A DNA stretch of 64,000 nt from Setoptus koraiensis (Eukaryota > Animalia > Arthropoda). The stretch is from the NCBI GenBank assembly GCA_048013815.1, contig CM106586.1, positions 16,554,001 through 16,618,000 on the forward strand, in the 5' to 3' direction. The position numbers and the translations under genes are program-made. Shown in pieces: positions 1 through 64,000 of this stretch. The first letter of the stretch is position 1. Each line of letters opens with the position of its first letter. A model generated the notes under the pieces. The model saw only the letters and a list, made by a program, of their open reading frames with translations. It did not search any database and had not been told where the DNA came from.

Positions 1-1332
1 TCAGCTGACCACTGGTCAACTAGCGCCGGTGAACCGGGCGCCGATCAACGAGCAGCAAATAGATACAAATCAATCAAGCGTCCCCGCTCTGCTGCTCTTT
101 TGGATCCTTTGGCCCGTTCGGCTGCCCGCTCCTCCGGCGCTGATGCGGCCAATTGGCCGGAGCCGGCCGGCACGACAGGCACAGATTGAGATGTAACTTG
201 TTGTTGTCGGCTGCCGATTTCAATATTGCCGGCCATGGCTTTTGTTGGCGCTGTCGCTCGCTATCCGGCATCGATATCTGCCAATATCTTCTGATATCTC
301 CTGATATCGCCACCGATATCTTGTAATATCGCCACCGATGCTTTGTAATATCGCCACTGACATCAGCGCCGGCGTCGCCGCCGTGGCCGACAATCGCAGC
401 GACACAAACGAGCGACGCAAACGAGCGACGCAAACAAGTTGTGACACACAATCGTCAATTGCCAGTCGAGTGCTCCGACGATTGCTGTTGTTGCTGCCGT
501 GAGCAAACATTTACGTCATAGGCACCTATAAAGGCTGCATCATGGTTGCATCATCATGGTTGGCAAATATTGATATTGTGTACCAATTGGCAAACAAAAG
601 CTGGCAAACAAAAATCGGTATGCATACGCGCTGTTGTTACACATACTGGCGCATTCGGCAGGTATATAGGTGTCGGTTGTTGTCCATTGTTGTGGCTTGC
701 GAGTGGCCTCGATGCGACCGCTCGTTGCCACTGCTTGTTGCGATCGGTTGTTGCGATCGGTTGTTGCGATCGGTTGTCGCGACGGCCGTCACAACAGACG
801 CTCGAGTTTGGGTCAAGTTTCAACAAACAAACTCCGAAAATTGCATGCCAACCTGAGCATTGTGCTGCCGGCCAACTTGTTGTCGGCTGCATCGACGCGC
901 CGGACAGCAGCAGCAGCAGCAAATCGACAATTGTCAGCCGGCGCAACAACGACAACAACAACAACAATTGAATTCCAACAGGTAACCAACAGGCTCAGCT
1001 GGTTGTGCAAGCATGTGACGCAATGCCAGCGGCCAGCAGTGGACAATGGACTAAGAGCAACAGTCGCTGTCGTTGGTCGCTGGCGCCGTGCAAGAGATTG
1101 CGCCGAGATAAATCGGACAACAATCATGACATAATAATTTTGTCATTATTGCTCAGCTCACCTTTGTTGTCGCTGCCGGTGCCCATTGTTGTCGTGCTCG
1201 CTGTGAGAATCGGCGCACACTCTCTTCGCCCGTCGATGGCCGCTCGCCGCACCGGCCCGATAGTCCGCCGACCGTCCGCTCGCTGCACACCGGCCCGACG
1301 GTCCGCCGATTGTCCGCCGAAAAATCTGGCAA

Positions 1333-1420
1333 AAAATCGAAAGGTCGGCCCGCCGAAAATCGAAAGATCGGCCGGCGAAAATCGATAGATCGGCCGCCGA
1401 AAATCGATAGATCGGCCGGC
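1333..1420. repeat. ~22-bp minisatellite (aaaatcgatagatcggccg..), ~4 copies
   Basis: Imperfect tandem units with atcgat and cggccg palindromic cores, read directly from the sequence. Confidence 0.75.
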
Positions 1421-2189
1421 GCGAACCACGGCCGGCCGCCACCGTCGGGCCGGCCGCTGCAGCTCTGCGGGCTCGTTCCCGCCATTGCGACCGCCTTCGA
1501 GTCGAACCCGACTCGATCGCTGTAATTTGACTACGCGCCCGTCAATTGGTACGTTGTGACAACGCATCAGCGAGTGTCACATGAGCAAATGCCAGTCAAC
1601 GCCGGCCCCCCTTGCGTCATTTCGCGCAAACTTCAAGCCGCTACAGCTGATCGCCAGCCCCATCGCGACCACCCCTCCGCAAGCCTGCCCCGAACGGGGC
1701 GCCGCCGTGAGCCTTTGGTGCCCTATTTGCGCGAGCAATTATTTTTTCGTTTCATCGACGCGCTCGCAAGCCAAATAAATTGTATCAATAAATCACATTG
1801 TGCAATGGGCGCCGCCGGCCCGATCTTATCTGGGGCCGCTGCTGGCGCTCTGATCGCATCTCGCGCCACGGAACGGCTCGCATATGCTCACATTTGTGCA
1901 CAGTTTGTCACATTTTGTGCGCTCACCTGTCAAGTCGGCACCGCCGAAAGCGAGTTAAGCCGCGTTTGCTCGCCGCGTCAATCCGATTGCGTCGGGCCCG
2001 ACAGCCGCGCTGGCACAGTGGCGGGCCGGCACAGAGGGCGCCGCAAGGAGGCACCCGTGCGGGCAAGCTGCGCCGCGAGCGCCTCGCTCGGCCTCGGCGA
2101 CCGTGGCCGGTCACGGATTGTTGGGGCGCGACTCTGCCCGATATTTGCGCACTGCGGCTTGTTTTTAATTCTCGCTCGCAAATCTCGCC

Positions 2190-2270
2190 CGCAATCCGCG
2201 TCTCGCAATTCCCGACTCGCAATCCGCGACTCGCAATCCGCGACTCGCAATTCCCGACTCGCAATTCTCG
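2190..2270. repeat. 14-bp minisatellite (ctcgcaatccgcga / ctcgcaattcccga)
   Basis: About 5-6 tandem copies of two alternating variants. Confidence 0.8.
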
Positions 2271-4619
2271 TTCGCGTTAGACGCTCTTTTGGCCGGACAG
2301 TTTTCGGCGTGGTGTGCGTGTGTGTCGTGCCATTTGCACAATACCAGCTACTAACTAGCAGTAATTTGTCACTGTCATGTTAGAGATTTCAGCCATCGAT
2401 TGGCGCGCACCCGACGAGCCCTGGTGCGCGGTGCACGGTGCGAGGCGCACGGTGAGCGGTGCACGGGTGAGCGGTGCATGGTGCGCGGTGCGCGGCGAGC
2501 GGTGCACGGGTGGCGTGCGGGGTTACGGGGGCCAGTGGAAAGGTGACACGTTGCCTGGTTGAGACGGACGGGCATACAAGTGATTAGACAATTGACATCG
2601 GCCGATCGTGTGACGCGTCACGCCAAACAACTTCACGTGCCAGCGGAGCAATGCAACAATTCAAACAATGCTCTGGGTTGTTCATCATTATTTTGGTTGC
2701 TCGTCGCTGGTTTGCTGGCTGGTTTGCTGGCTGGTTTGCGTGCTCTCATTATCGTCTCCGCGCCGCCATTGTGCATAACCGGCCCGTCGGCCGCCGAAAC
2801 AGGACCGACGCGGCGGCCCGTCAACCGCCCAAATGGGACCGACGACGATTGACAGATTTACCTGGCGGCCCGGCGTGCAGCTCATTAGCGTTGCTTTGTC
2901 CGGCTGACCGCTGTCGGCCGCCAACCAATCGGCCGGACAAAGCCGGCGAAAAAAGCAGCGCCTGCTCAAAAGACCTGTGACTCACTCGTGATCGGTCAAT
3001 TATTATGAGCAACCACCGCAAACATGCGGCCCGTCGACCGCATGTTGAACGGGTGCGCGCCATTGTTGCCCGACCATTTGTTGATGTTCGCTTCGTGTGA
3101 CAGTTCAATCAATTATTGGATGACGTGCCAGCTCATTAAATGCGCCTCACAACCGCCCAGGCGACATTTGCTCCTTGGCCGCCCCGTGCCGCTGTCGCGA
3201 CTCGCCGCCCTGTGCCGCTGTCGCCCCAATCCGACGCCGGCCCGTTTGGGCAATCGGGCGAGAATCTCGGGAAATTTCCGGCCGTCTATTGCCCGCGCGC
3301 TGGCTCGGCCAACTGAGCGAGCCGCTAACCAGCCGAGCGGCCAACCAGCCGAGAGCGGCCAACCGGGCGAGCGGCGCAATCGCCCCAAATGCCCCGAATC
3401 GGGGCATTTGTGCGCAGTGACTGCGCAGCGACAAGTGCGACACGCGCGACAACGAAGCCAACAATGTTGCACAATGTTCGCCTGGTGCAGCCTTGGGCCC
3501 ACAATGTGCCGTCGGACGATTTGCGCGTGTTTCCTCTCGAATTGTGCGCAACTTTGCTCTCGAACGCTCGCTACAACTGTCGAGAAAGAGTGGCGAAGTA
3601 ACAGCCACTTGACTATATATATCCGCTGCGACAGTTATAGTTCAGCCTGAGTCAGTCAGTCTGACTCTGACACTGTCGGACTCTGACGCTGTCGGACTCT
3701 GGCGCTGTCAGTAGGCGGATAATCCCCGCGCGTTACACCACTGACATATGCGAAGTAACACCCCGCCGTGTGGCTTGGCGGTGCCCCGGCGGGGTACGCG
3801 GTGCCCAGCCGGTCGTTTTGGGGCCGACGTCGGGCAGGCACCTTTGCGGAGCGTCACGCTGTCTAGAGCACATTTCATTGTTGCGTTTTATTGTCGGCAA
3901 CAGCTGAGTCATGTGCAATTGCGACAATTTTCACAATTTGCGAGCATTGGTGCGGTGCGGGTGCGACGCGGTCGCTAAAGGGCACTTTTTGCAGTGGAGG
4001 GCACCTATTGCAGAGGAGGGCACCTATTGCAGAGCAGGGCACTTATCCTAGAAAAGGGCACTTCGCGTGCACCCTCTTGTGCGCATGCAGTGCGATCTTG
4101 TGCGCATGGCCATGCTTCTCTGTGCAGTTCGGGCAAGCAGCAGCAGCAGCCGCAACACAATTGGTTGGGTGCGGCCCCCTTGGCCCGCTTACATTGTGCG
4201 CGCTTGTGCGCGCTTGTGTGCGCTAGTGTGGCGGGGGCCGGCACAAGGGGCGACAAGAGGGGAGGCAGCCTGTATTAATGCGCACAAGCGTATGTTGCAT
4301 GGCAATAAAGTGCGCGTAAAGTAGCGAGCATCCATTAAGCGAAGTAGCAAGTTGATCTATCTCACTCGCGACTTGCAAGCCACTGTGAGTACTGGCAGTC
4401 GATTTGGCATTTTTGCTGCCTTAATCAATATCCATTCATTAGCATTATTCGCCTGTTCGGCCGAGTTTCAGCGTGAAGCGCGAACGCCGAGCCACGTCCC
4501 AGAGCAGCCACGTCGAGAAGAAGCTTCGAAAGAATCGCCGAAAGAATCGCCGAGATCGGCCAACGTGAAGATCGCCGAAAAGAAAAGAATCGCCCAGAAG
4601 AGGGCGAGCGAAGAACCCG

Positions 4620-4700
4620 AAGAAGCGAAGAAGCGAAGAGCGAAGAAGCGAAGAGCGAAGAAGCGAAGAAGCGAAGAAGCGAAGAAGCGAAGAGCGAAGA
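4620..4700. repeat. Purine-rich 15-bp repeat (gaagaagcgaagagc) in the probable CBF-beta 5' UTR
   Basis: Tandem copies immediately upstream of the ATG at 4765. A candidate 5' UTR intron lies at 4385-4471 (ct|gtgagt ... tttcag). Confidence 0.7.
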
Positions 4701-4764
4701 ACCTGAAGAAGAGAAGCGCCAACCAGCAAGCCGCTGCATGTATCAGTTCAGTCAAGAAGCAGCC

Positions 4765-7676
4765 ATGATGTTGCCCTTCGAGACGCCAACCATATTTGAG
4801 CAATTGCCAAAATACATCTATCAGATGCCCGTCGTGTTCATCAATCAGAAGCGCCTGTTTGAGGAGAACGACCTGTTCAGACAATTGTCGCACGAGTCGC
4901 CCGTCAAATACACGGGCTACAAGGACAGGCCCATGGACGAGCGCCAGCGCCAGTTCATCGAGGACTGTCACTCGATCGGCCGAACAGAGGTGTCGTTTGT
5001 GCAAACGGGCAACCAATTCACATTGTTCTTCAATCCACATTCGAATCCCGCCTTCGGCAGCGAGGGCTGCGACTTTGAGAAGGAGCGCGGCAAGGTGAGT
5101 CGACATGACAATTTTTAGTTTATTTGACAGTTTGTCCCGAGTGATTTTGGGCGATTTTGAGCGATTTTGAGTGATGCAATCCAATTCATCTGGCTCGATA
5201 TCCGCCGACTGACGCCATTGTAATTAGCGCATCGGGGCATTCGCCAGCGGGCCAGCGGCACAGCGCGCTCACCACTGTGCCGCGCGCACTCGGCCGCACA
5301 GCCGAGCTGCGAATCGTGCAGCGCGCAATTATAGGCTCGCTCGCATATAGGCGCGCACTGTGACCAATCGCTGTGACGCGCCTCTGTGCACTCCAGCGCA
5401 TTTTGGCCGACGGGGCCCCGTGCGCAAATTTCAAAGTCGACAAAATACGATATGATACAATAGTGATAATAGTGGCGACTGTTAACTAATTAACCGATAT
5501 ACTAATTAATCGATTCACACGCATATAGGTGCACATCAAGTCGGGCTTCATACTTAACGGAGTGTGCGTTTTGTGGCGCGGCTGGATCGACATCCAGCGG
5601 CTCGAGGGCTTCGGCTGTCTCGAGTTCGACGAGGATCGGGCCGATCTTGAGGACTCGCTGTTGCGCGACAGAATGGACAAATACAAGGCACAAAAGAGGG
5701 ACTTTGAGCAACGCGAACGCATGTACAAGGCCGTTCAAGCGGCCGCCTCCTTCCCCCTGGCGCCCCAGCCGCCGCCGCCCCATCATCACCAGTTAATACA
5801 CTCAATGGCAGCGGGCGGCGCGCCCGTCCCGCCGCCACCGCCGCACTCCCTGTCGGACCCGTTTGGAAGCGCCGCCGCCGCGGCCGCCATGTCCCTGGGA
5901 GCCGCCGCGGCCGCCGGTTTTGCCGCTCCGCCCACTCACCTGTCGTCTCTAGCGTCTATTGGAGCGGCGGCACCCATGATTAATCAGCAACAACAAATTA
6001 AATCGTCTACGTCACCTCAGCCCCCAACGGCCAACAACAACAACATCAATACCAACAGCAGCGCACAACTGTTGCGACCGGGCTCGGTCGACTCGACAAA
6101 AACAACAACAACACCAGCAACAACAAACAATGCAACAACAAAAACAAGTGAACAACAACAGTTTCAGCAAGACGACGACCAGCAAGACGACGACAATATT
6201 CAAATTGACATAGAGAGCACAACAACCAACGACAATCAACAACAGCAGCCCCCCTTCATCAGCAGCAGCGCCAGGCACACGAGCAAGCCAACGTCGAAAT
6301 CCAGCAAGACACAACAACAACAACAACAACCAACCACAAACAAACTAGAGCAACAGACAACAAACAACGGTAGCAGTCACGTCATTGCGCCACCATGTCC
6401 GCCCATTAGCAGCAACAATCAGCAACCGTTTATGACAAGTGGTGGCCCGACCACGGTGCCACCACCGCTCGGCTTGGTGGCGGGTAGCGGAGGCCCGGGC
6501 GGCGGCCCAGGCGCCCTGGGTGTGCCGCCGGGCAGCCAGAGCGCGTACGCAGTTGCAGCGGCCGCCCTATCGCTCAATCATCACCTAGGCCAGCATCACG
6601 CCCATTTGGCGGCCCTATCGGCCGGTTATCCGGGTGCGGTTCTGCCAGCAACGCACGCGGGCGTGCCACCACCGCCACCGCTTCCAGCAAGCTACCCGGG
6701 CCTAGACGGCGGTGTGGGCGGGGGTCCGTTTGGCGGCCCAGTGCCGACCGGACACAATCTGCTGAGTCCCATCAGTATGGCCAAGAGTCAGGCTGCCGCT
6801 TTAGGTGGCGCCCTAAATGCGCTCACTAATTCACTGGCGGCCAGTCTGACATCGCCGCCAGGCGGCCAGCAACAGCAACAACAGCAGCAGTTCAACAACA
6901 ACAACAACAATCAATTGCATAATCACCACAATCACGGGCATCACAACAACAACGGCAACAACAACAATCATCATCATCAGCAGCAGCAACAACAACAACA
7001 AAAGCACATGCACAACCATCAATCTAATCAACACAATCATCAGTCTGCACCCTCGTCTCACCAGGCGCCCACACACAATCATCACAATCATCATCATCAC
7101 CATCATCATCAACAACTACCTGTGCATCATCATCACCAGCAACAACTGACCAATATAGGCGGCCAGCAGCACCCAACAGCAAACAACAACAACAACCGAC
7201 ACCACAGTAGCAGTTCGGTGAACAGCGACGACAGTGGCGCCACTCTGGTGGTGGGCGGTTGTTCGCCCCCGCTCGACGCACAACACCAACAACATCAACA
7301 ACAGCCACAGCAGGCACCAGCTTCAACTGGCAACAACAACAACAACAACACTAATTCGCAACATTACCACCAATCGGCGCATGCAAATCATCAATTAAAG
7401 TCAAGCTCTGCCTCGCCGTCGCCACTATCGTCGTCGTCGTCGTCGTCGGCGTCATCGACCTCCTCATCGTCGTCACTGTCACTGACGAGCTCACCATCTA
7501 TTGCGTCATCAAATCACCACCAGCAGAACAGCAGGCAGCATTTGAGTCAGGCCAACAGTGTGCCAATACTGTCTAGCAGCCGATCTGTCAACCACCAATC
7601 GTCACTAGGTGGCAACACAGGCAAACACCCCAACAGCCAGTCAGAGGTAAGTGTGTGTGTGAGGTCTAACTACTAG
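4765..7676 (+). CDS. CBFB: Core-binding factor beta subunit (Brother/Big brother orthologue) with a long His/Gln/Asn/Ser-rich C-terminal extension. Exons 4765-5094 and 5529-7646, then either read-through to TAG at 7676 or splicing to a candidate terminal exon at 7865-7903.
   Basis: Exon 1 reads MMLPFE..MPVVFINQKRLFEENDLFRQLSHESPVKYTGYKDRP..SFVQTGNQFTLFF..CDFEKERGK. Exon 2 reads VHIKSGFILNGVCVLWRGWIDIQRLEGFGCLEFDEDRA. Both match CBF-beta motifs (KYTGFRDRP; ILNGVCVxWxGWIDLxRLDGxGCLEFDEERA). Phase-0 intron: aag|gtgagt at 5095, tatag| at 5528. A second strong donor gag|gtaagt is at 7647. Confidence 0.93.
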
Positions 7677-8804
7677 CTATCTTTCGTTGCTCGCCATTAG
7701 GGGCGCCCTGGTCGCCCGGATGATGATTGTTTTCGGATCGGAGCGGCGCTTCGTGCGAACGCGACCAAGCGTAAAGGTGGCGTTCGAAAGTTTGTTGCTC
7801 TTATGCAAACAACTGATTGGGGCCCTCGGCGCGGCGGCCAGTATCAACTGGCGCTGACAAACAGTCACTTCTCGCCCACGGCTTACGCAACAACGTGATT
7901 TGATACGTGCGACGAGCGATTTTTTCGCGTGCGCCCGCCGCTCAGTGGGCCGAGCAGCCGCGTCACCAGTGTCATCGGCGTCACCAGTGTCGCCAGCGTC
8001 GCCCGCGTCACTGGTGCGGGCCGGCGACGGCCGACAGTCGGCGCGACAACGGTGACATTAAAATCACGGCCCGCTTGTCAAAATATTTTGACGCGCGCTC
8101 TGCGCGCTCGCTTCTGGGGCGCCGTGCGCAAACAAATGTGCCCGCTCGTGTGTCGCTGCGCTAATAAAGAGGAAGCCAGTTAGCGAGCGCGCCGGCGCGT
8201 GCAAGCTCCCGCGGCCCCTATATGCCAGCCCGTGCGCCCGAGTGAGTGGCCCAGCCGGCGCTCGATTGGGGCCCGTCAATCGAGTTGTCGAGTCGTGTAC
8301 GCAAGCCGTTGGCAGGCAGTGGCTCAGTGGCCCAGTGGCGCATATTTGGCGTGGGGCCAACTCAATTTACTACGATTGCGTCATGTAATGCACGTGCCGC
8401 CGTGTGCAGCACACAGTCTGGCGCGCACACGTCCCCGGCCTGTGCCTCTTTTCGTGTTCTCGCTCGTGTTCTCGCTCGTGTTCTTGCTACGTGCGCCACT
8501 GGTGTGAGTGTGTGTCTGTCTGTCTGTTTGTGTGTGTCTGGCCCCAATTTGGGGACTCGACATTCGCCAGCAGAGAGACACTTGAGAGAGGCGCAGTTCG
8601 TGTGAGCCGCGCACAGCGAGACAAACTTCCGGAATGTAGCTGTGTCCGTAATGACACGCACCGGAACGGCTAGTCGTTGGTGTGTTTCCGCCGGCTATTT
8701 TTCGTTTAGTTTCGGCCCGTGGCTGCGACAAAATATCGGCGCCCACATTGGCGCAGCACTGTCGTCTCACAAGTTGTCAGTGGCACACAGCAACGTTGTC
8801 TCAA

Positions 8805-8870
8805 TGGCACAGAGCACCGTTTTCTCACTGGCACACAGCACCGTTTTCTCACTGGCACACAGCACCGTTG
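8805..8870. repeat. 24-bp minisatellite (ggcacacagcaccgttttctcact)
   Basis: About 3 tandem copies. Confidence 0.75.
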
Positions 8871-11030
8871 TCTTAACGGCGCCCCATTGGGCAGCGGCCA
8901 GTGGCGGCGCGCCCCTTCTCTGGGCATTTCGCCGACCCAGTGGCGACTTTGTGTGCCGCTGCGCGCACACAGTCCGCACAACCAGCGCGCACTGTGCACT
9001 GGCAAGATCGTTATCACGGCTGCCAGCACCGATTTCTCGAGCCACCATTGTGTGTCTAGACTCTAGACCATTATGTGCATTGGCCAGGCACGAAACAAGA
9101 GACTGTCCGCTTTTTATCGCGCAACATCAGGCGCCATTTCATGGCAATGGCCGGCAGCGACACTGCGAGCACCTTCACAGGTGAGTCGGCGTGAGAGGCG
9201 GCCGCGGTGTGAGAAAATGGCACTTGTTTGTTTGTTGCTGGTGGCCGCGCCAACGACGGCGACAGCAGCAACAACAACAACAACAACGATAACAGCAACA
9301 ACGACAACAGCAACAACAACGACAACAACAACAGCAACAACAACGACAACAGCAACAACGACAACAACGACAACGACAGCAGACAAACGAGTTGCTGTTG
9401 TTGCGCGAACTAATGTGCGCACTTGTTTGCGCCGAGTCACGAACTTGCAATCGTGACTCAATGATACATTTGTTAGGTGCCGACACACACACACACACAC
9501 ACCGGCTAATTTGCATGTGACCTCTGTGTGTGTTAGCCGTGATTGCTCGGTGCGGGCAGTGGAGTCTTGGCGCCGCCACCCAGGCCAGCGGTCAGTTTGT
9601 TCTGAGTTCGAGCCAGGTGAGCGGCTCTGTTCGAGTTGCAACGGTCGCGGTGGCGACGCAGGCCATTGCGCAACAGTGGCTGCCCATTCATTGGCCTTGC
9701 GATCGGCAGGCCAAATCGCGCAAAACAACAAAATTGTTGCCGTTGTCGGTATCGGTGTTGCGCAATCACACAAGCCCGAATGGTGGCGCAATCACACAGG
9801 CGCGAACGGTTTCGCACAGGAACAATGGCTTCGAGCGATCAACAATTGCGGCCACAATTACACATCGGCCCGTGCAACCCGCGCCCGTTTCTGTGGGAGT
9901 GGGTCCGAACTAGATAGCGATCAGTCGGGACAGTGCGCATCTCGGCGTCGTGCCGCCGAAATGCGGCCCGCCACAGCCGCTGGGTGGCGAATTTAATGGT
10001 TGTGGCCGGTGTCGGATTCATTGCGAAATAGTCTGTTCTTGTTTGTGGCGTCCATTGCTCATCGTGCCGCACTGTCAGAGAAATTGTTGGCCAATATTGC
10101 GCGATATTCCCATTGGCACTCGACAGAGTGCGTTCGAGTTTGGCTGGGAGTTTGCGGAGTTCGCGGAGTTCGCGGAGTTCGCGGAGTTCGCCGCAGCTCG
10201 CGGCTGCCGATCGGTCGGAAATCACATCATTTGGCACGACCCAGAGAATGTGTCGCAGCGAATAAGTTGCACCATTCTTTGGGCCGGCAGCTCGCCGGTT
10301 GTTGGGGCCTGGGCGGCCCCAACAAGCGAGGGCCCGGCGGTTGTTGGCCAACGACGGCACAGCACAGCCGACCCGGCCAGCACAGAACAAATAAAACAAA
10401 TAGAGATAGACAATTATTGGGCAAACTGTCCGCTCGCTGTGACGTAATATAATTGGTGGGCATGAACATTGCATTGCCAGAGATATCGCAGTGTGTGTTA
10501 AATGATGCAACGACGCCATTGAAATGTACGCGATGAATAATAATAATAATCGCTGGCCACGTGCTGTAAACGTGTACGCGAACGCGTGCAAACAATCTCT
10601 CGCCCACATACGATGCCACGATGCAATACGATACAGAATAGGCCAACATGCAGCCGTGCATTGTATAATTAGTTGTTGGCCTCTCGTTGTAATGTATGTG
10701 TGCTTGTCGTCGAGTCACAACCGACAATTGTCGCCCTGTCTGGTTGTCGTGATTGAATAAAACGAGTCGACGCTTCCGATTATTTGCGATTCTCTCTGGC
10801 ACACACACACACATGGCCATTGAAAGGGATTATGTGCCACGAGAGTTGCGTCATTTTTATCCTTGTCAGCCCATAATGTCGGGTTGTGTGGCACCGCTGA
10901 CGGCTAGCCATTGGGCGACAACAGCGGTTATTTTCCATATCGCACCCCCACACGCACACACCGAGAAATTCTGTGACAGAATGGCGCGTGCTGCTCCAAT
11001 TCGGGAATCGCTTCGAACGGGACCGTTATC

Positions 11031-11106
11031 GAATTATTGAATTGTCGAATTGTCGAATCGTTGAATCGTCGAACTGTCGAATTGTCGAATCGTCGAACTG
11101 TCGAAT
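11031..11106. repeat. 8-bp repeat (tcgaattg / tcgaatcg / tcgaactg)
   Basis: About 9 degenerate tandem units with a tcga core. Confidence 0.75.
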
Positions 11107-13524
11107 TGCTTCTCATGCTATGATACACCAACAACTAACAACAACCGTTTTCTTGTTTTTCCATATATTCCCCCTATTAACTCACAACAACCATCACAAC
11201 AACAGAGTGAGCATCAACAACAACGCAAAAAGATACGCCACGGCCACAACAACCACCACCACAACCACCACCACCACACGCACCACAGCAACCACCATCA
11301 CGGCGGCCACCATCGTTCGGACGGGCACCACAAGTCGCTGAGTGGGCGAGTTGGCCAGGTTGGCGAGCCATCGCTCAAGAAGGAGACCTTCGCCTAGATC
11401 GAGTGTTGTCTATTTAAACTATGCGAGCGAGTCTAAACTAATTATCCAGTTACTAGACTATAAAAGCGGACGAATTGCGCAGCAATATGTATCATAAGCA
11501 CCATTGGTAGTAGTAGTTGTAGCAGTGCAATAAACAAAGCAAACTCAGCATGAGCATTAAATTAACGGCAAACTAATTAACAATTAACTGATTAACCTGT
11601 GTTTGATTGACCTCGGCCGGTGTCAACTGTCACCGGGGGCGAGATTGCTTTTCCTCGACTCACCTGTCAGTTTATCTCTTCTCGCAACTTGTCAGTTTAT
11701 CTCTTATCGCAACTTGTCGCAAGCACTGTCTTGCGTCGCGCTCGTCGTCCAACAACAACCAACATGTTCAATGGATCGATGTATCAATATGCAAATTTGA
11801 CATGGCTCGATATTATGAGCACATCATCGCTGATAGTATCAACATAGTATCGCGCAGCCTATAAATAAATAAACAAACTGCATGTGACTTGCGCCGCCAA
11901 ACAAGACTATACAAGGCTATGCAAACACAAACAACAACCACCGATGTTGTCGCGATTGTCGCCGCCGCTGTCGCCACGGTGCCAATGAGACAACAATTGC
12001 GTCACAATCAACTCGCAAAAAACCTGTGTTGACCCCAAAGTGGCAAAAGTCCATTTTGACTGGTGTCGCCAATTGTCAGCACTCACTAAAACCGGTGGGC
12101 ACTGGAACCGGCAGCGACTTTGGCCATTTCTCAACAAAACTTGCAACCGAGTTCGCTGAACGGACCCATTTTGAGTAGATATTTGCAGCTTACATAAGTT
12201 TGTTGCACCGTTGCACCATTGCACCATTACCATTGCGCCATTACCATTGCACTGTCGCACCGTTGCGTCACAGCGCTCGAGTGGGGGCATCGGCAAAGTT
12301 GTTTACTTTGCTCCAATTTATGTTGCGTCACAACAAACACACTTACACAGTGTGTGTGTGTGTGCAGTGTGTGACGCAATAAGGCACAAAAACTATTGCG
12401 ATGCCGGGCCGAGTTTGAGAGTGCGCTCAAGTATGAACAATAATGACCCCAAGCTCTCTTATACTTTTCAGCTTTTGTCTCCATATTGCACCGCTGCACC
12501 GTGCTGCACCGCGCTGCACCTCGCTGCACCAGTGTCGGTGCGGTGCGCTTTTTTAGCGGGCGCACTTGTTGTGGCGACATGCCAGCGTGCGGCACAGGCG
12601 CACATCGATCGACGGCACATATCGAGCACAGCCGAGACGCTTGGGGCGGCCACTTGTTATATCAGCAGCTATTGCGCAATCAGCGCTACTTTGCCCGGCC
12701 AACCGATGCCCCGCTTACGCAACAACAACAACAACAACAACATTTGACAGCGCCGACCGAAAGAGGCCAACATTTGAGCGGTTGCGGCAAGTGCGCCGAC
12801 ACAAGCGGCCAGCGCAGCGCGCCACGAGCAGCAAGTGGCGGATAATGGCGCTGATTGGCAGCGCGCAAACGGGGGCCCGCGAGCGGAAAGAATCCATTAT
12901 TTCGCTCAAGTGATTTCATTATTTGATTGATTCTCGTGCGCCCTTCGACGGGCCGCCGGCGCGCCGCGCCGTTTTTTCGCCGCGATATCGGGCGCGTCAT
13001 TAGGCCGCCGCACTCTGGCTGGCCGGCCGAGTGGCTGCCAGCCGGAGTGTTTGTGCCAATTTATATCCGCTGCGTACGGTCGCCGCGTACAGCGGGTTGC
13101 CGCTGACAGCCGCGTACAGCGGGTTGCGGGCCGGATCGCGGCGTCCCGGTCGGAGCGGGCCGCACGCCGGAGCGAAGCACTTAAGCCGCGCACAGTGCGC
13201 CGCGGCTTACGCGGGCGGCCATACGGCGCGCACTGATTACAGTTGACCCCGGGCCCGAGTTGAACAGCGCCCAATAATGACGCAACTACCTACTGTCGCC
13301 AATAAGCGGCTTACGTCACGCTCGCTAACAAGCGAGCGGCGGGCAGGTTTGTTGTTCTGTGCTGCCTTCTAATGTTACATGCCCGTACCTATATCGGTCT
13401 CGGGGCGCGCCGCCCGGCCGTCCGCTGCGGGGCACCGCGCGCCCGACCGACGGCGGCCCACCGGTGGTGCCCTGGCTGCCCCACTGGCGGCGGGCCTATA
13501 TACGGCAGATGCACAGCACAATAT

Positions 13525-13620
13525 GCAGCGGATAAAGCACAATATGCGGCAGATAATGCACAACTTGCAGCGGATGATGCACAACTTGCAGCGGATGATG
13601 CACAATGTGGAGCGGATAAT
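13525..13620. repeat. 21-bp minisatellite (gcggatgatgcacaacttgca)
   Basis: About 4 imperfect tandem copies. Confidence 0.7.
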
Positions 13621-15118
13621 TCACATCATACGACTGACAGTATTCAACTGATAATATTCAACAAACGACAGATAATATTCTACGAACGACAGATAATATC
13701 CAGTGTGCGACTCACGCGATGCGCGGCACGCTGCAGACAATGCAACATAATTGTTGGCACAGTTAGCGCAGTTTATTGCCAATATATATAAATAATATGA
13801 CATGCACCGCGGCGCATAGTGACAAATGGGGTGCTCTTATCTGTGTGCAGTATCTATTTCAGCACAGTTATCAATATTGTGCATACGTCGGAATCGGTGT
13901 CCGCGCTGGGCCAGATAATGTATAAAATGTAGCTCATTTGAGCATATCATCATTAGCATCATTGGCAGCCGTTTGCAGCGGCTTGTACAGTGGCCTGGTC
14001 GTGTCCACTCGCTGTCGCCGGACTGCTCATAGTTGACTGAGTCGCGCCAACCATATAGCACCGACCGGACCGCGCCAACCATAGAGCACCGGCCGGACTG
14101 CGCCAACTGCTCACCTCCGGACTGCGTGCCCGAATCGGTGCGCCATTTCGTGCCATTTCGCGCCATTTCGCGCCGTCCCTGGTCGCTCGCTGCAGCGCCA
14201 GGGACGGCCACTGTCCAGTAGCCAGTCGCCGGCCAGATAAGTAGTGATGCGAGCCCCCAATCAGTGAATCAGCGAATCGATGATCCAGATTGATGATGCT
14301 CTAAAAGGAGTGACAAACTCCTCTACGCACACCAACATGGACCATTATTCTCGAGCACGCGGCGCGAGCACACTGCGGACCCCAAACTGTTCTGTGCCGT
14401 CATTTGTTGCGCCGGACCTCCTGGCGCCCCAAACACCATTAGGCACTAGTGAGCAGTTTGATTGTGACTGTGATTTCGATTTAAATCTCTGCCCCCCGTT
14501 TGTCTGTGTCTGACTGTTTGTGTTGTGTCCGATGTACACAACACAAACAGAGAGCGAGAGCGGGCGTGATTAAAATTTCATTTGCACATTGCATCATCAC
14601 AACAAACTAACAACTGACAACTACCGACTACCGACTGCCAACAACTCAACAGTAACTACCACCAGAGGGCCAGGTAACCAGTGAGCATTGGGCTGGACAT
14701 TGTTTTGCCCAATTGGCAGCATTATCGGCATGCCTATCGGGCATTACACGCTTCCAATGATTCGGATTAGCGAATCATTATGCCATTATTGTGCGCAATA
14801 GAGATTGCAGAGTCAGAGATTGTCGTTTAATCGGCTCATTCGCTAATGCACTCGCTTTGTCCATTGAAATAGCTCTCCGCTGCTCACAATAAGGCCAGCA
14901 ACTGGTGCGAGGCGCCCTCCGCACTGACTTGTCGGCCCGCTTGGAGACCCGGCCGGCCGGCGCGGCGACAAGTCGCTGTGCCGAGTGGTCGGCGGGTCTC
15001 GGCCGAGCGGCACAATCAACAGAAATCCGATTAGAATTGAATTAGATTCGGCGCACACAATCCGCTGTTGGCGTCATAATCCGATAATTGATCTAGTTGG
15101 CCGACTGGCCGGCCCTTC

Positions 15119-15205
15119 ATTGGGCCGGCTCCGCATTGGGCCGGCTCCGCATTGGGCCGGCTCCGCATCGGGCCGGCTCCGCATTGGGCCGGCTCTGCAT
15201 TGGGT
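15119..15205. repeat. 16-bp minisatellite (ttgggccggctccgca)
   Basis: About 5 near-perfect tandem copies. Confidence 0.85.
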
Positions 15206-17104
15206 CGGCTCTGTTTTGGGCGGGCGGTCGGGCCGGCTCCCGCGACTCTGAATGGCGCTCTGAACGGCACTCTGAACGGGGGGCGCCCCGAGGTGCGCAG
15301 AGCGCGGGACAGAAAGCGGAAAGAGACGGCAGTCGTGAATAGAGAGAGGGCGCCCAATTGAAACGGCAACGACAACAACAACAACGACGACAACAACAGC
15401 AACAGCAACGACGCAAACAGCAGCAACAACGGCGACAACAATGACAAAGGTGAACAGGGTCACAGGCGCTTGTCATTGTTGTTTACTGTTTGTTGACTAA
15501 CAACACACACACACACACACTGTTGTTGTTGTTCTTCTTTTTGACGCCAATTTTATCTGGCTGCCTCTTTATCATTGTGCCTCTCCATTCATTGCGACCA
15601 CTCTGTTGACCTATGGCTCGTTTTTCTTTCTTTTTTTTCTGGTGCGCCCCGTGCTCGTATTACGCGCGCTTACTCATCAACTGGGGCCCAACTGCTCACC
15701 GGCTAATAACTTATCGCTGGCGCACGGTTGTTGTGTTCGCAAAGTGCCCTATGCTCACTACGGGGCTCGGGCTGTGCCCGGCGCCCACTTTGGCTCGGGC
15801 TGCAGCTAGGGTTACACTGTGCGCCGCTCACTGTACCAGTGGCACAGCGAGCAGGGCGACGAGGGCATAAGTAGAGCGTAATAAGCGTAGCATATAGTCG
15901 TGTAAATAGGCGTATAAATAGGTAAAGTGCGTGACAATTGCGCCAAAACAAGCCGACCAACAACCACGAGCTGCTACGTCACGTGCTGTGTAATACGATA
16001 CGAGCAGGCGAAAATGCGCCCTGATAAAGTCATCATTGTTGGCGCTGTTTAAAAATCGACGCAACGCTGCACGTCGCCGTTCGCGAACAATACCGGTTAC
16101 CGTTGGGCGCTCGTGGCTGCCGCTGTTGTTGTTGCTGCTGTTGCTGCTGTTGTTGTTGCTTTCGCTGCTGTTGTTGGCGTGGTTGTTGCTGTTGCTGCTG
16201 TTGCTGCCGTTCAACTCGGCAGCGACAATAATAACGACAATAATGAGCGCACAAAAAAGCACACATAACATTACCTCTGGCTCGTCCGTTTGTTTCCATT
16301 CAAATACAAATTCAGATTTCAAATTCGAGTTGGCATGTGAGGCGCGGGACCCGAGCGCCCCGCTTCCACGCTGGCCGCGGCGGCTGCCAGTGGCCACCGC
16401 ACCGGCCCTACAAATAAGAGAGCATTACATCAGCCAATGGTGCAATGCAAATCAATAAATGAATGCTAATGAGCTCAGCGTTGGCCGTCAGCGCAAACAC
16501 TCGGCACCCGCGCGCACGGTGCTTGACTCGCGTCGCCGGGCGCCGCCGCCGCCGCCGCGCTTACAAGTATCAAACATAATCAAACGTTCAAGTCTAAATA
16601 TTTAGAATGGGCCCCGCGTTGGACGGGCATGCCGTGACCTAGTTCCATTCACGGATTTATCTGCGGGCCGGACCGGCCAATCCGACCATTGGACGGATCG
16701 ACCATTCAACGATTCGATGATTCGACGACCATTCGCTCACGCGCTCATTCACTCGTCGCTGGCGGACAAAGTATCTTTGCAGCGGCTATTTATAGCGCTC
16801 CGACGTTAGTTTTATTAGTGTTTGCAAGCTGATTAGCACGCTTGTTGGCTGCCCACTGACCGGTGCTCGCCGACTGCCGCTAATCAACTGCCGGTCATTG
16901 CGGCGCGGCCCACAGCGATTGACGGGCGCTCGCACTGTGGTCTTGCTGGCGTCGCGCGTCGCCGGGCCGCAGCGCATCGCCGGGCCGGTGCGCTGTTGTT
17001 ATGCCCGGTGTTGCGGCGTATGGCGGGCTCGTCGGGCCCGCCGAGAGCGATGCGATACAACGAAAGGGCGCTGCAACACAACGAGAGGGCAATGCAACAC
17101 GACG

Positions 17105-17185
17105 AGAGCGATGCGATACGACGAGAGCCATGCGATACGACGAGAGCCATGCGATACGACGAGAGCCATGCGATACGACGAGAGG
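17105..17185. repeat. 19-bp minisatellite (atgcgatacgacgagagcc)
   Basis: About 4 tandem copies, with degenerate copies upstream from ~17045. Confidence 0.8.
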
Positions 17186-17835
17186 GCAATGCGCGAGATG
17201 GATAGATAAGCGAGTGTGAGAGCCGACAATTGCATAGGAATTATTGTGAATGGCTACTAGTTGTGAATGGCTGCCAGCCGAGCGCTTCTCCGCCCGTCTG
17301 GCAACAGCAACAACGGCATCCCCAGCAGCAGCAGCAACAGCAACAACAGCAGCAACAACAGCAGCAACAACAGCAGCGGCAACTCCGGCAACAACAGCAG
17401 CAGCAACAACAACTCCAGTTGGCTTATCCATTGACGAAATCAAGTCTCTGCTTTTGTTGTTGCGCTGGCTGTTGTTGCTGTTGAGTAATAGACGATAATG
17501 GATATTATTGCATTTTATTGCTCCATCGGCTTGCTCGCCTCTCTCGCTCAATATGCTTCCAATGTTTGCCGTGTGTTTTTTGGCTCAACTCTCGGCAGCG
17601 GCAACGACAACAACAACAACGACAACGACAGCAACAACAACAACGACAACAACAACAACAACTACAACAACACCGACAACTACAGCGCCAGCAGTCGCAA
17701 AATGATGACGACGGCACACAAAGAAAGAGGAAGAAGCACCATTACTCAACAGCAGTCTATAGATAGATATAGGCGCTGCGCTCGGCCACCGTGTTGCTCG
17801 TTAGTCGTCGACGTTGCCGTTGTTGTTGTCGCTGT

Positions 17836-17867
<32 letters not shown>

Positions 17868-20800
17868 CTGCTGTTGTCGTTGTTGCTGTTGCTGCTGTTG
17901 CTGCTGTTGCTGCTGGAGGACAATAAATCACACACGGCCCTATAATGTGCCATTGTGATACAACTGGCGTTGCACACAACAAGGCATACACAACAATCGC
18001 GACAACGCTGATTAATAGACACCGATGTTTTGACTTTTTTGCTGCGTCTCGTTCGCTCATAAACAGTTGGCACAAACTCGACACACGCTCCGTAACGAGC
18101 CATTGAATGAAAAATAATCGACACCTTGTGTTTGTTTGCCTTATTGAGCGTGCCTTATTGATGATGAGATCAAATTGGGCGCAACTAAACACGCCGAAAC
18201 AATCCCGTCGCGGGCTCACCTTTCCACTTGCCCCGTCAATGCGGAATACCCGTCGCCGGAATTCGGGCCGCACCGACGCGTTCTCATGCTTGTGTGTTCG
18301 CCGATGAGCGGCCGGCCGTCGATTCGGCCAATTGATTCGGCCGCCCGATATGGCCGCCTGATTTGACCGATCGATCTGGCGATTGATCTGGCCACATGCG
18401 CGCAAATGCGCACAAAAAATGCCCGACGAAGGCCCGACCAGCGGCCGACGAGACGCCCGGCGAGCGGCCGCCACTGCACCTGCTGCAGGGCGCGTCGGCC
18501 CGTCAAACGATCGAGCCCGTTGGGCGCAAAAGCGACCCGGCGACCGACGGCGGCTCATTTGCATACCTGATTGATGGACGCTAATGTGTGCGTCTGTGTG
18601 TGTGTGTGTGTTGCAAATTGTTGCTCATTAGCGACAGGTGAAGTGTTAACGTGCCCATTGTTTGCCGCTTTTATGCTCTGTTCTCACACGGCTCGCTAGC
18701 ACACAACCGGCACAACCGATAGAGAGATAAATCTGAGCAACCGATAGAGGGATAAATCTGAGCAACCGACAGAGAGGCAGAGACGCACAATGCAGGTATG
18801 TGTGTCATGAGCGCCGTAAAATGAGGAATTTCTCGCCTCTCGGCTTTTGGCTGTCGCAAGCTCAAATCACTGCGAGTTGGGTAGACGCTGGCTCACACCG
18901 CGCATCAAGTCAGTGATCAAATCATCAAATGGCTGCAAACAGCGGCGCTGGCTTTGTGCGTCTAGCTCAATTACACACATTGATGTTGTAGTTGTTGTTG
19001 TTGTTGTTGCTGTTGTTGTTGTTGTTGTTCAATGATCAATGGTTTGTGATCAATTATCAATCATCAATGATCTATCACTGCTCATCGCACGCCAGCCAGC
19101 TGATCGGCGGCTCGGTTCACCTGTGCCGACCGGTGGACAGGCGCAGAGTGTGCCAGCTCAGGTGTGTAATTTGTTGTTGCCAACAACAGCAACAACAACA
19201 GCGACGGCAACGACGTTAACAGCAGCAGCAACGGCAACCACGGCAACCACGGCAACAGCGGCAACAACAAGTGCATCGTCGGCCGGGCATTGAGCGTTGC
19301 CGGCGAGCTCGGGAATGTTGTCGACACCGACAGGGTATTAGCGACAGCGGGGTAGTGGGGGCGGTGAGAACAACAGATGAGCGGAGCGGATCACACGCTC
19401 ACTTTATCGATTTGGCCGCTGAGATCGATTTACGACAATTTGGGCGGTCAGCGCGCCGAACGAGCCAGCGACAAGAGGCCAACGGGCCGGCGATAATGGA
19501 CAACACATTATCGTTCGCAGATACTCAACCGGCCATAAAACGGATAAAACCGACAAAGTCGCCATCGGGCCACTACAGCGCCACTATAAAGTCGCTGCTG
19601 TCCACACAATCGCAGTGGCGCGATCGCTCGAAACAAGTAGCGCCGACCTATAGCTCGCTGGCGAGCCACCGGCCGGCCGGCCGGCGGGCCCGCCGCCGCG
19701 GGCGCGGCTCAGTCAAAGTCGGCCCGGCCAGAGTGGCTCGCAATTTCGGATTGCAACTCCCGAACACTGACGCGCCGAACACCGACGCGGCGTGTCGCGC
19801 CCCGAACATGCGAGCTCGTCGAGCTACAAACCGCCGAGCACTTCCGACGCGCAACAGCGCGCATTCCTGGGCGGCCGGTCAGCGCCCAGTCGGCGGCCGG
19901 CCGCGGCTTCTGTCGAGCGGCGGGCCGGCCGGAGGCGAACAGAAGTCGCTCGTGTCAATAAATCGCACCAATTATGTCGGTCGGCCGGCCAGCGCGGTGC
20001 GGTGCGGCGCGGCAAAGTCGCGGGCCGGCCGACGAGCATTTATAGTTTCATGCTACGCACACTGTCGGCCGCGACAAGTGTAATAATACGGGCCCTGCAA
20101 ATGGTGCCAGCGCCGACATAATAGACAGATAACTGCTGGCCAGCTCAGTGAGCAGGTCGCACAACAAGCCGGCAATTATCCAATCAGCGCTGACATCATC
20201 GCATAGTATTTATTTATATGATGGATATTTGTGTTGGATGCGCCACCGAGTAATGAAATAACCGCCGGCCGCAGACAGTGATGTGGGCGGCCGGCGGGTT
20301 GTCGGCTTTGATCAGGCTGACGGGCATCACGTCGGTCTGGCTGGCAAACATTTGTCACTACATATGTCATATTTATCGCCGGCGTGGCCACTTCCACCAT
20401 TGAGCGCGCTATAAACTGACTGCCCGCTGTCCACTTATCCGCACCGGACCGGACCGGCCATCAGCGGAGGGCACCATTATCGTTTTGTTTTGGCCGTGCC
20501 GACTGACGGGCCACAATCGACAATGGACAGTCACGCGGTCGGGCGAGGATCGGCCTACAATGGGCACAATCGAAAGTATTGACGACACAACGCCGCGAGA
20601 CAAGTGACTCGGCCCGTTTTATTCCCCTCGCTCGGGCGTTTCATTGAAACTCGACTCGAGCCACCACATCAAAGGAACTCGGCACAAACACTGGATATAA
20701 ACACTGGATATAAACACACTGTGTAAAACTAAATGACCATGAATAATAAAAAGCAGAGAGCGACAGAGAGAAATTCCTTCGCGCCAACGTCTCTATTGGT

Positions 20801-21684
20801 TGCCGCTTTGAACGGGCCGCTGCCCGCCACTCTGGCGCCACCTGCCGGCGCCCGCACGCACACCTTACAAGGCTCGGGGGCCACTTGTCGAGTTCGAAAT
20901 GAACTCCTGATTCCAATGTGTTGCATTGTGCCGGCAAGTTGCGCAATAATTATCCATCCGCGCTGGATGATCGCCGGCGTCAGGTCTGGCCAACGTGATC
21001 TGGCCAACGTGATCTGGCCAACCGGTGCCGTTGAACAACTCTGGCAAACAGCCATCGGCAAATGACATTCACCAGTGTAAACAAACAGAGCAAACAGCTC
21101 GTCCAAACAGAGGTCTCGCCAGCGACCATTCAAGGCTCTGTCTTGTTGCTTGACGGCAACACACGGTGACACTGGCGCAAATGCCAAGTGTCATTTGTGT
21201 CATTTGGTGGCAGTGTCGTAACTGCAGTCGCCATGGCTGACATGAGGCACCATGTTGGCAAATAATGACAACAAGCTGCACAAACATCCACATAGAGAGC
21301 CAGCCAAAGAGCCATGGAGAGCAGCGCAACGAAACAACGGAAATTTTGTTGCGTCACCTGACAGTGGCTGGCGTTCAGCAGCCTCTAAATGTCAGCTTGT
21401 TGTTTGTGTTGCTGCTGGCACGGTTGCGGCTGGTGCCCATTTGTCGGCGAAGCTAATTTCATTATCATCATCACTAGTAAGCGACGTGACAAGCGTCTAC
21501 AGGTACGAGGGCTTCTCTTTCGAACATTCGATTCAATCAGTGCCAGCCACAAGTGAACTAGCTCGCCAATCAAATCAATCGCCGACCAAATCAATCGCCG
21601 ACCAAATCAATCGCCAACAACCTGACGACAACAACCATTCAACTCATCAATTATTGAACTACCAAATCAACACAAACATTTAAA

Positions 21685-22617
21685 ATGGTCTCAATGAACA
21701 ACAGGCACAGTGTGGCCACAGCACTTTTGATTGCTGTCACAATGATCGTGTCCAGTCTACATTTAATGTGTAAGTTTATGCCGGGCAAAACGATTGACCG
21801 GAAGTAAGCGATAAACCAAAATTTGATCGATATTAGATGGCGGTGAGCTTACGAGCGTAGATTTTCTTGTGAAGATTTTATGAACAAAATTTAAAAAAAC
21901 TGTTGATATCTCCCACACTACTGTGCAATATACAACATATACAATGTATTGTTAGTGGCTGCGGACGCACCCACGGCCAGCGATATTTCGTCTGCGATGA
22001 ACTGGGACACGGCTAGAAATCTGCTCCAGAACGGCATATCCAATGGGGCGCTATTGTCTCAACAGGATCCCGCCAAGGTGAACGCATTGCGCCAGAGTAT
22101 CAAGGATGCCACAGGTAATGCCACTTAACCTGACAGAGGGGTGCACTTGCATCGCTCAACAGTGCACCGTTGTGTGGCCACTGTTGTTCTCAGACTGTCG
22201 TTCTCATAAATACTAATATATGTCACTAATATCACTAATATATATGTTCGCTGTCGCGTATTGCTAATGTGACATTAGCCCTCATTCAGGAGTACCGCCA
22301 GCACGGCTTGAGCAACATGCCCACGGTGCCCAATGTGCCCGTTGTGAGCAGCTTCGCCAACTTGCCGGATAAATTGATCAGGGCAGAATTGTCCATGCTG
22401 CAAGACGAGATAAAGATGATCCAAGAAATGATGGAAAATCCCGTCTCTGGAACCATGAATATCCCAACAAGTGAGTATGCGAGAGTGTGGCTTGGCTATC
22501 ATATTACCAATTTGTAGAGCTCATGACAACTCATGCACTGTTATGTGTCGCCCAATCGTCAACACTACAGATGTGGCCAACATGATCACGAGAATAGTTC
22601 AGCAATTGATGCACTAA
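21685..22617 (+). CDS. Uncharacterised secreted protein, 160 aa, 4 exons (21685-21769, 21956-22114, 22279-22470, 22571-22617)
   Basis: Three GT-AG phase-1 introns join into one open frame: MVSMNNRHSVATALLIAVTMIVSSLHLML-AADAPTASDISSAMNWDTARNLLQNG...ALIQEYRQHGLSNMPTVPNVP...NVANMITRIVQQLMH*. Exon lengths sum to 483 nt. The N-terminus is a hydrophobic signal-like stretch, and AATAAA signals follow at ~22706 and ~22728. Confidence 0.8.
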
Positions 22618-23332
22618 TCCCAAGACGGCAGGCCCAAGAAATACGACGACATGGTGACCTTCTCAACAGTATATAACAGAATATAACAGTATATAACAGT
22701 ATATAAATAAAGCAAGAGTCAACAACAAATAAAGTAAAGAAAAGATATCGTATCGCTACGCGAGCAACCCTATGCGCATATCGCACTGCATGACGCAACA
22801 GTATTACGTATAACAATATTCGTATAACAATATTCGTCGTATATAAATATGAAATCGATGTATCGACTGGCAGTTACATCGACACACCATTTTTTGTGCC
22901 CCTCGTGTGCCTCGCGAATTTGTGTGCGCTTTATTGTGCGCCTTTGTGCGTGTGTCTTGTGCACTTTCTAACAGTGTGTGTGTGTGCGTGCGTAGTGCGC
23001 CAAAGTGCCATAGGTCCTGTGCCATAGGCGTATTCCTGGGGGCAGCGTAACCTAGCGGTCGTAACTGCAGTTTGCAATGCCTGGTCCTGCCTGGCTGGCC
23101 GGCCCAAACAGGAGTGCAGTTGGAGGCGCCTCGAGCATGCTCAAGGAGAAAAGCGAAGGCTTCGCGTGATTTTGTTGTTCGTCATTTACATACGATACAC
23201 TCGATGATATATCACACACACACACAATATATATTTGTATGCTCGTGACCTGCTGATCGCTGTCTTGTCTCTTGTTTGTTTGTTGCCAGAGTATTGTTGC
23301 TGGAATATTGTTATTATTCAACTATTGTTGCT

Positions 23333-23412
23333 ATTACAGAGTATTGTTGTTATTACAGAGTATTGCTGTTATTACAGAGTATTGCTGTTATTACAGAGTA
23401 TTGTTGTTACAG
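23333..23412. repeat. 19-bp minisatellite (tacagagtattgttgttat)
   Basis: About 4 tandem copies upstream of pyruvate kinase. Confidence 0.8.
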
Positions 23413-23599
23413 TATTGTTGTTCAAGATCCTCTTGGTCATCGTCGCCATACGCCACTTACAGCCAATATCACGACTAGTTACCACACTAGTTTACAACTT
23501 TTTCCTCTAACACACAGTGAAAAATCTCACATTTCCCAGGCTCTGTCGACACTAGAGACACAGAGACACATACGCGCAAACAAACATATTCACACATAG

Positions 23600-23689
23600 A
23601 TGAGTGGTAGCAAGGACAGAAAGAGTGCTGGCAAGAAGAAACACAACAGGCCAAAGTCTGCCAAAAGCTCGCCCAAGATCGACTCTTCG
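23600..23689 (+). CDS. Candidate alternative first coding exon of pyruvate kinase (MSGSKDRKSAGKKKHNRPKSAKSSPKIDSS)
   Basis: ATG at 23600, 30 codons, then a strong donor tcg|gtaagt at 23690. An in-frame phase-0 acceptor actaatcag| lies at 23973 in the PK frame. Confidence 0.45.
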
Positions 23690-23832
23690 GTAAGTGGCTC
23701 ATCGACGACCAATTTCAAAAACTCAATCATTATCACTTTGTACTTTGACACACTAACACCACTCACTCGACCAACTCAATCAATAATCACGTTTAATTGT
23801 CCTATCCTGTCTCCTTTCGCCCCCCACCAATC

Positions 23833-25533
23833 ATGTATTCCACCCATCTATCACCACAACAGGGCCACAACAGTACATTGAGTCCCAATAATAAATCGCA
23901 ATTATCCCTGTCGCCTAGCTCCTCGACGCAACCCGCGGATCACAATCACAATTATCGTCACAACACTAATCAGAGCATCCAAACTAAAATGTCCGATTAC
24001 GGCTCTAATTTAACACACATGAGCAATCTCAGGATTGACACTCGGGTCGCTGCCACAAGACTCACAGGCATCATTTGTACTATCGGGCCCGCCTCGAAAA
24101 GTATTGAAACCCTCATGGAAATGATTGGCACCGGCATGAATATTGCACGCTTAAATTTTAGCCATGGCTCGCACGAGTATCATGCCGGAACTATTGCCGC
24201 CGTCAGGGACGCCGTCAGAAAGTACAGCGAAAAACAAAATATACCCCTGTGCCCCGTTGGTATAGCACTGGACACTAAGGGGCCCGAAATCAGAACAGGC
24301 CTTTTGAGCGCTGGCGGGGCCACTGGGGAGATTGAGCTTGTCAAGGGAAAAACTATTCGTGTTACAACAGACAAGAGCTTTGAATCAAAATGTTCAGCTG
24401 ACGATCTTTATGTGGACTATGCCAACATCACCAAGGTTGTTGTGCCGGGCAACAAGGTCTACGTTGACGACGGACTAATATCGTTGGTGGTGAAAGAGGT
24501 ACAAGCCGATCACCTTGTATGCCAAATCGAGAATGGCGGAAAACTGGGCTCAAGAAAAGGAGTTAATTTGCCCGGTGTTGCTGTAGATTTGCCAGCCGTA
24601 TCAGAGAAAGACAAACAAGATTTGTTGTTTGGAGTGGCGCAAGGTGTTGACATGATTTTTGCTTCCTTTATTAGAAGTGCCGATGGAGTTAAAGAAATCA
24701 GGCGTCTTTTGGGTGATAAAGGAAAAAACATACTAATAATATCGAAAATTGAAAATCACGAAGGTGTTAAACGTATCGATGAGATTATTGAGGCCTCTGA
24801 CGGTATCATGGTGGCCAGAGGTGACTTAGGTATTGAAATACCGCCCGAGAAAGTCTTTTTGGCACAAAAGATGATGATCAGCAAGTGTAATATTGCTGGC
24901 AAGCCCGTTATATGTGCTACACAGATGCTAGAATCTATGGTTAGCAAACCTAGACCAACTCGCGCTGAAAGTTCAGATGTTGCCAATGCTGTTCTGGATG
25001 GAGCCGATTGTGTCATGTTGTCAGGTGAAACAGCCAAAGGCGACTACCCTGTCGAAGCCGTCAGAATGATGCATGCGGTGGCCATGGAGGCTGAAACGGC
25101 CATGTTTACTGTTAATCTTTTCACTGAATTGAACCTGAAGACGTCATCACCAACGGAACCATCAACAGCGGTAGCCATAGCGGCTGTTAGTGCTGCAATG
25201 AAATTGCCAGCTGGGGCCATAATAGCGCTCACCACCACAGGAAAGACGGCTCATCAATTATCTAAATACAAACCTAGATGTCCCATTATAGCTATATCGC
25301 GCAATGCTCAAACTACCCGTCAAGGTCATCTGTGGAGAGGCGTATTACCATTGTACTATACTGGACAGAGATTAGATGATTGGGCCCAGGATGTCGACGC
25401 TCGTGTTAATAGCGCAATAGCTTTTGGACAAAGTCGTCGAATACTTAAGAAGGGGGATAATGTTATTGTTATTACAGGATGGAGACGAGGACCAGGTTCT
25501 ACTAATACTCTGAGAATACAAATAGTCAATTAG
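23833..25533 (+). CDS. PK: Pyruvate kinase (catalytic region intronless; start could be ATG 23833, ATG 23989 or the spliced exon at 23600)
   Basis: Motifs [110 protein letters not shown]. Confidence 0.98.
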
Positions 25534-25877
25534 TTTAGAAGAGCAAAAAGAGTTGCAAACAATCAGCCAATAACTTATGTTGAGAGAGTAATAATTAATG
25601 AAAATCCTTGTCAAACATAGAATAGTTGATACACACAATTAGTTGTTGATAATATACATGTACAAGTAAACCATTGACTTTTTTCCTAGAAACATTTCTT
25701 GCTTTTCCCGCTTTTATTTTCAAATGTGAGTGTGCGCATTCGGCGTCTTTCCTAACATCAACAAAACAATGCTTATGATATCGGCGACATGATATTTTTA
25801 ACACCTTTTCTTACTTCGTGTTTCGTCTTGTATTATTTTCATAATGTCGATGATATTCTTCATTTAAAGACTAAAAA

Positions 25878-27065
25878 ATGGAATATAAGTTAACCAAAGA
25901 AATCGGCGAAAGGATAGTGGATCATATGAAGGCCACAGGATCTTTCGACTCTATCAGGATGGACTTTGTGGATCACTTCGTAAATTCTGAAGATTATGCT
26001 AGAATCAAAGATGAATTTAAAAATAAAATGCATTCTGACTTTTTCAGGAACAACATACATGTAAATTTAGGTTATCCGAGGAACAAATTGCGAGATCTGT
26101 TGAAGGAGGAGTTCGGTCAGAGATCAAGATTTGGATACAAGCTGCAAAATTCAATTGCAGATGTATTGAAAGAAAAGAAGAACGAATACATGAAGATACA
26201 CGAGGAACAAACCTGGTTGTATCTTGACAAATATCTTAAAGTGGAGCCACCTCCGACACCTGTGGAACCTCAATCCCAGCCTCAGTCCCAATCACAACCA
26301 CAATCTATTCCCCAACCTCCATATGAACCTCCACTTCCACCCTCACCCGAACCTCGCACGCAATCACAACCTCAACAGCAACCACAGATGCCAACACAAC
26401 TACAAGATCCACCACAGCCACAGATGCTACCACAGCCACATATTCAGCCACAACCAACAGTGGCACCACAACAGCAACCACAACCAGAAATGCCACCTCA
26501 ACCACCGATGCAACCCCTAACGCCACCACAACTACAACCTCAAATACAGCTGCAATTGCAACATCAGATACAACCACAGATTCAACCACAGATTCAACCA
26601 CAGATTCAACCACAGATTCAACCACAGATTCAACCACAGATTCAACCACAAATACAACCAGAAATGCAATCCGAAGTCCAGCCACAACTGCAACGAGAAA
26701 TGCAACTTGAGTTACAATCTGAAGTCAGTATGGATACGAACTGTGTCGAGATGGAGCTGGCCTCACCTGAAGATAGTCCACCTCAGCCCATGTATTCTCC
26801 AATCAACCGATCATCTTCGCCAGCCCTTTCTCCGGTGAGCTCAGTGAATACAGGCGACTTATCGGACTACGACGATACTTTATCGCTGGAACCGGACGAG
26901 AAGCCCTATTTTGGCGGAAAGGTTGAGATAAAAGTGGAGGACGTGAAAAAGATAATCTGCGAGCCCGCCCAGCCCGGGACAGGGGGCGAAAATTTGCAGA
27001 GACGCTCGTCGCGACGAGAGCCCAAACCCAACTATAAATACAAGGGCCAGGACTTCACACAATAA
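25878..27065 (+). CDS. BOD1 / COMPASS Shg1-like protein with a Pro/Gln-rich linker
   Basis: N-terminal IVDHMKATGSFDSIRMDF resembles the BOD1/Shg1 motif (LKSxGxFDxFRRDC). It also has an SPVSSVNTGDLSDYDD acidic motif, PQIQ repeats and a basic C-terminus. Intact 395-aa ORF with ATG. Confidence 0.65.
   Translation: MEYKLTKEIGERIVDHMKATGSFDSIRMDFVDHFVNSEDYARIKDEFKNKMHSDFFRNNIHVNLGYPRNKLRDLLKEEFGQRSRFGYKLQNSIADVLKEKKNEYMKIHEEQTWLYLDKYLKVEPPPTPVEPQSQPQSQSQPQSIPQPPYEPPLPPSPEPRTQSQPQQQPQMPTQLQDPPQPQMLPQPHIQPQPTVAPQQQPQPEMPPQPPMQPLTPPQLQPQIQLQLQHQIQPQIQPQIQPQIQPQIQPQIQPQIQPQIQPEMQSEVQPQLQREMQLELQSEVSMDTNCVEMELASPEDSPPQPMYSPINRSSSPALSPVSSVNTGDLSDYDDTLSLEPDEKPYFGGKVEIKVEDVKKIICEPAQPGTGGENLQRRSSRREPKPNYKYKGQDFTQ
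26561..26660 (+). repeat. Coding 12-bp repeat (caaccacagatt) encoding (PQIQ)n
   Basis: About 7-8 tandem units inside the BOD1-like ORF. Confidence 0.9.
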
Positions 27066-27327
27066 AGTTGACGCTGCATGTGGTGTGGCTCTTTTGACGC
27101 ATGCTTGAGACGAGTTTAGGTAGTACACACAAATGAAAATCGTATGATTGTTTAGTAGATTTTGTTTATTGTTACCTTGATGCCATTGGTTACAGTTAAA
27201 TATGTTCAATAAATGACATTAAGTATAAATCATAGATAGCTTTTGTTGATAATGGTGTTGTGTGTATTACATACGATAGTAGCTGTACGAGGGCATAGAG
27301 GCACCGGTTGTTGACATTGGCGAACTA

Positions 27328-27828
27328 CTAATCTTTGAGTTCGCCACTGTTGGCGACGACAATTTTCTGTTTGGTTTGGCCGTTTTGCGAACCGAAGGAC
27401 TCGATCTTTTTGACCACATCCATACCGTCGGTGACAGTGCCGAACACAACATGTTTGCCATCTAACCAGGCCGTCTTGACAGTGGTCAGAAAGAATTGAG
27501 ATCCGTTAGTGTTTGGTCCGGCGTTGGCCATAGACAGCACACCTGGTCCGGTGTGTTTCAGTTGGAAGTTTTCGTCGGCAAACTTTTCGCCATAGATGGA
27601 TTTGCCGCCCGTTCCGTCGCCCTTGGTGAAGTCGCCGCCCTGACACATGAAACTGGGTATAACACGATGGAATTTGCTTCCCTTGTAACCGAATCCCTTT
27701 TCGCCGGTGCACAAGGCTCTGAAATTTTCGGCTGTCTTTGGCACAACGTCGGCGCGCAATTCCATGACAATGCGTCCCAACGGTTGGTTGTTGGCCTCCA
27801 TGTCGAAAAATACCTTTGGGTTGGGCAT
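27328..27828 (-). CDS. Cyclophilin-type peptidyl-prolyl isomerase (CypA/CypD-like). The in-frame upstream extension resembles a mitochondrial presequence.
   Basis: [96 protein letters not shown]. The first in-frame ATG is at 27828; the track start at 28008 is TTG. Confidence 0.97.
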
Positions 27829-29316
27829 GTTGCTGTTGTTGACTGTTGTTGAAGCTGATTTAGCTGTTGCCGCTGCTGCTGCTGTTGCAGAAGAATGTAG
27901 TGATGATGATGATCTAAAAACTAACTGGCCTAACGCGCGCGTTGCTAGTATTTTGGTACCTATGGTGACAATGTGGTTGCCGTCGTCTGATTGAACACAA
28001 TTCGACAATTCGACACTGTGTAACGTGTGTATTATGTAATTAGCTGTCGGTTAGATTGGTATCGCTTTAGAATGGAGAGTGGCCCTAATCGATGGTGTGT
28101 GTTTTATACGCCGTGTGTGTGTGTGTGCCAGTTGAGAGAGACAGAGAAAGAAGATTCCAGACTTTCTTCGTTCGCTCTGTTGTGTGTTCACGCTGCTTTA
28201 GTTGCCGGTTGCTCGCTCACACACACGCACGCACTGCAGCGTCGTTGTTCTTCTGTCTGTGTCTGCCTGTTTCAGCCTGCGCTGCTGGCATTGTGCCGCA
28301 ACAGCAGTGGTGCTGGCATGCACACCGCACACTGCGTATAGGTGCACACAAATATAGCTTGCTTCCTCCACTCCGTCATCGTTCTCGTGTGTGTCTGCTT
28401 CATTTTAAACGCACACACACACACGCACACACACACACACAAGCACGCCAAGCAAGGCATGCGTGTTGTGCCTCTGCGAGCATGCCACTCCGATTCGACA
28501 CCGTGCGTGTGTGCGTGCGTGTGTGCCCTACACACACTCTCCATGTGTGTGCGTGTGTGTGTGCGTGCGAGTGCGAAACTTTCATTGGATGAGTAGTGCG
28601 TTCGTTCGTTCGTTTCTTTCTTTGTTCGATGCCACCACCCTGCAGACTGCAGGGTCTGCACCAACAATTTGCCTCACAATGGCCGCAAAAACCCCGAACA
28701 GAGCATTGGCCGTCTATCGATCACTAAATGAACAGTGCCACTAATCGGGCCGAAAACTCTGTCCTCTTGCCCGCAGTTGCACAACACTCCAAAGTTCTAG
28801 CCCTGAACAGCACAACTGTACAACGCGCAACAGCCAAAACTCATTCGGACAGAAATGGTCACCCTGTATCCACTGCCATGCCAAACACACCGTACCTAAA
28901 GTGCGAAACTGCACTCGTTTCAACGTTGGACGCCATCGTCAACACCACCGTCGACAAACGCAAAAACTCGTCTTTCGTTATGTAACTCCTCCAACACTAA
29001 ACACACACTCAACATGTCCCAGACATGTTGAGATAATACACATCAAGATGTCTATAATCCCAGATAATATAATATTCAACATGCCAGCCCAGCCACTTGG
29101 TGCCACATTACCCGGAGCCTGTCCACGCCGGAGAGAGTCAACTGTATCGTTCTTGTTTATTGTGCCCAAGTGTACATCGTCTAGACACTTACGCAGCGCG
29201 CTGCTAAGGTATTAGTGGTGCAAATCTGTCCCATTGGGAAGCAGTTTTATTCTTTATTGTCATTTTACGTCAGTTTATGTCCATTTCTCGTTGTCAGTCT
29301 ATATAAAAATACTTGG

Positions 29317-32300
29317 TCAAATGCTCAATCTACGTACACAATTTAAATATATACGGGTGCAATCGGAGGGAGTGCGACCTTCAAGGATTCGCCATCTACT
29401 GGACAATTCATTAGATGCCGATTTTGTCCCATACCCGTTGTCGTCGTCATAAGCCTTGTGTCCATCTGAAACTTTGTGCGATTTGAATCTTATCCCTGGT
29501 GGTGTGTACTTTGAGATGCAAGAGTGCAACTTCTCTTCTAGCTTGCCTTCATCCAGATGATTGCGGTAATCTTGTAGTTCAATTTGCGACATCAATGCAC
29601 CTAACTCATAAGCCAGAGCATCTGTAACTGGCAATCTGCCACTCATTATCTCATGATTGATTTGATGGACAATGAGTAGCTTCTCTCTATCAGTCTCGTG
29701 CGTCGACTTGACCAGTGGCAGTCTTTTCTTGCAGACCAACTTTATGACCTTAGTATTCTCAAATCTACCCGAATGTTCGCGCCTAAAAGTATGCTCCCAC
29801 CAACCAACTACGTCCATCAACTTTCTTTGGGGTTCCAGTATATGCAGGACATCTCCGCCTAGAGGATCATCTGAGAAGAGGTAAAAGTCAGATAGTCTAG
29901 ACACCCGTATGTCGGTTTGAGAGCAGAGCGATGACATGAACTCCTCTACAGTGGTCGAACCGTCGGCTCCAACTAAAATATAAGAATTGTCCATAAAGTT
30001 GACAGGTATAGAATGAGGATGCGAATGGTCGTATGGGTTTCGTAGAATTAAACCTAGTATCTCTGTACGAGAGGGTATCATCTCTCTTGGTCCGTTGATT
30101 AGTGTTCGCTCAAAAGCCTGTCTACAATACTTGGCATATTTTCCCAAGAAATTTGCCTCATTTGAAAAAGTTGATAGATGATTCTCTAGCCACCATCTTA
30201 TACGACCAGTAGGAAGTGTGAGGGATAATGTGGCTGCGAGTATCTGAAAGGCTTGTACGATTTCTTTAGAAGATGACGGTGCGGGCGCACATCCTTGCTT
30301 TTCGCCAGAAGTATCAGACGAATCATTTGTGGTGGACTTCTTTCGGTAATCTTCGGAAAGAGACGCCGAACGCGACGAGCACTTGTCCTTGAAGATGTTA
30401 TCCAGGTTATTGGGATTAATTTCTATATGACATTTATCGCGAAAGTCAGAATGTCCATTAGCACATGTATAGTTGGCTCTCGTGTTCTTGATAGGTGAGG
30501 ACAGTCCACAATTATGTCGGATATAAGTAATTTGCTTGATAATTTGTGCGTAAAATTCATTACGTAATTCAGGATTGTCGAGATACTTTTTCAGGCAGTT
30601 CTGAAGGAGACAGACGTGATAGTCAATCCCTATTGGATTGAGTGGTACCTGGGTAAAAAGTTGGATAGATTTGAACAATTCAACTGCGTTCAACTTCGAA
30701 CTCTCATTAGGTAGTGTCGTCAATGGCTGACTCAAAGGTTTGTCAACGTATGCGAGAGTCGCATAATCAGCCCACTGACAGGTGATCTGGTCAGTATCCT
30801 CGTCCGAACAATACAATGAGTCAAATTGCTCGCTTGATCTTTTCATCATTATTCTGAATAGAGATCGTTCGTAAGGTGTTCCACTAGATTGATCTGAACG
30901 CGAGGCCTTCGCTAAATGAAAGAACCATTTGTCCACATCCTGTTGATCTGCTAGGGTTAAATAGGTTGGATCACAATTTTTCGCAAATCTAGGATAGATG
31001 GCAAGACTGCATTCGTGATTGAACCCATCTTGATTTGATCCTGTAGTATATGTTTCGTCGTCACAAGATTCAAATCCGCTTGATATCTCTCTTACTTTAC
31101 TTTCCTTGAGAGGTAAATAACCAATAGGGACAGGCTCGTTGTTAGATTTGAGAAAGAATAAAACATGGTCGACCAAGGACGCATAACATTTCTTTGTGTA
31201 ACCTTGACGTATCATGGAAACTATGCCCTCGTGACTAGAACGTGATCGAACCAAAGTTTCTGGATTGAGATCGCTCATACTTAATGCAACACCAATTATC
31301 TTAAGCCATTCGTCTCTCACATCAGATGACTCTGCTATAAGCTGGTACACTTTTCCTTGTGATGATATTTTGAAAGGGTAGTTGTTTTCTCCCATACTTA
31401 CTCCAGCTACTATTTTGCAGTCTGGTGTCAACTTAAATTTTGAATCAGGATTGCTCTTGGTCATTTCCTCGTTCTCATTTTTGTAAGAGTATAGATGAAA
31501 ATTTTTGAGAACGTACCATCTTCGGTGATTTTTGATGGCACCTGGCTTAATAAGATAGCCCCGCTTCATAAGATCTGTTGAAATTATATCGAAGAGATTT
31601 TCGACTATTGGTGGTTTTCTGATAGATTGAGTTCGCATTATTTCTCTGTGATTATTCTTCGATCTAAGAGGACTATCCACACTAGAATATTCTAAACTTG
31701 GCACATCATATTGATCGGCTGTATCGTAGCAGTGACTTTTGTATTGACTGATTGGTACATGTTGAGAAGAACGAGAGCTAGAATTGTCATTAGATGTCTG
31801 ATGATTAGAAGATTCAATAGGGGCACTTCCGCTATTGCTCAGCTCTAAGAATATATCGGAATCAGAATCGAGTATAAAATTCTCATTAATTTGTTCACCT
31901 AATATGTTGGTGAACGTTGGACGGATAACTGCTAACAAGTTATTCCTACTGTTGCCATCTGAATGTTGGTTGCAGTTGGACGATTCTGACTCAAGAGAAT
32001 GTCGAGTACTCTCATGTTCTTTAGATAAGTTTTGATTAGAACTATACTTTGAGCTCCCGTCTAAATGTTGGGCCTTGATTTGAGCACATGTGTCTTGAGC
32101 TAATTGATATAGCGCCTTTTCCCATCTATCTGATTGATGTAGAGGCGGAGGTGGAGGGTTATCTTCATCATAGTGACGTTCAATATGCGGTGCATCATAA
32201 ACGTTTGGATCGCAATACTTGTTTCTCGGTTGAGAAAATTCCGGAAGACCATTCGTCAACTTAGTTCTGTTTTCTGGGATCCCGGCAAGACTACGCTTCG

Positions 32301-33375
32301 GTTCAAGCGTAACCGAGTCGTACACAGGGCTTCCTTTCTGGTTACGTCTAGGTGTAGCGATTGTGTGATCATGAGGTTTTGTACTGGACTCTCTTTTGAT
32401 TTTGGCAGGTAAAGTCATTCCAGGGCTTATCTTTGTCGTATTTGACGATTGCTGATGGATGGAACTTAGTGGTACGGAAAGATCGGATGTTCCAAAATTG
32501 TGTTTTCTTGGTGTTGCTGAATCTTGATCATTGTCGCTGTTACTTGAGGATGACACAGCTCTAAAAGAATTCTTCATGTGACGTCTCTTGGTAGGTATAG
32601 ATCTATTAGAATCCAAAAAAGTGGAGATCTCATTCTTGTTGGAAACTGAAGCTCTGTCCTCCATCGTCTTGATGACTTCACATCGTCCTTGAAATTTTCT
32701 CGCCACTAGAGGACTTAATATCGCTAGTTTATTATTAAGATTATCTACCTGTTCTTTCTGTCGTCTATTTTGTTCCTTCAGCTTTTTATTTTGATCTTCG
32801 AGTTCCTTCAACTTATTTGCTACCCATTCCTTGATTTTTGCAGCTTTCTCTTCAACTTGACGAGCGTCTTGCAATCTGAGTTTCCTTTGATCTTCAACAA
32901 GACGTTCAAGATCGTGGATACGTCTTTCTTTTTGCTCAACTAAGGACATCTCTCTATCCATACTGTCTTTATTGTTGGTGCTAATGGTTCTTGCAAGAGT
33001 CCTGTGATACTGTTGCTGCTGATTTAGTTTGTTTTCGAGGATATTTATTCGCTCGAGCAAACTTTGGCGTGATCTTAATGAAAGGAAGCGTGTCCTCGTG
33101 CAGTTCGGATCCTCACAAGTTGATGAATCAATCGTAGATTGCAAGTGGTCTTCTAAGATAACGCTTATCCTGGTTGTGGAATCTAGACTAGAGCCAGAAT
33201 GTACCTCAGAAGGCTTTGGTGGTGAGATACGGTGACTATTACGATCAGGATCTCTAACTATTAATTTTGACTTGGCGCTGCTCCTAGATTCTCTATGATT
33301 TTCAGAGGAACCGTCCTGTTCATATCTTGAGCTGAACTGTCTGTCTTGGGTAAATGTCTCACTTTCGTTCGTCAT
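29317..33375 (-). CDS. PLEKHH: PLEKHH1/2 (MAX-1)-like coiled-coil + 2xPH + MyTH4 + partial FERM protein; single coding exon
   Basis: Conserved RLQDARQVEEKAAKIKEWVANKL coiled coil; PH1 (KRGYLIK..RRWYVLKN..DEWLKII); PH2 (KKCYASLVDHVLFF..DKWFFHLAKAS); MyTH4 (LFKSIQLF..LRNEFYAQIIKQ..IPSRTEI..NPYDHSHP); FERM F1-F2. ATG at 33375. A strong acceptor ttttttcag| at 33494 implies an upstream 5' UTR intron. Confidence 0.9.
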   Translation of the reverse strand: MTNESETFTQDRQFSSRYEQDGSSENHRESRSSAKSKLIVRDPDRNSHRISPPKPSEVHSGSSLDSTTRISVILEDHLQSTIDSSTCEDPNCTRTRFLSLRSRQSLLERINILENKLNQQQQYHRTLARTISTNNKDSMDREMSLVEQKERRIHDLERLVEDQRKLRLQDARQVEEKAAKIKEWVANKLKELEDQNKKLKEQNRRQKEQVDNLNNKLAILSPLVARKFQGRCEVIKTMEDRASVSNKNEISTFLDSNRSIPTKRRHMKNSFRAVSSSSNSDNDQDSATPRKHNFGTSDLSVPLSSIHQQSSNTTKISPGMTLPAKIKRESSTKPHDHTIATPRRNQKGSPVYDSVTLEPKRSLAGIPENRTKLTNGLPEFSQPRNKYCDPNVYDAPHIERHYDEDNPPPPPLHQSDRWEKALYQLAQDTCAQIKAQHLDGSSKYSSNQNLSKEHESTRHSLESESSNCNQHSDGNSRNNLLAVIRPTFTNILGEQINENFILDSDSDIFLELSNSGSAPIESSNHQTSNDNSSSRSSQHVPISQYKSHCYDTADQYDVPSLEYSSVDSPLRSKNNHREIMRTQSIRKPPIVENLFDIISTDLMKRGYLIKPGAIKNHRRWYVLKNFHLYSYKNENEEMTKSNPDSKFKLTPDCKIVAGVSMGENNYPFKISSQGKVYQLIAESSDVRDEWLKIIGVALSMSDLNPETLVRSRSSHEGIVSMIRQGYTKKCYASLVDHVLFFLKSNNEPVPIGYLPLKESKVREISSGFESCDDETYTTGSNQDGFNHECSLAIYPRFAKNCDPTYLTLADQQDVDKWFFHLAKASRSDQSSGTPYERSLFRIMMKRSSEQFDSLYCSDEDTDQITCQWADYATLAYVDKPLSQPLTTLPNESSKLNAVELFKSIQLFTQVPLNPIGIDYHVCLLQNCLKKYLDNPELRNEFYAQIIKQITYIRHNCGLSSPIKNTRANYTCANGHSDFRDKCHIEINPNNLDNIFKDKCSSRSASLSEDYRKKSTTNDSSDTSGEKQGCAPAPSSSKEIVQAFQILAATLSLTLPTGRIRWWLENHLSTFSNEANFLGKYAKYCRQAFERTLINGPREMIPSRTEILGLILRNPYDHSHPHSIPVNFMDNSYILVGADGSTTVEEFMSSLCSQTDIRVSRLSDFYLFSDDPLGGDVLHILEPQRKLMDVVGWWEHTFRREHSGRFENTKVIKLVCKKRLPLVKSTHETDREKLLIVHQINHEIMSGRLPVTDALAYELGALMSQIELQDYRNHLDEGKLEEKLHSCISKYTPPGIRFKSHKVSDGHKAYDDDNGYGTKSASNELSSRWRILEGRTPSDCTRIYLNCVRRLSI

Positions 33376-35131
33376 TTTGAATATTGTCACGGTTAGATAC
33401 AATAGAATAATGATGCAAATCAGTTTATGTCAAACATGATAGTTCAATCGATATAGGGTTGCAAAGTGCTGTTTCGTAAGTGCTGTGGGTTAACTGAAAA
33501 AACAAACTGAATAAAATAAGACGAATAACTAAAACAATCGTTGAATCTTGATTGATGCTGAATTAATTAGTTTGCAATCTCTTTATATTTGGCCGGTATC
33601 GCAGACTGTGCGAATTTTTGTATCAATAATTATTTCGTTATCATTTCATGTTACTGTTATAAATATATCATTAAACCATCTGACGGTTACTAATAACGTT
33701 TAGAGTTGAATACCTATGAATAAAATGTTGATGTAAAGTTTGATAAGATGATTGTTACAAAGAGCTAATGATGAACAACAATGATAACAGTTGCCATTCT
33801 TGAGCGCTTGCTATAGTAAATGGAGGATGATGATGATTAGCAGACTTCTTGAGTGTATTATCTTATGAAGTGCTATTATTGTGCTTTTGCTAGCGAGATA
33901 AATCATAGATATTGTTCATAAAAGTTACATGTTGCTTCAGATATGATGCCGCCTAGCTCTTAGTATATTGGTTGGAGCGTGAAGTAGTTATTATACTGCC
34001 CGAAACTACTGTAACATCATGAGAGTAAATCATAATCTGAGTGTAGGCACCCTTGGCATGATTTTCAGCTAGTTCCTCTATACAATTGTTGTTAAATGTG
34101 TTATCTTTGTCTTTCTATTTGCAAAACCTCTAGCTTCGCGTATTTTGGGGAAGATGACGATATAAGCACACTTCAAATTCTTCTATTGCATTCACATAGA
34201 ATGTTACAACATCAGAGTGAGGCTAGTTAACTAATCTCTCTAACAGTCCTCCGCTCTGCCTCTCTGTCTTGGGTCACAGAGAAGAAATGGCATGCATGCT
34301 TAATTGTTGCTCACTGTATGACTGAATAGTATTATTACATATGTGTCTCGATGATGTAAGGGCCAAGTTGATGAAATGCTAAAGTTTGTGCACTATTATC
34401 ATGATTGTTGAGTATGTGTATGTTAAGCAACATGCATACAGTCAAAATTATGGAGACATAAAAGTCAATAAACTCAAAGATATGACGGGAAGCTTGAATG
34501 AACCGAGCTTGAAACTAAGTAATAATAATAAAATTTTTCATGTGCGTTAAATTAAATTATGGAAATAATAGTAACAATAATAATCTTTGTCGTCAATTAT
34601 TGATGATGATGATCATAAAAGGAACAAACAAAAAGTTAACTAGTGATAATGGAACTGATGAGATGTTGTCGTTGTCATAACTATGCCTAATGAGCCAACA
34701 ATGTACGTGCGGCCGACCTCTGGAGACTACTTACAGGTTGAATTGCTGTAGACTTGTAGTTGGATATTGATCTCCTTGTTTTATGTTATGAAAATAATAA
34801 TATTTTTCCGGTTCGATCGAACACGACCTGAGTAGAGGCAATACGCACCGCTAAATAAGTGATCGCAATGCAATGGTATAATGGTAATTACGTGGTATCG
34901 TTGTATAGAAAAATAGTAATAATGTCCGACTAATGAAACATCACAATTTGTGATTCACAAGGGATAGACTAGTGGTGTGTGTGTGTGTATTTAGTATCAC
35001 TGATCGTATCGACTATTAGGAGAATTGGCTTGGATTTGGTTGGTGTCAACACAGCAATGATGAATGACGGCGTCGTTCAGTTAAGTTCATTCGATTCGAT
35101 GATGAATATCCGATTACACTCAATATCATCT

Positions 35132-35133
<2 letters not shown>

Positions 35134-35204
<71 letters not shown>
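35134..35204. repeat. (GT)n microsatellite, ~35 units
   Basis: Direct reading. Confidence 0.97.
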
Positions 35205-35205
<1 letters not shown>

Positions 35206-35821
35206 GTCTGTTGCAAGTTGCAACAAATGATGGACGACCATGTGAGCTGCAGGTCAGAGTTGTTGTGAGTCAGTTGAGTTTCTCATGAAATTCAGTCCGT
35301 GTGTCTGGCTTGCTAAAATGTAGATATTGCTGTGTTCAATTATCTGAATAGGCTATGTTTGTGGAATAAAAATAATATTATAATATAATATAATCTCTTG
35401 TCGTTGTACGTTACTAATAATTACAAGTATGCCTCTCACAACAGATGTTTGCTATTAGCAATGTATTGGATATGAGAATAGCTGCCTGGATTGATTGGAT
35501 GGATTTTACTAATTAGCTATTGGCGTTGTCAGGCCTATTGGTTGCACATTATTCTATTCTTCGTTTCATGACTCTACAGACAGGACGGACTGGCGCTACT
35601 GGCGCTAATCAGCGATTAAGACGACGATAATAATGATGCCTGTCCCCTGAATAGTTGCAGCATTTGCGTTTTGTTTGTTAGTGGTCCATGATAGGGAATA
35701 TTATATTGCCTATCGAAGAGATCTCCAGTTCCATGATCATTCCATCGGCAGCAGCAGCGGCAGCAGCAGCAGGGTTGGCGCTGGTCTGTGGTGGTGGGCA
35801 GAGAAAGAAAACAACAACAAC

Positions 35822-35822
<1 letters not shown>

Positions 35823-35861
<39 letters not shown>
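35823..35861. repeat. (CA)n microsatellite, ~19 units
   Basis: Direct reading. Confidence 0.95.
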
Positions 35862-35862
<1 letters not shown>

Positions 35863-38566
35863 TCGCTGACTTGCGAGAGCGAATCGTTCTACAGTGAACA
35901 GCCCCAATGTATGGAACGTAAACATGAGTATCACTAGTAGTGCTGCCGCTGCTGCTGCAATAATTACTTGCATCTGCGCAACAGTGGACCAGCGACTGTG
36001 CTCGGCACGCACGGTCACTTTCATGACGAACTCTCTCTATCTCTCTCGTTGCATGCTTGCTTGTCAGTCAGTGCCCACAAGGTATACGCCGGATCGAACT
36101 AACAGAATCGAATTTGATGAACGGACGATTTTGTTCGAAATTCGAATGTTTCACCATCATTTCGACACACATTCGTCCAGACGCTGGCTGGTGTCTAGTT
36201 TGTGTGAGCGAACATTGCATACGGCGACCGTGTAATGTGGTGCCACAAAGCGCGGCCATTGCGACTCAACATCGAACAGTGCCGTTGCCAAACCAATGTG
36301 TGCAAAGGGGGCAGCGGGGGAGGCACCACAACAAACATGCTACGGCCAACATTGCTATAGGCGCTGTCTGTGAAAGCTCCCATGCCACTACAAGTGGCGC
36401 GTCCCCCACACCTCCCATTCCACTTACACCCACCGAGAGCCGTGCAGTGGTCGTGCTGTCGAATGTACACACAATGTGGGTAATGAATGCCATTAAGACA
36501 CTCGCCGTCACAACAAAGCCACTGGGCAACTGCAATGGGCGCAACAAATACAGAGAATCTTGCATAATCTTTTGTCATAATCTTACTTCACACTCGTCAA
36601 GGCAGCCAAGATAAAGAGTCGCCTCGGACAGTTTCCAAAAAGAGAGAGCCAAGACTCGATGAAGGCGAACAACACGATGAAAGAGAAAAGTATGATGGTT
36701 GTGAAGCATGATATTTCGGCGAATCGAGATCGTTGATTCCATTATCGCCCGCCAAGGTGATTCTTTTCTTCTAGAGGGAGCAAATTTGGCACTGGTCACT
36801 CACAAAACTAAACTCTGGATACGCTCTCAAACTAGATAGAAGCGCCACTGTTTGTGGCAGCGGGCCGTAGATGAGCCCGAATGGCATGGGCGAAAAACGC
36901 GAGAGTGAGTCGAAATACTTGCATCACATGGCGTCTTACCTGCCTAAATAACAATAATGTTTCTGCCCCATTGTTTGTCCGGTCTCCAGCGAGCTGTCTC
37001 CCCATGCAAGACTGGGCCCGTTACTCGGGTGGGCGTTTGCTTGTTCGAGCAACTGTCCGGCTAGACCGGTCAGGTGGGCAGAAGCCCCGTGGACACTGTC
37101 AGCGCTAATCACTCACAACACTTGTCAGTAGCATTCGATCAATTGACAGGCAAGCCTATTGTTGGCGAATGCCAATTCCATGATTGAAGCCACTCCAATG
37201 CTGGCCGAACATTCGAATGATTGCCAGCGACAGCAACGAATTCTAACCGAATTCGAAGGTGGCAAAAAGAGAGCATTGCAGGTGGCTGACACAATACATG
37301 ACACGAATTACATAACGCAAATGACTTTGGAACAAGAACTTGTTGGTTACTCATCGCACCCGGCCAACAACACATTCTTTGTTTTGGCCTGACTAAAAGT
37401 AAACTTGAAATCGTTGCCGTTCTTTGCCGACACAATGACGAATGACAAAATGAGAGATTTGTTGTGTGCTGGCGGTGTCGTCATCACAACAGGTTGATAT
37501 GGTTGCAGTTAATGCTTCGTCGTCACTGAGCCCTTTTCGTGGAAACTAGAAGGCAACTCGACGAGCGAATTGTGTGTGGCTACACAAAGAATCAGACATT
37601 ATATTATGCATCATGTACATGGATGAAAGAGAGTGATCACTCTGTCCCATGTTGCTGAATTCAGTCCAACAAATAGCCCAGCAATAGTAATACACCTGTA
37701 TACTACTGTCGCACAATATATTTCAGTGTATCAAGCAACAAAATATCTTCATATATATTACATAAACACTAACATGTGACATCATCAGTCATAGCCGAGC
37801 TTGCGGACTGTAACCAATTAAGTAAAAAGCATCTAAGCCGTAAACTGCGTCTAAACCACAATCTCAACTAATATTAGCATAATCTTCATTTCACTTGTGA
37901 GCCAGTGGGCTGAATTCGACCCAGATATTTCATTTTATTTTATTTTGTTAATTTAATAACTGCTAGCTGTTGCGTCATGTTGATATAATTAAGGCGTCAG
38001 TATCATTAGCGTCATCAGCACAGATGAACAGCCGTCGGACTAGTTTGTTAGCCATTCCAAAGGCATCTCTTTTTTGTCTCTTCATGCCTTCTTCTTGTTT
38101 CGATAAGAATCATTTATCGCACAAATAAAGTCATCCATTGCTATTCCTCGTAATCGCAACAGTATTCATCATCGTCGCAGCAGCATTCATCATCGTCGGG
38201 CATATCATCATTTGGATCATCCGTATAATAGTAGATGGGAATGTGCTCTATGAGGCTTTTTTATCGAATTTCGTCGTTTTTGTTTTCGTTGTTATTATTT
38301 ATGTTTCCACGATTGTTTTGAGCGATATTAATAGTAGACAAATAAAAGTGAAATTGCTGAAATTTAAAAAAGCTTGAATATAAAAATATTTTAATGACCT
38401 CGTCGCCTTTGTTGTTGCATTCTCGCGAAGCGAGACGTTCAACGGGCAACAGCACCATCATTACCATTCCGAAACGACTACTACCATTGCCATGTCCACA
38501 AGTTACCTTATGAAAGTTATCTCAATCTATTTGTGTGTTAGTTTTGTCACACAATATTTTATCTAT

Positions 38567-39887
38567 TTACCTTTGTCCGCCTAATGGGAACAAGTATCTT
38601 TGCTCATACATGTCATTTAGTAATGCGGTAAACGATGGAGAGTGATTATAGATAAGAAGCGCTTGATCCTGTTTACTGTCTGTCGTGTGGCTATTCTTGC
38701 GTGCCAAATTGACAAAATAATCAGCGAAGTACCTTGATGCGGCTATCGACTCCCAAGAATGAGGAATATTCTTTTGGCTGCTCTTCACCACAAACTCATA
38801 CGGCGCCTTCTCTGGATGAAACTGAACACCGTAAAATGGATAATTTATGGCCTCAAAGGCTGCCATAAACTCGGCACCATTTGTATCGACGCTGTAGGCT
38901 AAATCCCTGTAGAATTTGTCGAGATTCAACTCGACGAAAGTGTCCCTTGTGAGACATTTATGATGAAAGTTGTAAGTAACGTTCTTGTGTTCTAATGCGT
39001 CCACAATGGAATTTGTGAAATTGTCAAATTGGATACCGTCATAGTTGGACCTCTTGGCAAACAGTTTGCCTCTTGTTACAAATCTGAGATTTAATGCAAC
39101 ATCATTTGCCGAACACGACGACAGTTTGTTGGCACCTGACGTCAGCACACTGAGCAATTCAAATCCTGGCAAACATCAAAGGTGGATCAATGGAAAAACG
39201 GAATAATTGATTAGCCAAAATAATCGAGTTTTGCTTGTTATAGTGATGGGCACTGTGGCATAACCCTAGCCCTAACAATAACTAACCGAGGCAAGTTCCC
39301 CAAATCGGATAAACAATTCCATTGTCGTTTGCCTCTACTGCCAGCGCATAGAGTTTTTTTGCTGCGTCCATCATGGGTGTAGACTTTTTCGGATTGAGGA
39401 AGTTGTCGCCGCCCGGGAACAAGAGACCGTTTGTTTTCTTGAATATCTTTTTATAGTAATCGTCACTCTGATTGAGCAATATTGGAAGAACTTTTGCTCC
39501 AGATCCCTCCAACCATTTCACGTAGCTGGCTGCAATGTGAAGGTGGGGCTCATCGACGAATCCTGACGAGGCAAAATTGACAAGATATGCAAATGCACCA
39601 TGCTATTAGCAATACTACTAAATAAATGGATTATCGGACTGATTGGCGTAGCTCAACTTACTCTTGTAGTCACGTAAAACTTGAGTGAGGATACCGATTA
39701 CGGGTACAAATGTTTTGTCATCTTTTGCGAAAGCTTCTTCCCCTAGCTGACGGTTGTTATGTTCCATTGTTCTCGGATAGTCTGACGTGATTGGACTGAT
39801 AGATGAGACAAATTGCAGCACGAGAATCAATCCCGCTGTCAATGTGACTGAATATAGCTTAAAATTTTGCATATTGTTTGTTTTCAT
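38567..39887 (-). CDS. GGH: Gamma-glutamyl hydrolase (peptidase C26), 3 exons: 39887-39662, 39562-39287, 39165-38567
   Basis: Signal peptide, PVIGILTQ, IAASYVKWLEGSGAKVLPI, NGLLFPGG, the catalytic YPIWGTCLGFELL spanning a phase-1 intron, and YPFYGVQFHPEK. Both introns are GT-AG and phase-compatible. Confidence 0.95.
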
Positions 39888-40385
39888 ATGAAGAATAAAT
39901 TTAATAAAGTTATGCAAACGGTATTTGAAATTTGCTGCTCAGCTGGACATTCGACAGTCTAATCATATTTCATGGGCACGAGAGAGTGAGACTGCGCGAG
40001 ACCACAGCAGCTAGTCTTAATCAATAAAACAGGAAAGCCATAGTTAGCCTGATCAATATCTTTATCACTTCTGTCAGTATCTTTGTCACTTTAGTCCTAT
40101 CTATGGCTGTATCTCGCAATCCAAAGATAACATCGATGACGCGCCTAATCTGACCAACCATTAATCAGTGTCAGACGCATGCAGTCAGCGGATTGGAGCG
40201 ACTTGCTCAATTTGTTGCGAGATTCTGGCGTTTCCGTTTCGAACAACCAGTTGTCCAGGATGTATTGATTGATAATTTTAAAAGTCAAGGCAATCGTAAT
40301 GAGACACTATTATCAGGGTCGCCTATCAAATGGCGATACTCTCTGCTGGAAAATAATTCTCTCTATTCTTTATTAGTTATATTGT

Positions 40386-42377
40386 TTAGAGTTCATCGCG
40401 ATTATTTCTACTATCTGCGGGATCTAGCAACTTTTTTGTTGATCGACTATTTACATCAGTGCAATTTTCATCGCTTACGCTGTCAGATGACTCGGTATCA
40501 CTGGTATAAACTTGGTCTCCGACATAATATTGGGGCCATACCAGTGCCGGTTCGATACTTAGAGCCACGAGATTTCTATCGGGGTAATGTTTGGTGTAAT
40601 TGGAGTTGGGATGCTCATTGTACATTATTGGCAGGAATTCATCGGCTGGCAGCAAATTTCCGAGCGGATTGGCATCAATCAACTTCTGGGCACCCAGCCT
40701 TGTGATCATATAACCTACTAACCACCAAGAATATCCCGGTTTAGCCAGGTGTTCGCTAACAAGGGTATCATTGCCAGAGTAAAGCTTCTTTCGGCCCAAA
40801 AACACAAAGTCGTATTGTTTTTGATATGATAGCTCATTGTTTAAAATATTTTTCCATCTATTGACTAGATTAGCTCCAAATCTAACATCATCCTCAAAAA
40901 CAATAGCATCATGGTAATTGTTCTCAATCATATCTTGCCATATTTTATAATGAGAAAGGAAGCAGCCTATCTCACCATATGTCATTGTTCTACTCTTGAT
41001 TGGATCGCGATAATTTTGCATCAAAGTCAGATTGAATCTTTTGAACATCTCATGCTTCTCTTGGTTTCCATCAATGGAACCATTAAAGAATTCCACCTCT
41101 ATTCCGAGAATCCTCGCCGACTCCTCAATGAGCTCTCGTCTTTGGCTCCTCGATGGCAAATTTATGACATACACATGGTCGACTCCCAAGTCTTGCTTTT
41201 CTTCTTCCTCCAGATACAGCAACGAGGGAGCTGTTGGCAATTGATCTATTGGACCACTGTCGGAATTAGTGTCCCCATTGTCAGCCTGCTCATAAAGAGC
41301 TAATAATCGCAGGTCGTTCAAATTGTAGTCTTGAATGCGATCATCCGCAAACAAGTCGTCGTCTATGAGCGGTGGCAAATATCCCCAATGCTCCGTATTG
41401 TCTACATACATGCTGATGTTGTTGGATATGGCAGACGAATGCAATGATAGCATATCGTCAAAGTTTCTATTGTCGTCTTTTGGCAAGTAAGTGAGATACT
41501 CATAGGTGTCTTTGCGGCGTAGATTTATGAAAACACAAGAATGAATCATTGGCACTACAAAACTACCTATTGTCTCTCTGTACAAATACCTGAGGTAATT
41601 GTCGGTGCGCTTATAGTATCCATCGTCGGACATGCCAGCCCAGAAGTTCGAGAAAGTATCGACGGACGAGAGTGCCGGAGCAACCAACGAATGAGTGTCT
41701 TTGAGAAAATATTCTAAGGTTCTTGGATTAGTCAATACGATATCTGCGTCGATGTTGAGAATGAAATCAGCCCAACTCTCTTTTGCCGTGTCCAGAGCGT
41801 TTTGTTTCCTGAGGGCCAAACGTTTGAATCGCGAGTCTGACCAATAGAATTCGTTAAAATGCTGTTCATGCGACTCATCTTGCGAAGCCAGGTCTATCTT
41901 GAGATCAATGTCGGAGTAGTATATTTCGTTGGCTGTCACCCAAGCTCTGAGGGCTTTCAGAGTTTTGGCATTGAGCCTCTGTTCTTGGCACACTCTATCG
42001 AATATTATCTCGATTTTATGCTTTTCCCGACAATGCTTGCTCGTCGGCAGTTGCTCTGTATGTATGAGTATACGTATTCGATTCTTTGGGTAAAGCTGTT
42101 TCTCCAATCCTCCAAAAACAAATGGTAAATATTTCAACTTATTGAACGGATGTATGGCCATAAATATCAATAAAGTTTTTGGCAGAGTAATGTTTTGGCT
42201 GTTGTCTGGTGTTGATTGTTTGCGAATGTTACTCTTCCCTCCGGGAGCGTGTAGCTTCTTTTGGAAATCCTCGGGTGGGCGCAGTTGCTGACTTGATATA
42301 AGACCAATCATTTGTGACAATATGAGGAGCAGGGCGAAGCTTGCAAGAGCCATGTCGCAAAAGCCACAGAACCTCAT
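40386..42377 (-). CDS. COLGALT: Procollagen galactosyltransferase (COLGALT/GLT25D, GT25 family), intronless, 663 aa
   Basis: Signal peptide; YLPFVFGGLEKQLYPKNRI; WADFILNIDADIVLTNP; FSNFWAGM; VPMIHSCVFINL; VYVINLPSRSQRR; GEIGCFLSHYKIW; IVFEDDVRF; LLPADEFLPIM; C-terminal RDEL ER-retention signal. Confidence 0.93.
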   Translation of the reverse strand: MRFCGFCDMALASFALLLILSQMIGLISSQQLRPPEDFQKKLHAPGGKSNIRKQSTPDNSQNITLPKTLLIFMAIHPFNKLKYLPFVFGGLEKQLYPKNRIRILIHTEQLPTSKHCREKHKIEIIFDRVCQEQRLNAKTLKALRAWVTANEIYYSDIDLKIDLASQDESHEQHFNEFYWSDSRFKRLALRKQNALDTAKESWADFILNIDADIVLTNPRTLEYFLKDTHSLVAPALSSVDTFSNFWAGMSDDGYYKRTDNYLRYLYRETIGSFVVPMIHSCVFINLRRKDTYEYLTYLPKDDNRNFDDMLSLHSSAISNNISMYVDNTEHWGYLPPLIDDDLFADDRIQDYNLNDLRLLALYEQADNGDTNSDSGPIDQLPTAPSLLYLEEEEKQDLGVDHVYVINLPSRSQRRELIEESARILGIEVEFFNGSIDGNQEKHEMFKRFNLTLMQNYRDPIKSRTMTYGEIGCFLSHYKIWQDMIENNYHDAIVFEDDVRFGANLVNRWKNILNNELSYQKQYDFVFLGRKKLYSGNDTLVSEHLAKPGYSWWLVGYMITRLGAQKLIDANPLGNLLPADEFLPIMYNEHPNSNYTKHYPDRNLVALSIEPALVWPQYYVGDQVYTSDTESSDSVSDENCTDVNSRSTKKLLDPADSRNNRDEL

Positions 42378-43379
42378 CTTCTGTTTGTCTATGAACCAGG
42401 CTTTGAGATGTGAAGATTCTTGCTGATGGAATAAAATATAAATTGTATCCTTCGGGACATCAAGTCAACGCGATAGAGCCTTGGAAATGTCGGCAGAAAT
42501 GTTAGAATGATGCCGATAAGCAACGACGACACGCCGGACCATCATCGTGATCTCGTAGAATATACCGACGGGGTGACAGCTTACTCATTTTATTATTATC
42601 CATCCAGTCTCATATGCGAGAGAAAACTGGGGCATGCGTGGTAGGGATCACCCCATTCGAGGGGCCGCTCTCGTAAAGAGATAAGAAAGCAACGAAAACA
42701 ATCACCATTCGATACATGGGAAACTTTCGGCCATTTCAATGGGATTTGGCGTGAAGATACGTCAGAGTTTATGAATATATTGAAGAAGTTTCGCAAAGTG
42801 AAAACACGAAGAGATTCATAGATGACGATTTTTTTTTTGTATTGGCCTCACTGAGGAGCCTCAATTCGCGTCCAACATTGTGAAAATTTTCCACAGATTG
42901 CAGTGAGCTTTTGGCCAGAGAAACCAATGAGATGCGCGCCAGCTCCGTGTTGTGGCCTGAGGCTGGCATAGCTCTCACTGGAGTTGGAATTCCCAAAACC
43001 GATGGTAGATGGCAGCCATTGTTACGTCATTATCAGAGGTGCCTCTACTATAAAACTCAGGTGACCGCCGCATCACCTGGCGTTTTAAACTGCGCGCTTA
43101 TATCAACAACCATTGAAAATGTAGTGATTGTTTTGAATGTCAAATGTGACATATTTTTTTACGATTATGCACTAACGAACCATATTGTTGTTGGAAAGTG
43201 GCAATAGAAAAAAGAGGAGAGAATCCCATCATTTATTGTTCTCGTTGGCAATAATGCAATTGTCAGTTTTTAAACTCACCAAGAATCTCAAATAAGCAAT
43301 CACTGCAAGCCTCTTCGAATCTCGGTGACATTTGCCCTCAGGAAATTTAACAAAACACACAGAATAGACAACAAGGAAA

Positions 43380-44357
43380 ATGGGTTTGTTTGCAAAGTCC
43401 CTACTAATGTTGGCATTGGCCGCAGCTCTGCCATTTATCTACAGAAACTATGCTCCTGAGAGCACCAAGTCCACATTAAGTGCCTACCTGTCGAATTATA
43501 AATCACTGGACAATCTTTTAAAGAGAGGCTCGAAATATGTCGAGAATTTCGACTTGAGCGAAACTATAGAGCAAGCAAAACAGATGTGGACGAATGACGC
43601 CTCAAAGAATGTCAACTACGTAAATTGTCCTACAGAGAAAGTGGATACCTCATTGAAATTATTTACCAAACAACAACTCGCCAAATATGATGGGTCGGAA
43701 AAAAGTGAAGGTTTACTAGTGGCATTCTTAGGTTCAGTATACAACGTGGAGAAACAAAAACAACACTACGGACCTCAGGGTGACTACGCTTTCTTTTCGG
43801 GCAAGGACGCCACGCGAGCCTTTCTAACTGGCAACTTCGGCGCCGATGAACTCACCGACAATTTGGATGGAGTGCCCAAAACAAGCTACGACGAAATACA
43901 AAACTGGCTCTCGTTTTATGAGGGCGAGTACGAGAAAGTGGGCCGACTAGTGGGATCGTTCTACGATGAAACAGGATGCCCCACTAACGACCTAAAGGAG
44001 GTCTACAAGGTTCTCGAGGTGCGTGCCAAAGAGAAGAACGAACGCAAATTAGAGGACAGTATTTTCCCCGAGTGCAATTCCGAATGGAACGCCGATCAGA
44101 AGAAATCCCGTGTTTGGTGCAGCAAAATGTCTGGTGGCATTGAAAGGGATTGGGTCGGAGTTCCTCGGCAACTATTCATTCCCGAAACTAAATCTTACAG
44201 ATGTGCCTGTGTTAGAAGCGTTGGTCCTGCCTCAAATATCGATGGACGTACAGATTCAATCGAACAGTATAACGGTGATCTCAATCATCCTCGAGTTAAG
44301 AATTACGACAATTGTGATGCCACCTCAACTGATTGCTACCTAAGCCAAGAGGCCTAA
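43380..44357 (+). CDS. CYB5D2: Neuferricin (cytochrome b5-like heme/steroid-binding MAPR family), intronless
   Basis: N-terminal anchor; LFTKQQLAKYDGSEKSEGLLVAFLGSVYNV..HYGPQGDYAFFSGKDATRAFLTGNF; C-terminal ECNSEW..RVWCS..GGIERDWVGVPRQLF..RCACV typical of neuferricin. Confidence 0.92.
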   Translation: MGLFAKSLLMLALAAALPFIYRNYAPESTKSTLSAYLSNYKSLDNLLKRGSKYVENFDLSETIEQAKQMWTNDASKNVNYVNCPTEKVDTSLKLFTKQQLAKYDGSEKSEGLLVAFLGSVYNVEKQKQHYGPQGDYAFFSGKDATRAFLTGNFGADELTDNLDGVPKTSYDEIQNWLSFYEGEYEKVGRLVGSFYDETGCPTNDLKEVYKVLEVRAKEKNERKLEDSIFPECNSEWNADQKKSRVWCSKMSGGIERDWVGVPRQLFIPETKSYRCACVRSVGPASNIDGRTDSIEQYNGDLNHPRVKNYDNCDATSTDCYLSQEA

Positions 44358-44591
44358 TCTGAGACCTAACGAAGACTAACTATACCAAGTATAATTATTT
44401 TCACACACAAAGGCATACAAAACAAAGAAACTTTGGGCAACACGTGAGAATCTCTTTTTCAGAATAAAATAATTTGAATTCTGGTATGTTTGATGACATA
44501 TACGTGCTGGTGAATATTTCCGAGAATCAAATGCACCAATGAAACGGGAACAAGTGATATAGAACAAGATATCTGGCAATCGGAAGTGATG

Positions 44592-44896
44592 AATGCAGAA
44601 TGTCCCACTACAGTAGGCTACCTTTAGTGTTAATTTTCTGAGTTTTCTAGGTAAACTTAAATTCTTTGCCTTTGAGAGCATCTATTGTTTTTTTTTAGTT
44701 TTCCATTCCGACAGGTTATTGCCTCAGATGGTAAAGTTCCTCTTGTTCTATGCCGAGAAGCTTATTGGCTTCATCGGCCCAAATTATCACAATTCCGGTT
44801 GCCGTGCTGTCTCTTATTTTCAGATCAGTTCTGTGCTTGGGCATTGAGATTTTTAACGATAGGTGCGTTAATGGTAACACGACCTCTAACATTGAA
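44592..44896 (-). pseudogene. Decayed mini-RPA1 (type II) copy with a large internal deletion and several stops
   Basis: The minus strand reads FNVRGRV.. joined almost directly to RTDLKIRDSTATGIVIIWADEANKLLGIEQEELYHLRQ*PVGMEN*KKTIDALKGKEFKFT*KTQ, homologous to the intact copies. Confidence 0.85.
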
Positions 44897-45891
44897 GCAC
44901 TATTGAAACTTTTGTTAGACTGAGATCTTCAACAAGTGTATCTATATAGTGAATGCTTTCGATGACTTTCCGGCTTCGAAAGAAGTGGCGAATCAAGCTG
45001 GCTCAATTTCCTGTTTGTGCGAGCTTGATTTTGCAGTTGAGCTGCTGAAATTAGATGAACAATTCAAAGCCAAATCTAGCCAGGGAAAATATCTGAAGAG
45101 CAAGCAAAAGAAGACCGGCTCGCTTCTAGGGACTATTTGCAGGTCAAGTTGCTCTGATTCGCAAGAAATCTCTGGCACAAAAACTACTATCAGCAGAAGA
45201 TAGTCATGATGAGTTAGTAGCGAGTCTTGGCATGGTGATTGCAAGGTCGGGAGCGAATGAGGCGGAACTCGGTGGAAGCCACTCTAAGAATCCCCAAAAA
45301 AGCACGAAAAAGCGGCTGAGCCTAGCCATAAAATACATCCCAAATGTGTTCATGAAAGCAGGAAATCTCATACTGACCGAGTCGGGGTTGGTTAGCCTGG
45401 AAAAGATACTTGGCACGAAATGATCATGAGAATTCAGATGGGAGTGAGTTCAACTCAATTCCTCTCATTTTCTCTATCTTTCTCTCTGTCTCTCCTCACC
45501 ATAACCTCTAAGCGACCTAGTCTCGTCGCTAGGCCACTCACTTAACAGTTCTTAGTATGCAAATATGGAGCGTAGATGGTGTTGTAAGCGACAGAGTAGG
45601 TGGGAGTGTATTTTATCTGCAATCACAGTCGAGGTCTCAGCCGACTACTAGAGTATCAGCATCTGATTACGGGTTGCAATGTCAGCTAACTTGTGTGACA
45701 AATTCGATAAGAAGATGTTGTGATATGATTGCTGCTTATCTCGATTTCTCTAGAGAAAATGATTCATTACAAATTGTATTGAGCAACATTGGAGGCACCA
45801 TTTTCATCTTATGAGGCCAGTTATCTATTTCATGTAATCACAGAAGCAGGCAAGACCACTAACCATCCACTTAGACTATTAGACAAGAAAG

Positions 45892-46758
45892 ATGTCGGCA
45901 GCACATCCGCCTCGATCTCTCATCGATCGAAATGTTAGGAATATAGCCTCACTAAACTCCAATATTGGAACAAAATGGCTCATAAAAGGTACTGTTACGA
46001 TGAAGTCTGAAAAAAGCCGTTGGAACGATATATGCGATCGATTTACATTCAAAATCAAAGATAAATCGGGAGAAATTGAGTTCACAGCTTTCAACAAACA
46101 ATGTGACAAATGGTTCGACTTCATCGAACAAAATGAGGTCTACTATATCGCTCGTGGCAGAGTAACAGGAAAAAACCGCTGTGATCTGCTGCCTAGCAGT
46201 CTCGTCGAGCGAATCAGTCCTCGAGCAATCAGTGAGGCCGACCCAGGATATAATGATGCATCTATACATGAACTGAGACATTTGGAAGATTGCTTAAATG
46301 TTGATCTGGTGGGAAGCCAGCGTGAGCAAGTTTTATACAGCGTGGTTGATGCTGAAATACTAGAAGTTAATCAGAACGAACCCACCTATAGATCTTGTCC
46401 AATGAAAGGATGTTTAGAAAAGGTAGAGCCATATGAAAAATCAGGCTGGGAGTGTAATAAATGCGGAATCATCTACCGACATCATAAATATACGTACAAA
46501 GTCACATTAAAGCTAAAAGACGAGACGGCCGAACTTTTGGCCTATATTTCGGGCGACGAAGCTCAGAGGCTACTGGGTGAGAATCCATTTGATCTGTTCG
46601 TGATAGGACAAAACATTGGTGAAATGGATGAGTACGAGCGGATAATGTCTGCTCCTACCGGGAAAAAGTTCAAATTTACCTTGAAAACTCAATTTAGTAT
46701 ATTAGAAAATGTTGATCTTGAGCACCATGTCAAGAACCTCGAGTTGATCAAATCTTAA
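45892..46758 (+). CDS. Mini-RPA1 type I: RPA70 DBD-A-like OB fold fused to a DBD-C-like zinc-ribbon OB fold, 288 aa, intronless
   Basis: KWLIKGTVTMKS..RFTFKIKDKSGEIEFTAFNKQCDKWFDFIEQNEVYYIARG matches RPA70 DBD-A ([51 protein letters not shown]). YRSCPMKGC-x13-CNKC has the C-x4-C-x13-C-x2-C spacing of the RPA70 zinc ribbon, followed by YKVTLKLKDETAELLAYISGDEAQRLLG..YERIMSAPTGKKFKFTLK. Confidence 0.85.
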   Translation: MSAAHPPRSLIDRNVRNIASLNSNIGTKWLIKGTVTMKSEKSRWNDICDRFTFKIKDKSGEIEFTAFNKQCDKWFDFIEQNEVYYIARGRVTGKNRCDLLPSSLVERISPRAISEADPGYNDASIHELRHLEDCLNVDLVGSQREQVLYSVVDAEILEVNQNEPTYRSCPMKGCLEKVEPYEKSGWECNKCGIIYRHHKYTYKVTLKLKDETAELLAYISGDEAQRLLGENPFDLFVIGQNIGEMDEYERIMSAPTGKKFKFTLKTQFSILENVDLEHHVKNLELIKS

Positions 46759-47330
46759 AAATTAATCTTACATTCCAGACTCATGCAATATGCCATTAAA
46801 GAAGCCATCATATTGCGATATATGTTGGCCTGTATGCTGACCATGAATAAAGATATTAAATATGAAAGAGATCGCCCCAGAATTGGGCTGTTTTCAGGAT
46901 CTTGTATTTCTTTTTCCCTCGCTAAAACAGCTCTATCTATCGAAATCACTTCAATGCGTTGCTCTGACATGGGAATTTGTAGCGGATGTGGCTAGTTCAA
47001 AGGAAAAGGATAACCACGAACGGTTATCCAATTCGCTTGAGGTATGAAATGGAAATCCATACTCGACCGGTTATTTGATCAATAAATACCTGTTTCTGTC
47101 ATATTTGTTGACAAATATCTCATCCATCCGGTATTCTCGAGCTGCATTGTTGATCGCGACAGCACACCCTCTTTTTTGGGTGAGAATCGGTACATCAAAC
47201 ATAGACACTCGTCATGGCAACAAGATTCGCACTACATGAACATGTTTTGAATGAACAGATACGAGATTCTTTGTTGTCTATATCAACTGCGAATGCATCA
47301 ATTGATATCAAACATTACAAATAGGTATAT
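46446..47330 (+). repeat. Segmental duplication block (type I 3' end plus flank); partner at ~57481-58230
   Basis: Shared long stretches such as aaaattaatcttacattccagactcatgcaatatgccatta and aacagatacgagattctttgttgtctatatcaactgcgaatg. Confidence 0.85.
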
Positions 47331-47699
47331 TAGAGGCCTATAAATAGCTGCTGACAGCCGCTTCTGTAAGCTTATCATCTGCAGATATCAAGATCAAACA
47401 ACTATTGATCGACAATACAATGTATCATATGAGTCACAAAAGTCCAGCAGGACACTTTCGGTATCAATTTGATAGTTTGGTAACCCTTTTTTTCGTTCTT
47501 GTTGCGTATGTGGTGGTTTGCGATACTGGAATATAAACGCCAAGTTCTTGCATGACTCATTCCCTCGTGAGTGAGTCATACAATGACTATTTATAAGATT
47601 AACCATCGATGGAACCCAATACTAACTTCATCCAATAATTCAAAACATTTTGGCGTGGCGTATAGCTATATTTTTCAAACTTTTTTTCGACGGCAAGAG

Positions 47700-47707
47700 T
47701 ATAAATA
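47700..47707 (+). promoter_or_regulatory. TATA box (TATAAATA) ~115 nt upstream of the mini-RPA copy at 47814
   Basis: Same motif and spacing as in the copies at 58589, 56504 and 63081. Confidence 0.6.
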
Positions 47708-47813
47708 GCGGCTAGAAACAGAATTGTGGTATACTCGCTACTAATGAATCATCATTACCGATACTTAAAAAACTTCACTGATCAGCTATTCAAAGAAAAT
47801 AAATCTTTTCGGA

Positions 47814-48632
47814 ATGCCCTCTGCAAACGTATGTAGAGCTTGTCATGACCAAGCTTTTGTGGACATCGGATCGGTCAGTGCTGGAGACATACTCAATATA
47901 AGAGGTCGTGTCATCAGTAAGTCATCATTCCTTCATCGTGGTCTTAATGGATTGTACTCTTATTTCAAAATTCTCGACCAATCTGGTTTAATCAAAGTTA
48001 TCGACTCCAGTGATAGAACTGAATTCAGCGATCTCATTGAATATGATGGAGCTTATCATATAAAATGTGGACATATTAAGAAATTCAAGAATGGGTTAGC
48101 GTGTTATATTGAAGAAGGCACCACTATAGAGACGTGTGGAAATAGCGAAGCACAACTGGAGGCACCAAGAACATTGAGGCAATGTTTCGATCACACATTT
48201 GTTAAAGCTATTCCCGTACTTACTATGTATAGCCTAATCGATATTGTAATCGAGAAGGTTATTGATTGTAAGAGAGATATAGCTTGTGAATTCACGTGCC
48301 GCGAAGGTATAGAGCAAAGAGGTGCTAGATGGTGGTGCGTCAGATGCGAGAATTTTCGAAACCCAATCTTTCATTACCGAACTTTTTTGAAAATAAGAGA
48401 CAGCACGGCAACCGGAATTGTGACGATTTGGGCCGAGGAAGCCAGAAAGCTTTTTGGGGTTGAACAAGCGGAATTGTACCGTTTGAAGCAAGAACCTGCC
48501 GAAATGGCAGAATACGAAAGGATAATTGGTGCCGTCAAAGGCAAAAAGTTCACCTTCACCTTGAAAAGTCAGTTTCTGACTTTCACTTTGGACGCAGTGA
48601 AACATACGGTAGTTGGCCAATCTGCCATGTAA
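47814..48632 (+). CDS. Mini-RPA1 type II, 272 aa
   Basis: N-terminal CRAC motif; LNIRGRVISKS..FKILDQSGLIKV..YHIKCGHIKK..IEEGTTIETC (DBD-A-like); ACEFTC..WWCVRC zinc ribbon; LKIRDSTATGIVTIWAEEARKLFG..FTFTLKSQF (DBD-C-like). Confidence 0.82.
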   Translation: MPSANVCRACHDQAFVDIGSVSAGDILNIRGRVISKSSFLHRGLNGLYSYFKILDQSGLIKVIDSSDRTEFSDLIEYDGAYHIKCGHIKKFKNGLACYIEEGTTIETCGNSEAQLEAPRTLRQCFDHTFVKAIPVLTMYSLIDIVIEKVIDCKRDIACEFTCREGIEQRGARWWCVRCENFRNPIFHYRTFLKIRDSTATGIVTIWAEEARKLFGVEQAELYRLKQEPAEMAEYERIIGAVKGKKFTFTLKSQFLTFTLDAVKHTVVGQSAM

Positions 48633-48749
48633 AATAGGAGGCACCACTCACGACAGACGGATAGCTTCTCTAGAAACTGATATTCCATTGTTGGCGATGG
48701 AGCATGAGTCATAGTCAAGATTCAAGGGATCTATCATGAGCAACTCATA

Positions 48750-48890
48750 AGAGTGAAGGTTTTGTTTGATTTAAAAACTTTATTTTTAAATCAAACAAAA
48801 TCTTAACTCTGCTACTTATTCAGGTGAGGATTTTGCTTGATTTAAAAACTTTATTTTTAAATCAAGGAACATCTTCACTCTGCTACTTAT
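48750..48890. repeat. Two tandem ~71-bp units, each an AT-rich palindrome with ~27-bp arms
   Basis: agagtgaaggttttgtttgatttaaaa-actttat-ttttaaatcaaacaaaatcttaactct (2 mismatches between arms), then gctacttattc and a second, more diverged unit. Confidence 0.9.
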
Positions 48891-48969
48891 GTTCTGCTTG
48901 ATGCAAAGTATGATCGATTCTACTTATATTTAGCATCATTGATAATAAAAAAAAAATGTTAAAGTATAT

Positions 48970-49535
48970 ACTCGTCGATATACTTTATCAACATACATAT
49001 CAGGGTTCCATATAGATGAAAATTATTTTATTCTGAAAAATAGATCCTTAAATATTGCCTTGAGTTTCTTTGTTTCGCAAGCCTGTGTGTGTGGAAACAA
49101 TTATACACGGTATAAATAGTCTTTGATCTCAGATCAAGCGTTTAGGCCCAGGTAAGGATCAGTTGAGGTGGAATCACAATTGTCGCACTTGTTGACTCCA
49201 GGATGATTGAGATAATAGTTATGCGGTTTTATTGCACTGGATTTCAAAAACTTTTCACTTTGTAGTGTTCATTTATGCGTCAGATAACTAGAATACATAT
49301 GATTAGACTAATCAGTAATGAGTATAATACACAAGAGTTTTCAATAGTTTGCATTTTGCATGCATAAGAGAATCAATGTGTGATTTAAATTATCAGCATG
49401 AATCTACTGCTTCTTTATGCGACATGATGCGCATTCTAGTTCAATCCCTAGCTAAGTTGATTATTCGGACCCTCGCTGATATATACTCTTGCAATTGTTC
49501 GCGACCAATTTATTGCAATCTCTGTGTTGGTCTAT
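48970..49535 (+). repeat. Duplicated non-coding block; partners at ~59630-60165 and, in part, ~51950-52125
   Basis: Shared gatccttaaatattgcc..gtataaatagtct..gatctcagatca..aatcaatgtgtgatttaaattatcagcatgaatc... Confidence 0.88.
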
Positions 49536-50044
49536 TATTATATTATTATAACAGATTCAGTGTGTTATACTTGCTAACAATGAATTTCTAGTGATGATAC
49601 GCAAGAAACTTAAATAACCACCTACTCAAAGAAAATAAATATTATTTGGAATGTCCGAAATTGCATGTAGAGCGTGTGATGAACAAGCCGTTGTGGACAT
49701 CGCATCCGCCATTGTCGGAGGAGGCACGGTCAATATTAGAGGTCGTGCCATCTGGAAGACAAGGCTTCATCGTGATAACAGTGAATTGTATTGCACTCAT
49801 TTCAAAATTCTCGACCAATCAAGTTCAATCGTAGTTATTGACTCCGGTGATAGAGCTGGATGGGATTTCTCTGAATGTGGTAGAGTTTACCATATAAAAT
49901 GTGGACATATAAAGAAATTCAAGGAGGAGTTGGCGTGTTATATTGAAGAAGACACCACTATAGAGACGTGTGAAGATAGCGAAGCACAAGAGGAGTTACC
50001 AAGAACATTGCGTCAATGTTCCAATTCCGAATTGGTCGAAGCTA

Positions 50045-51365
50045 ACTTATGGTAAGTAATAATTGTCCCTTCTTTTTTTTGAACGGGTAACGCACAGAAT
50101 GAGAGCATAGTGATCATGTCACATGTTATTGAACACGTGTGTGATTAGGCAACCAGAATATGTGATTTATTATATATTAGAGTAATTATTTATTAAGAAA
50201 ATGGCAATAAACGAAGAGCTAGTGAGAGAAAGAGTTGTCAACTTCTACGAGAACCATGCGGAGCGCGACTTATTAAAAACTATTTATCAATTCAACTCCC
50301 AAACAAACCAAACCAATTCAACCAAATCAAGAACTGTGAGAAGAATTGTCGAGAGATATAGAGAGACAGGCTCGATCAAAGAAAAACCTGGTTCTGGTCG
50401 TAAACCGTCAGTTTTGACGCCTCAAAATCTCAACAAGTTGAAAGAGATGTTCACTGACACAGATGATTGGTCATACCGACGGGATGCCAAAAAGTTTAAA
50501 ACTTCTCATGGCCATATTAGTAAAACATTTGATCGCAAATTTGGTGTCAAGTCAAGAAAGAACAATATAGCACCCAAATACAAGGATGGTGATGAAGAAA
50601 AGATAATGCTCTAGTGCAAGGCTCTCACCCGGATGTTCCATGTGAAGCAAATAATTTTGGATGACGAGAAGTATTTCAGCCTCAAAGACAAATCTCACCG
50701 ATATTATTATCCCGATGATCCAACTGGAACTCCAAATGATGTCGAATTCAGAGCAAGTGAGAAATACACCCCCAAAATGTTGGTTTGGCTAGCCGCATCA
50801 CCAAGAGGATTATCTGAAGTTTACATTCACAAGAGCTCGAATGCCATTAATTCGGAAGTTTATACAACCAAATGTTTGACCAAGCTAGTGAAATTTATAG
50901 AGAGTCACCATAGTGATGGTGAATATTATTTTTGGCCTGACAAGGCAAGTTCACATTATTCAAATGTGACAGGAGAATTTTATCGTGATCACGACATCAA
51001 TGTCGTACCACTCGATTCAAACCCAACAAATCTTCCTCAGGCTCGACCTATCGAAGATTTTTGGGCAATTTTGGATCGGATGGTGTGGTCTGGTCGTAAT
51101 AGACCAACCACAGTCGATTCTCTGATCAAAAGAATCAAATATTGTGTGAAAAATATTGACCCAAATGTGGTACACGCCACTTTTGGGTCGACGAAACGTC
51201 GAGTGAGAGAGTGTGGAGTTAATGGACCTTACTCCATAATTCATTGATGTGAGATATTCCTCAGATATCTATCTAACTAATGTTAAAAATTTTATCCTTC
51301 TATCTACAACAATAATAAAGCAATCCCAGAAGAGACGAGAGCGACGAATTTTACTTACCATACGT
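50045..51365 (+). mobile_element. Tc1/mariner-superfamily DNA transposon, DD37E type, 1321 bp, TA target-site duplication
   Basis: Imperfect TIRs: left ACTTATGGTAAGTAATAATTGTC; right, reverse-complemented, ACGTATGGTAAGTAAAATTCGTC. TA at 50043-50044 and 51366-51367. Internal transposase. Confidence 0.93.
50201..51247 (+). pseudogene. DD37E transposase with a single in-frame TAG at 50612-50614
   Basis: ORFs 50201-50614 and 50633-51247 share a frame. HTH region (RTVRRIVERYRETGSIKEKPGSGRKP). Catalytic ILDDEKYF, YFWPDKASSH and NPTNLPQARPIEDFW, with 37 residues between the second D and the E by manual count. Confidence 0.9.
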
Positions 51366-51949
51366 TACGCCCCACGGGACTATGTATATGTATGTAAAAG
51401 ATGAACCTGCCGATGTAGTAACTGAGAAAGTCGTCGATTGCGAGAGAGATTGCCGAATTGGATGCGGAAATTTAGAGCGACTAGGCGATAGATGGTGGTG
51501 CAGTGGATGCGGAGAGTTTCAAAACCCTGTCTTTCATAAAAAAACTTATCTGAAAATAAGAGACAGAGCGTCGACCGGATATGTGATGATTTGGGCCGGA
51601 GAAGCCAAAAAGCTGTCCGGGGTAGAAATATCCGATATGATGCGAGATTTATACGATTTGAAGCGAGGTTTGGCTGGAGAGGTAAACAACAAAAGAATTA
51701 TACATGCCGTCGAAGGCAAAAAATTCAAATTTATCTTGAAAACTCAGTGGCTCAATTCCTTTCTTAGGAGGCTTAGGCTTAAAAGATTCGTAGGTGGACA
51801 TTCTGTGGAGGACATGTATAATGCATTCCTTCACTCACGATAGCCAGGAAGTTTCTTGAGAAAAACTCGATGGTTGACGATCGAATACTTGTCGTGATCA
51901 ATGGATTCAAAGGATCCTTCCAACCATCTGATTTGATTCTGACTTCCTA

Positions 51950-53520
51950 AGAAAATCAATGTGTGATTTAAATTATCAGCATGAATCTACTGCTTCTTTA
52001 TGCGACATGATGCGTATTCTAGTTCAATCCCTAGCTAAGTTGATCATTTGGACCCTCGCTTATATGTGCTCTAACAATTGTTCGCGACCAATTTATTGCG
52101 ATCTCTGTGTTGGTCTTTTACTCACAAGACCGTCGATGTGTAAATCACAATAGCTGCAAATGAGCAAATTATTATAAAATCACATGATACTGGCTGTGGT
52201 TTGCCTACGCTGAGATGAAGCAGTTGCTTGTCTTGTCGCAAATTTTATAACGACATATAAAATATGTATAGATTGTAGTTGAGGCACATCTCATTCAATC
52301 TCCAATCAACGAAGAACGCGAACGCAAGAACGATAACAATTGACCGAATTGAATTGCATAAGGGATTACTAAATAAATAAACAGGAAATGAAATCTTCAA
52401 CGTGTCGAGCTATTCTTTGCGCTGTGACTTTAGTCATCTTGGCTACTGACTTTGCTATTGCAACCGTTACTCTAAAAGCGGAGCATTTGTTCGACAATGA
52501 AAAACTAGAAGAGATCTTTTCGAGTTTCGTCCAACTGAATGGAAGGCTGGACAATAACTCAACGAGAGAAGTTTACTCGGTTCGCAAGGCAGTTTTCAAA
52601 CAGAACATGTTGATGGTGCTCAGATTTGATTGATTGCGACCAGGTCGATCAAGGTTGCAATGGTGGTCTACCCGAGATTGCCTACAAGCAGGTCATGAGC
52701 TTAGGTGAGTTTCGCAAGGTAACATCGTCTTGATAAATTCGGCTTGTCTGGCTAACATACAAATCTTGTTGAACCAAATTCATAGGTGGACTAGAGAAAG
52801 AAGAAGATTACGCTTACACGGGCAACCAATCCAGGTGCAGCATGGATAAGAGACACAAAAAGTATACCATTGATAATTTCACCCATTTGACACAAAATGA
52901 CGAAAAAAGAATGAAGATTTGGCTGGCGAAACGTGGGCCAATCTCTGTGGCCATCGACACAGAAGATTCATTAAAATACTATGTGGAGGGCGTTTATCTT
53001 CCCAATGAGGGCGACTGCAGTAAAAAACCAGAGAAACTCAACCACGCAGTACTAATAGTTGGATATGGCGTTGATGAGAAGCACAAACCAGAGCTTCCGT
53101 ATTGGATCGTAAAAAATAGCTGGGGTACTCAATGGGGCGAAAGTGGCTTTTTTAGACTGTACCGAGGTACAAACGCCTGCGGTGTAGCTTATGATCCCAG
53201 TACCGCTTTGTTGCTGACAAAAGACTGAAGAAATCAAAGAGGCTGTTGCATTGGTTGATTGGAAGATTCTAATGTGAATGAATTCTTCAAATACCGTACC
53301 AGACCGTTATCTCCGTTATGTGACGAACAGTTACATAAATAATATAAGTTTAGTGCAAATGAACTCAGGCAAACAACTATTAGAATCTATGACGAAGCCA
53401 GTTGGTATTGATGACGGGAATAACCAGTAAAAATAGATTGCTTGCTTTCGTGGCCGGCCCATTTTCTTCTTGCAACTGACAAGAATGTTTCTCTTTTTTT
53501 TATTTACAACAACTCGATGT
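51950..53520 (+). repeat. Segmental duplication containing the cathepsin gene; partner at ~59995-62115
   Basis: Near-identical sequence apart from a 592-bp deletion in this copy. Confidence 0.9.
52388..53228 (+). pseudogene. Cathepsin F-like paralogue with a 592-bp internal deletion removing the catalytic-Cys exon
   Basis: Near-identical to the 60432 gene up to aaacagaacatgtt, then jumps to gatggtgctcagatttg (intron 2 / exon 3 boundary of the intact copy), giving a premature stop after MLMVLRFD. The QGKRCGSCW exon is absent. Confidence 0.92.
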
Positions 53521-54257
53521 GAGTTTCAATGTAAGTTTATTTTCAACTGCGTACTGATCGAGAGCTAGGTGTGTTTACGAATATTACTAATGAAGTTACA
53601 CGTACAAAAAACTTATGACCCAATCGGGCATTTTGTATCCTCGTCTGCATGGGATGATGTAGCAATATTTACAACATCAAAATATTGCATCCTTACATGA
53701 AATCGATGTAGCCAACGCACGTACTCATATATAATGCGGATACTGGTTATGGGTGAGAATGGGCGCGTGCGGTCGGGTATCGGTTGACGGGCATGACATT
53801 CTGGATAAACAGATACGAGATTCTTTGTTGTCTATATCAACTGCGAATGCATCAATTGATATCAAACATTACAAATAGGTATATTAAAGGCCTATAAATG
53901 GCTGCTGACAGCCGCTTTTGTAAGCTTATCATCTGCAGATACCAAATCAATCAATTATTGATCGACAATACGATGCATCATGCTAGTGACAATAGTCCGA
54001 CAGCACACTTTCGCTATCAGTTTCGCTATCGATTCCTCAAGAGTGAGTCATGCCATGACTTATCTTCTTCATCCAATCATTGAAATCATAGATGGGGACC
54101 GACATAGCTTTTTTAAACTATTTAGCGAAGCCAATAGTATAGGTAGCAACTATCCCAACAGATTCAGAATGGTATACTTGCCAACAATGAATTACTAGTG
54201 ATGATACGTAAGAAGCTTCAATAATCAGCTATTCAAAGAAAATAAATATTATTTGGA

Positions 54258-55082
54258 ATGTCCGCAATTGCATGTAGAGCGTGTGATGACCGAGCCGTTG
54301 TGGACATTGCATCCGCCATTGTCGGAGAAGGCACGGTCAATATTAGAGGTCGTGTCATCAGTAAGTCATTCCTTCATCGTGGTCGCAATGGATTGCATTC
54401 TTATTTCAAAATTCTTGACCAATCTAGTTTAATCAGAGTCATCGACTCCGGTGATAGAACTGGATTCAGCGATCTCGTTGAATATGATAGAGTTTATCAT
54501 ATAAAATGTGGACATATTAAGAAATTCAAGAAGGAGTTTGCGTGTTATATTGAAGAAGACACCACTATAGAGACGTGTGAAAATAGAGAAGCACAACTGG
54601 AGGCACCAAGAACATTGAGGCAATGTTTCGATTACAAATTTGTTAAAGCTATTCCCGGACAGACTATATATAGCCTAATCGATATTGTAATCGAGAATGT
54701 TATTGATTGTGAGAGAAATATAGCTTGTGAATTCGGGTGCCGCGAAGGTATGAAGGTGGTAGAGCAAACAGGTGCTAGATGGTGGTGCGTCAGATGCGAG
54801 GATTTGAGAAACCCAATCATCCACTACAGAACTTTTTTGAAAATCAGAGACAGCACAAGAACCGGAAAAGTAACAATATGGGCCGAGGAAGCCAGAAAGC
54901 TTTTTGGGATAGAACAAAAGGAATTGTACCATTTGAAGCAAGAATCTGCCGGAATGGCAGAATACAAAAGAATAATTGGTGCCGTCGAAGGCAAGATGTT
55001 CAAATTCACCTTGAAAAGTCAGTTTCTTTTCTCCACTGAGAAAGGACTGAAACAAACGGTAGTTGGACATACTACAATGTAA
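54258..55082 (+). CDS. Mini-RPA1 type II, 274 aa
   Basis: Intact ORF with CRAC motif, both OB-like halves and the ACEFGC..WWCVRC zinc ribbon. Its TATA position is degenerate (TATAGGTA, 54138). Confidence 0.82.
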   Translation: MSAIACRACDDRAVVDIASAIVGEGTVNIRGRVISKSFLHRGRNGLHSYFKILDQSSLIRVIDSGDRTGFSDLVEYDRVYHIKCGHIKKFKKEFACYIEEDTTIETCENREAQLEAPRTLRQCFDYKFVKAIPGQTIYSLIDIVIENVIDCERNIACEFGCREGMKVVEQTGARWWCVRCEDLRNPIIHYRTFLKIRDSTRTGKVTIWAEEARKLFGIEQKELYHLKQESAGMAEYKRIIGAVEGKMFKFTLKSQFLFSTEKGLKQTVVGHTTM

Positions 55083-55682
55083 AATGCAAGGCGCCACTCA
55101 CCATAGCCGGATAGCTTCTCGAGAAAAACTTTCTTCTTAAGTCAAGAGAAATCATTACTCTACGACTTATTCGGTATTACTTATATCTTGCATTATGCAA
55201 GGTATAATCGATTCTATGATTATACTCAGCATCATTCATAATAAAAAAATGATGAAATATATGTATCGATATACTTTATCAACATAGATATATATCAGGG
55301 TTCTATTTAGATAAGATTCATGATTCAAATTAGAATGTGAATGAATTCTTCAAATACCGCACCAGATTAGTATGTGAGGAACAGTTATAAAAATCATATC
55401 AGTTTAGTGCAAATGAACTCAGGCAAACAACTATTAAATTTATGACGAAGCCAGTTGGTATTGATGAGGGGAATAAATAGATTGCTTGCTCTCGTTGCCG
55501 GCCCATTTTCTTCATGTAACAGACAAGGATGTTTCTCCCTTTTTTTTATTTACGACAACTCGGTGATACACAAAACCAGCGTATGCGAACTGCTTTTCGC
55601 CCAAATACATGTAATTAGTTTCGTAATCGACACCGATCCATAGAGAGCTATCGGACTGGAGTCGTGAGAGGTGACATGCATT

Positions 55683-56504
55683 TTACATTGCGGAATGTCC
55701 AACTACGGTCTTTTTCAGTTTCGGTTTACCTCGCGAATGACTGAACTGACTTTTCAGGGTGAATTTAAAGCTTTTGCCTTTGACGGCATTTATAATTCTT
55801 TGGTAGTTTTCCTCTCCAAAAAAATCTCGCTTCAAATGGTAGAGTTCCGATGGTCCTACGCCGAACAGCTTTTTTGCATCATCGGCCCAAATTATCACAT
55901 TTCCGGTTGCCGTTCTGTCTTTTATTTCCAAAATAGTTCTGCAATGAGATAATGGGATCTGAAATTTGTTGCAGAAACCGCACCAGCATCTACCGCCTAT
56001 CTGCACTAAATTTGCGTTGCATCCGAATTGACACTTTATGTAATCTCTTTCGCAATCAATAACATTCTCAATTACGATATCGACGTTACTATACATAGTC
56101 CGACCGGGAATAGCTTTAACCAATTGTAGATCGAAGCACTCCCTCAATGTTCTTGGTGCCTCCAGTCGCGCTTCGCTATTTTCACACGTCTCTATCGTGG
56201 TGTCTTCTTCAATGCGACATGTAAGCCCATTCTTGTTTTTTTTAATATGTCCGCATTTTATATGATAAACTTTATCATGTTCAACGACATTGCCAGTTCT
56301 ACCATTGAAGTCGATAACTATAATCGCACCAGATTGGTCGAGAATTTTGGAACGAGAATACCAGCCATCTCGAAAACGATAAGGCTTTGTTCTCTTAGTA
56401 GTGACTCGACCTCTAATGTTGACCACCTCCTGTCCAGCAGTGATTGAAGCGATGTCCACAAAGTCTTGATCATCGCAAGCTCTACAAATGGTTACACGAG
56501 ACAT
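55683..56504 (-). CDS. Mini-RPA1 type II, 273 aa
   Basis: MSRVTICRACDD..VNIRGRV..KILDQSGAI..YHIKCGH..IKCQFGC..CWCGFC..LEIKDRTATGNVIIWADDAKKLFG..FKFTLKSQF. Confidence 0.82.
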   Translation of the reverse strand: MSRVTICRACDDQDFVDIASITAGQEVVNIRGRVTTKRTKPYRFRDGWYSRSKILDQSGAIIVIDFNGRTGNVVEHDKVYHIKCGHIKKNKNGLTCRIEEDTTIETCENSEARLEAPRTLRECFDLQLVKAIPGRTMYSNVDIVIENVIDCERDYIKCQFGCNANLVQIGGRCWCGFCNKFQIPLSHCRTILEIKDRTATGNVIIWADDAKKLFGVGPSELYHLKRDFFGEENYQRIINAVKGKSFKFTLKSQFSHSRGKPKLKKTVVGHSAM

Positions 56505-56593
56505 TTCAAATAAGATTTTTTTTCTTCGAGTAGCGGGTCATTGAAGTTTCTTTTGTATCATTTCTAATGATTCATTTGAGTCAAGTATACTAC

Positions 56594-56624
56594 ACTGAGT
56601 CTGTCGGCATGGTTGCTATTTATA
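56594..56624 (-). promoter_or_regulatory. TATA box plus TCAGT initiator of the 56504 copy
   Basis: The minus strand reads TATAAATAgcaaccatgccgacagacTCAGT. TCAGT is the arthropod Inr, and the spacing is ~28 nt. Confidence 0.65.
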
Positions 56625-57166
56625 TTACTGACCTAACTGGATAGTTTAAATAAACTATAGCGAAATGTCCCGCCTCTATGTTTTCAGTGATCGGATGAAT
56701 TTAGTTCTGCATTCTATAGATAGTTGTTTCTTATGCTAGTCATATACGATTCATTGCATGACAGACTCGCTAGGAATCGAGTCATGCAGGAACCCAGCGT
56801 TTGTATTCCAGTTTCGCAGACCACAAGCTGAACGGAAAACATGAAAAACAAAAAAGGATTATAAAATTGTCAAATTGATAGCGATAGTGTGCTGTCGAAA
56901 TATTGTCACTATTGTATTGCATTGTCATTGAATAATTGTTCGATCTTGATATCTGTAGATGATAGGCTCGCAAAAGCGGCTGCTCAAAGCCTATTGAACT
57001 TGGTTTTGATGCATAGTGGATTTTATCTGATCGGCACGAAGGGGGGGGATGGCTACATATTATAAATTGGCGAGCATCAATCAATTGAAGGGCAATGATA
57101 CTGCGATAACTCGTTCGTGGAGTATTTTTTGCAAAAAAGTATTTGGAAGTGCATCTTGGATACAGC

Positions 57167-57469
57167 AGTTTTCCTCTCCGGCAAAATCTCGCTTCGAATG
57201 ATAGAGTTCCGCTTGTTCTACCCCGAACAGCTTTTTTGCTTCTTCGGCCCAAATCGTCACATTTCCGGTTGCCGTGCTGTCTTTTATTTCCAGAATAGTT
57301 CTGTAATGAAATATTGGGATCCGAAATTTGTTGCAGCAACCGCGCCACTATCTACCGCCTCTCTGCTCTAAATTTGGGTAGCATCCGTATTGACACTCTG
57401 TGTAATCTCTCTCACAATCAATAACATTCTCAATTACGATATCGACGTTACTATACATAGCCTGACCGG
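57167..57469 (-). pseudogene. Internal mini-RPA1 type II fragment (DBD-C-like half) with a premature stop
   Basis: GQAMYSNVDIVIENVIDCERDYTECQYGCYPNLEQRGGR*WRGCCNKFRIPIFHYRT..HSKRDFAGEEN; truncated at both ends. Confidence 0.88.
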
Positions 57470-57480
57470 CCAATACATAT

Positions 57481-57678
57481 TGCTGGAAGTGTAATAAATG
57501 CGGAATAATCTACCGACACCATAAATATACAAAACATTTGTGAAGTGCATGAGTACGAGCGGATAATGATTGCTCTTACCGGGAATAAGTTCAAATTTAC
57601 CTTGATGACTCAATTTAGTATATTAGAAAATGTTGATCTGGAGCATCACGTCAAGGACCTCGAGTTGATTAAATCTTA
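57481..57678 (+). pseudogene. 3' fragment of mini-RPA1 type I with an internal deletion
   Basis: WKCNKCGIIYRHHKYT-[deletion]-EVHEYERIMIALTGNKFKFTLMTQFSILENVDLEHHVKDLELIKS*, matching the C-terminus of the 45892 gene. Confidence 0.88.
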
Positions 57679-58468
57679 AAAATTAATCTTACATTCCAGA
57701 CTCATGCAATATGCCATTAGAGAAGCCATCATATTGCGATATATGTCGGCCTGTATATTGACAGAGAATAAAGATATTAAATATGAAAGAGATCGCCCCG
57801 GAATCGGGCCGTCTTCAGTCTCATATTCCTTTCTCCCTCGCTATAACAGCTCTATTGACTATTCGTCGAGTATTATCTGGCTAGTTCACACCATTTTAGA
57901 TGGAGAAGGATAACCACGAATGGTTAACCAATTCGCTTAAGCTATGAAATAGAAATCCATACCCGACCGGTTATTTAAACAATCAATACCTGTTTTTGTC
58001 ATATTTGTTGACAAATATCTCATCCACGTTCTCGAGCTGATATTGATGATCGCGGCAGCACACCCGTTTTTTGAGATGCGGATCCGTACATCGAGCATAG
58101 ATACGCGACATGGCAGCAAAATTTGCAATAGATGAAAATGTTTTGGATAAACAGATATGAGATGCCTTGTTGTCTATATCAACTGCGAATGTATCATTTT
58201 ATAGCAAACTGTGTAAATAGGCACATAGATGGCTGCAGACAGCCGCTTCTGTAAGGCTTCCAGCTGCACATATCAAATCAGTCAACTATTGATCAGCAAT
58301 ACGATGCATCATACTAGTGACAATAATCCGACAGCACACTTTCGCTATCAGGTTTGCTATCGATTCCTCACGAGTGAGTCATGCCATGACTTATCTACTT
58401 CATCCAATCATTGAAATCATAGATGGGGACCGCCATACCTTTTCTAAACTATTTAGCGAAGCCAACAG

Positions 58469-58476
58469 TATAAATA
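58469..58476 (+). promoter_or_regulatory. TATA box (TATAAATA) of the 58589 copy
   Basis: Conserved motif and spacing across paralogues. Confidence 0.6.
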
Positions 58477-58588
58477 GCAACTATCCCAACAGATTCGGTG
58501 TGGTATACTTGCCAACAATGAATTACTAGTGATGACACGTAAGAAGCTTCAATAACCAGCTATTCAAAGAAAATAAATATTATTTGGA

Positions 58589-59401
58589 ATGTCCGCAATT
58601 GCATGTAGAGCGTGTGATGACCGAGCCGTTGTGGACATTGCATCCGTCATTGTCGGAGAAGGCACGGTCAATATTAGAGGTCGTGTTATCAGTAAGTCAC
58701 GCCTTCATCGTGGTCGCAATGAATTGTATTCTTATTTCAAAATTCTCGACCAATCTAGTTCAATCCGAGTTATCCACTCAGGTGATAGAATTGGACGTAA
58801 TCTCGTTGAATATGATAGAGTTTATCATATAAAATGTGGACATATTAAAAAATTCAAAAATGAGTTTGCGTGTTATATTGAAGAAGACACCACTATAGAG
58901 ACGTGTGAAAATAGCGAAGCACGACTGGAGTCACCAAGAACATTGAGTCAATGTTTCAATTCCGAATTGGTTAAAGCTACGCCCGGGCAGACTATGTATA
59001 GCACTACCGATTTAGTAATTGAGAAAGTTATTGATTGCGAGAGAGACTACATAGCCTGTCAATTTGGATGCAGCGAAAATTTAGAGCAACGAGGCGGTAG
59101 ATGGTGGTGCAGTAGATGCGGAGAGTTTCGAAACCCAATCTTTCATTACAGAACTTATTTGAGAACAAGAGACAGCACGGCAACCGGAATTGTGACGATT
59201 TGGGCCGAAGAAGCAAAAAAGCTGTTCGGGGTAGAACAAGCGGAACTATACCATTTGAAGCGAGATTTTGCTGGAGAGGAAAACTACAAAAGAATTATAC
59301 ATGCAGTCGAAGGCAAAAAATTCAAATTTATCTTAAAAACTCAGTGGATCAATTCCCTTTTTGAGCTGAAAAAAACCGTAGTTGGACATTCTGCGAGGTA
59401 A
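58589..59401 (+). CDS. Mini-RPA1 type II, 270 aa
   Basis: Intact ORF: CRAC, VNIRGRVISKS, YHIKCGH, IACQFGC..WWCSRC, RDSTATGIVTIWAEEAKKLFG, FKFILKTQW. Confidence 0.82.
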   Translation: MSAIACRACDDRAVVDIASVIVGEGTVNIRGRVISKSRLHRGRNELYSYFKILDQSSSIRVIHSGDRIGRNLVEYDRVYHIKCGHIKKFKNEFACYIEEDTTIETCENSEARLESPRTLSQCFNSELVKATPGQTMYSTTDLVIEKVIDCERDYIACQFGCSENLEQRGGRWWCSRCGEFRNPIFHYRTYLRTRDSTATGIVTIWAEEAKKLFGVEQAELYHLKRDFAGEENYKRIIHAVEGKKFKFILKTQWINSLFELKKTVVGHSAR

Positions 59402-60431
59402 AATGTATGGCTTCACTCACGATATCCAGAAAGTTTCTTGAGAAAAACTCGATGGTTGACGATTGAATACTTGTCGTGGTCAATGGATTCAAAGGATCCG
59501 TCCTATCGATCTGACTTGTCGTTTTGATCCGAAAAAAATCCCTATTCTACTATTTATGTGTTGCCTGATCAATTCTATGATTGTACTTTGCATTATTCAC
59601 AATAAATGATGATAACGTATACATATCAAGACACACATTGGAATGAAAATTATTTTATTGTGTAAAGGAGATCCTTAAATATTGCCCTGAGTTTCTTTGT
59701 TTCGCAAGCCTGAGTGCGTGGAAACAATTATGCACGGTATAAATAGTCTCTGATCTCAGATCAGGCGTTTAGGCCCAGTTAAGGATCAGTTGAGGTGGAA
59801 TCACAATTGTCGCATTTGTTGACTCGAAGATAATTAAGATAATATTTATACGGTTTTATTGCACTGGATCTCAAAAACTTTTCACTTTGTATTGTTCATT
59901 TACGCGCCAGATAACTAGAATACATATGATTAGACTAATCATTAATGTGTATAATACACAAGAGTTTTCAATAGTTTGCATTTTGCATGGATAAGAGAAT
60001 CAATGTGTGATTCAAATTATCAGCATGAATCTATTGCTTCTTTATGCGACATGATGCGCATTCTAGTTCAATCCATAGCTGGGTTGATCATTCGGACCCT
60101 CGCTTATATGTACTCTCACAATTGTTCGCGACCAATTTATTGCGATCTCTGTGTTGGTCTTTTACTCACAAGACCGTCGATGTGTAAATCACAATAGCTG
60201 CAAATGAGCAAATTATTATAAAATCACATGATACTGGCTGTGGTTTGCCTACGCTGAGATGAAGCAGTTGCTTGTCTTGTCGCAAATTTTATAACGACAT
60301 ATAAAATATGTATAGATTGTAGTTGAGGCACATCTCATTCAATCTCCAATCAATGAAGAACGCGAACGCAAGAACGATAACAATTGACCGAATTGAATTG
60401 CATAAGGGATTACTAAATAAATAAACAGGAA

Positions 60432-61864
60432 ATGAAATCTTCAACGTGTCGAGCTATTCTTTGCGCTGTGACTTTAGTCATCTTGGCTACTGACTTTGCT
60501 ATTGCAACCGTTACTCTAAAAGCGGAGCACCTGTTCGACAATGAAAAACTAGAAGAGATCTTTTCGAGTTTCATCCAGCTGAATGGAAGGCTGGACAATA
60601 ACTCAACGAGAGAAGTTTACTCGGTTCGCAAGGCTATTTTCAAACAGAACATGTTAAAAGTGCTCAGATTGAACAGGATACAACAAGGATCAGCCAAATT
60701 TGGTGTGAGCATATTCGCTGACCGAACCGAACCTGAATTCAAGCAATTGCTCGGATACAATCCAAAATTAGCAAAATTATCAACGGAAGAAGATAATGGT
60801 CTTGACTTCGAAGTACTTTTCAATGAGTTACTCAAAGAGGAGGAGAAGAGCGAGAAGGAATTGCTGGAATCAATGCCATCAACATTCGATTGGCGAGATC
60901 ACGAGGGCGTCGTCACTCGTGTCAAGGATCAAGGTAACTGGTGAGATGATCGAGTGTTCTTTCGAGAATTCTCCAGATAAGCTAACTAATTATGGCCGTG
61001 TTTTTGGAAAATCCTCACAGGTAAACGATGTGGTTCATGTTGGGCTTTCGCTACTACGGGTAACATTGAGGGCCAGTACAAAGTTAAAAAAGGCATAACT
61101 GTCTCATTATCGGAGCAAGGTGAGCAGCAAGTCTCTCGATTGCATCGTTACATTTTGCGCCATACTATCTAGATTGAATGCTAATCAATGTCTATTGATC
61201 ATGAATGAACGACATCACTGAATATTATTGGAATCTCTATGTTTGTTGATGGTGCTCAGATTTGATTGATTGCGACCAGGTCGATCAAGGTTGCAATGGT
61301 GGTCTACCCGAGATTGCCTACAAGCAGGTCATGAGCTTAGGTGAGTTTCGCAAGGTAACATCGTCTTGATAAATTCGGCTTGCCTGGCTAACATACAAAT
61401 CTTGTTGAATCAAATTCATAGGTGGACTAGAGAAAGAAGAAGATTACGCTTACACGGGCAACCAATCCAGGTGCAGCATGGATAAGAGACACAAAAAGTA
61501 TACCATTGATAATTTCACCCATTTAACACAAAATGACGAGAAAAGAATGAAGATTTGGCTGGCGAAACGTGGGCCAATCTCTGTGGCCATCGACGCAGAA
61601 GATTCATTAAAATATTATGTGGAGGGCGTTTATCTTCCAAATGAGGGCGACTGCAGTAAAAAACCAGAGAAACTCAACCACGCAGTACTAATAGTTGGAT
61701 ATGGCGTTGATGAGAAGCACAAACCAGAGCTTCCGTATTGGATCGTAAAAAATAGCTGGGGTACTCAATGGGGCGAAAGTGGCTTTTTTAGACTGTACCG
61801 AGGTATAAACGCCTGCGGAGTAGCTAATGATCCCAGTACCGCTTTGTTGCTGACAAAAGACTAA
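60432..61864 (+). CDS. CTSF: Cathepsin F-like papain-family (C1A) cysteine protease, 374 aa. Exons 60432-60933, 61021-61119, 61260-61340, 61422-61864.
   Basis: Signal peptide; I29 prodomain with [19 protein letters not shown] (cathepsin F-like GVTKFSDLTEEEF); [17 protein letters not shown]; CGSCWAF; SLSEQDLIDCD; GCNGGLP; [11 protein letters not shown]; [10 protein letters not shown]. Three phase-1 GT-AG introns give 1125 nt of coding sequence. Confidence 0.9.
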
Positions 61865-62265
61865 AGAAATCAAAGAGCCTGTTGCATTGGTTGATTGGAA
61901 GATTCTAATGTAAATGAATTCTTCAAACACCATACCAGACTAGTTATGTGCGGAACAGTTACATAAATAATATCAGTTTAGTGCAAATGAACTCAGGCAA
62001 ATTTATGGCGAAGCCAGTTGGTATTGATGAGGGGAATAAATAGATTGCTTGCTCTCGTTGCCGGCCCATTTTCTTCTTGTAACTCACAAAAATGTTTCTC
62101 TTTTTTTTTATTCACAACATCTCAGTGATACACAAAACCAGCCGATGAGAACTGCTTTTCGCCAAAATACATGTAATTAGTTTCGTAATCGACACCGATC
62201 CATAGAGAGCTATCGGATTGGGGTCGAACGGATTTTTGCGGCGATCGTGAGAGGTGACATGCATT

Positions 62266-63081
62266 TTACATTGCGGAATGTCCAAATACGGTTTGTTTCA
62301 GTTTATCTAGCGAATTGGTAGACTGACTTTTCAGGGTGAATTTAAATCTTTTGCCTTCGACGGGATGTATAATTCTTTTGTAGTTTTCCTCTCCAGCAAA
62401 ATCTCGCTTCAAATGGTATAGTTCCGCTTGTTCTACCCCGAACAGCTTTTTTGCTTCTTCGGCCCAAATCGTCACATTTCCGGTTGCCGTGCTGTCTCTT
62501 ATTCTCAAAATAGTTCTGTAATGAAATATTGGTTTCCGAAATTCGTTGCAGCAACCGCACCACCATCTACCGCCTCTCTGCTCTAAATTTGGGTAGCATC
62601 CGAATTGACACTCTGCGTAAAATCTTTCGCAATCAATAACATTCTCAATTACGATATCGACGTTACTATACATAGCCTGACCGGGAATAGCTTTGACCAA
62701 TTGTAGATCGAAGCACTCCCTCAATGTTCTTGGTGACTCCAGTCGTGCTTCGCTATTTTCACACTTCTCTATCGTGGTGTCTTTTTTAATATTACACGCT
62801 AACCAATTCTTGTATTTCTTAATATGTCCGCATTTTATATGATAAACTTTATCATATTCAACGACATTGCCAGTTCTACCATTGAAGTCGTTAACTCTAA
62901 TTGCACCAGATTGGTCGATAATTCTGAAACGAGAACACAAGCCATCTTGGAAACGATTGAGGCTTGTTTTCTTAGCAAAGAGACGACCTCTAATGTTGAC
63001 CACCTCCTGTCCATCAGTGACTGAAGCGATGTCCACAAAGTCTCCATCTTCACAAGCTCTACAAACGGTTACAAGAGACAT
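62266..63081 (-). CDS. Mini-RPA1 type II, 271 aa
   Basis: MSLVTVCRACED..VNIRGRL..IIDQSGAI..YHIKCGH..AECQFGC..WWCGCC..LRIRDSTATGNVTIWAEEAKKLFG..FKFTLKSQ. Confidence 0.82.
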   Translation of the reverse strand: MSLVTVCRACEDGDFVDIASVTDGQEVVNIRGRLFAKKTSLNRFQDGLCSRFRIIDQSGAIRVNDFNGRTGNVVEYDKVYHIKCGHIKKYKNWLACNIKKDTTIEKCENSEARLESPRTLRECFDLQLVKAIPGQAMYSNVDIVIENVIDCERFYAECQFGCYPNLEQRGGRWWCGCCNEFRKPIFHYRTILRIRDSTATGNVTIWAEEAKKLFGVEQAELYHLKRDFAGEENYKRIIHPVEGKRFKFTLKSQSTNSLDKLKQTVFGHSAM

Positions 63082-63170
63082 TTCAAATAAGATTTGTTTT
63101 CTCCGAGTAGCGGGTCATTGAAGTTTCTTTTGTGTCATCTCTAATGATTCATTGGAGTTGAGTATACCAC

Positions 63171-63201
63171 ACTGAGTCTGTCGGCATAGTTGCTATTTAT
63201 A
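63171..63201 (-). promoter_or_regulatory. TATA box plus TCAGT initiator of the 63081 copy
   Basis: The minus strand reads TATAAATAgcaactatgccgacagacTCAGT, the same arrangement as at 56594-56624. Confidence 0.65.
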
Positions 63202-64000
63202 TTATTGACCTAACTGGATGGTCCAAATAAACTATAGCGAAATGTCCCGCCTCTATGTTTTCAGTGATCGGATGAATTTAGTTCTGCATTCTATAGATAG
63301 TTGTTTCTTATGCTAGTCATATACGATTCATTGCATGACAGACTCGCTAGGAATCGAGTCATGCAGGAACCCAGCGTTTGTATTCCAGTTTCGCAGACCA
63401 CAAGCTGAACGGAAAACATGAAAAACAAAAAAGGATTATAAAATTGTCAAATTGATAGCGATAGTGTGCTGTCGAAATATTGTCACTATTGTATTGCATT
63501 GTCATTGAATAATTGTTTGATCTTGATATCTGTAGATGATAGGCTCGCAAAAGCGGCTGCTCAAAGCCCATTGAACTTGGTTTTGATGCATAGTGGATTT
63601 TATCTGATCGGCACGAAGGGGGGGGGGCTACATATTATAAATTGGCGAGCATCAATCAATTGAAGATTAATGATACTGCGATAACTCGTTCGTGGAGTAT
63701 TTTTTGCAAAAAAGTATGTGAAAGTGCATTTTGAATATATTGGTAGCCGTGTCAGCGCCTGATCATAAATTACAATGTCAGCTATTATGTTTGGTGAGAA
63801 GAGGTTGATAAGATTATTGTTGATAATGATTTAGCTAATAAAGGATTGACTAGATATTGCGTTCAGCATCATTGGAAACTTCATTTGTAACTTTTGAGGC
63901 CAGTTGCATTCTGTAATGTGAATGTTTATGTCGTCACAGTAACGATTGATTCCAATAATCATCTACGTAAAATTATCTGACCAGAACGATGGCAGGACCT

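Follow-up and report, generated by a model that had tools for sequence, protein, structure and literature searches.

The window (the whole 64-kb stretch of DNA that was analysed) contains an array of half-size RPA1 derivatives, here called mini-RPAs, in which an OB fold of the DBD-A type is joined to a DBD-C with its zinc ribbon. We interpret these genes, with a probability of roughly 65%, as lineage-specific paralogues derived from the RPA1 gene of the mite itself, with a type II gene as the founder and type I genes amplified in place, and whose products are putative stand-alone binders. In animals, RPA1 usually exists as a single gene that encodes four domains and evolves slowly. Compared with the canonical RPA70/RPA1 (for example, A0A6G1SHJ3 of Aceria tosichella), the mini-RPAs have a DBD-A-like OB fold and a four-cysteine DBD-C that are homologous in both sequence and fold, but they are without DBD-F, DBD-B and the trimerisation helix, comprise 270-288 aa instead of ~620-650 aa, are multi-copy and fast-evolving, and have several ssDNA-stacking residues replaced.

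A tblastn search of the window with the six intact proteins identified ten array loci at 44578-63081 (Table 1), whereas positions 1-43000 gave no match to the array. Six copies are intact, each encoded by one uninterrupted intronless ORF, and include one type II gene (the 45892 copy) and five type I genes. The remaining loci are three fragments and one copy into which a Tc1/mariner-like element has inserted, the same counts as in the original prediction. The element is ~1.3 kb long and has terminal inverted repeats of 28 nt (50043-50070 and 51340-51367), and its ORFs encode the Pfam domains HTH_32 and DDE_3. A second cathepsin L-like copy, shorter by 574 bp, lies at ~51948-53515.

Table 1. Mini-RPA loci of the array, the inserted element and the flanking genes (positions within the window)
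Feature	Position	Strand	Evidence
Cyt-b5-domain gene; conserved left neighbour, synteny anchor	43380..44357	+	
Pseudogene fragment with stop codons, C-half residues ~187-256	44578..44877	-	tblastn
Type II mini-RPA, intact, 288 aa; founder-like	45892..46758	+	ORF; Rep_fac-A_C E 2.5e-17
Type I mini-RPA, intact, 272 aa	47814..48632	+	ORF, Pfam; DBD-A 22.6 bits, DBD-C 53.4 bits
Split type I copy, N half	49651..50043	+	tblastn, 76% identity to residues 1-130 of the 58589 copy
Tc1/mariner-like DNA transposon inside the split copy	50045..51365	+	TIRs, TA at both edges, HTH and DDE_3 ORFs
Split type I copy, C half	51337..51807	+	tblastn; Rep_fac-A_C E 0.0018
Type I mini-RPA, intact, 274 aa; copy used for modelling	54258..55082	+	AF2 model
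Type I mini-RPA, intact, 273 aa	55683..56504	-	ORF, Pfam, domain profiles
Type I pseudogene fragment, residues ~132-233	57168..57548	-	tblastn
Type II-like 3' fragment	57466..57676	+	tblastn
Type I mini-RPA, intact, 270 aa; mosaic	58589..59401	+	ORF, Pfam, domain profiles
Cathepsin L-like gene; right neighbour, conserved in relative	60295..61864	+	
Type I mini-RPA, intact, 271 aa	62266..63081	-	ORF, Pfam, domain profiles

The domain content of the mini-RPAs was established with separate profiles for DBD-F, DBD-A, DBD-B and DBD-C, made from 107 canonical RPA1 proteins. The N halves matched the DBD-A profile at 71-74 bits for type II and 22.6-33 bits for type I, and the C halves matched the DBD-C profile at 46-84 bits; the respective scores of the 45892 copy were 73.7 and 82.3 bits. 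This copy also matched residues 186-264 (E 3.7e-10) and 466-550 of human RPA70, placing the homology to DBD-A and DBD-C far above chance. The Pfam family Rep_fac-A_C (PF08646) exceeded its gathering cut-off in six of six intact copies (E 8.5e-9 to 2.5e-17). When the halves were aligned with 142 canonical RPA1 proteins, they fell on the DBD-A and DBD-C regions in every case, with DBD-B skipped. All four zinc cysteines (C481, C486, C500 and C503) are retained in all copies.

Three parts of RPA1 are missing. DBD-B (REPA_OB_2, PF16900) is absent, as its profile reached at most 6.5 bits over the mini-RPAs and the two barrels are separated by only ~25-40 residues. DBD-F (Rep-A_N, PF04057) is absent as well: the best profile E-value was 1.6, no PF04057 match was obtained, and the N-termini start 10-27 residues ahead of the DBD-A barrel. 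The C-terminal trimerisation helix, which forms a three-helix bundle with RPA32 and RPA14, is not covered by the mini-RPA alignment. The proteins end at positions 128-145 of the 166 in the DBD-C profile and at about residue 625 of 642 in the Aceria RPA1, the structural match stops at residue 597 of 616 in human RPA70, and a search for a hidden exon encoding the helix downstream of the mini-RPA genes found none.

An AF2 model of the 54258 copy, computed from a 114-row alignment, has a pLDDT of 87.4 and a pTM of 0.76, with both OB barrels confidently modelled; it superseded a first run with the six paralogues only, which was too weak (pLDDT 60). Residues 114-274 of the model superpose on residues 439-597 of human RPA70 (Z 15.8-15.9, rmsd 2.7-2.8 Å), and the N half matches OB-A of Teb1 (Z 13.6) and the yeast DBD-A (Z 12.0). 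The structure comparison of each half proposed in the original prediction returned RPA-type OB folds for both, although this match is only partly independent of the sequence match, because the model alignment included canonical RPA1. The predicted arrangement of DBD-A followed by a four-cysteine DBD-C agrees with the profiles, the PDB sequence matches and the structure model alike.

Conservation of the residues that contact ssDNA is partial. R234 is kept as R or K in four of the five type I copies and K263 in all five, and the position of F532 is occupied by an aromatic residue (W) in all five type I copies and by S in the type II copy of the window. F238 corresponds to F or Y in type II, whereas among type I copies it is retained in two and replaced by S in three. 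W528, Y581 and E277 have been lost from the mini-RPAs, and the F269 loop is shortened, with no confident alignment there. Since the contact residues are only partly kept, ssDNA binding by the mini-RPAs may be weak or altered. The loss of most stacking aromatics and of E277, together with new CxxC and C-x-H motifs in the N-terminal region of type I that are absent in type II and canonical RPA1, could even mean that nucleic-acid binding was abandoned and that the OB and zinc-ribbon scaffold now binds proteins, for instance as a competitor or regulator of canonical RPA partners. We regard such a switch as very unlikely in view of the basic residues R234 and K263 and the aromatic F532 position that persist in type I at the frequencies given above, the aromatic F238 position of type II and the high confidence of both modelled barrels. 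Moreover, OB folds of the RPA clade are overwhelmingly nucleic-acid binders.

The origin of the family was addressed by phylogeny and gene order. The tree of mini-RPAs with canonical RPA1, suggested in the original prediction, united the mini-RPAs and eriophyoid RPA1 in one clade with support of 100/98, within which the mini-RPAs are monophyletic (99/96); Helitron RPA-like sequences were not included under that label in this tree. A tree that included 75 canonical RPA1 matches from a wider search gave the same grouping. As the family groups with RPA1 of eriophyoid mites, we conclude that it was probably derived from the host's own RPA1 and not from a Helitron. A contig of a related species (L001) has the gene order GLT25, Cyt-b5, one type II gene and cathepsin L, and the encoded type II protein (P0002) is the syntenic orthologue of the 45892 gene, with 49% identity. 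Type I genes had no counterpart in the other data sets searched. A type I copy used as the query of a word-indexed protein search returned no matches, and type II returned a single one, a 158-aa fragment. The top entry of an exhaustive profile search (P0001, 4022 aa) was rejected as a wrongly annotated satellite of an unrelated genome (GCA_964258995.1) that repeats every 1478 bp; its units each contain a DBD-A-like fragment with ~30% identity to mini-RPAs, and the satellite is no relative of the family.

RPA-like genes are known as cargo of Helitrons in plants, zebrafish, sea anemone and Drosophila (PMC4683698). In AFDB, the short proteins structurally closest to the mini-RPAs are plant DUF223/Rep_fac-A_C proteins (315-466 aa), and the array itself contains a DNA transposon. 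The genes might then be cargo of a Helitron- or Helentron-like element, spread by transposition and not by host duplication. The original prediction had named transposon cargo as a finding that would overturn it, and we consider this origin extremely unlikely. The family is nested with the eriophyoid host RPA1, and the type II gene is syntenic across two species. Within the 21 kb from 43000 to 64000 there is no Rep or helicase ORF, the shared blocks vary in length, include a cathepsin gene and show no fixed unit with termini, and the leftmost 43 kb of the window are free of array matches. The Tc1/mariner-like element interrupts one copy and carries none.

Segmental duplication and gene conversion account for the spread of type I genes. 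The duplicated blocks differ in extent and include flanking sequence on the promoter side, the cathepsin gene and a 3' fragment of type II; for example, 46608-47466 matches 57529-58350, a block in which the type II 3' fragment and the spacer downstream of it were copied as one. Upstream sequence of 80-460 bp is co-conserved with each gene. The copies are mosaics of one another, such as the 58589 copy, with an N half like that of the 54258 copy and a C half like that of the 62266 copy. Omega (dN/dS) is 0.30 for the type II orthologue pair compared with 0.08-0.14 for neighbouring genes. Among the ten type I pairs, nine have omega of 0.39-0.59 with a bootstrap P(omega >= 1) of at most 0.01, and the youngest has omega of 1.26 (0.79-2.48), compatible with neutrality. 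The duplicated blocks agree with the rapid expansion that had been proposed, and the elevated omega shows that the family also evolves fast. Alleles of the array genes in a second sample have reading frames that stay open, and about two thirds of their differences alter the amino acid. The type II-like genes of two other samples have one frameshift each.

Part of this record could be expected if type I were mostly debris, that is, young products of unequal crossing-over that are still open but functionless and on the way to becoming pseudogenes, with only type II, if any, being functional. Three fragments and one transposon-split copy within 19 kb, the omega of the youngest pair, the share of amino-acid-changing differences in the second sample, the loss of invariant RPA residues such as F238 and the confinement of type I to this data set among those searched all fit such decay. 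There is also no sign of expression: in the sequencing runs that contain the array, read depth across 5,601 bases is level over genes and spacers, so that these runs look like DNA and are uninformative on transcription. Three runs contain the nearby pyruvate kinase gene in full but did not appear among the runs listed for the array. Nevertheless, we judge debris to be unlikely, because five frames of 270-274 codons are still open at dS of 0.1-0.59, omega is significantly below 1 in nine of ten type I pairs, the zinc cysteines and OB core are intact in all copies, and the upstream region is co-conserved with each gene.

Several known systems resemble the mini-RPAs in part. The plant Helitron RPA-like proteins (PHRPA), like the DUF223/Rep_fac-A_C group, are likewise short, RPA1-derived, multi-copy and highly divergent, with a zinc DBD-C after the OB fold. 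However, PHRPA branch outside the core RPAs in the source paper's tree (PMC4683698), and the proteins of plants are associated with Helitrons, whereas the mini-RPAs fall inside the eriophyoid host RPA1 clade, are syntenic between species and show no Helitron context. The large subunits of archaeal RPA (Pyrococcus abyssi Rpa1 and Methanococcales RPA) also combine an OB fold with a second, zinc-bearing one C-terminal to it and match the model well (8oej_A, Z 14.4; 8aa9_A OB-1, Z 14.2; A6UTW0, TM 0.64), but they keep the trimerisation interface and partner subunits and share only 14-18% identity with the mini-RPAs. They are an analogy of layout and not the source of the family. Teb1 of Tetrahymena is another lineage-specific RPA1 paralogue with a specialised role (telomerase), and its OB-C (3u50) is the best single structural match of the mini-RPA C half (Z 16.4); in contrast to the mini-RPAs, which have neither domain B nor the trimerisation helix, it keeps domains N, A, B and C and forms a trimer with Teb2 and Teb3. 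MEIOB and Drosophila hold'em, animal RPA1-derived paralogues with germline roles, are among the feature-based neighbours of the mini-RPAs; they have OB_MEIOB_N and REPA_OB_2, are without the RPA70-type zinc-ribbon Rep_fac-A_C, and are not close to the mini-RPAs in sequence. The family had been predicted to be undescribed, and a literature search that included the Aculops lycopersici genome paper turned up no description of it. The compact architecture is not unique as a layout, since short plant and archaeal RPA-like proteins share the OB plus zinc DBD-C arrangement.

Under the preferred origin from host RPA1, the ancestor of the mini-RPAs would have formed by loss of DBD-F, DBD-B and the trimerisation helix, leaving DBD-A joined to a complete DBD-C. 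The conserved founder is probably the type II gene, located between the genes for Cyt-b5 and cathepsin L. Type I would have descended from the same stock and been amplified locally through segmental duplication, inversion and gene conversion, while some copies were lost by truncation and one by a transposon insertion, a pattern of birth-and-death evolution. The proteins would act as stand-alone two-OB, zinc-containing nucleic-acid binders, predicted to be unable to join the RPA70-RPA32-RPA14 trimer or to recruit partners of DBD-F, and would therefore work beside canonical RPA instead of replacing it. Their fast evolution suggests a specialised role, possibly in the germline or in genome conflict. 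A more specific proposal is that they constitute a trimer-independent, fast-diversifying system of putative single-stranded nucleic-acid binding built from the mite's own RPA1, with type I engaged in genetic conflict (for example by sequestering ssDNA intermediates of viruses or of transposons of the rolling-circle and cut-and-paste kinds) or with a role in the germline or at chromosome ends that is particular to these haplodiploid mites with their streamlined genomes; this we regard as distinctly unlikely.

The lineage, most probably that of eriophyoid mites, has a genome that is among the most streamlined. It is in such a lineage that a half-size RPA1 derivative has been kept, and in one species multiplied. 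The derivative retains DBD-A, the highest-affinity OB fold of RPA1, and the zinc domain, and has lost all the parts through which RPA70 is connected with its partners. Even if the copies are unexpressed, the locus remains a clear-cut case of birth-and-death evolution accompanied by gene conversion. If they are expressed and bind nucleic acids, they would provide a natural minimal RPA module for biochemistry and a rare case among animals in which a housekeeping protein that binds ssDNA was recruited to form a rapidly evolving gene family.

The mini-RPAs, an array of short genes resembling RPA1 (RPA70, the large subunit of replication protein A), span positions 44578-63081. Within 43000-64000 (21 kb), we found a set of six clearly related ORFs, each uninterrupted and 270-288 aa long, and a tblastn search of the window with the six intact proteins as queries located ten loci in total, so that the count, coordinates and lengths of the copies in the original prediction (ten loci, six intact) are correct. 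We classified the intact genes into type II (the 45892 gene) and type I (the other five). Identity is 60-77% among the type I genes and only 27-30% between the type II protein and the five type I proteins. The element interrupting the split copy bears HTH_32 and DDE_3 ORFs and was therefore classified as Tc1/mariner-like; a frame break lies between its HTH ORF and DDE_3 ORF, and the element itself may be decayed or intron-containing.

Features of the mini-RPA array (window positions)
Feature	Position	Strand	Evidence or remarks
Fragment	44578-44877	-	tblastn
Intact type II gene	45892-46758	+	ORF, tblastn
Intact type I gene	47814-48632	+	ORF, tblastn
Split copy	49651-50043 plus 51337-51807		tblastn
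Tc1/mariner-like element	50045-51365		~1.3 kb; 28-nt terminal inverted repeats; TA at both edges; interrupts split copy
Intact type I gene	54258-55082	+	ORF, tblastn
Intact type I gene	55683-56504	-	ORF, tblastn
Fragment	57168-57548	-	tblastn
Fragment	57466-57676	+	tblastn
Intact type I gene	58589-59401	+	ORF, tblastn
Intact type I gene	62266-63081	-	ORF, tblastn
Block: mini-RPA gene plus 190-460 bp of upstream and 40-100 bp of downstream sequence			
Block, 1.85 kb	55334-57162 vs 61907-63737		90% identical
Block with cathepsin L-like gene	51948-53515 vs 59992-62123		94-97% identical
Block with type II 3' end and spacer	46608-47466 vs 57529-58350		

In Pfam, each of the six intact proteins scored above gathering for Rep_fac-A_C, and five of their N halves also had an OB match (tRNA_anti-codon) below threshold. 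In a phmmer search of PDB, the N half of type II aligned with human RPA70 186-264, inside DBD-A (E 3.7e-10), and its C half with residues 466-550, inside DBD-C. The type I proteins alone gave a weak N-half signal (1jmc_A, E 0.046), and therefore we built separate DBD-F, A, B and C profiles from 107 canonical RPA1 proteins and ran them over the mini-RPAs. The DBD-A profile matched every N half, with 71-74 bits for type II and 23-33 bits (E 1.6e-8 to 7.7e-12) for type I. The DBD-C profile matched every C half at 46-84 bits, reaching only model positions 128-145 of 166. DBD-B scored at most 6.5 bits in the mini-RPAs, and the DBD-F profile had no match in them. Conversely, a profile of the mini-RPAs matched the DBD-A and DBD-C regions and passed over DBD-B in 142 canonical RPA1 proteins. 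The earlier reading of the domains, DBD-A joined to DBD-C, is thus confirmed by the domain-specific profiles. Between the barrels lie 25-40 residues that align with the N-terminal part of the eriophyoid RPA1 DBD-C module, and therefore the missing part is DBD-B together with its linkers.

In solved structures of the RPA trimerisation core, the C-terminal helix of RPA70 packs against RPA32 and RPA14. In an alignment of 114 rows, the mini-RPAs end at about residue 625 of the 642 residues of Aceria RPA1, directly before this conserved helix, and no exon encoding it was found downstream of any mini-RPA copy.

An AF2 model computed from the six paralogues only was poor (pLDDT 60). A deep alignment gave a model of the 54258 copy (type I) with two beta-barrels, pLDDT 87.4 and pTM 0.76; the best PDB matches of this model by Foldseek were RPA70 of Ustilago and human and the RPA of Pyrococcus abyssi. 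In VIA-align, residues 4-114 matched P. abyssi OB-1 (Z 14.2), Teb1 OB-A (Z 13.6) and yeast DBD-A (Z 12.0, 23% identity), residues 113-274 matched Teb1 OB-C (Z 16.4), and the segment from 114-116 to 274 superposed on human RPA70 439-441 to 597 (Z 15.8-15.9, rmsd 2.7-2.8 A). Because canonical RPA1 rows were fed to the model, the structural match backs the sequence result without being independent proof of it.

Key positions are numbered here as in human RPA70. The four zinc cysteines are invariant across all mini-RPA copies, and K263 is retained in all five type I copies. At F238 (present in 106/107 canonical RPA1), type II has F or Y, and type I has F in two copies and S in three; at R234, type I has R in three copies, K in one and I in one. 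F532 of canonical RPA1 is replaced by W in type I and in P0002, the type II orthologue of a related species, and by S in the type II gene of the window. W528, Y581 and E277 are lost, and the F269 loop is shortened, so that its alignment is uncertain. Nucleic-acid binding by the mini-RPAs is thus plausible, yet sequence cannot decide it. Two motifs shared by the five type I proteins, for example that of the 54258 gene, are absent from type II and canonical RPA1: a CxxC near the N-terminus (about residues 7-10) and a C-x-H within the OB barrel (about residues 87-89). These might form a second metal site, although the first ten residues of the model are of low confidence.

The window carries animal genes that have very few introns, and the top canonical matches of the family profile came from two eriophyoid mites (RPA1 of Aceria tosichella and of Fragariocoptes setiger). 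These indirect points suggest that the genome belongs to an eriophyoid mite. We constructed a maximum-likelihood tree from the A and C segments of the mini-RPAs, 37 eriophyoid RPA1 proteins and 16 other RPA1 proteins. Eriophyoid RPA1 and mini-RPAs formed one clade (support 100/98), in which the mini-RPAs were monophyletic (99/96) and made a trichotomy (95/85), its two other branches being F. setiger RPA1 and the remaining 36 eriophyoid RPA1 proteins; the exact place of the mini-RPAs within the clade is subject to long-branch warnings. A quick tree of 75 canonical RPA1 matches from a wider search gave the same grouping. The four Pfam domains are present in every one of the approximately 35 eriophyoid RPA1 proteins found, and therefore the short form is an addition rather than the normal RPA1 of the lineage.

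On L001, a 9.95-kb contig from another sample whose flanking genes are 76-79% identical to those of the window, the gene order is GLT25, Cyt-b5, one type II gene (P0002; 282 aa, 49% identical to the type II protein of the window) and cathepsin L; no type I copy lies among these genes. Contigs from two other samples carry type II-like genes (L003:27-595 and L004:273-939; 54-71% identical to type II of the window) with one frameshift each, representing either pseudogenes in those species or contig errors. Type I was absent elsewhere among the best 150 of 1,025 matches from 1.84 billion representatives searched; the lower-ranking matches could include weak relatives. A separate case is an unrelated genome (GCA_964258995.1, CAXVIE010000190.1), in which at least 26 tandem units of ~1478 bp (L002:15756-52908) each encode a DBD-A-like fragment sharing ~30% identity with the mini-RPAs; these units, annotated together as a single 4022-aa protein (P0001), thus form a satellite made of an RPA1-like piece.

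Self-comparison of the window revealed duplicated blocks of variable extent. The array has grown by segmental duplication and inversion, not by transposition of a fixed unit. In addition, the copies are mosaics: that at 58589 has an N half 92-96% identical to the 54258 gene and a C half 85-90% identical to the 62266 gene. The cathepsin copy at 51948-53515 lacks 574 bp, corresponding to 60670-61244, and so is probably dead.

Between the window and L001, type II had dN 0.385 and omega 0.30, compared with 0.054 and 0.08 for Cyt-b5, 0.111 and 0.12 for GLT25, and 0.166 and 0.14 for the cathepsin N-terminus. Nine of ten type I pairs had dN 0.12-0.28 and omega 0.39-0.59 (bootstrap P(omega >= 1) <=0.01), and the youngest pair, 55683 vs 62266, had dN 0.134 and omega 1.26 [0.79-2.48]. 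In a second sample, two type I genes had 17 and 7 differing sites, with 11 and 5 changed amino acids; these alleles contained no stop codons, and cross-mapping of paralogues may contribute to the differences. Therefore, the mini-RPAs are constrained, far less than the neighboring genes.

In the sequencing runs that hold the array, reads cover genes and spacers alike. Three runs (X6-X8) matched the pyruvate kinase gene (23797-25533) at 0.87-1.00 of its words and were absent for 54258-59401 among the matches listed; this could reflect a transcriptome without the array, a strain difference or the extent of the listing. The G+C content of the window falls near 22 kb, from 0.55-0.60 in 1-22000 to ~0.40 in 22000-64000, with ordinary animal genes (CBF-beta, pyruvate kinase, a MyTH4-PH-FERM protein and GLT25) on both sides of the step.

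The literature searched contained no description of mini-RPA-type genes in eriophyoids, and RPA does not appear in the genome paper on A. lycopersici. Helitrons of plants and of some animals are known to carry short RPA-like proteins (PMC4683698). The nearest short structural neighbors of the mini-RPA are plant DUF223/Rep_fac-A_C proteins of 315-466 aa, and of the large Atlas clusters closest to type II, almost all keep DBD-B. Beyond the earlier reading, our analysis adds the loss of the trimerisation helix, a host origin, a syntenic founder, and birth-and-death evolution with gene conversion. The mini-RPAs are a family of RPA1 paralogues of putative function, and it is of interest that an animal has this minimal A-plus-C layout.
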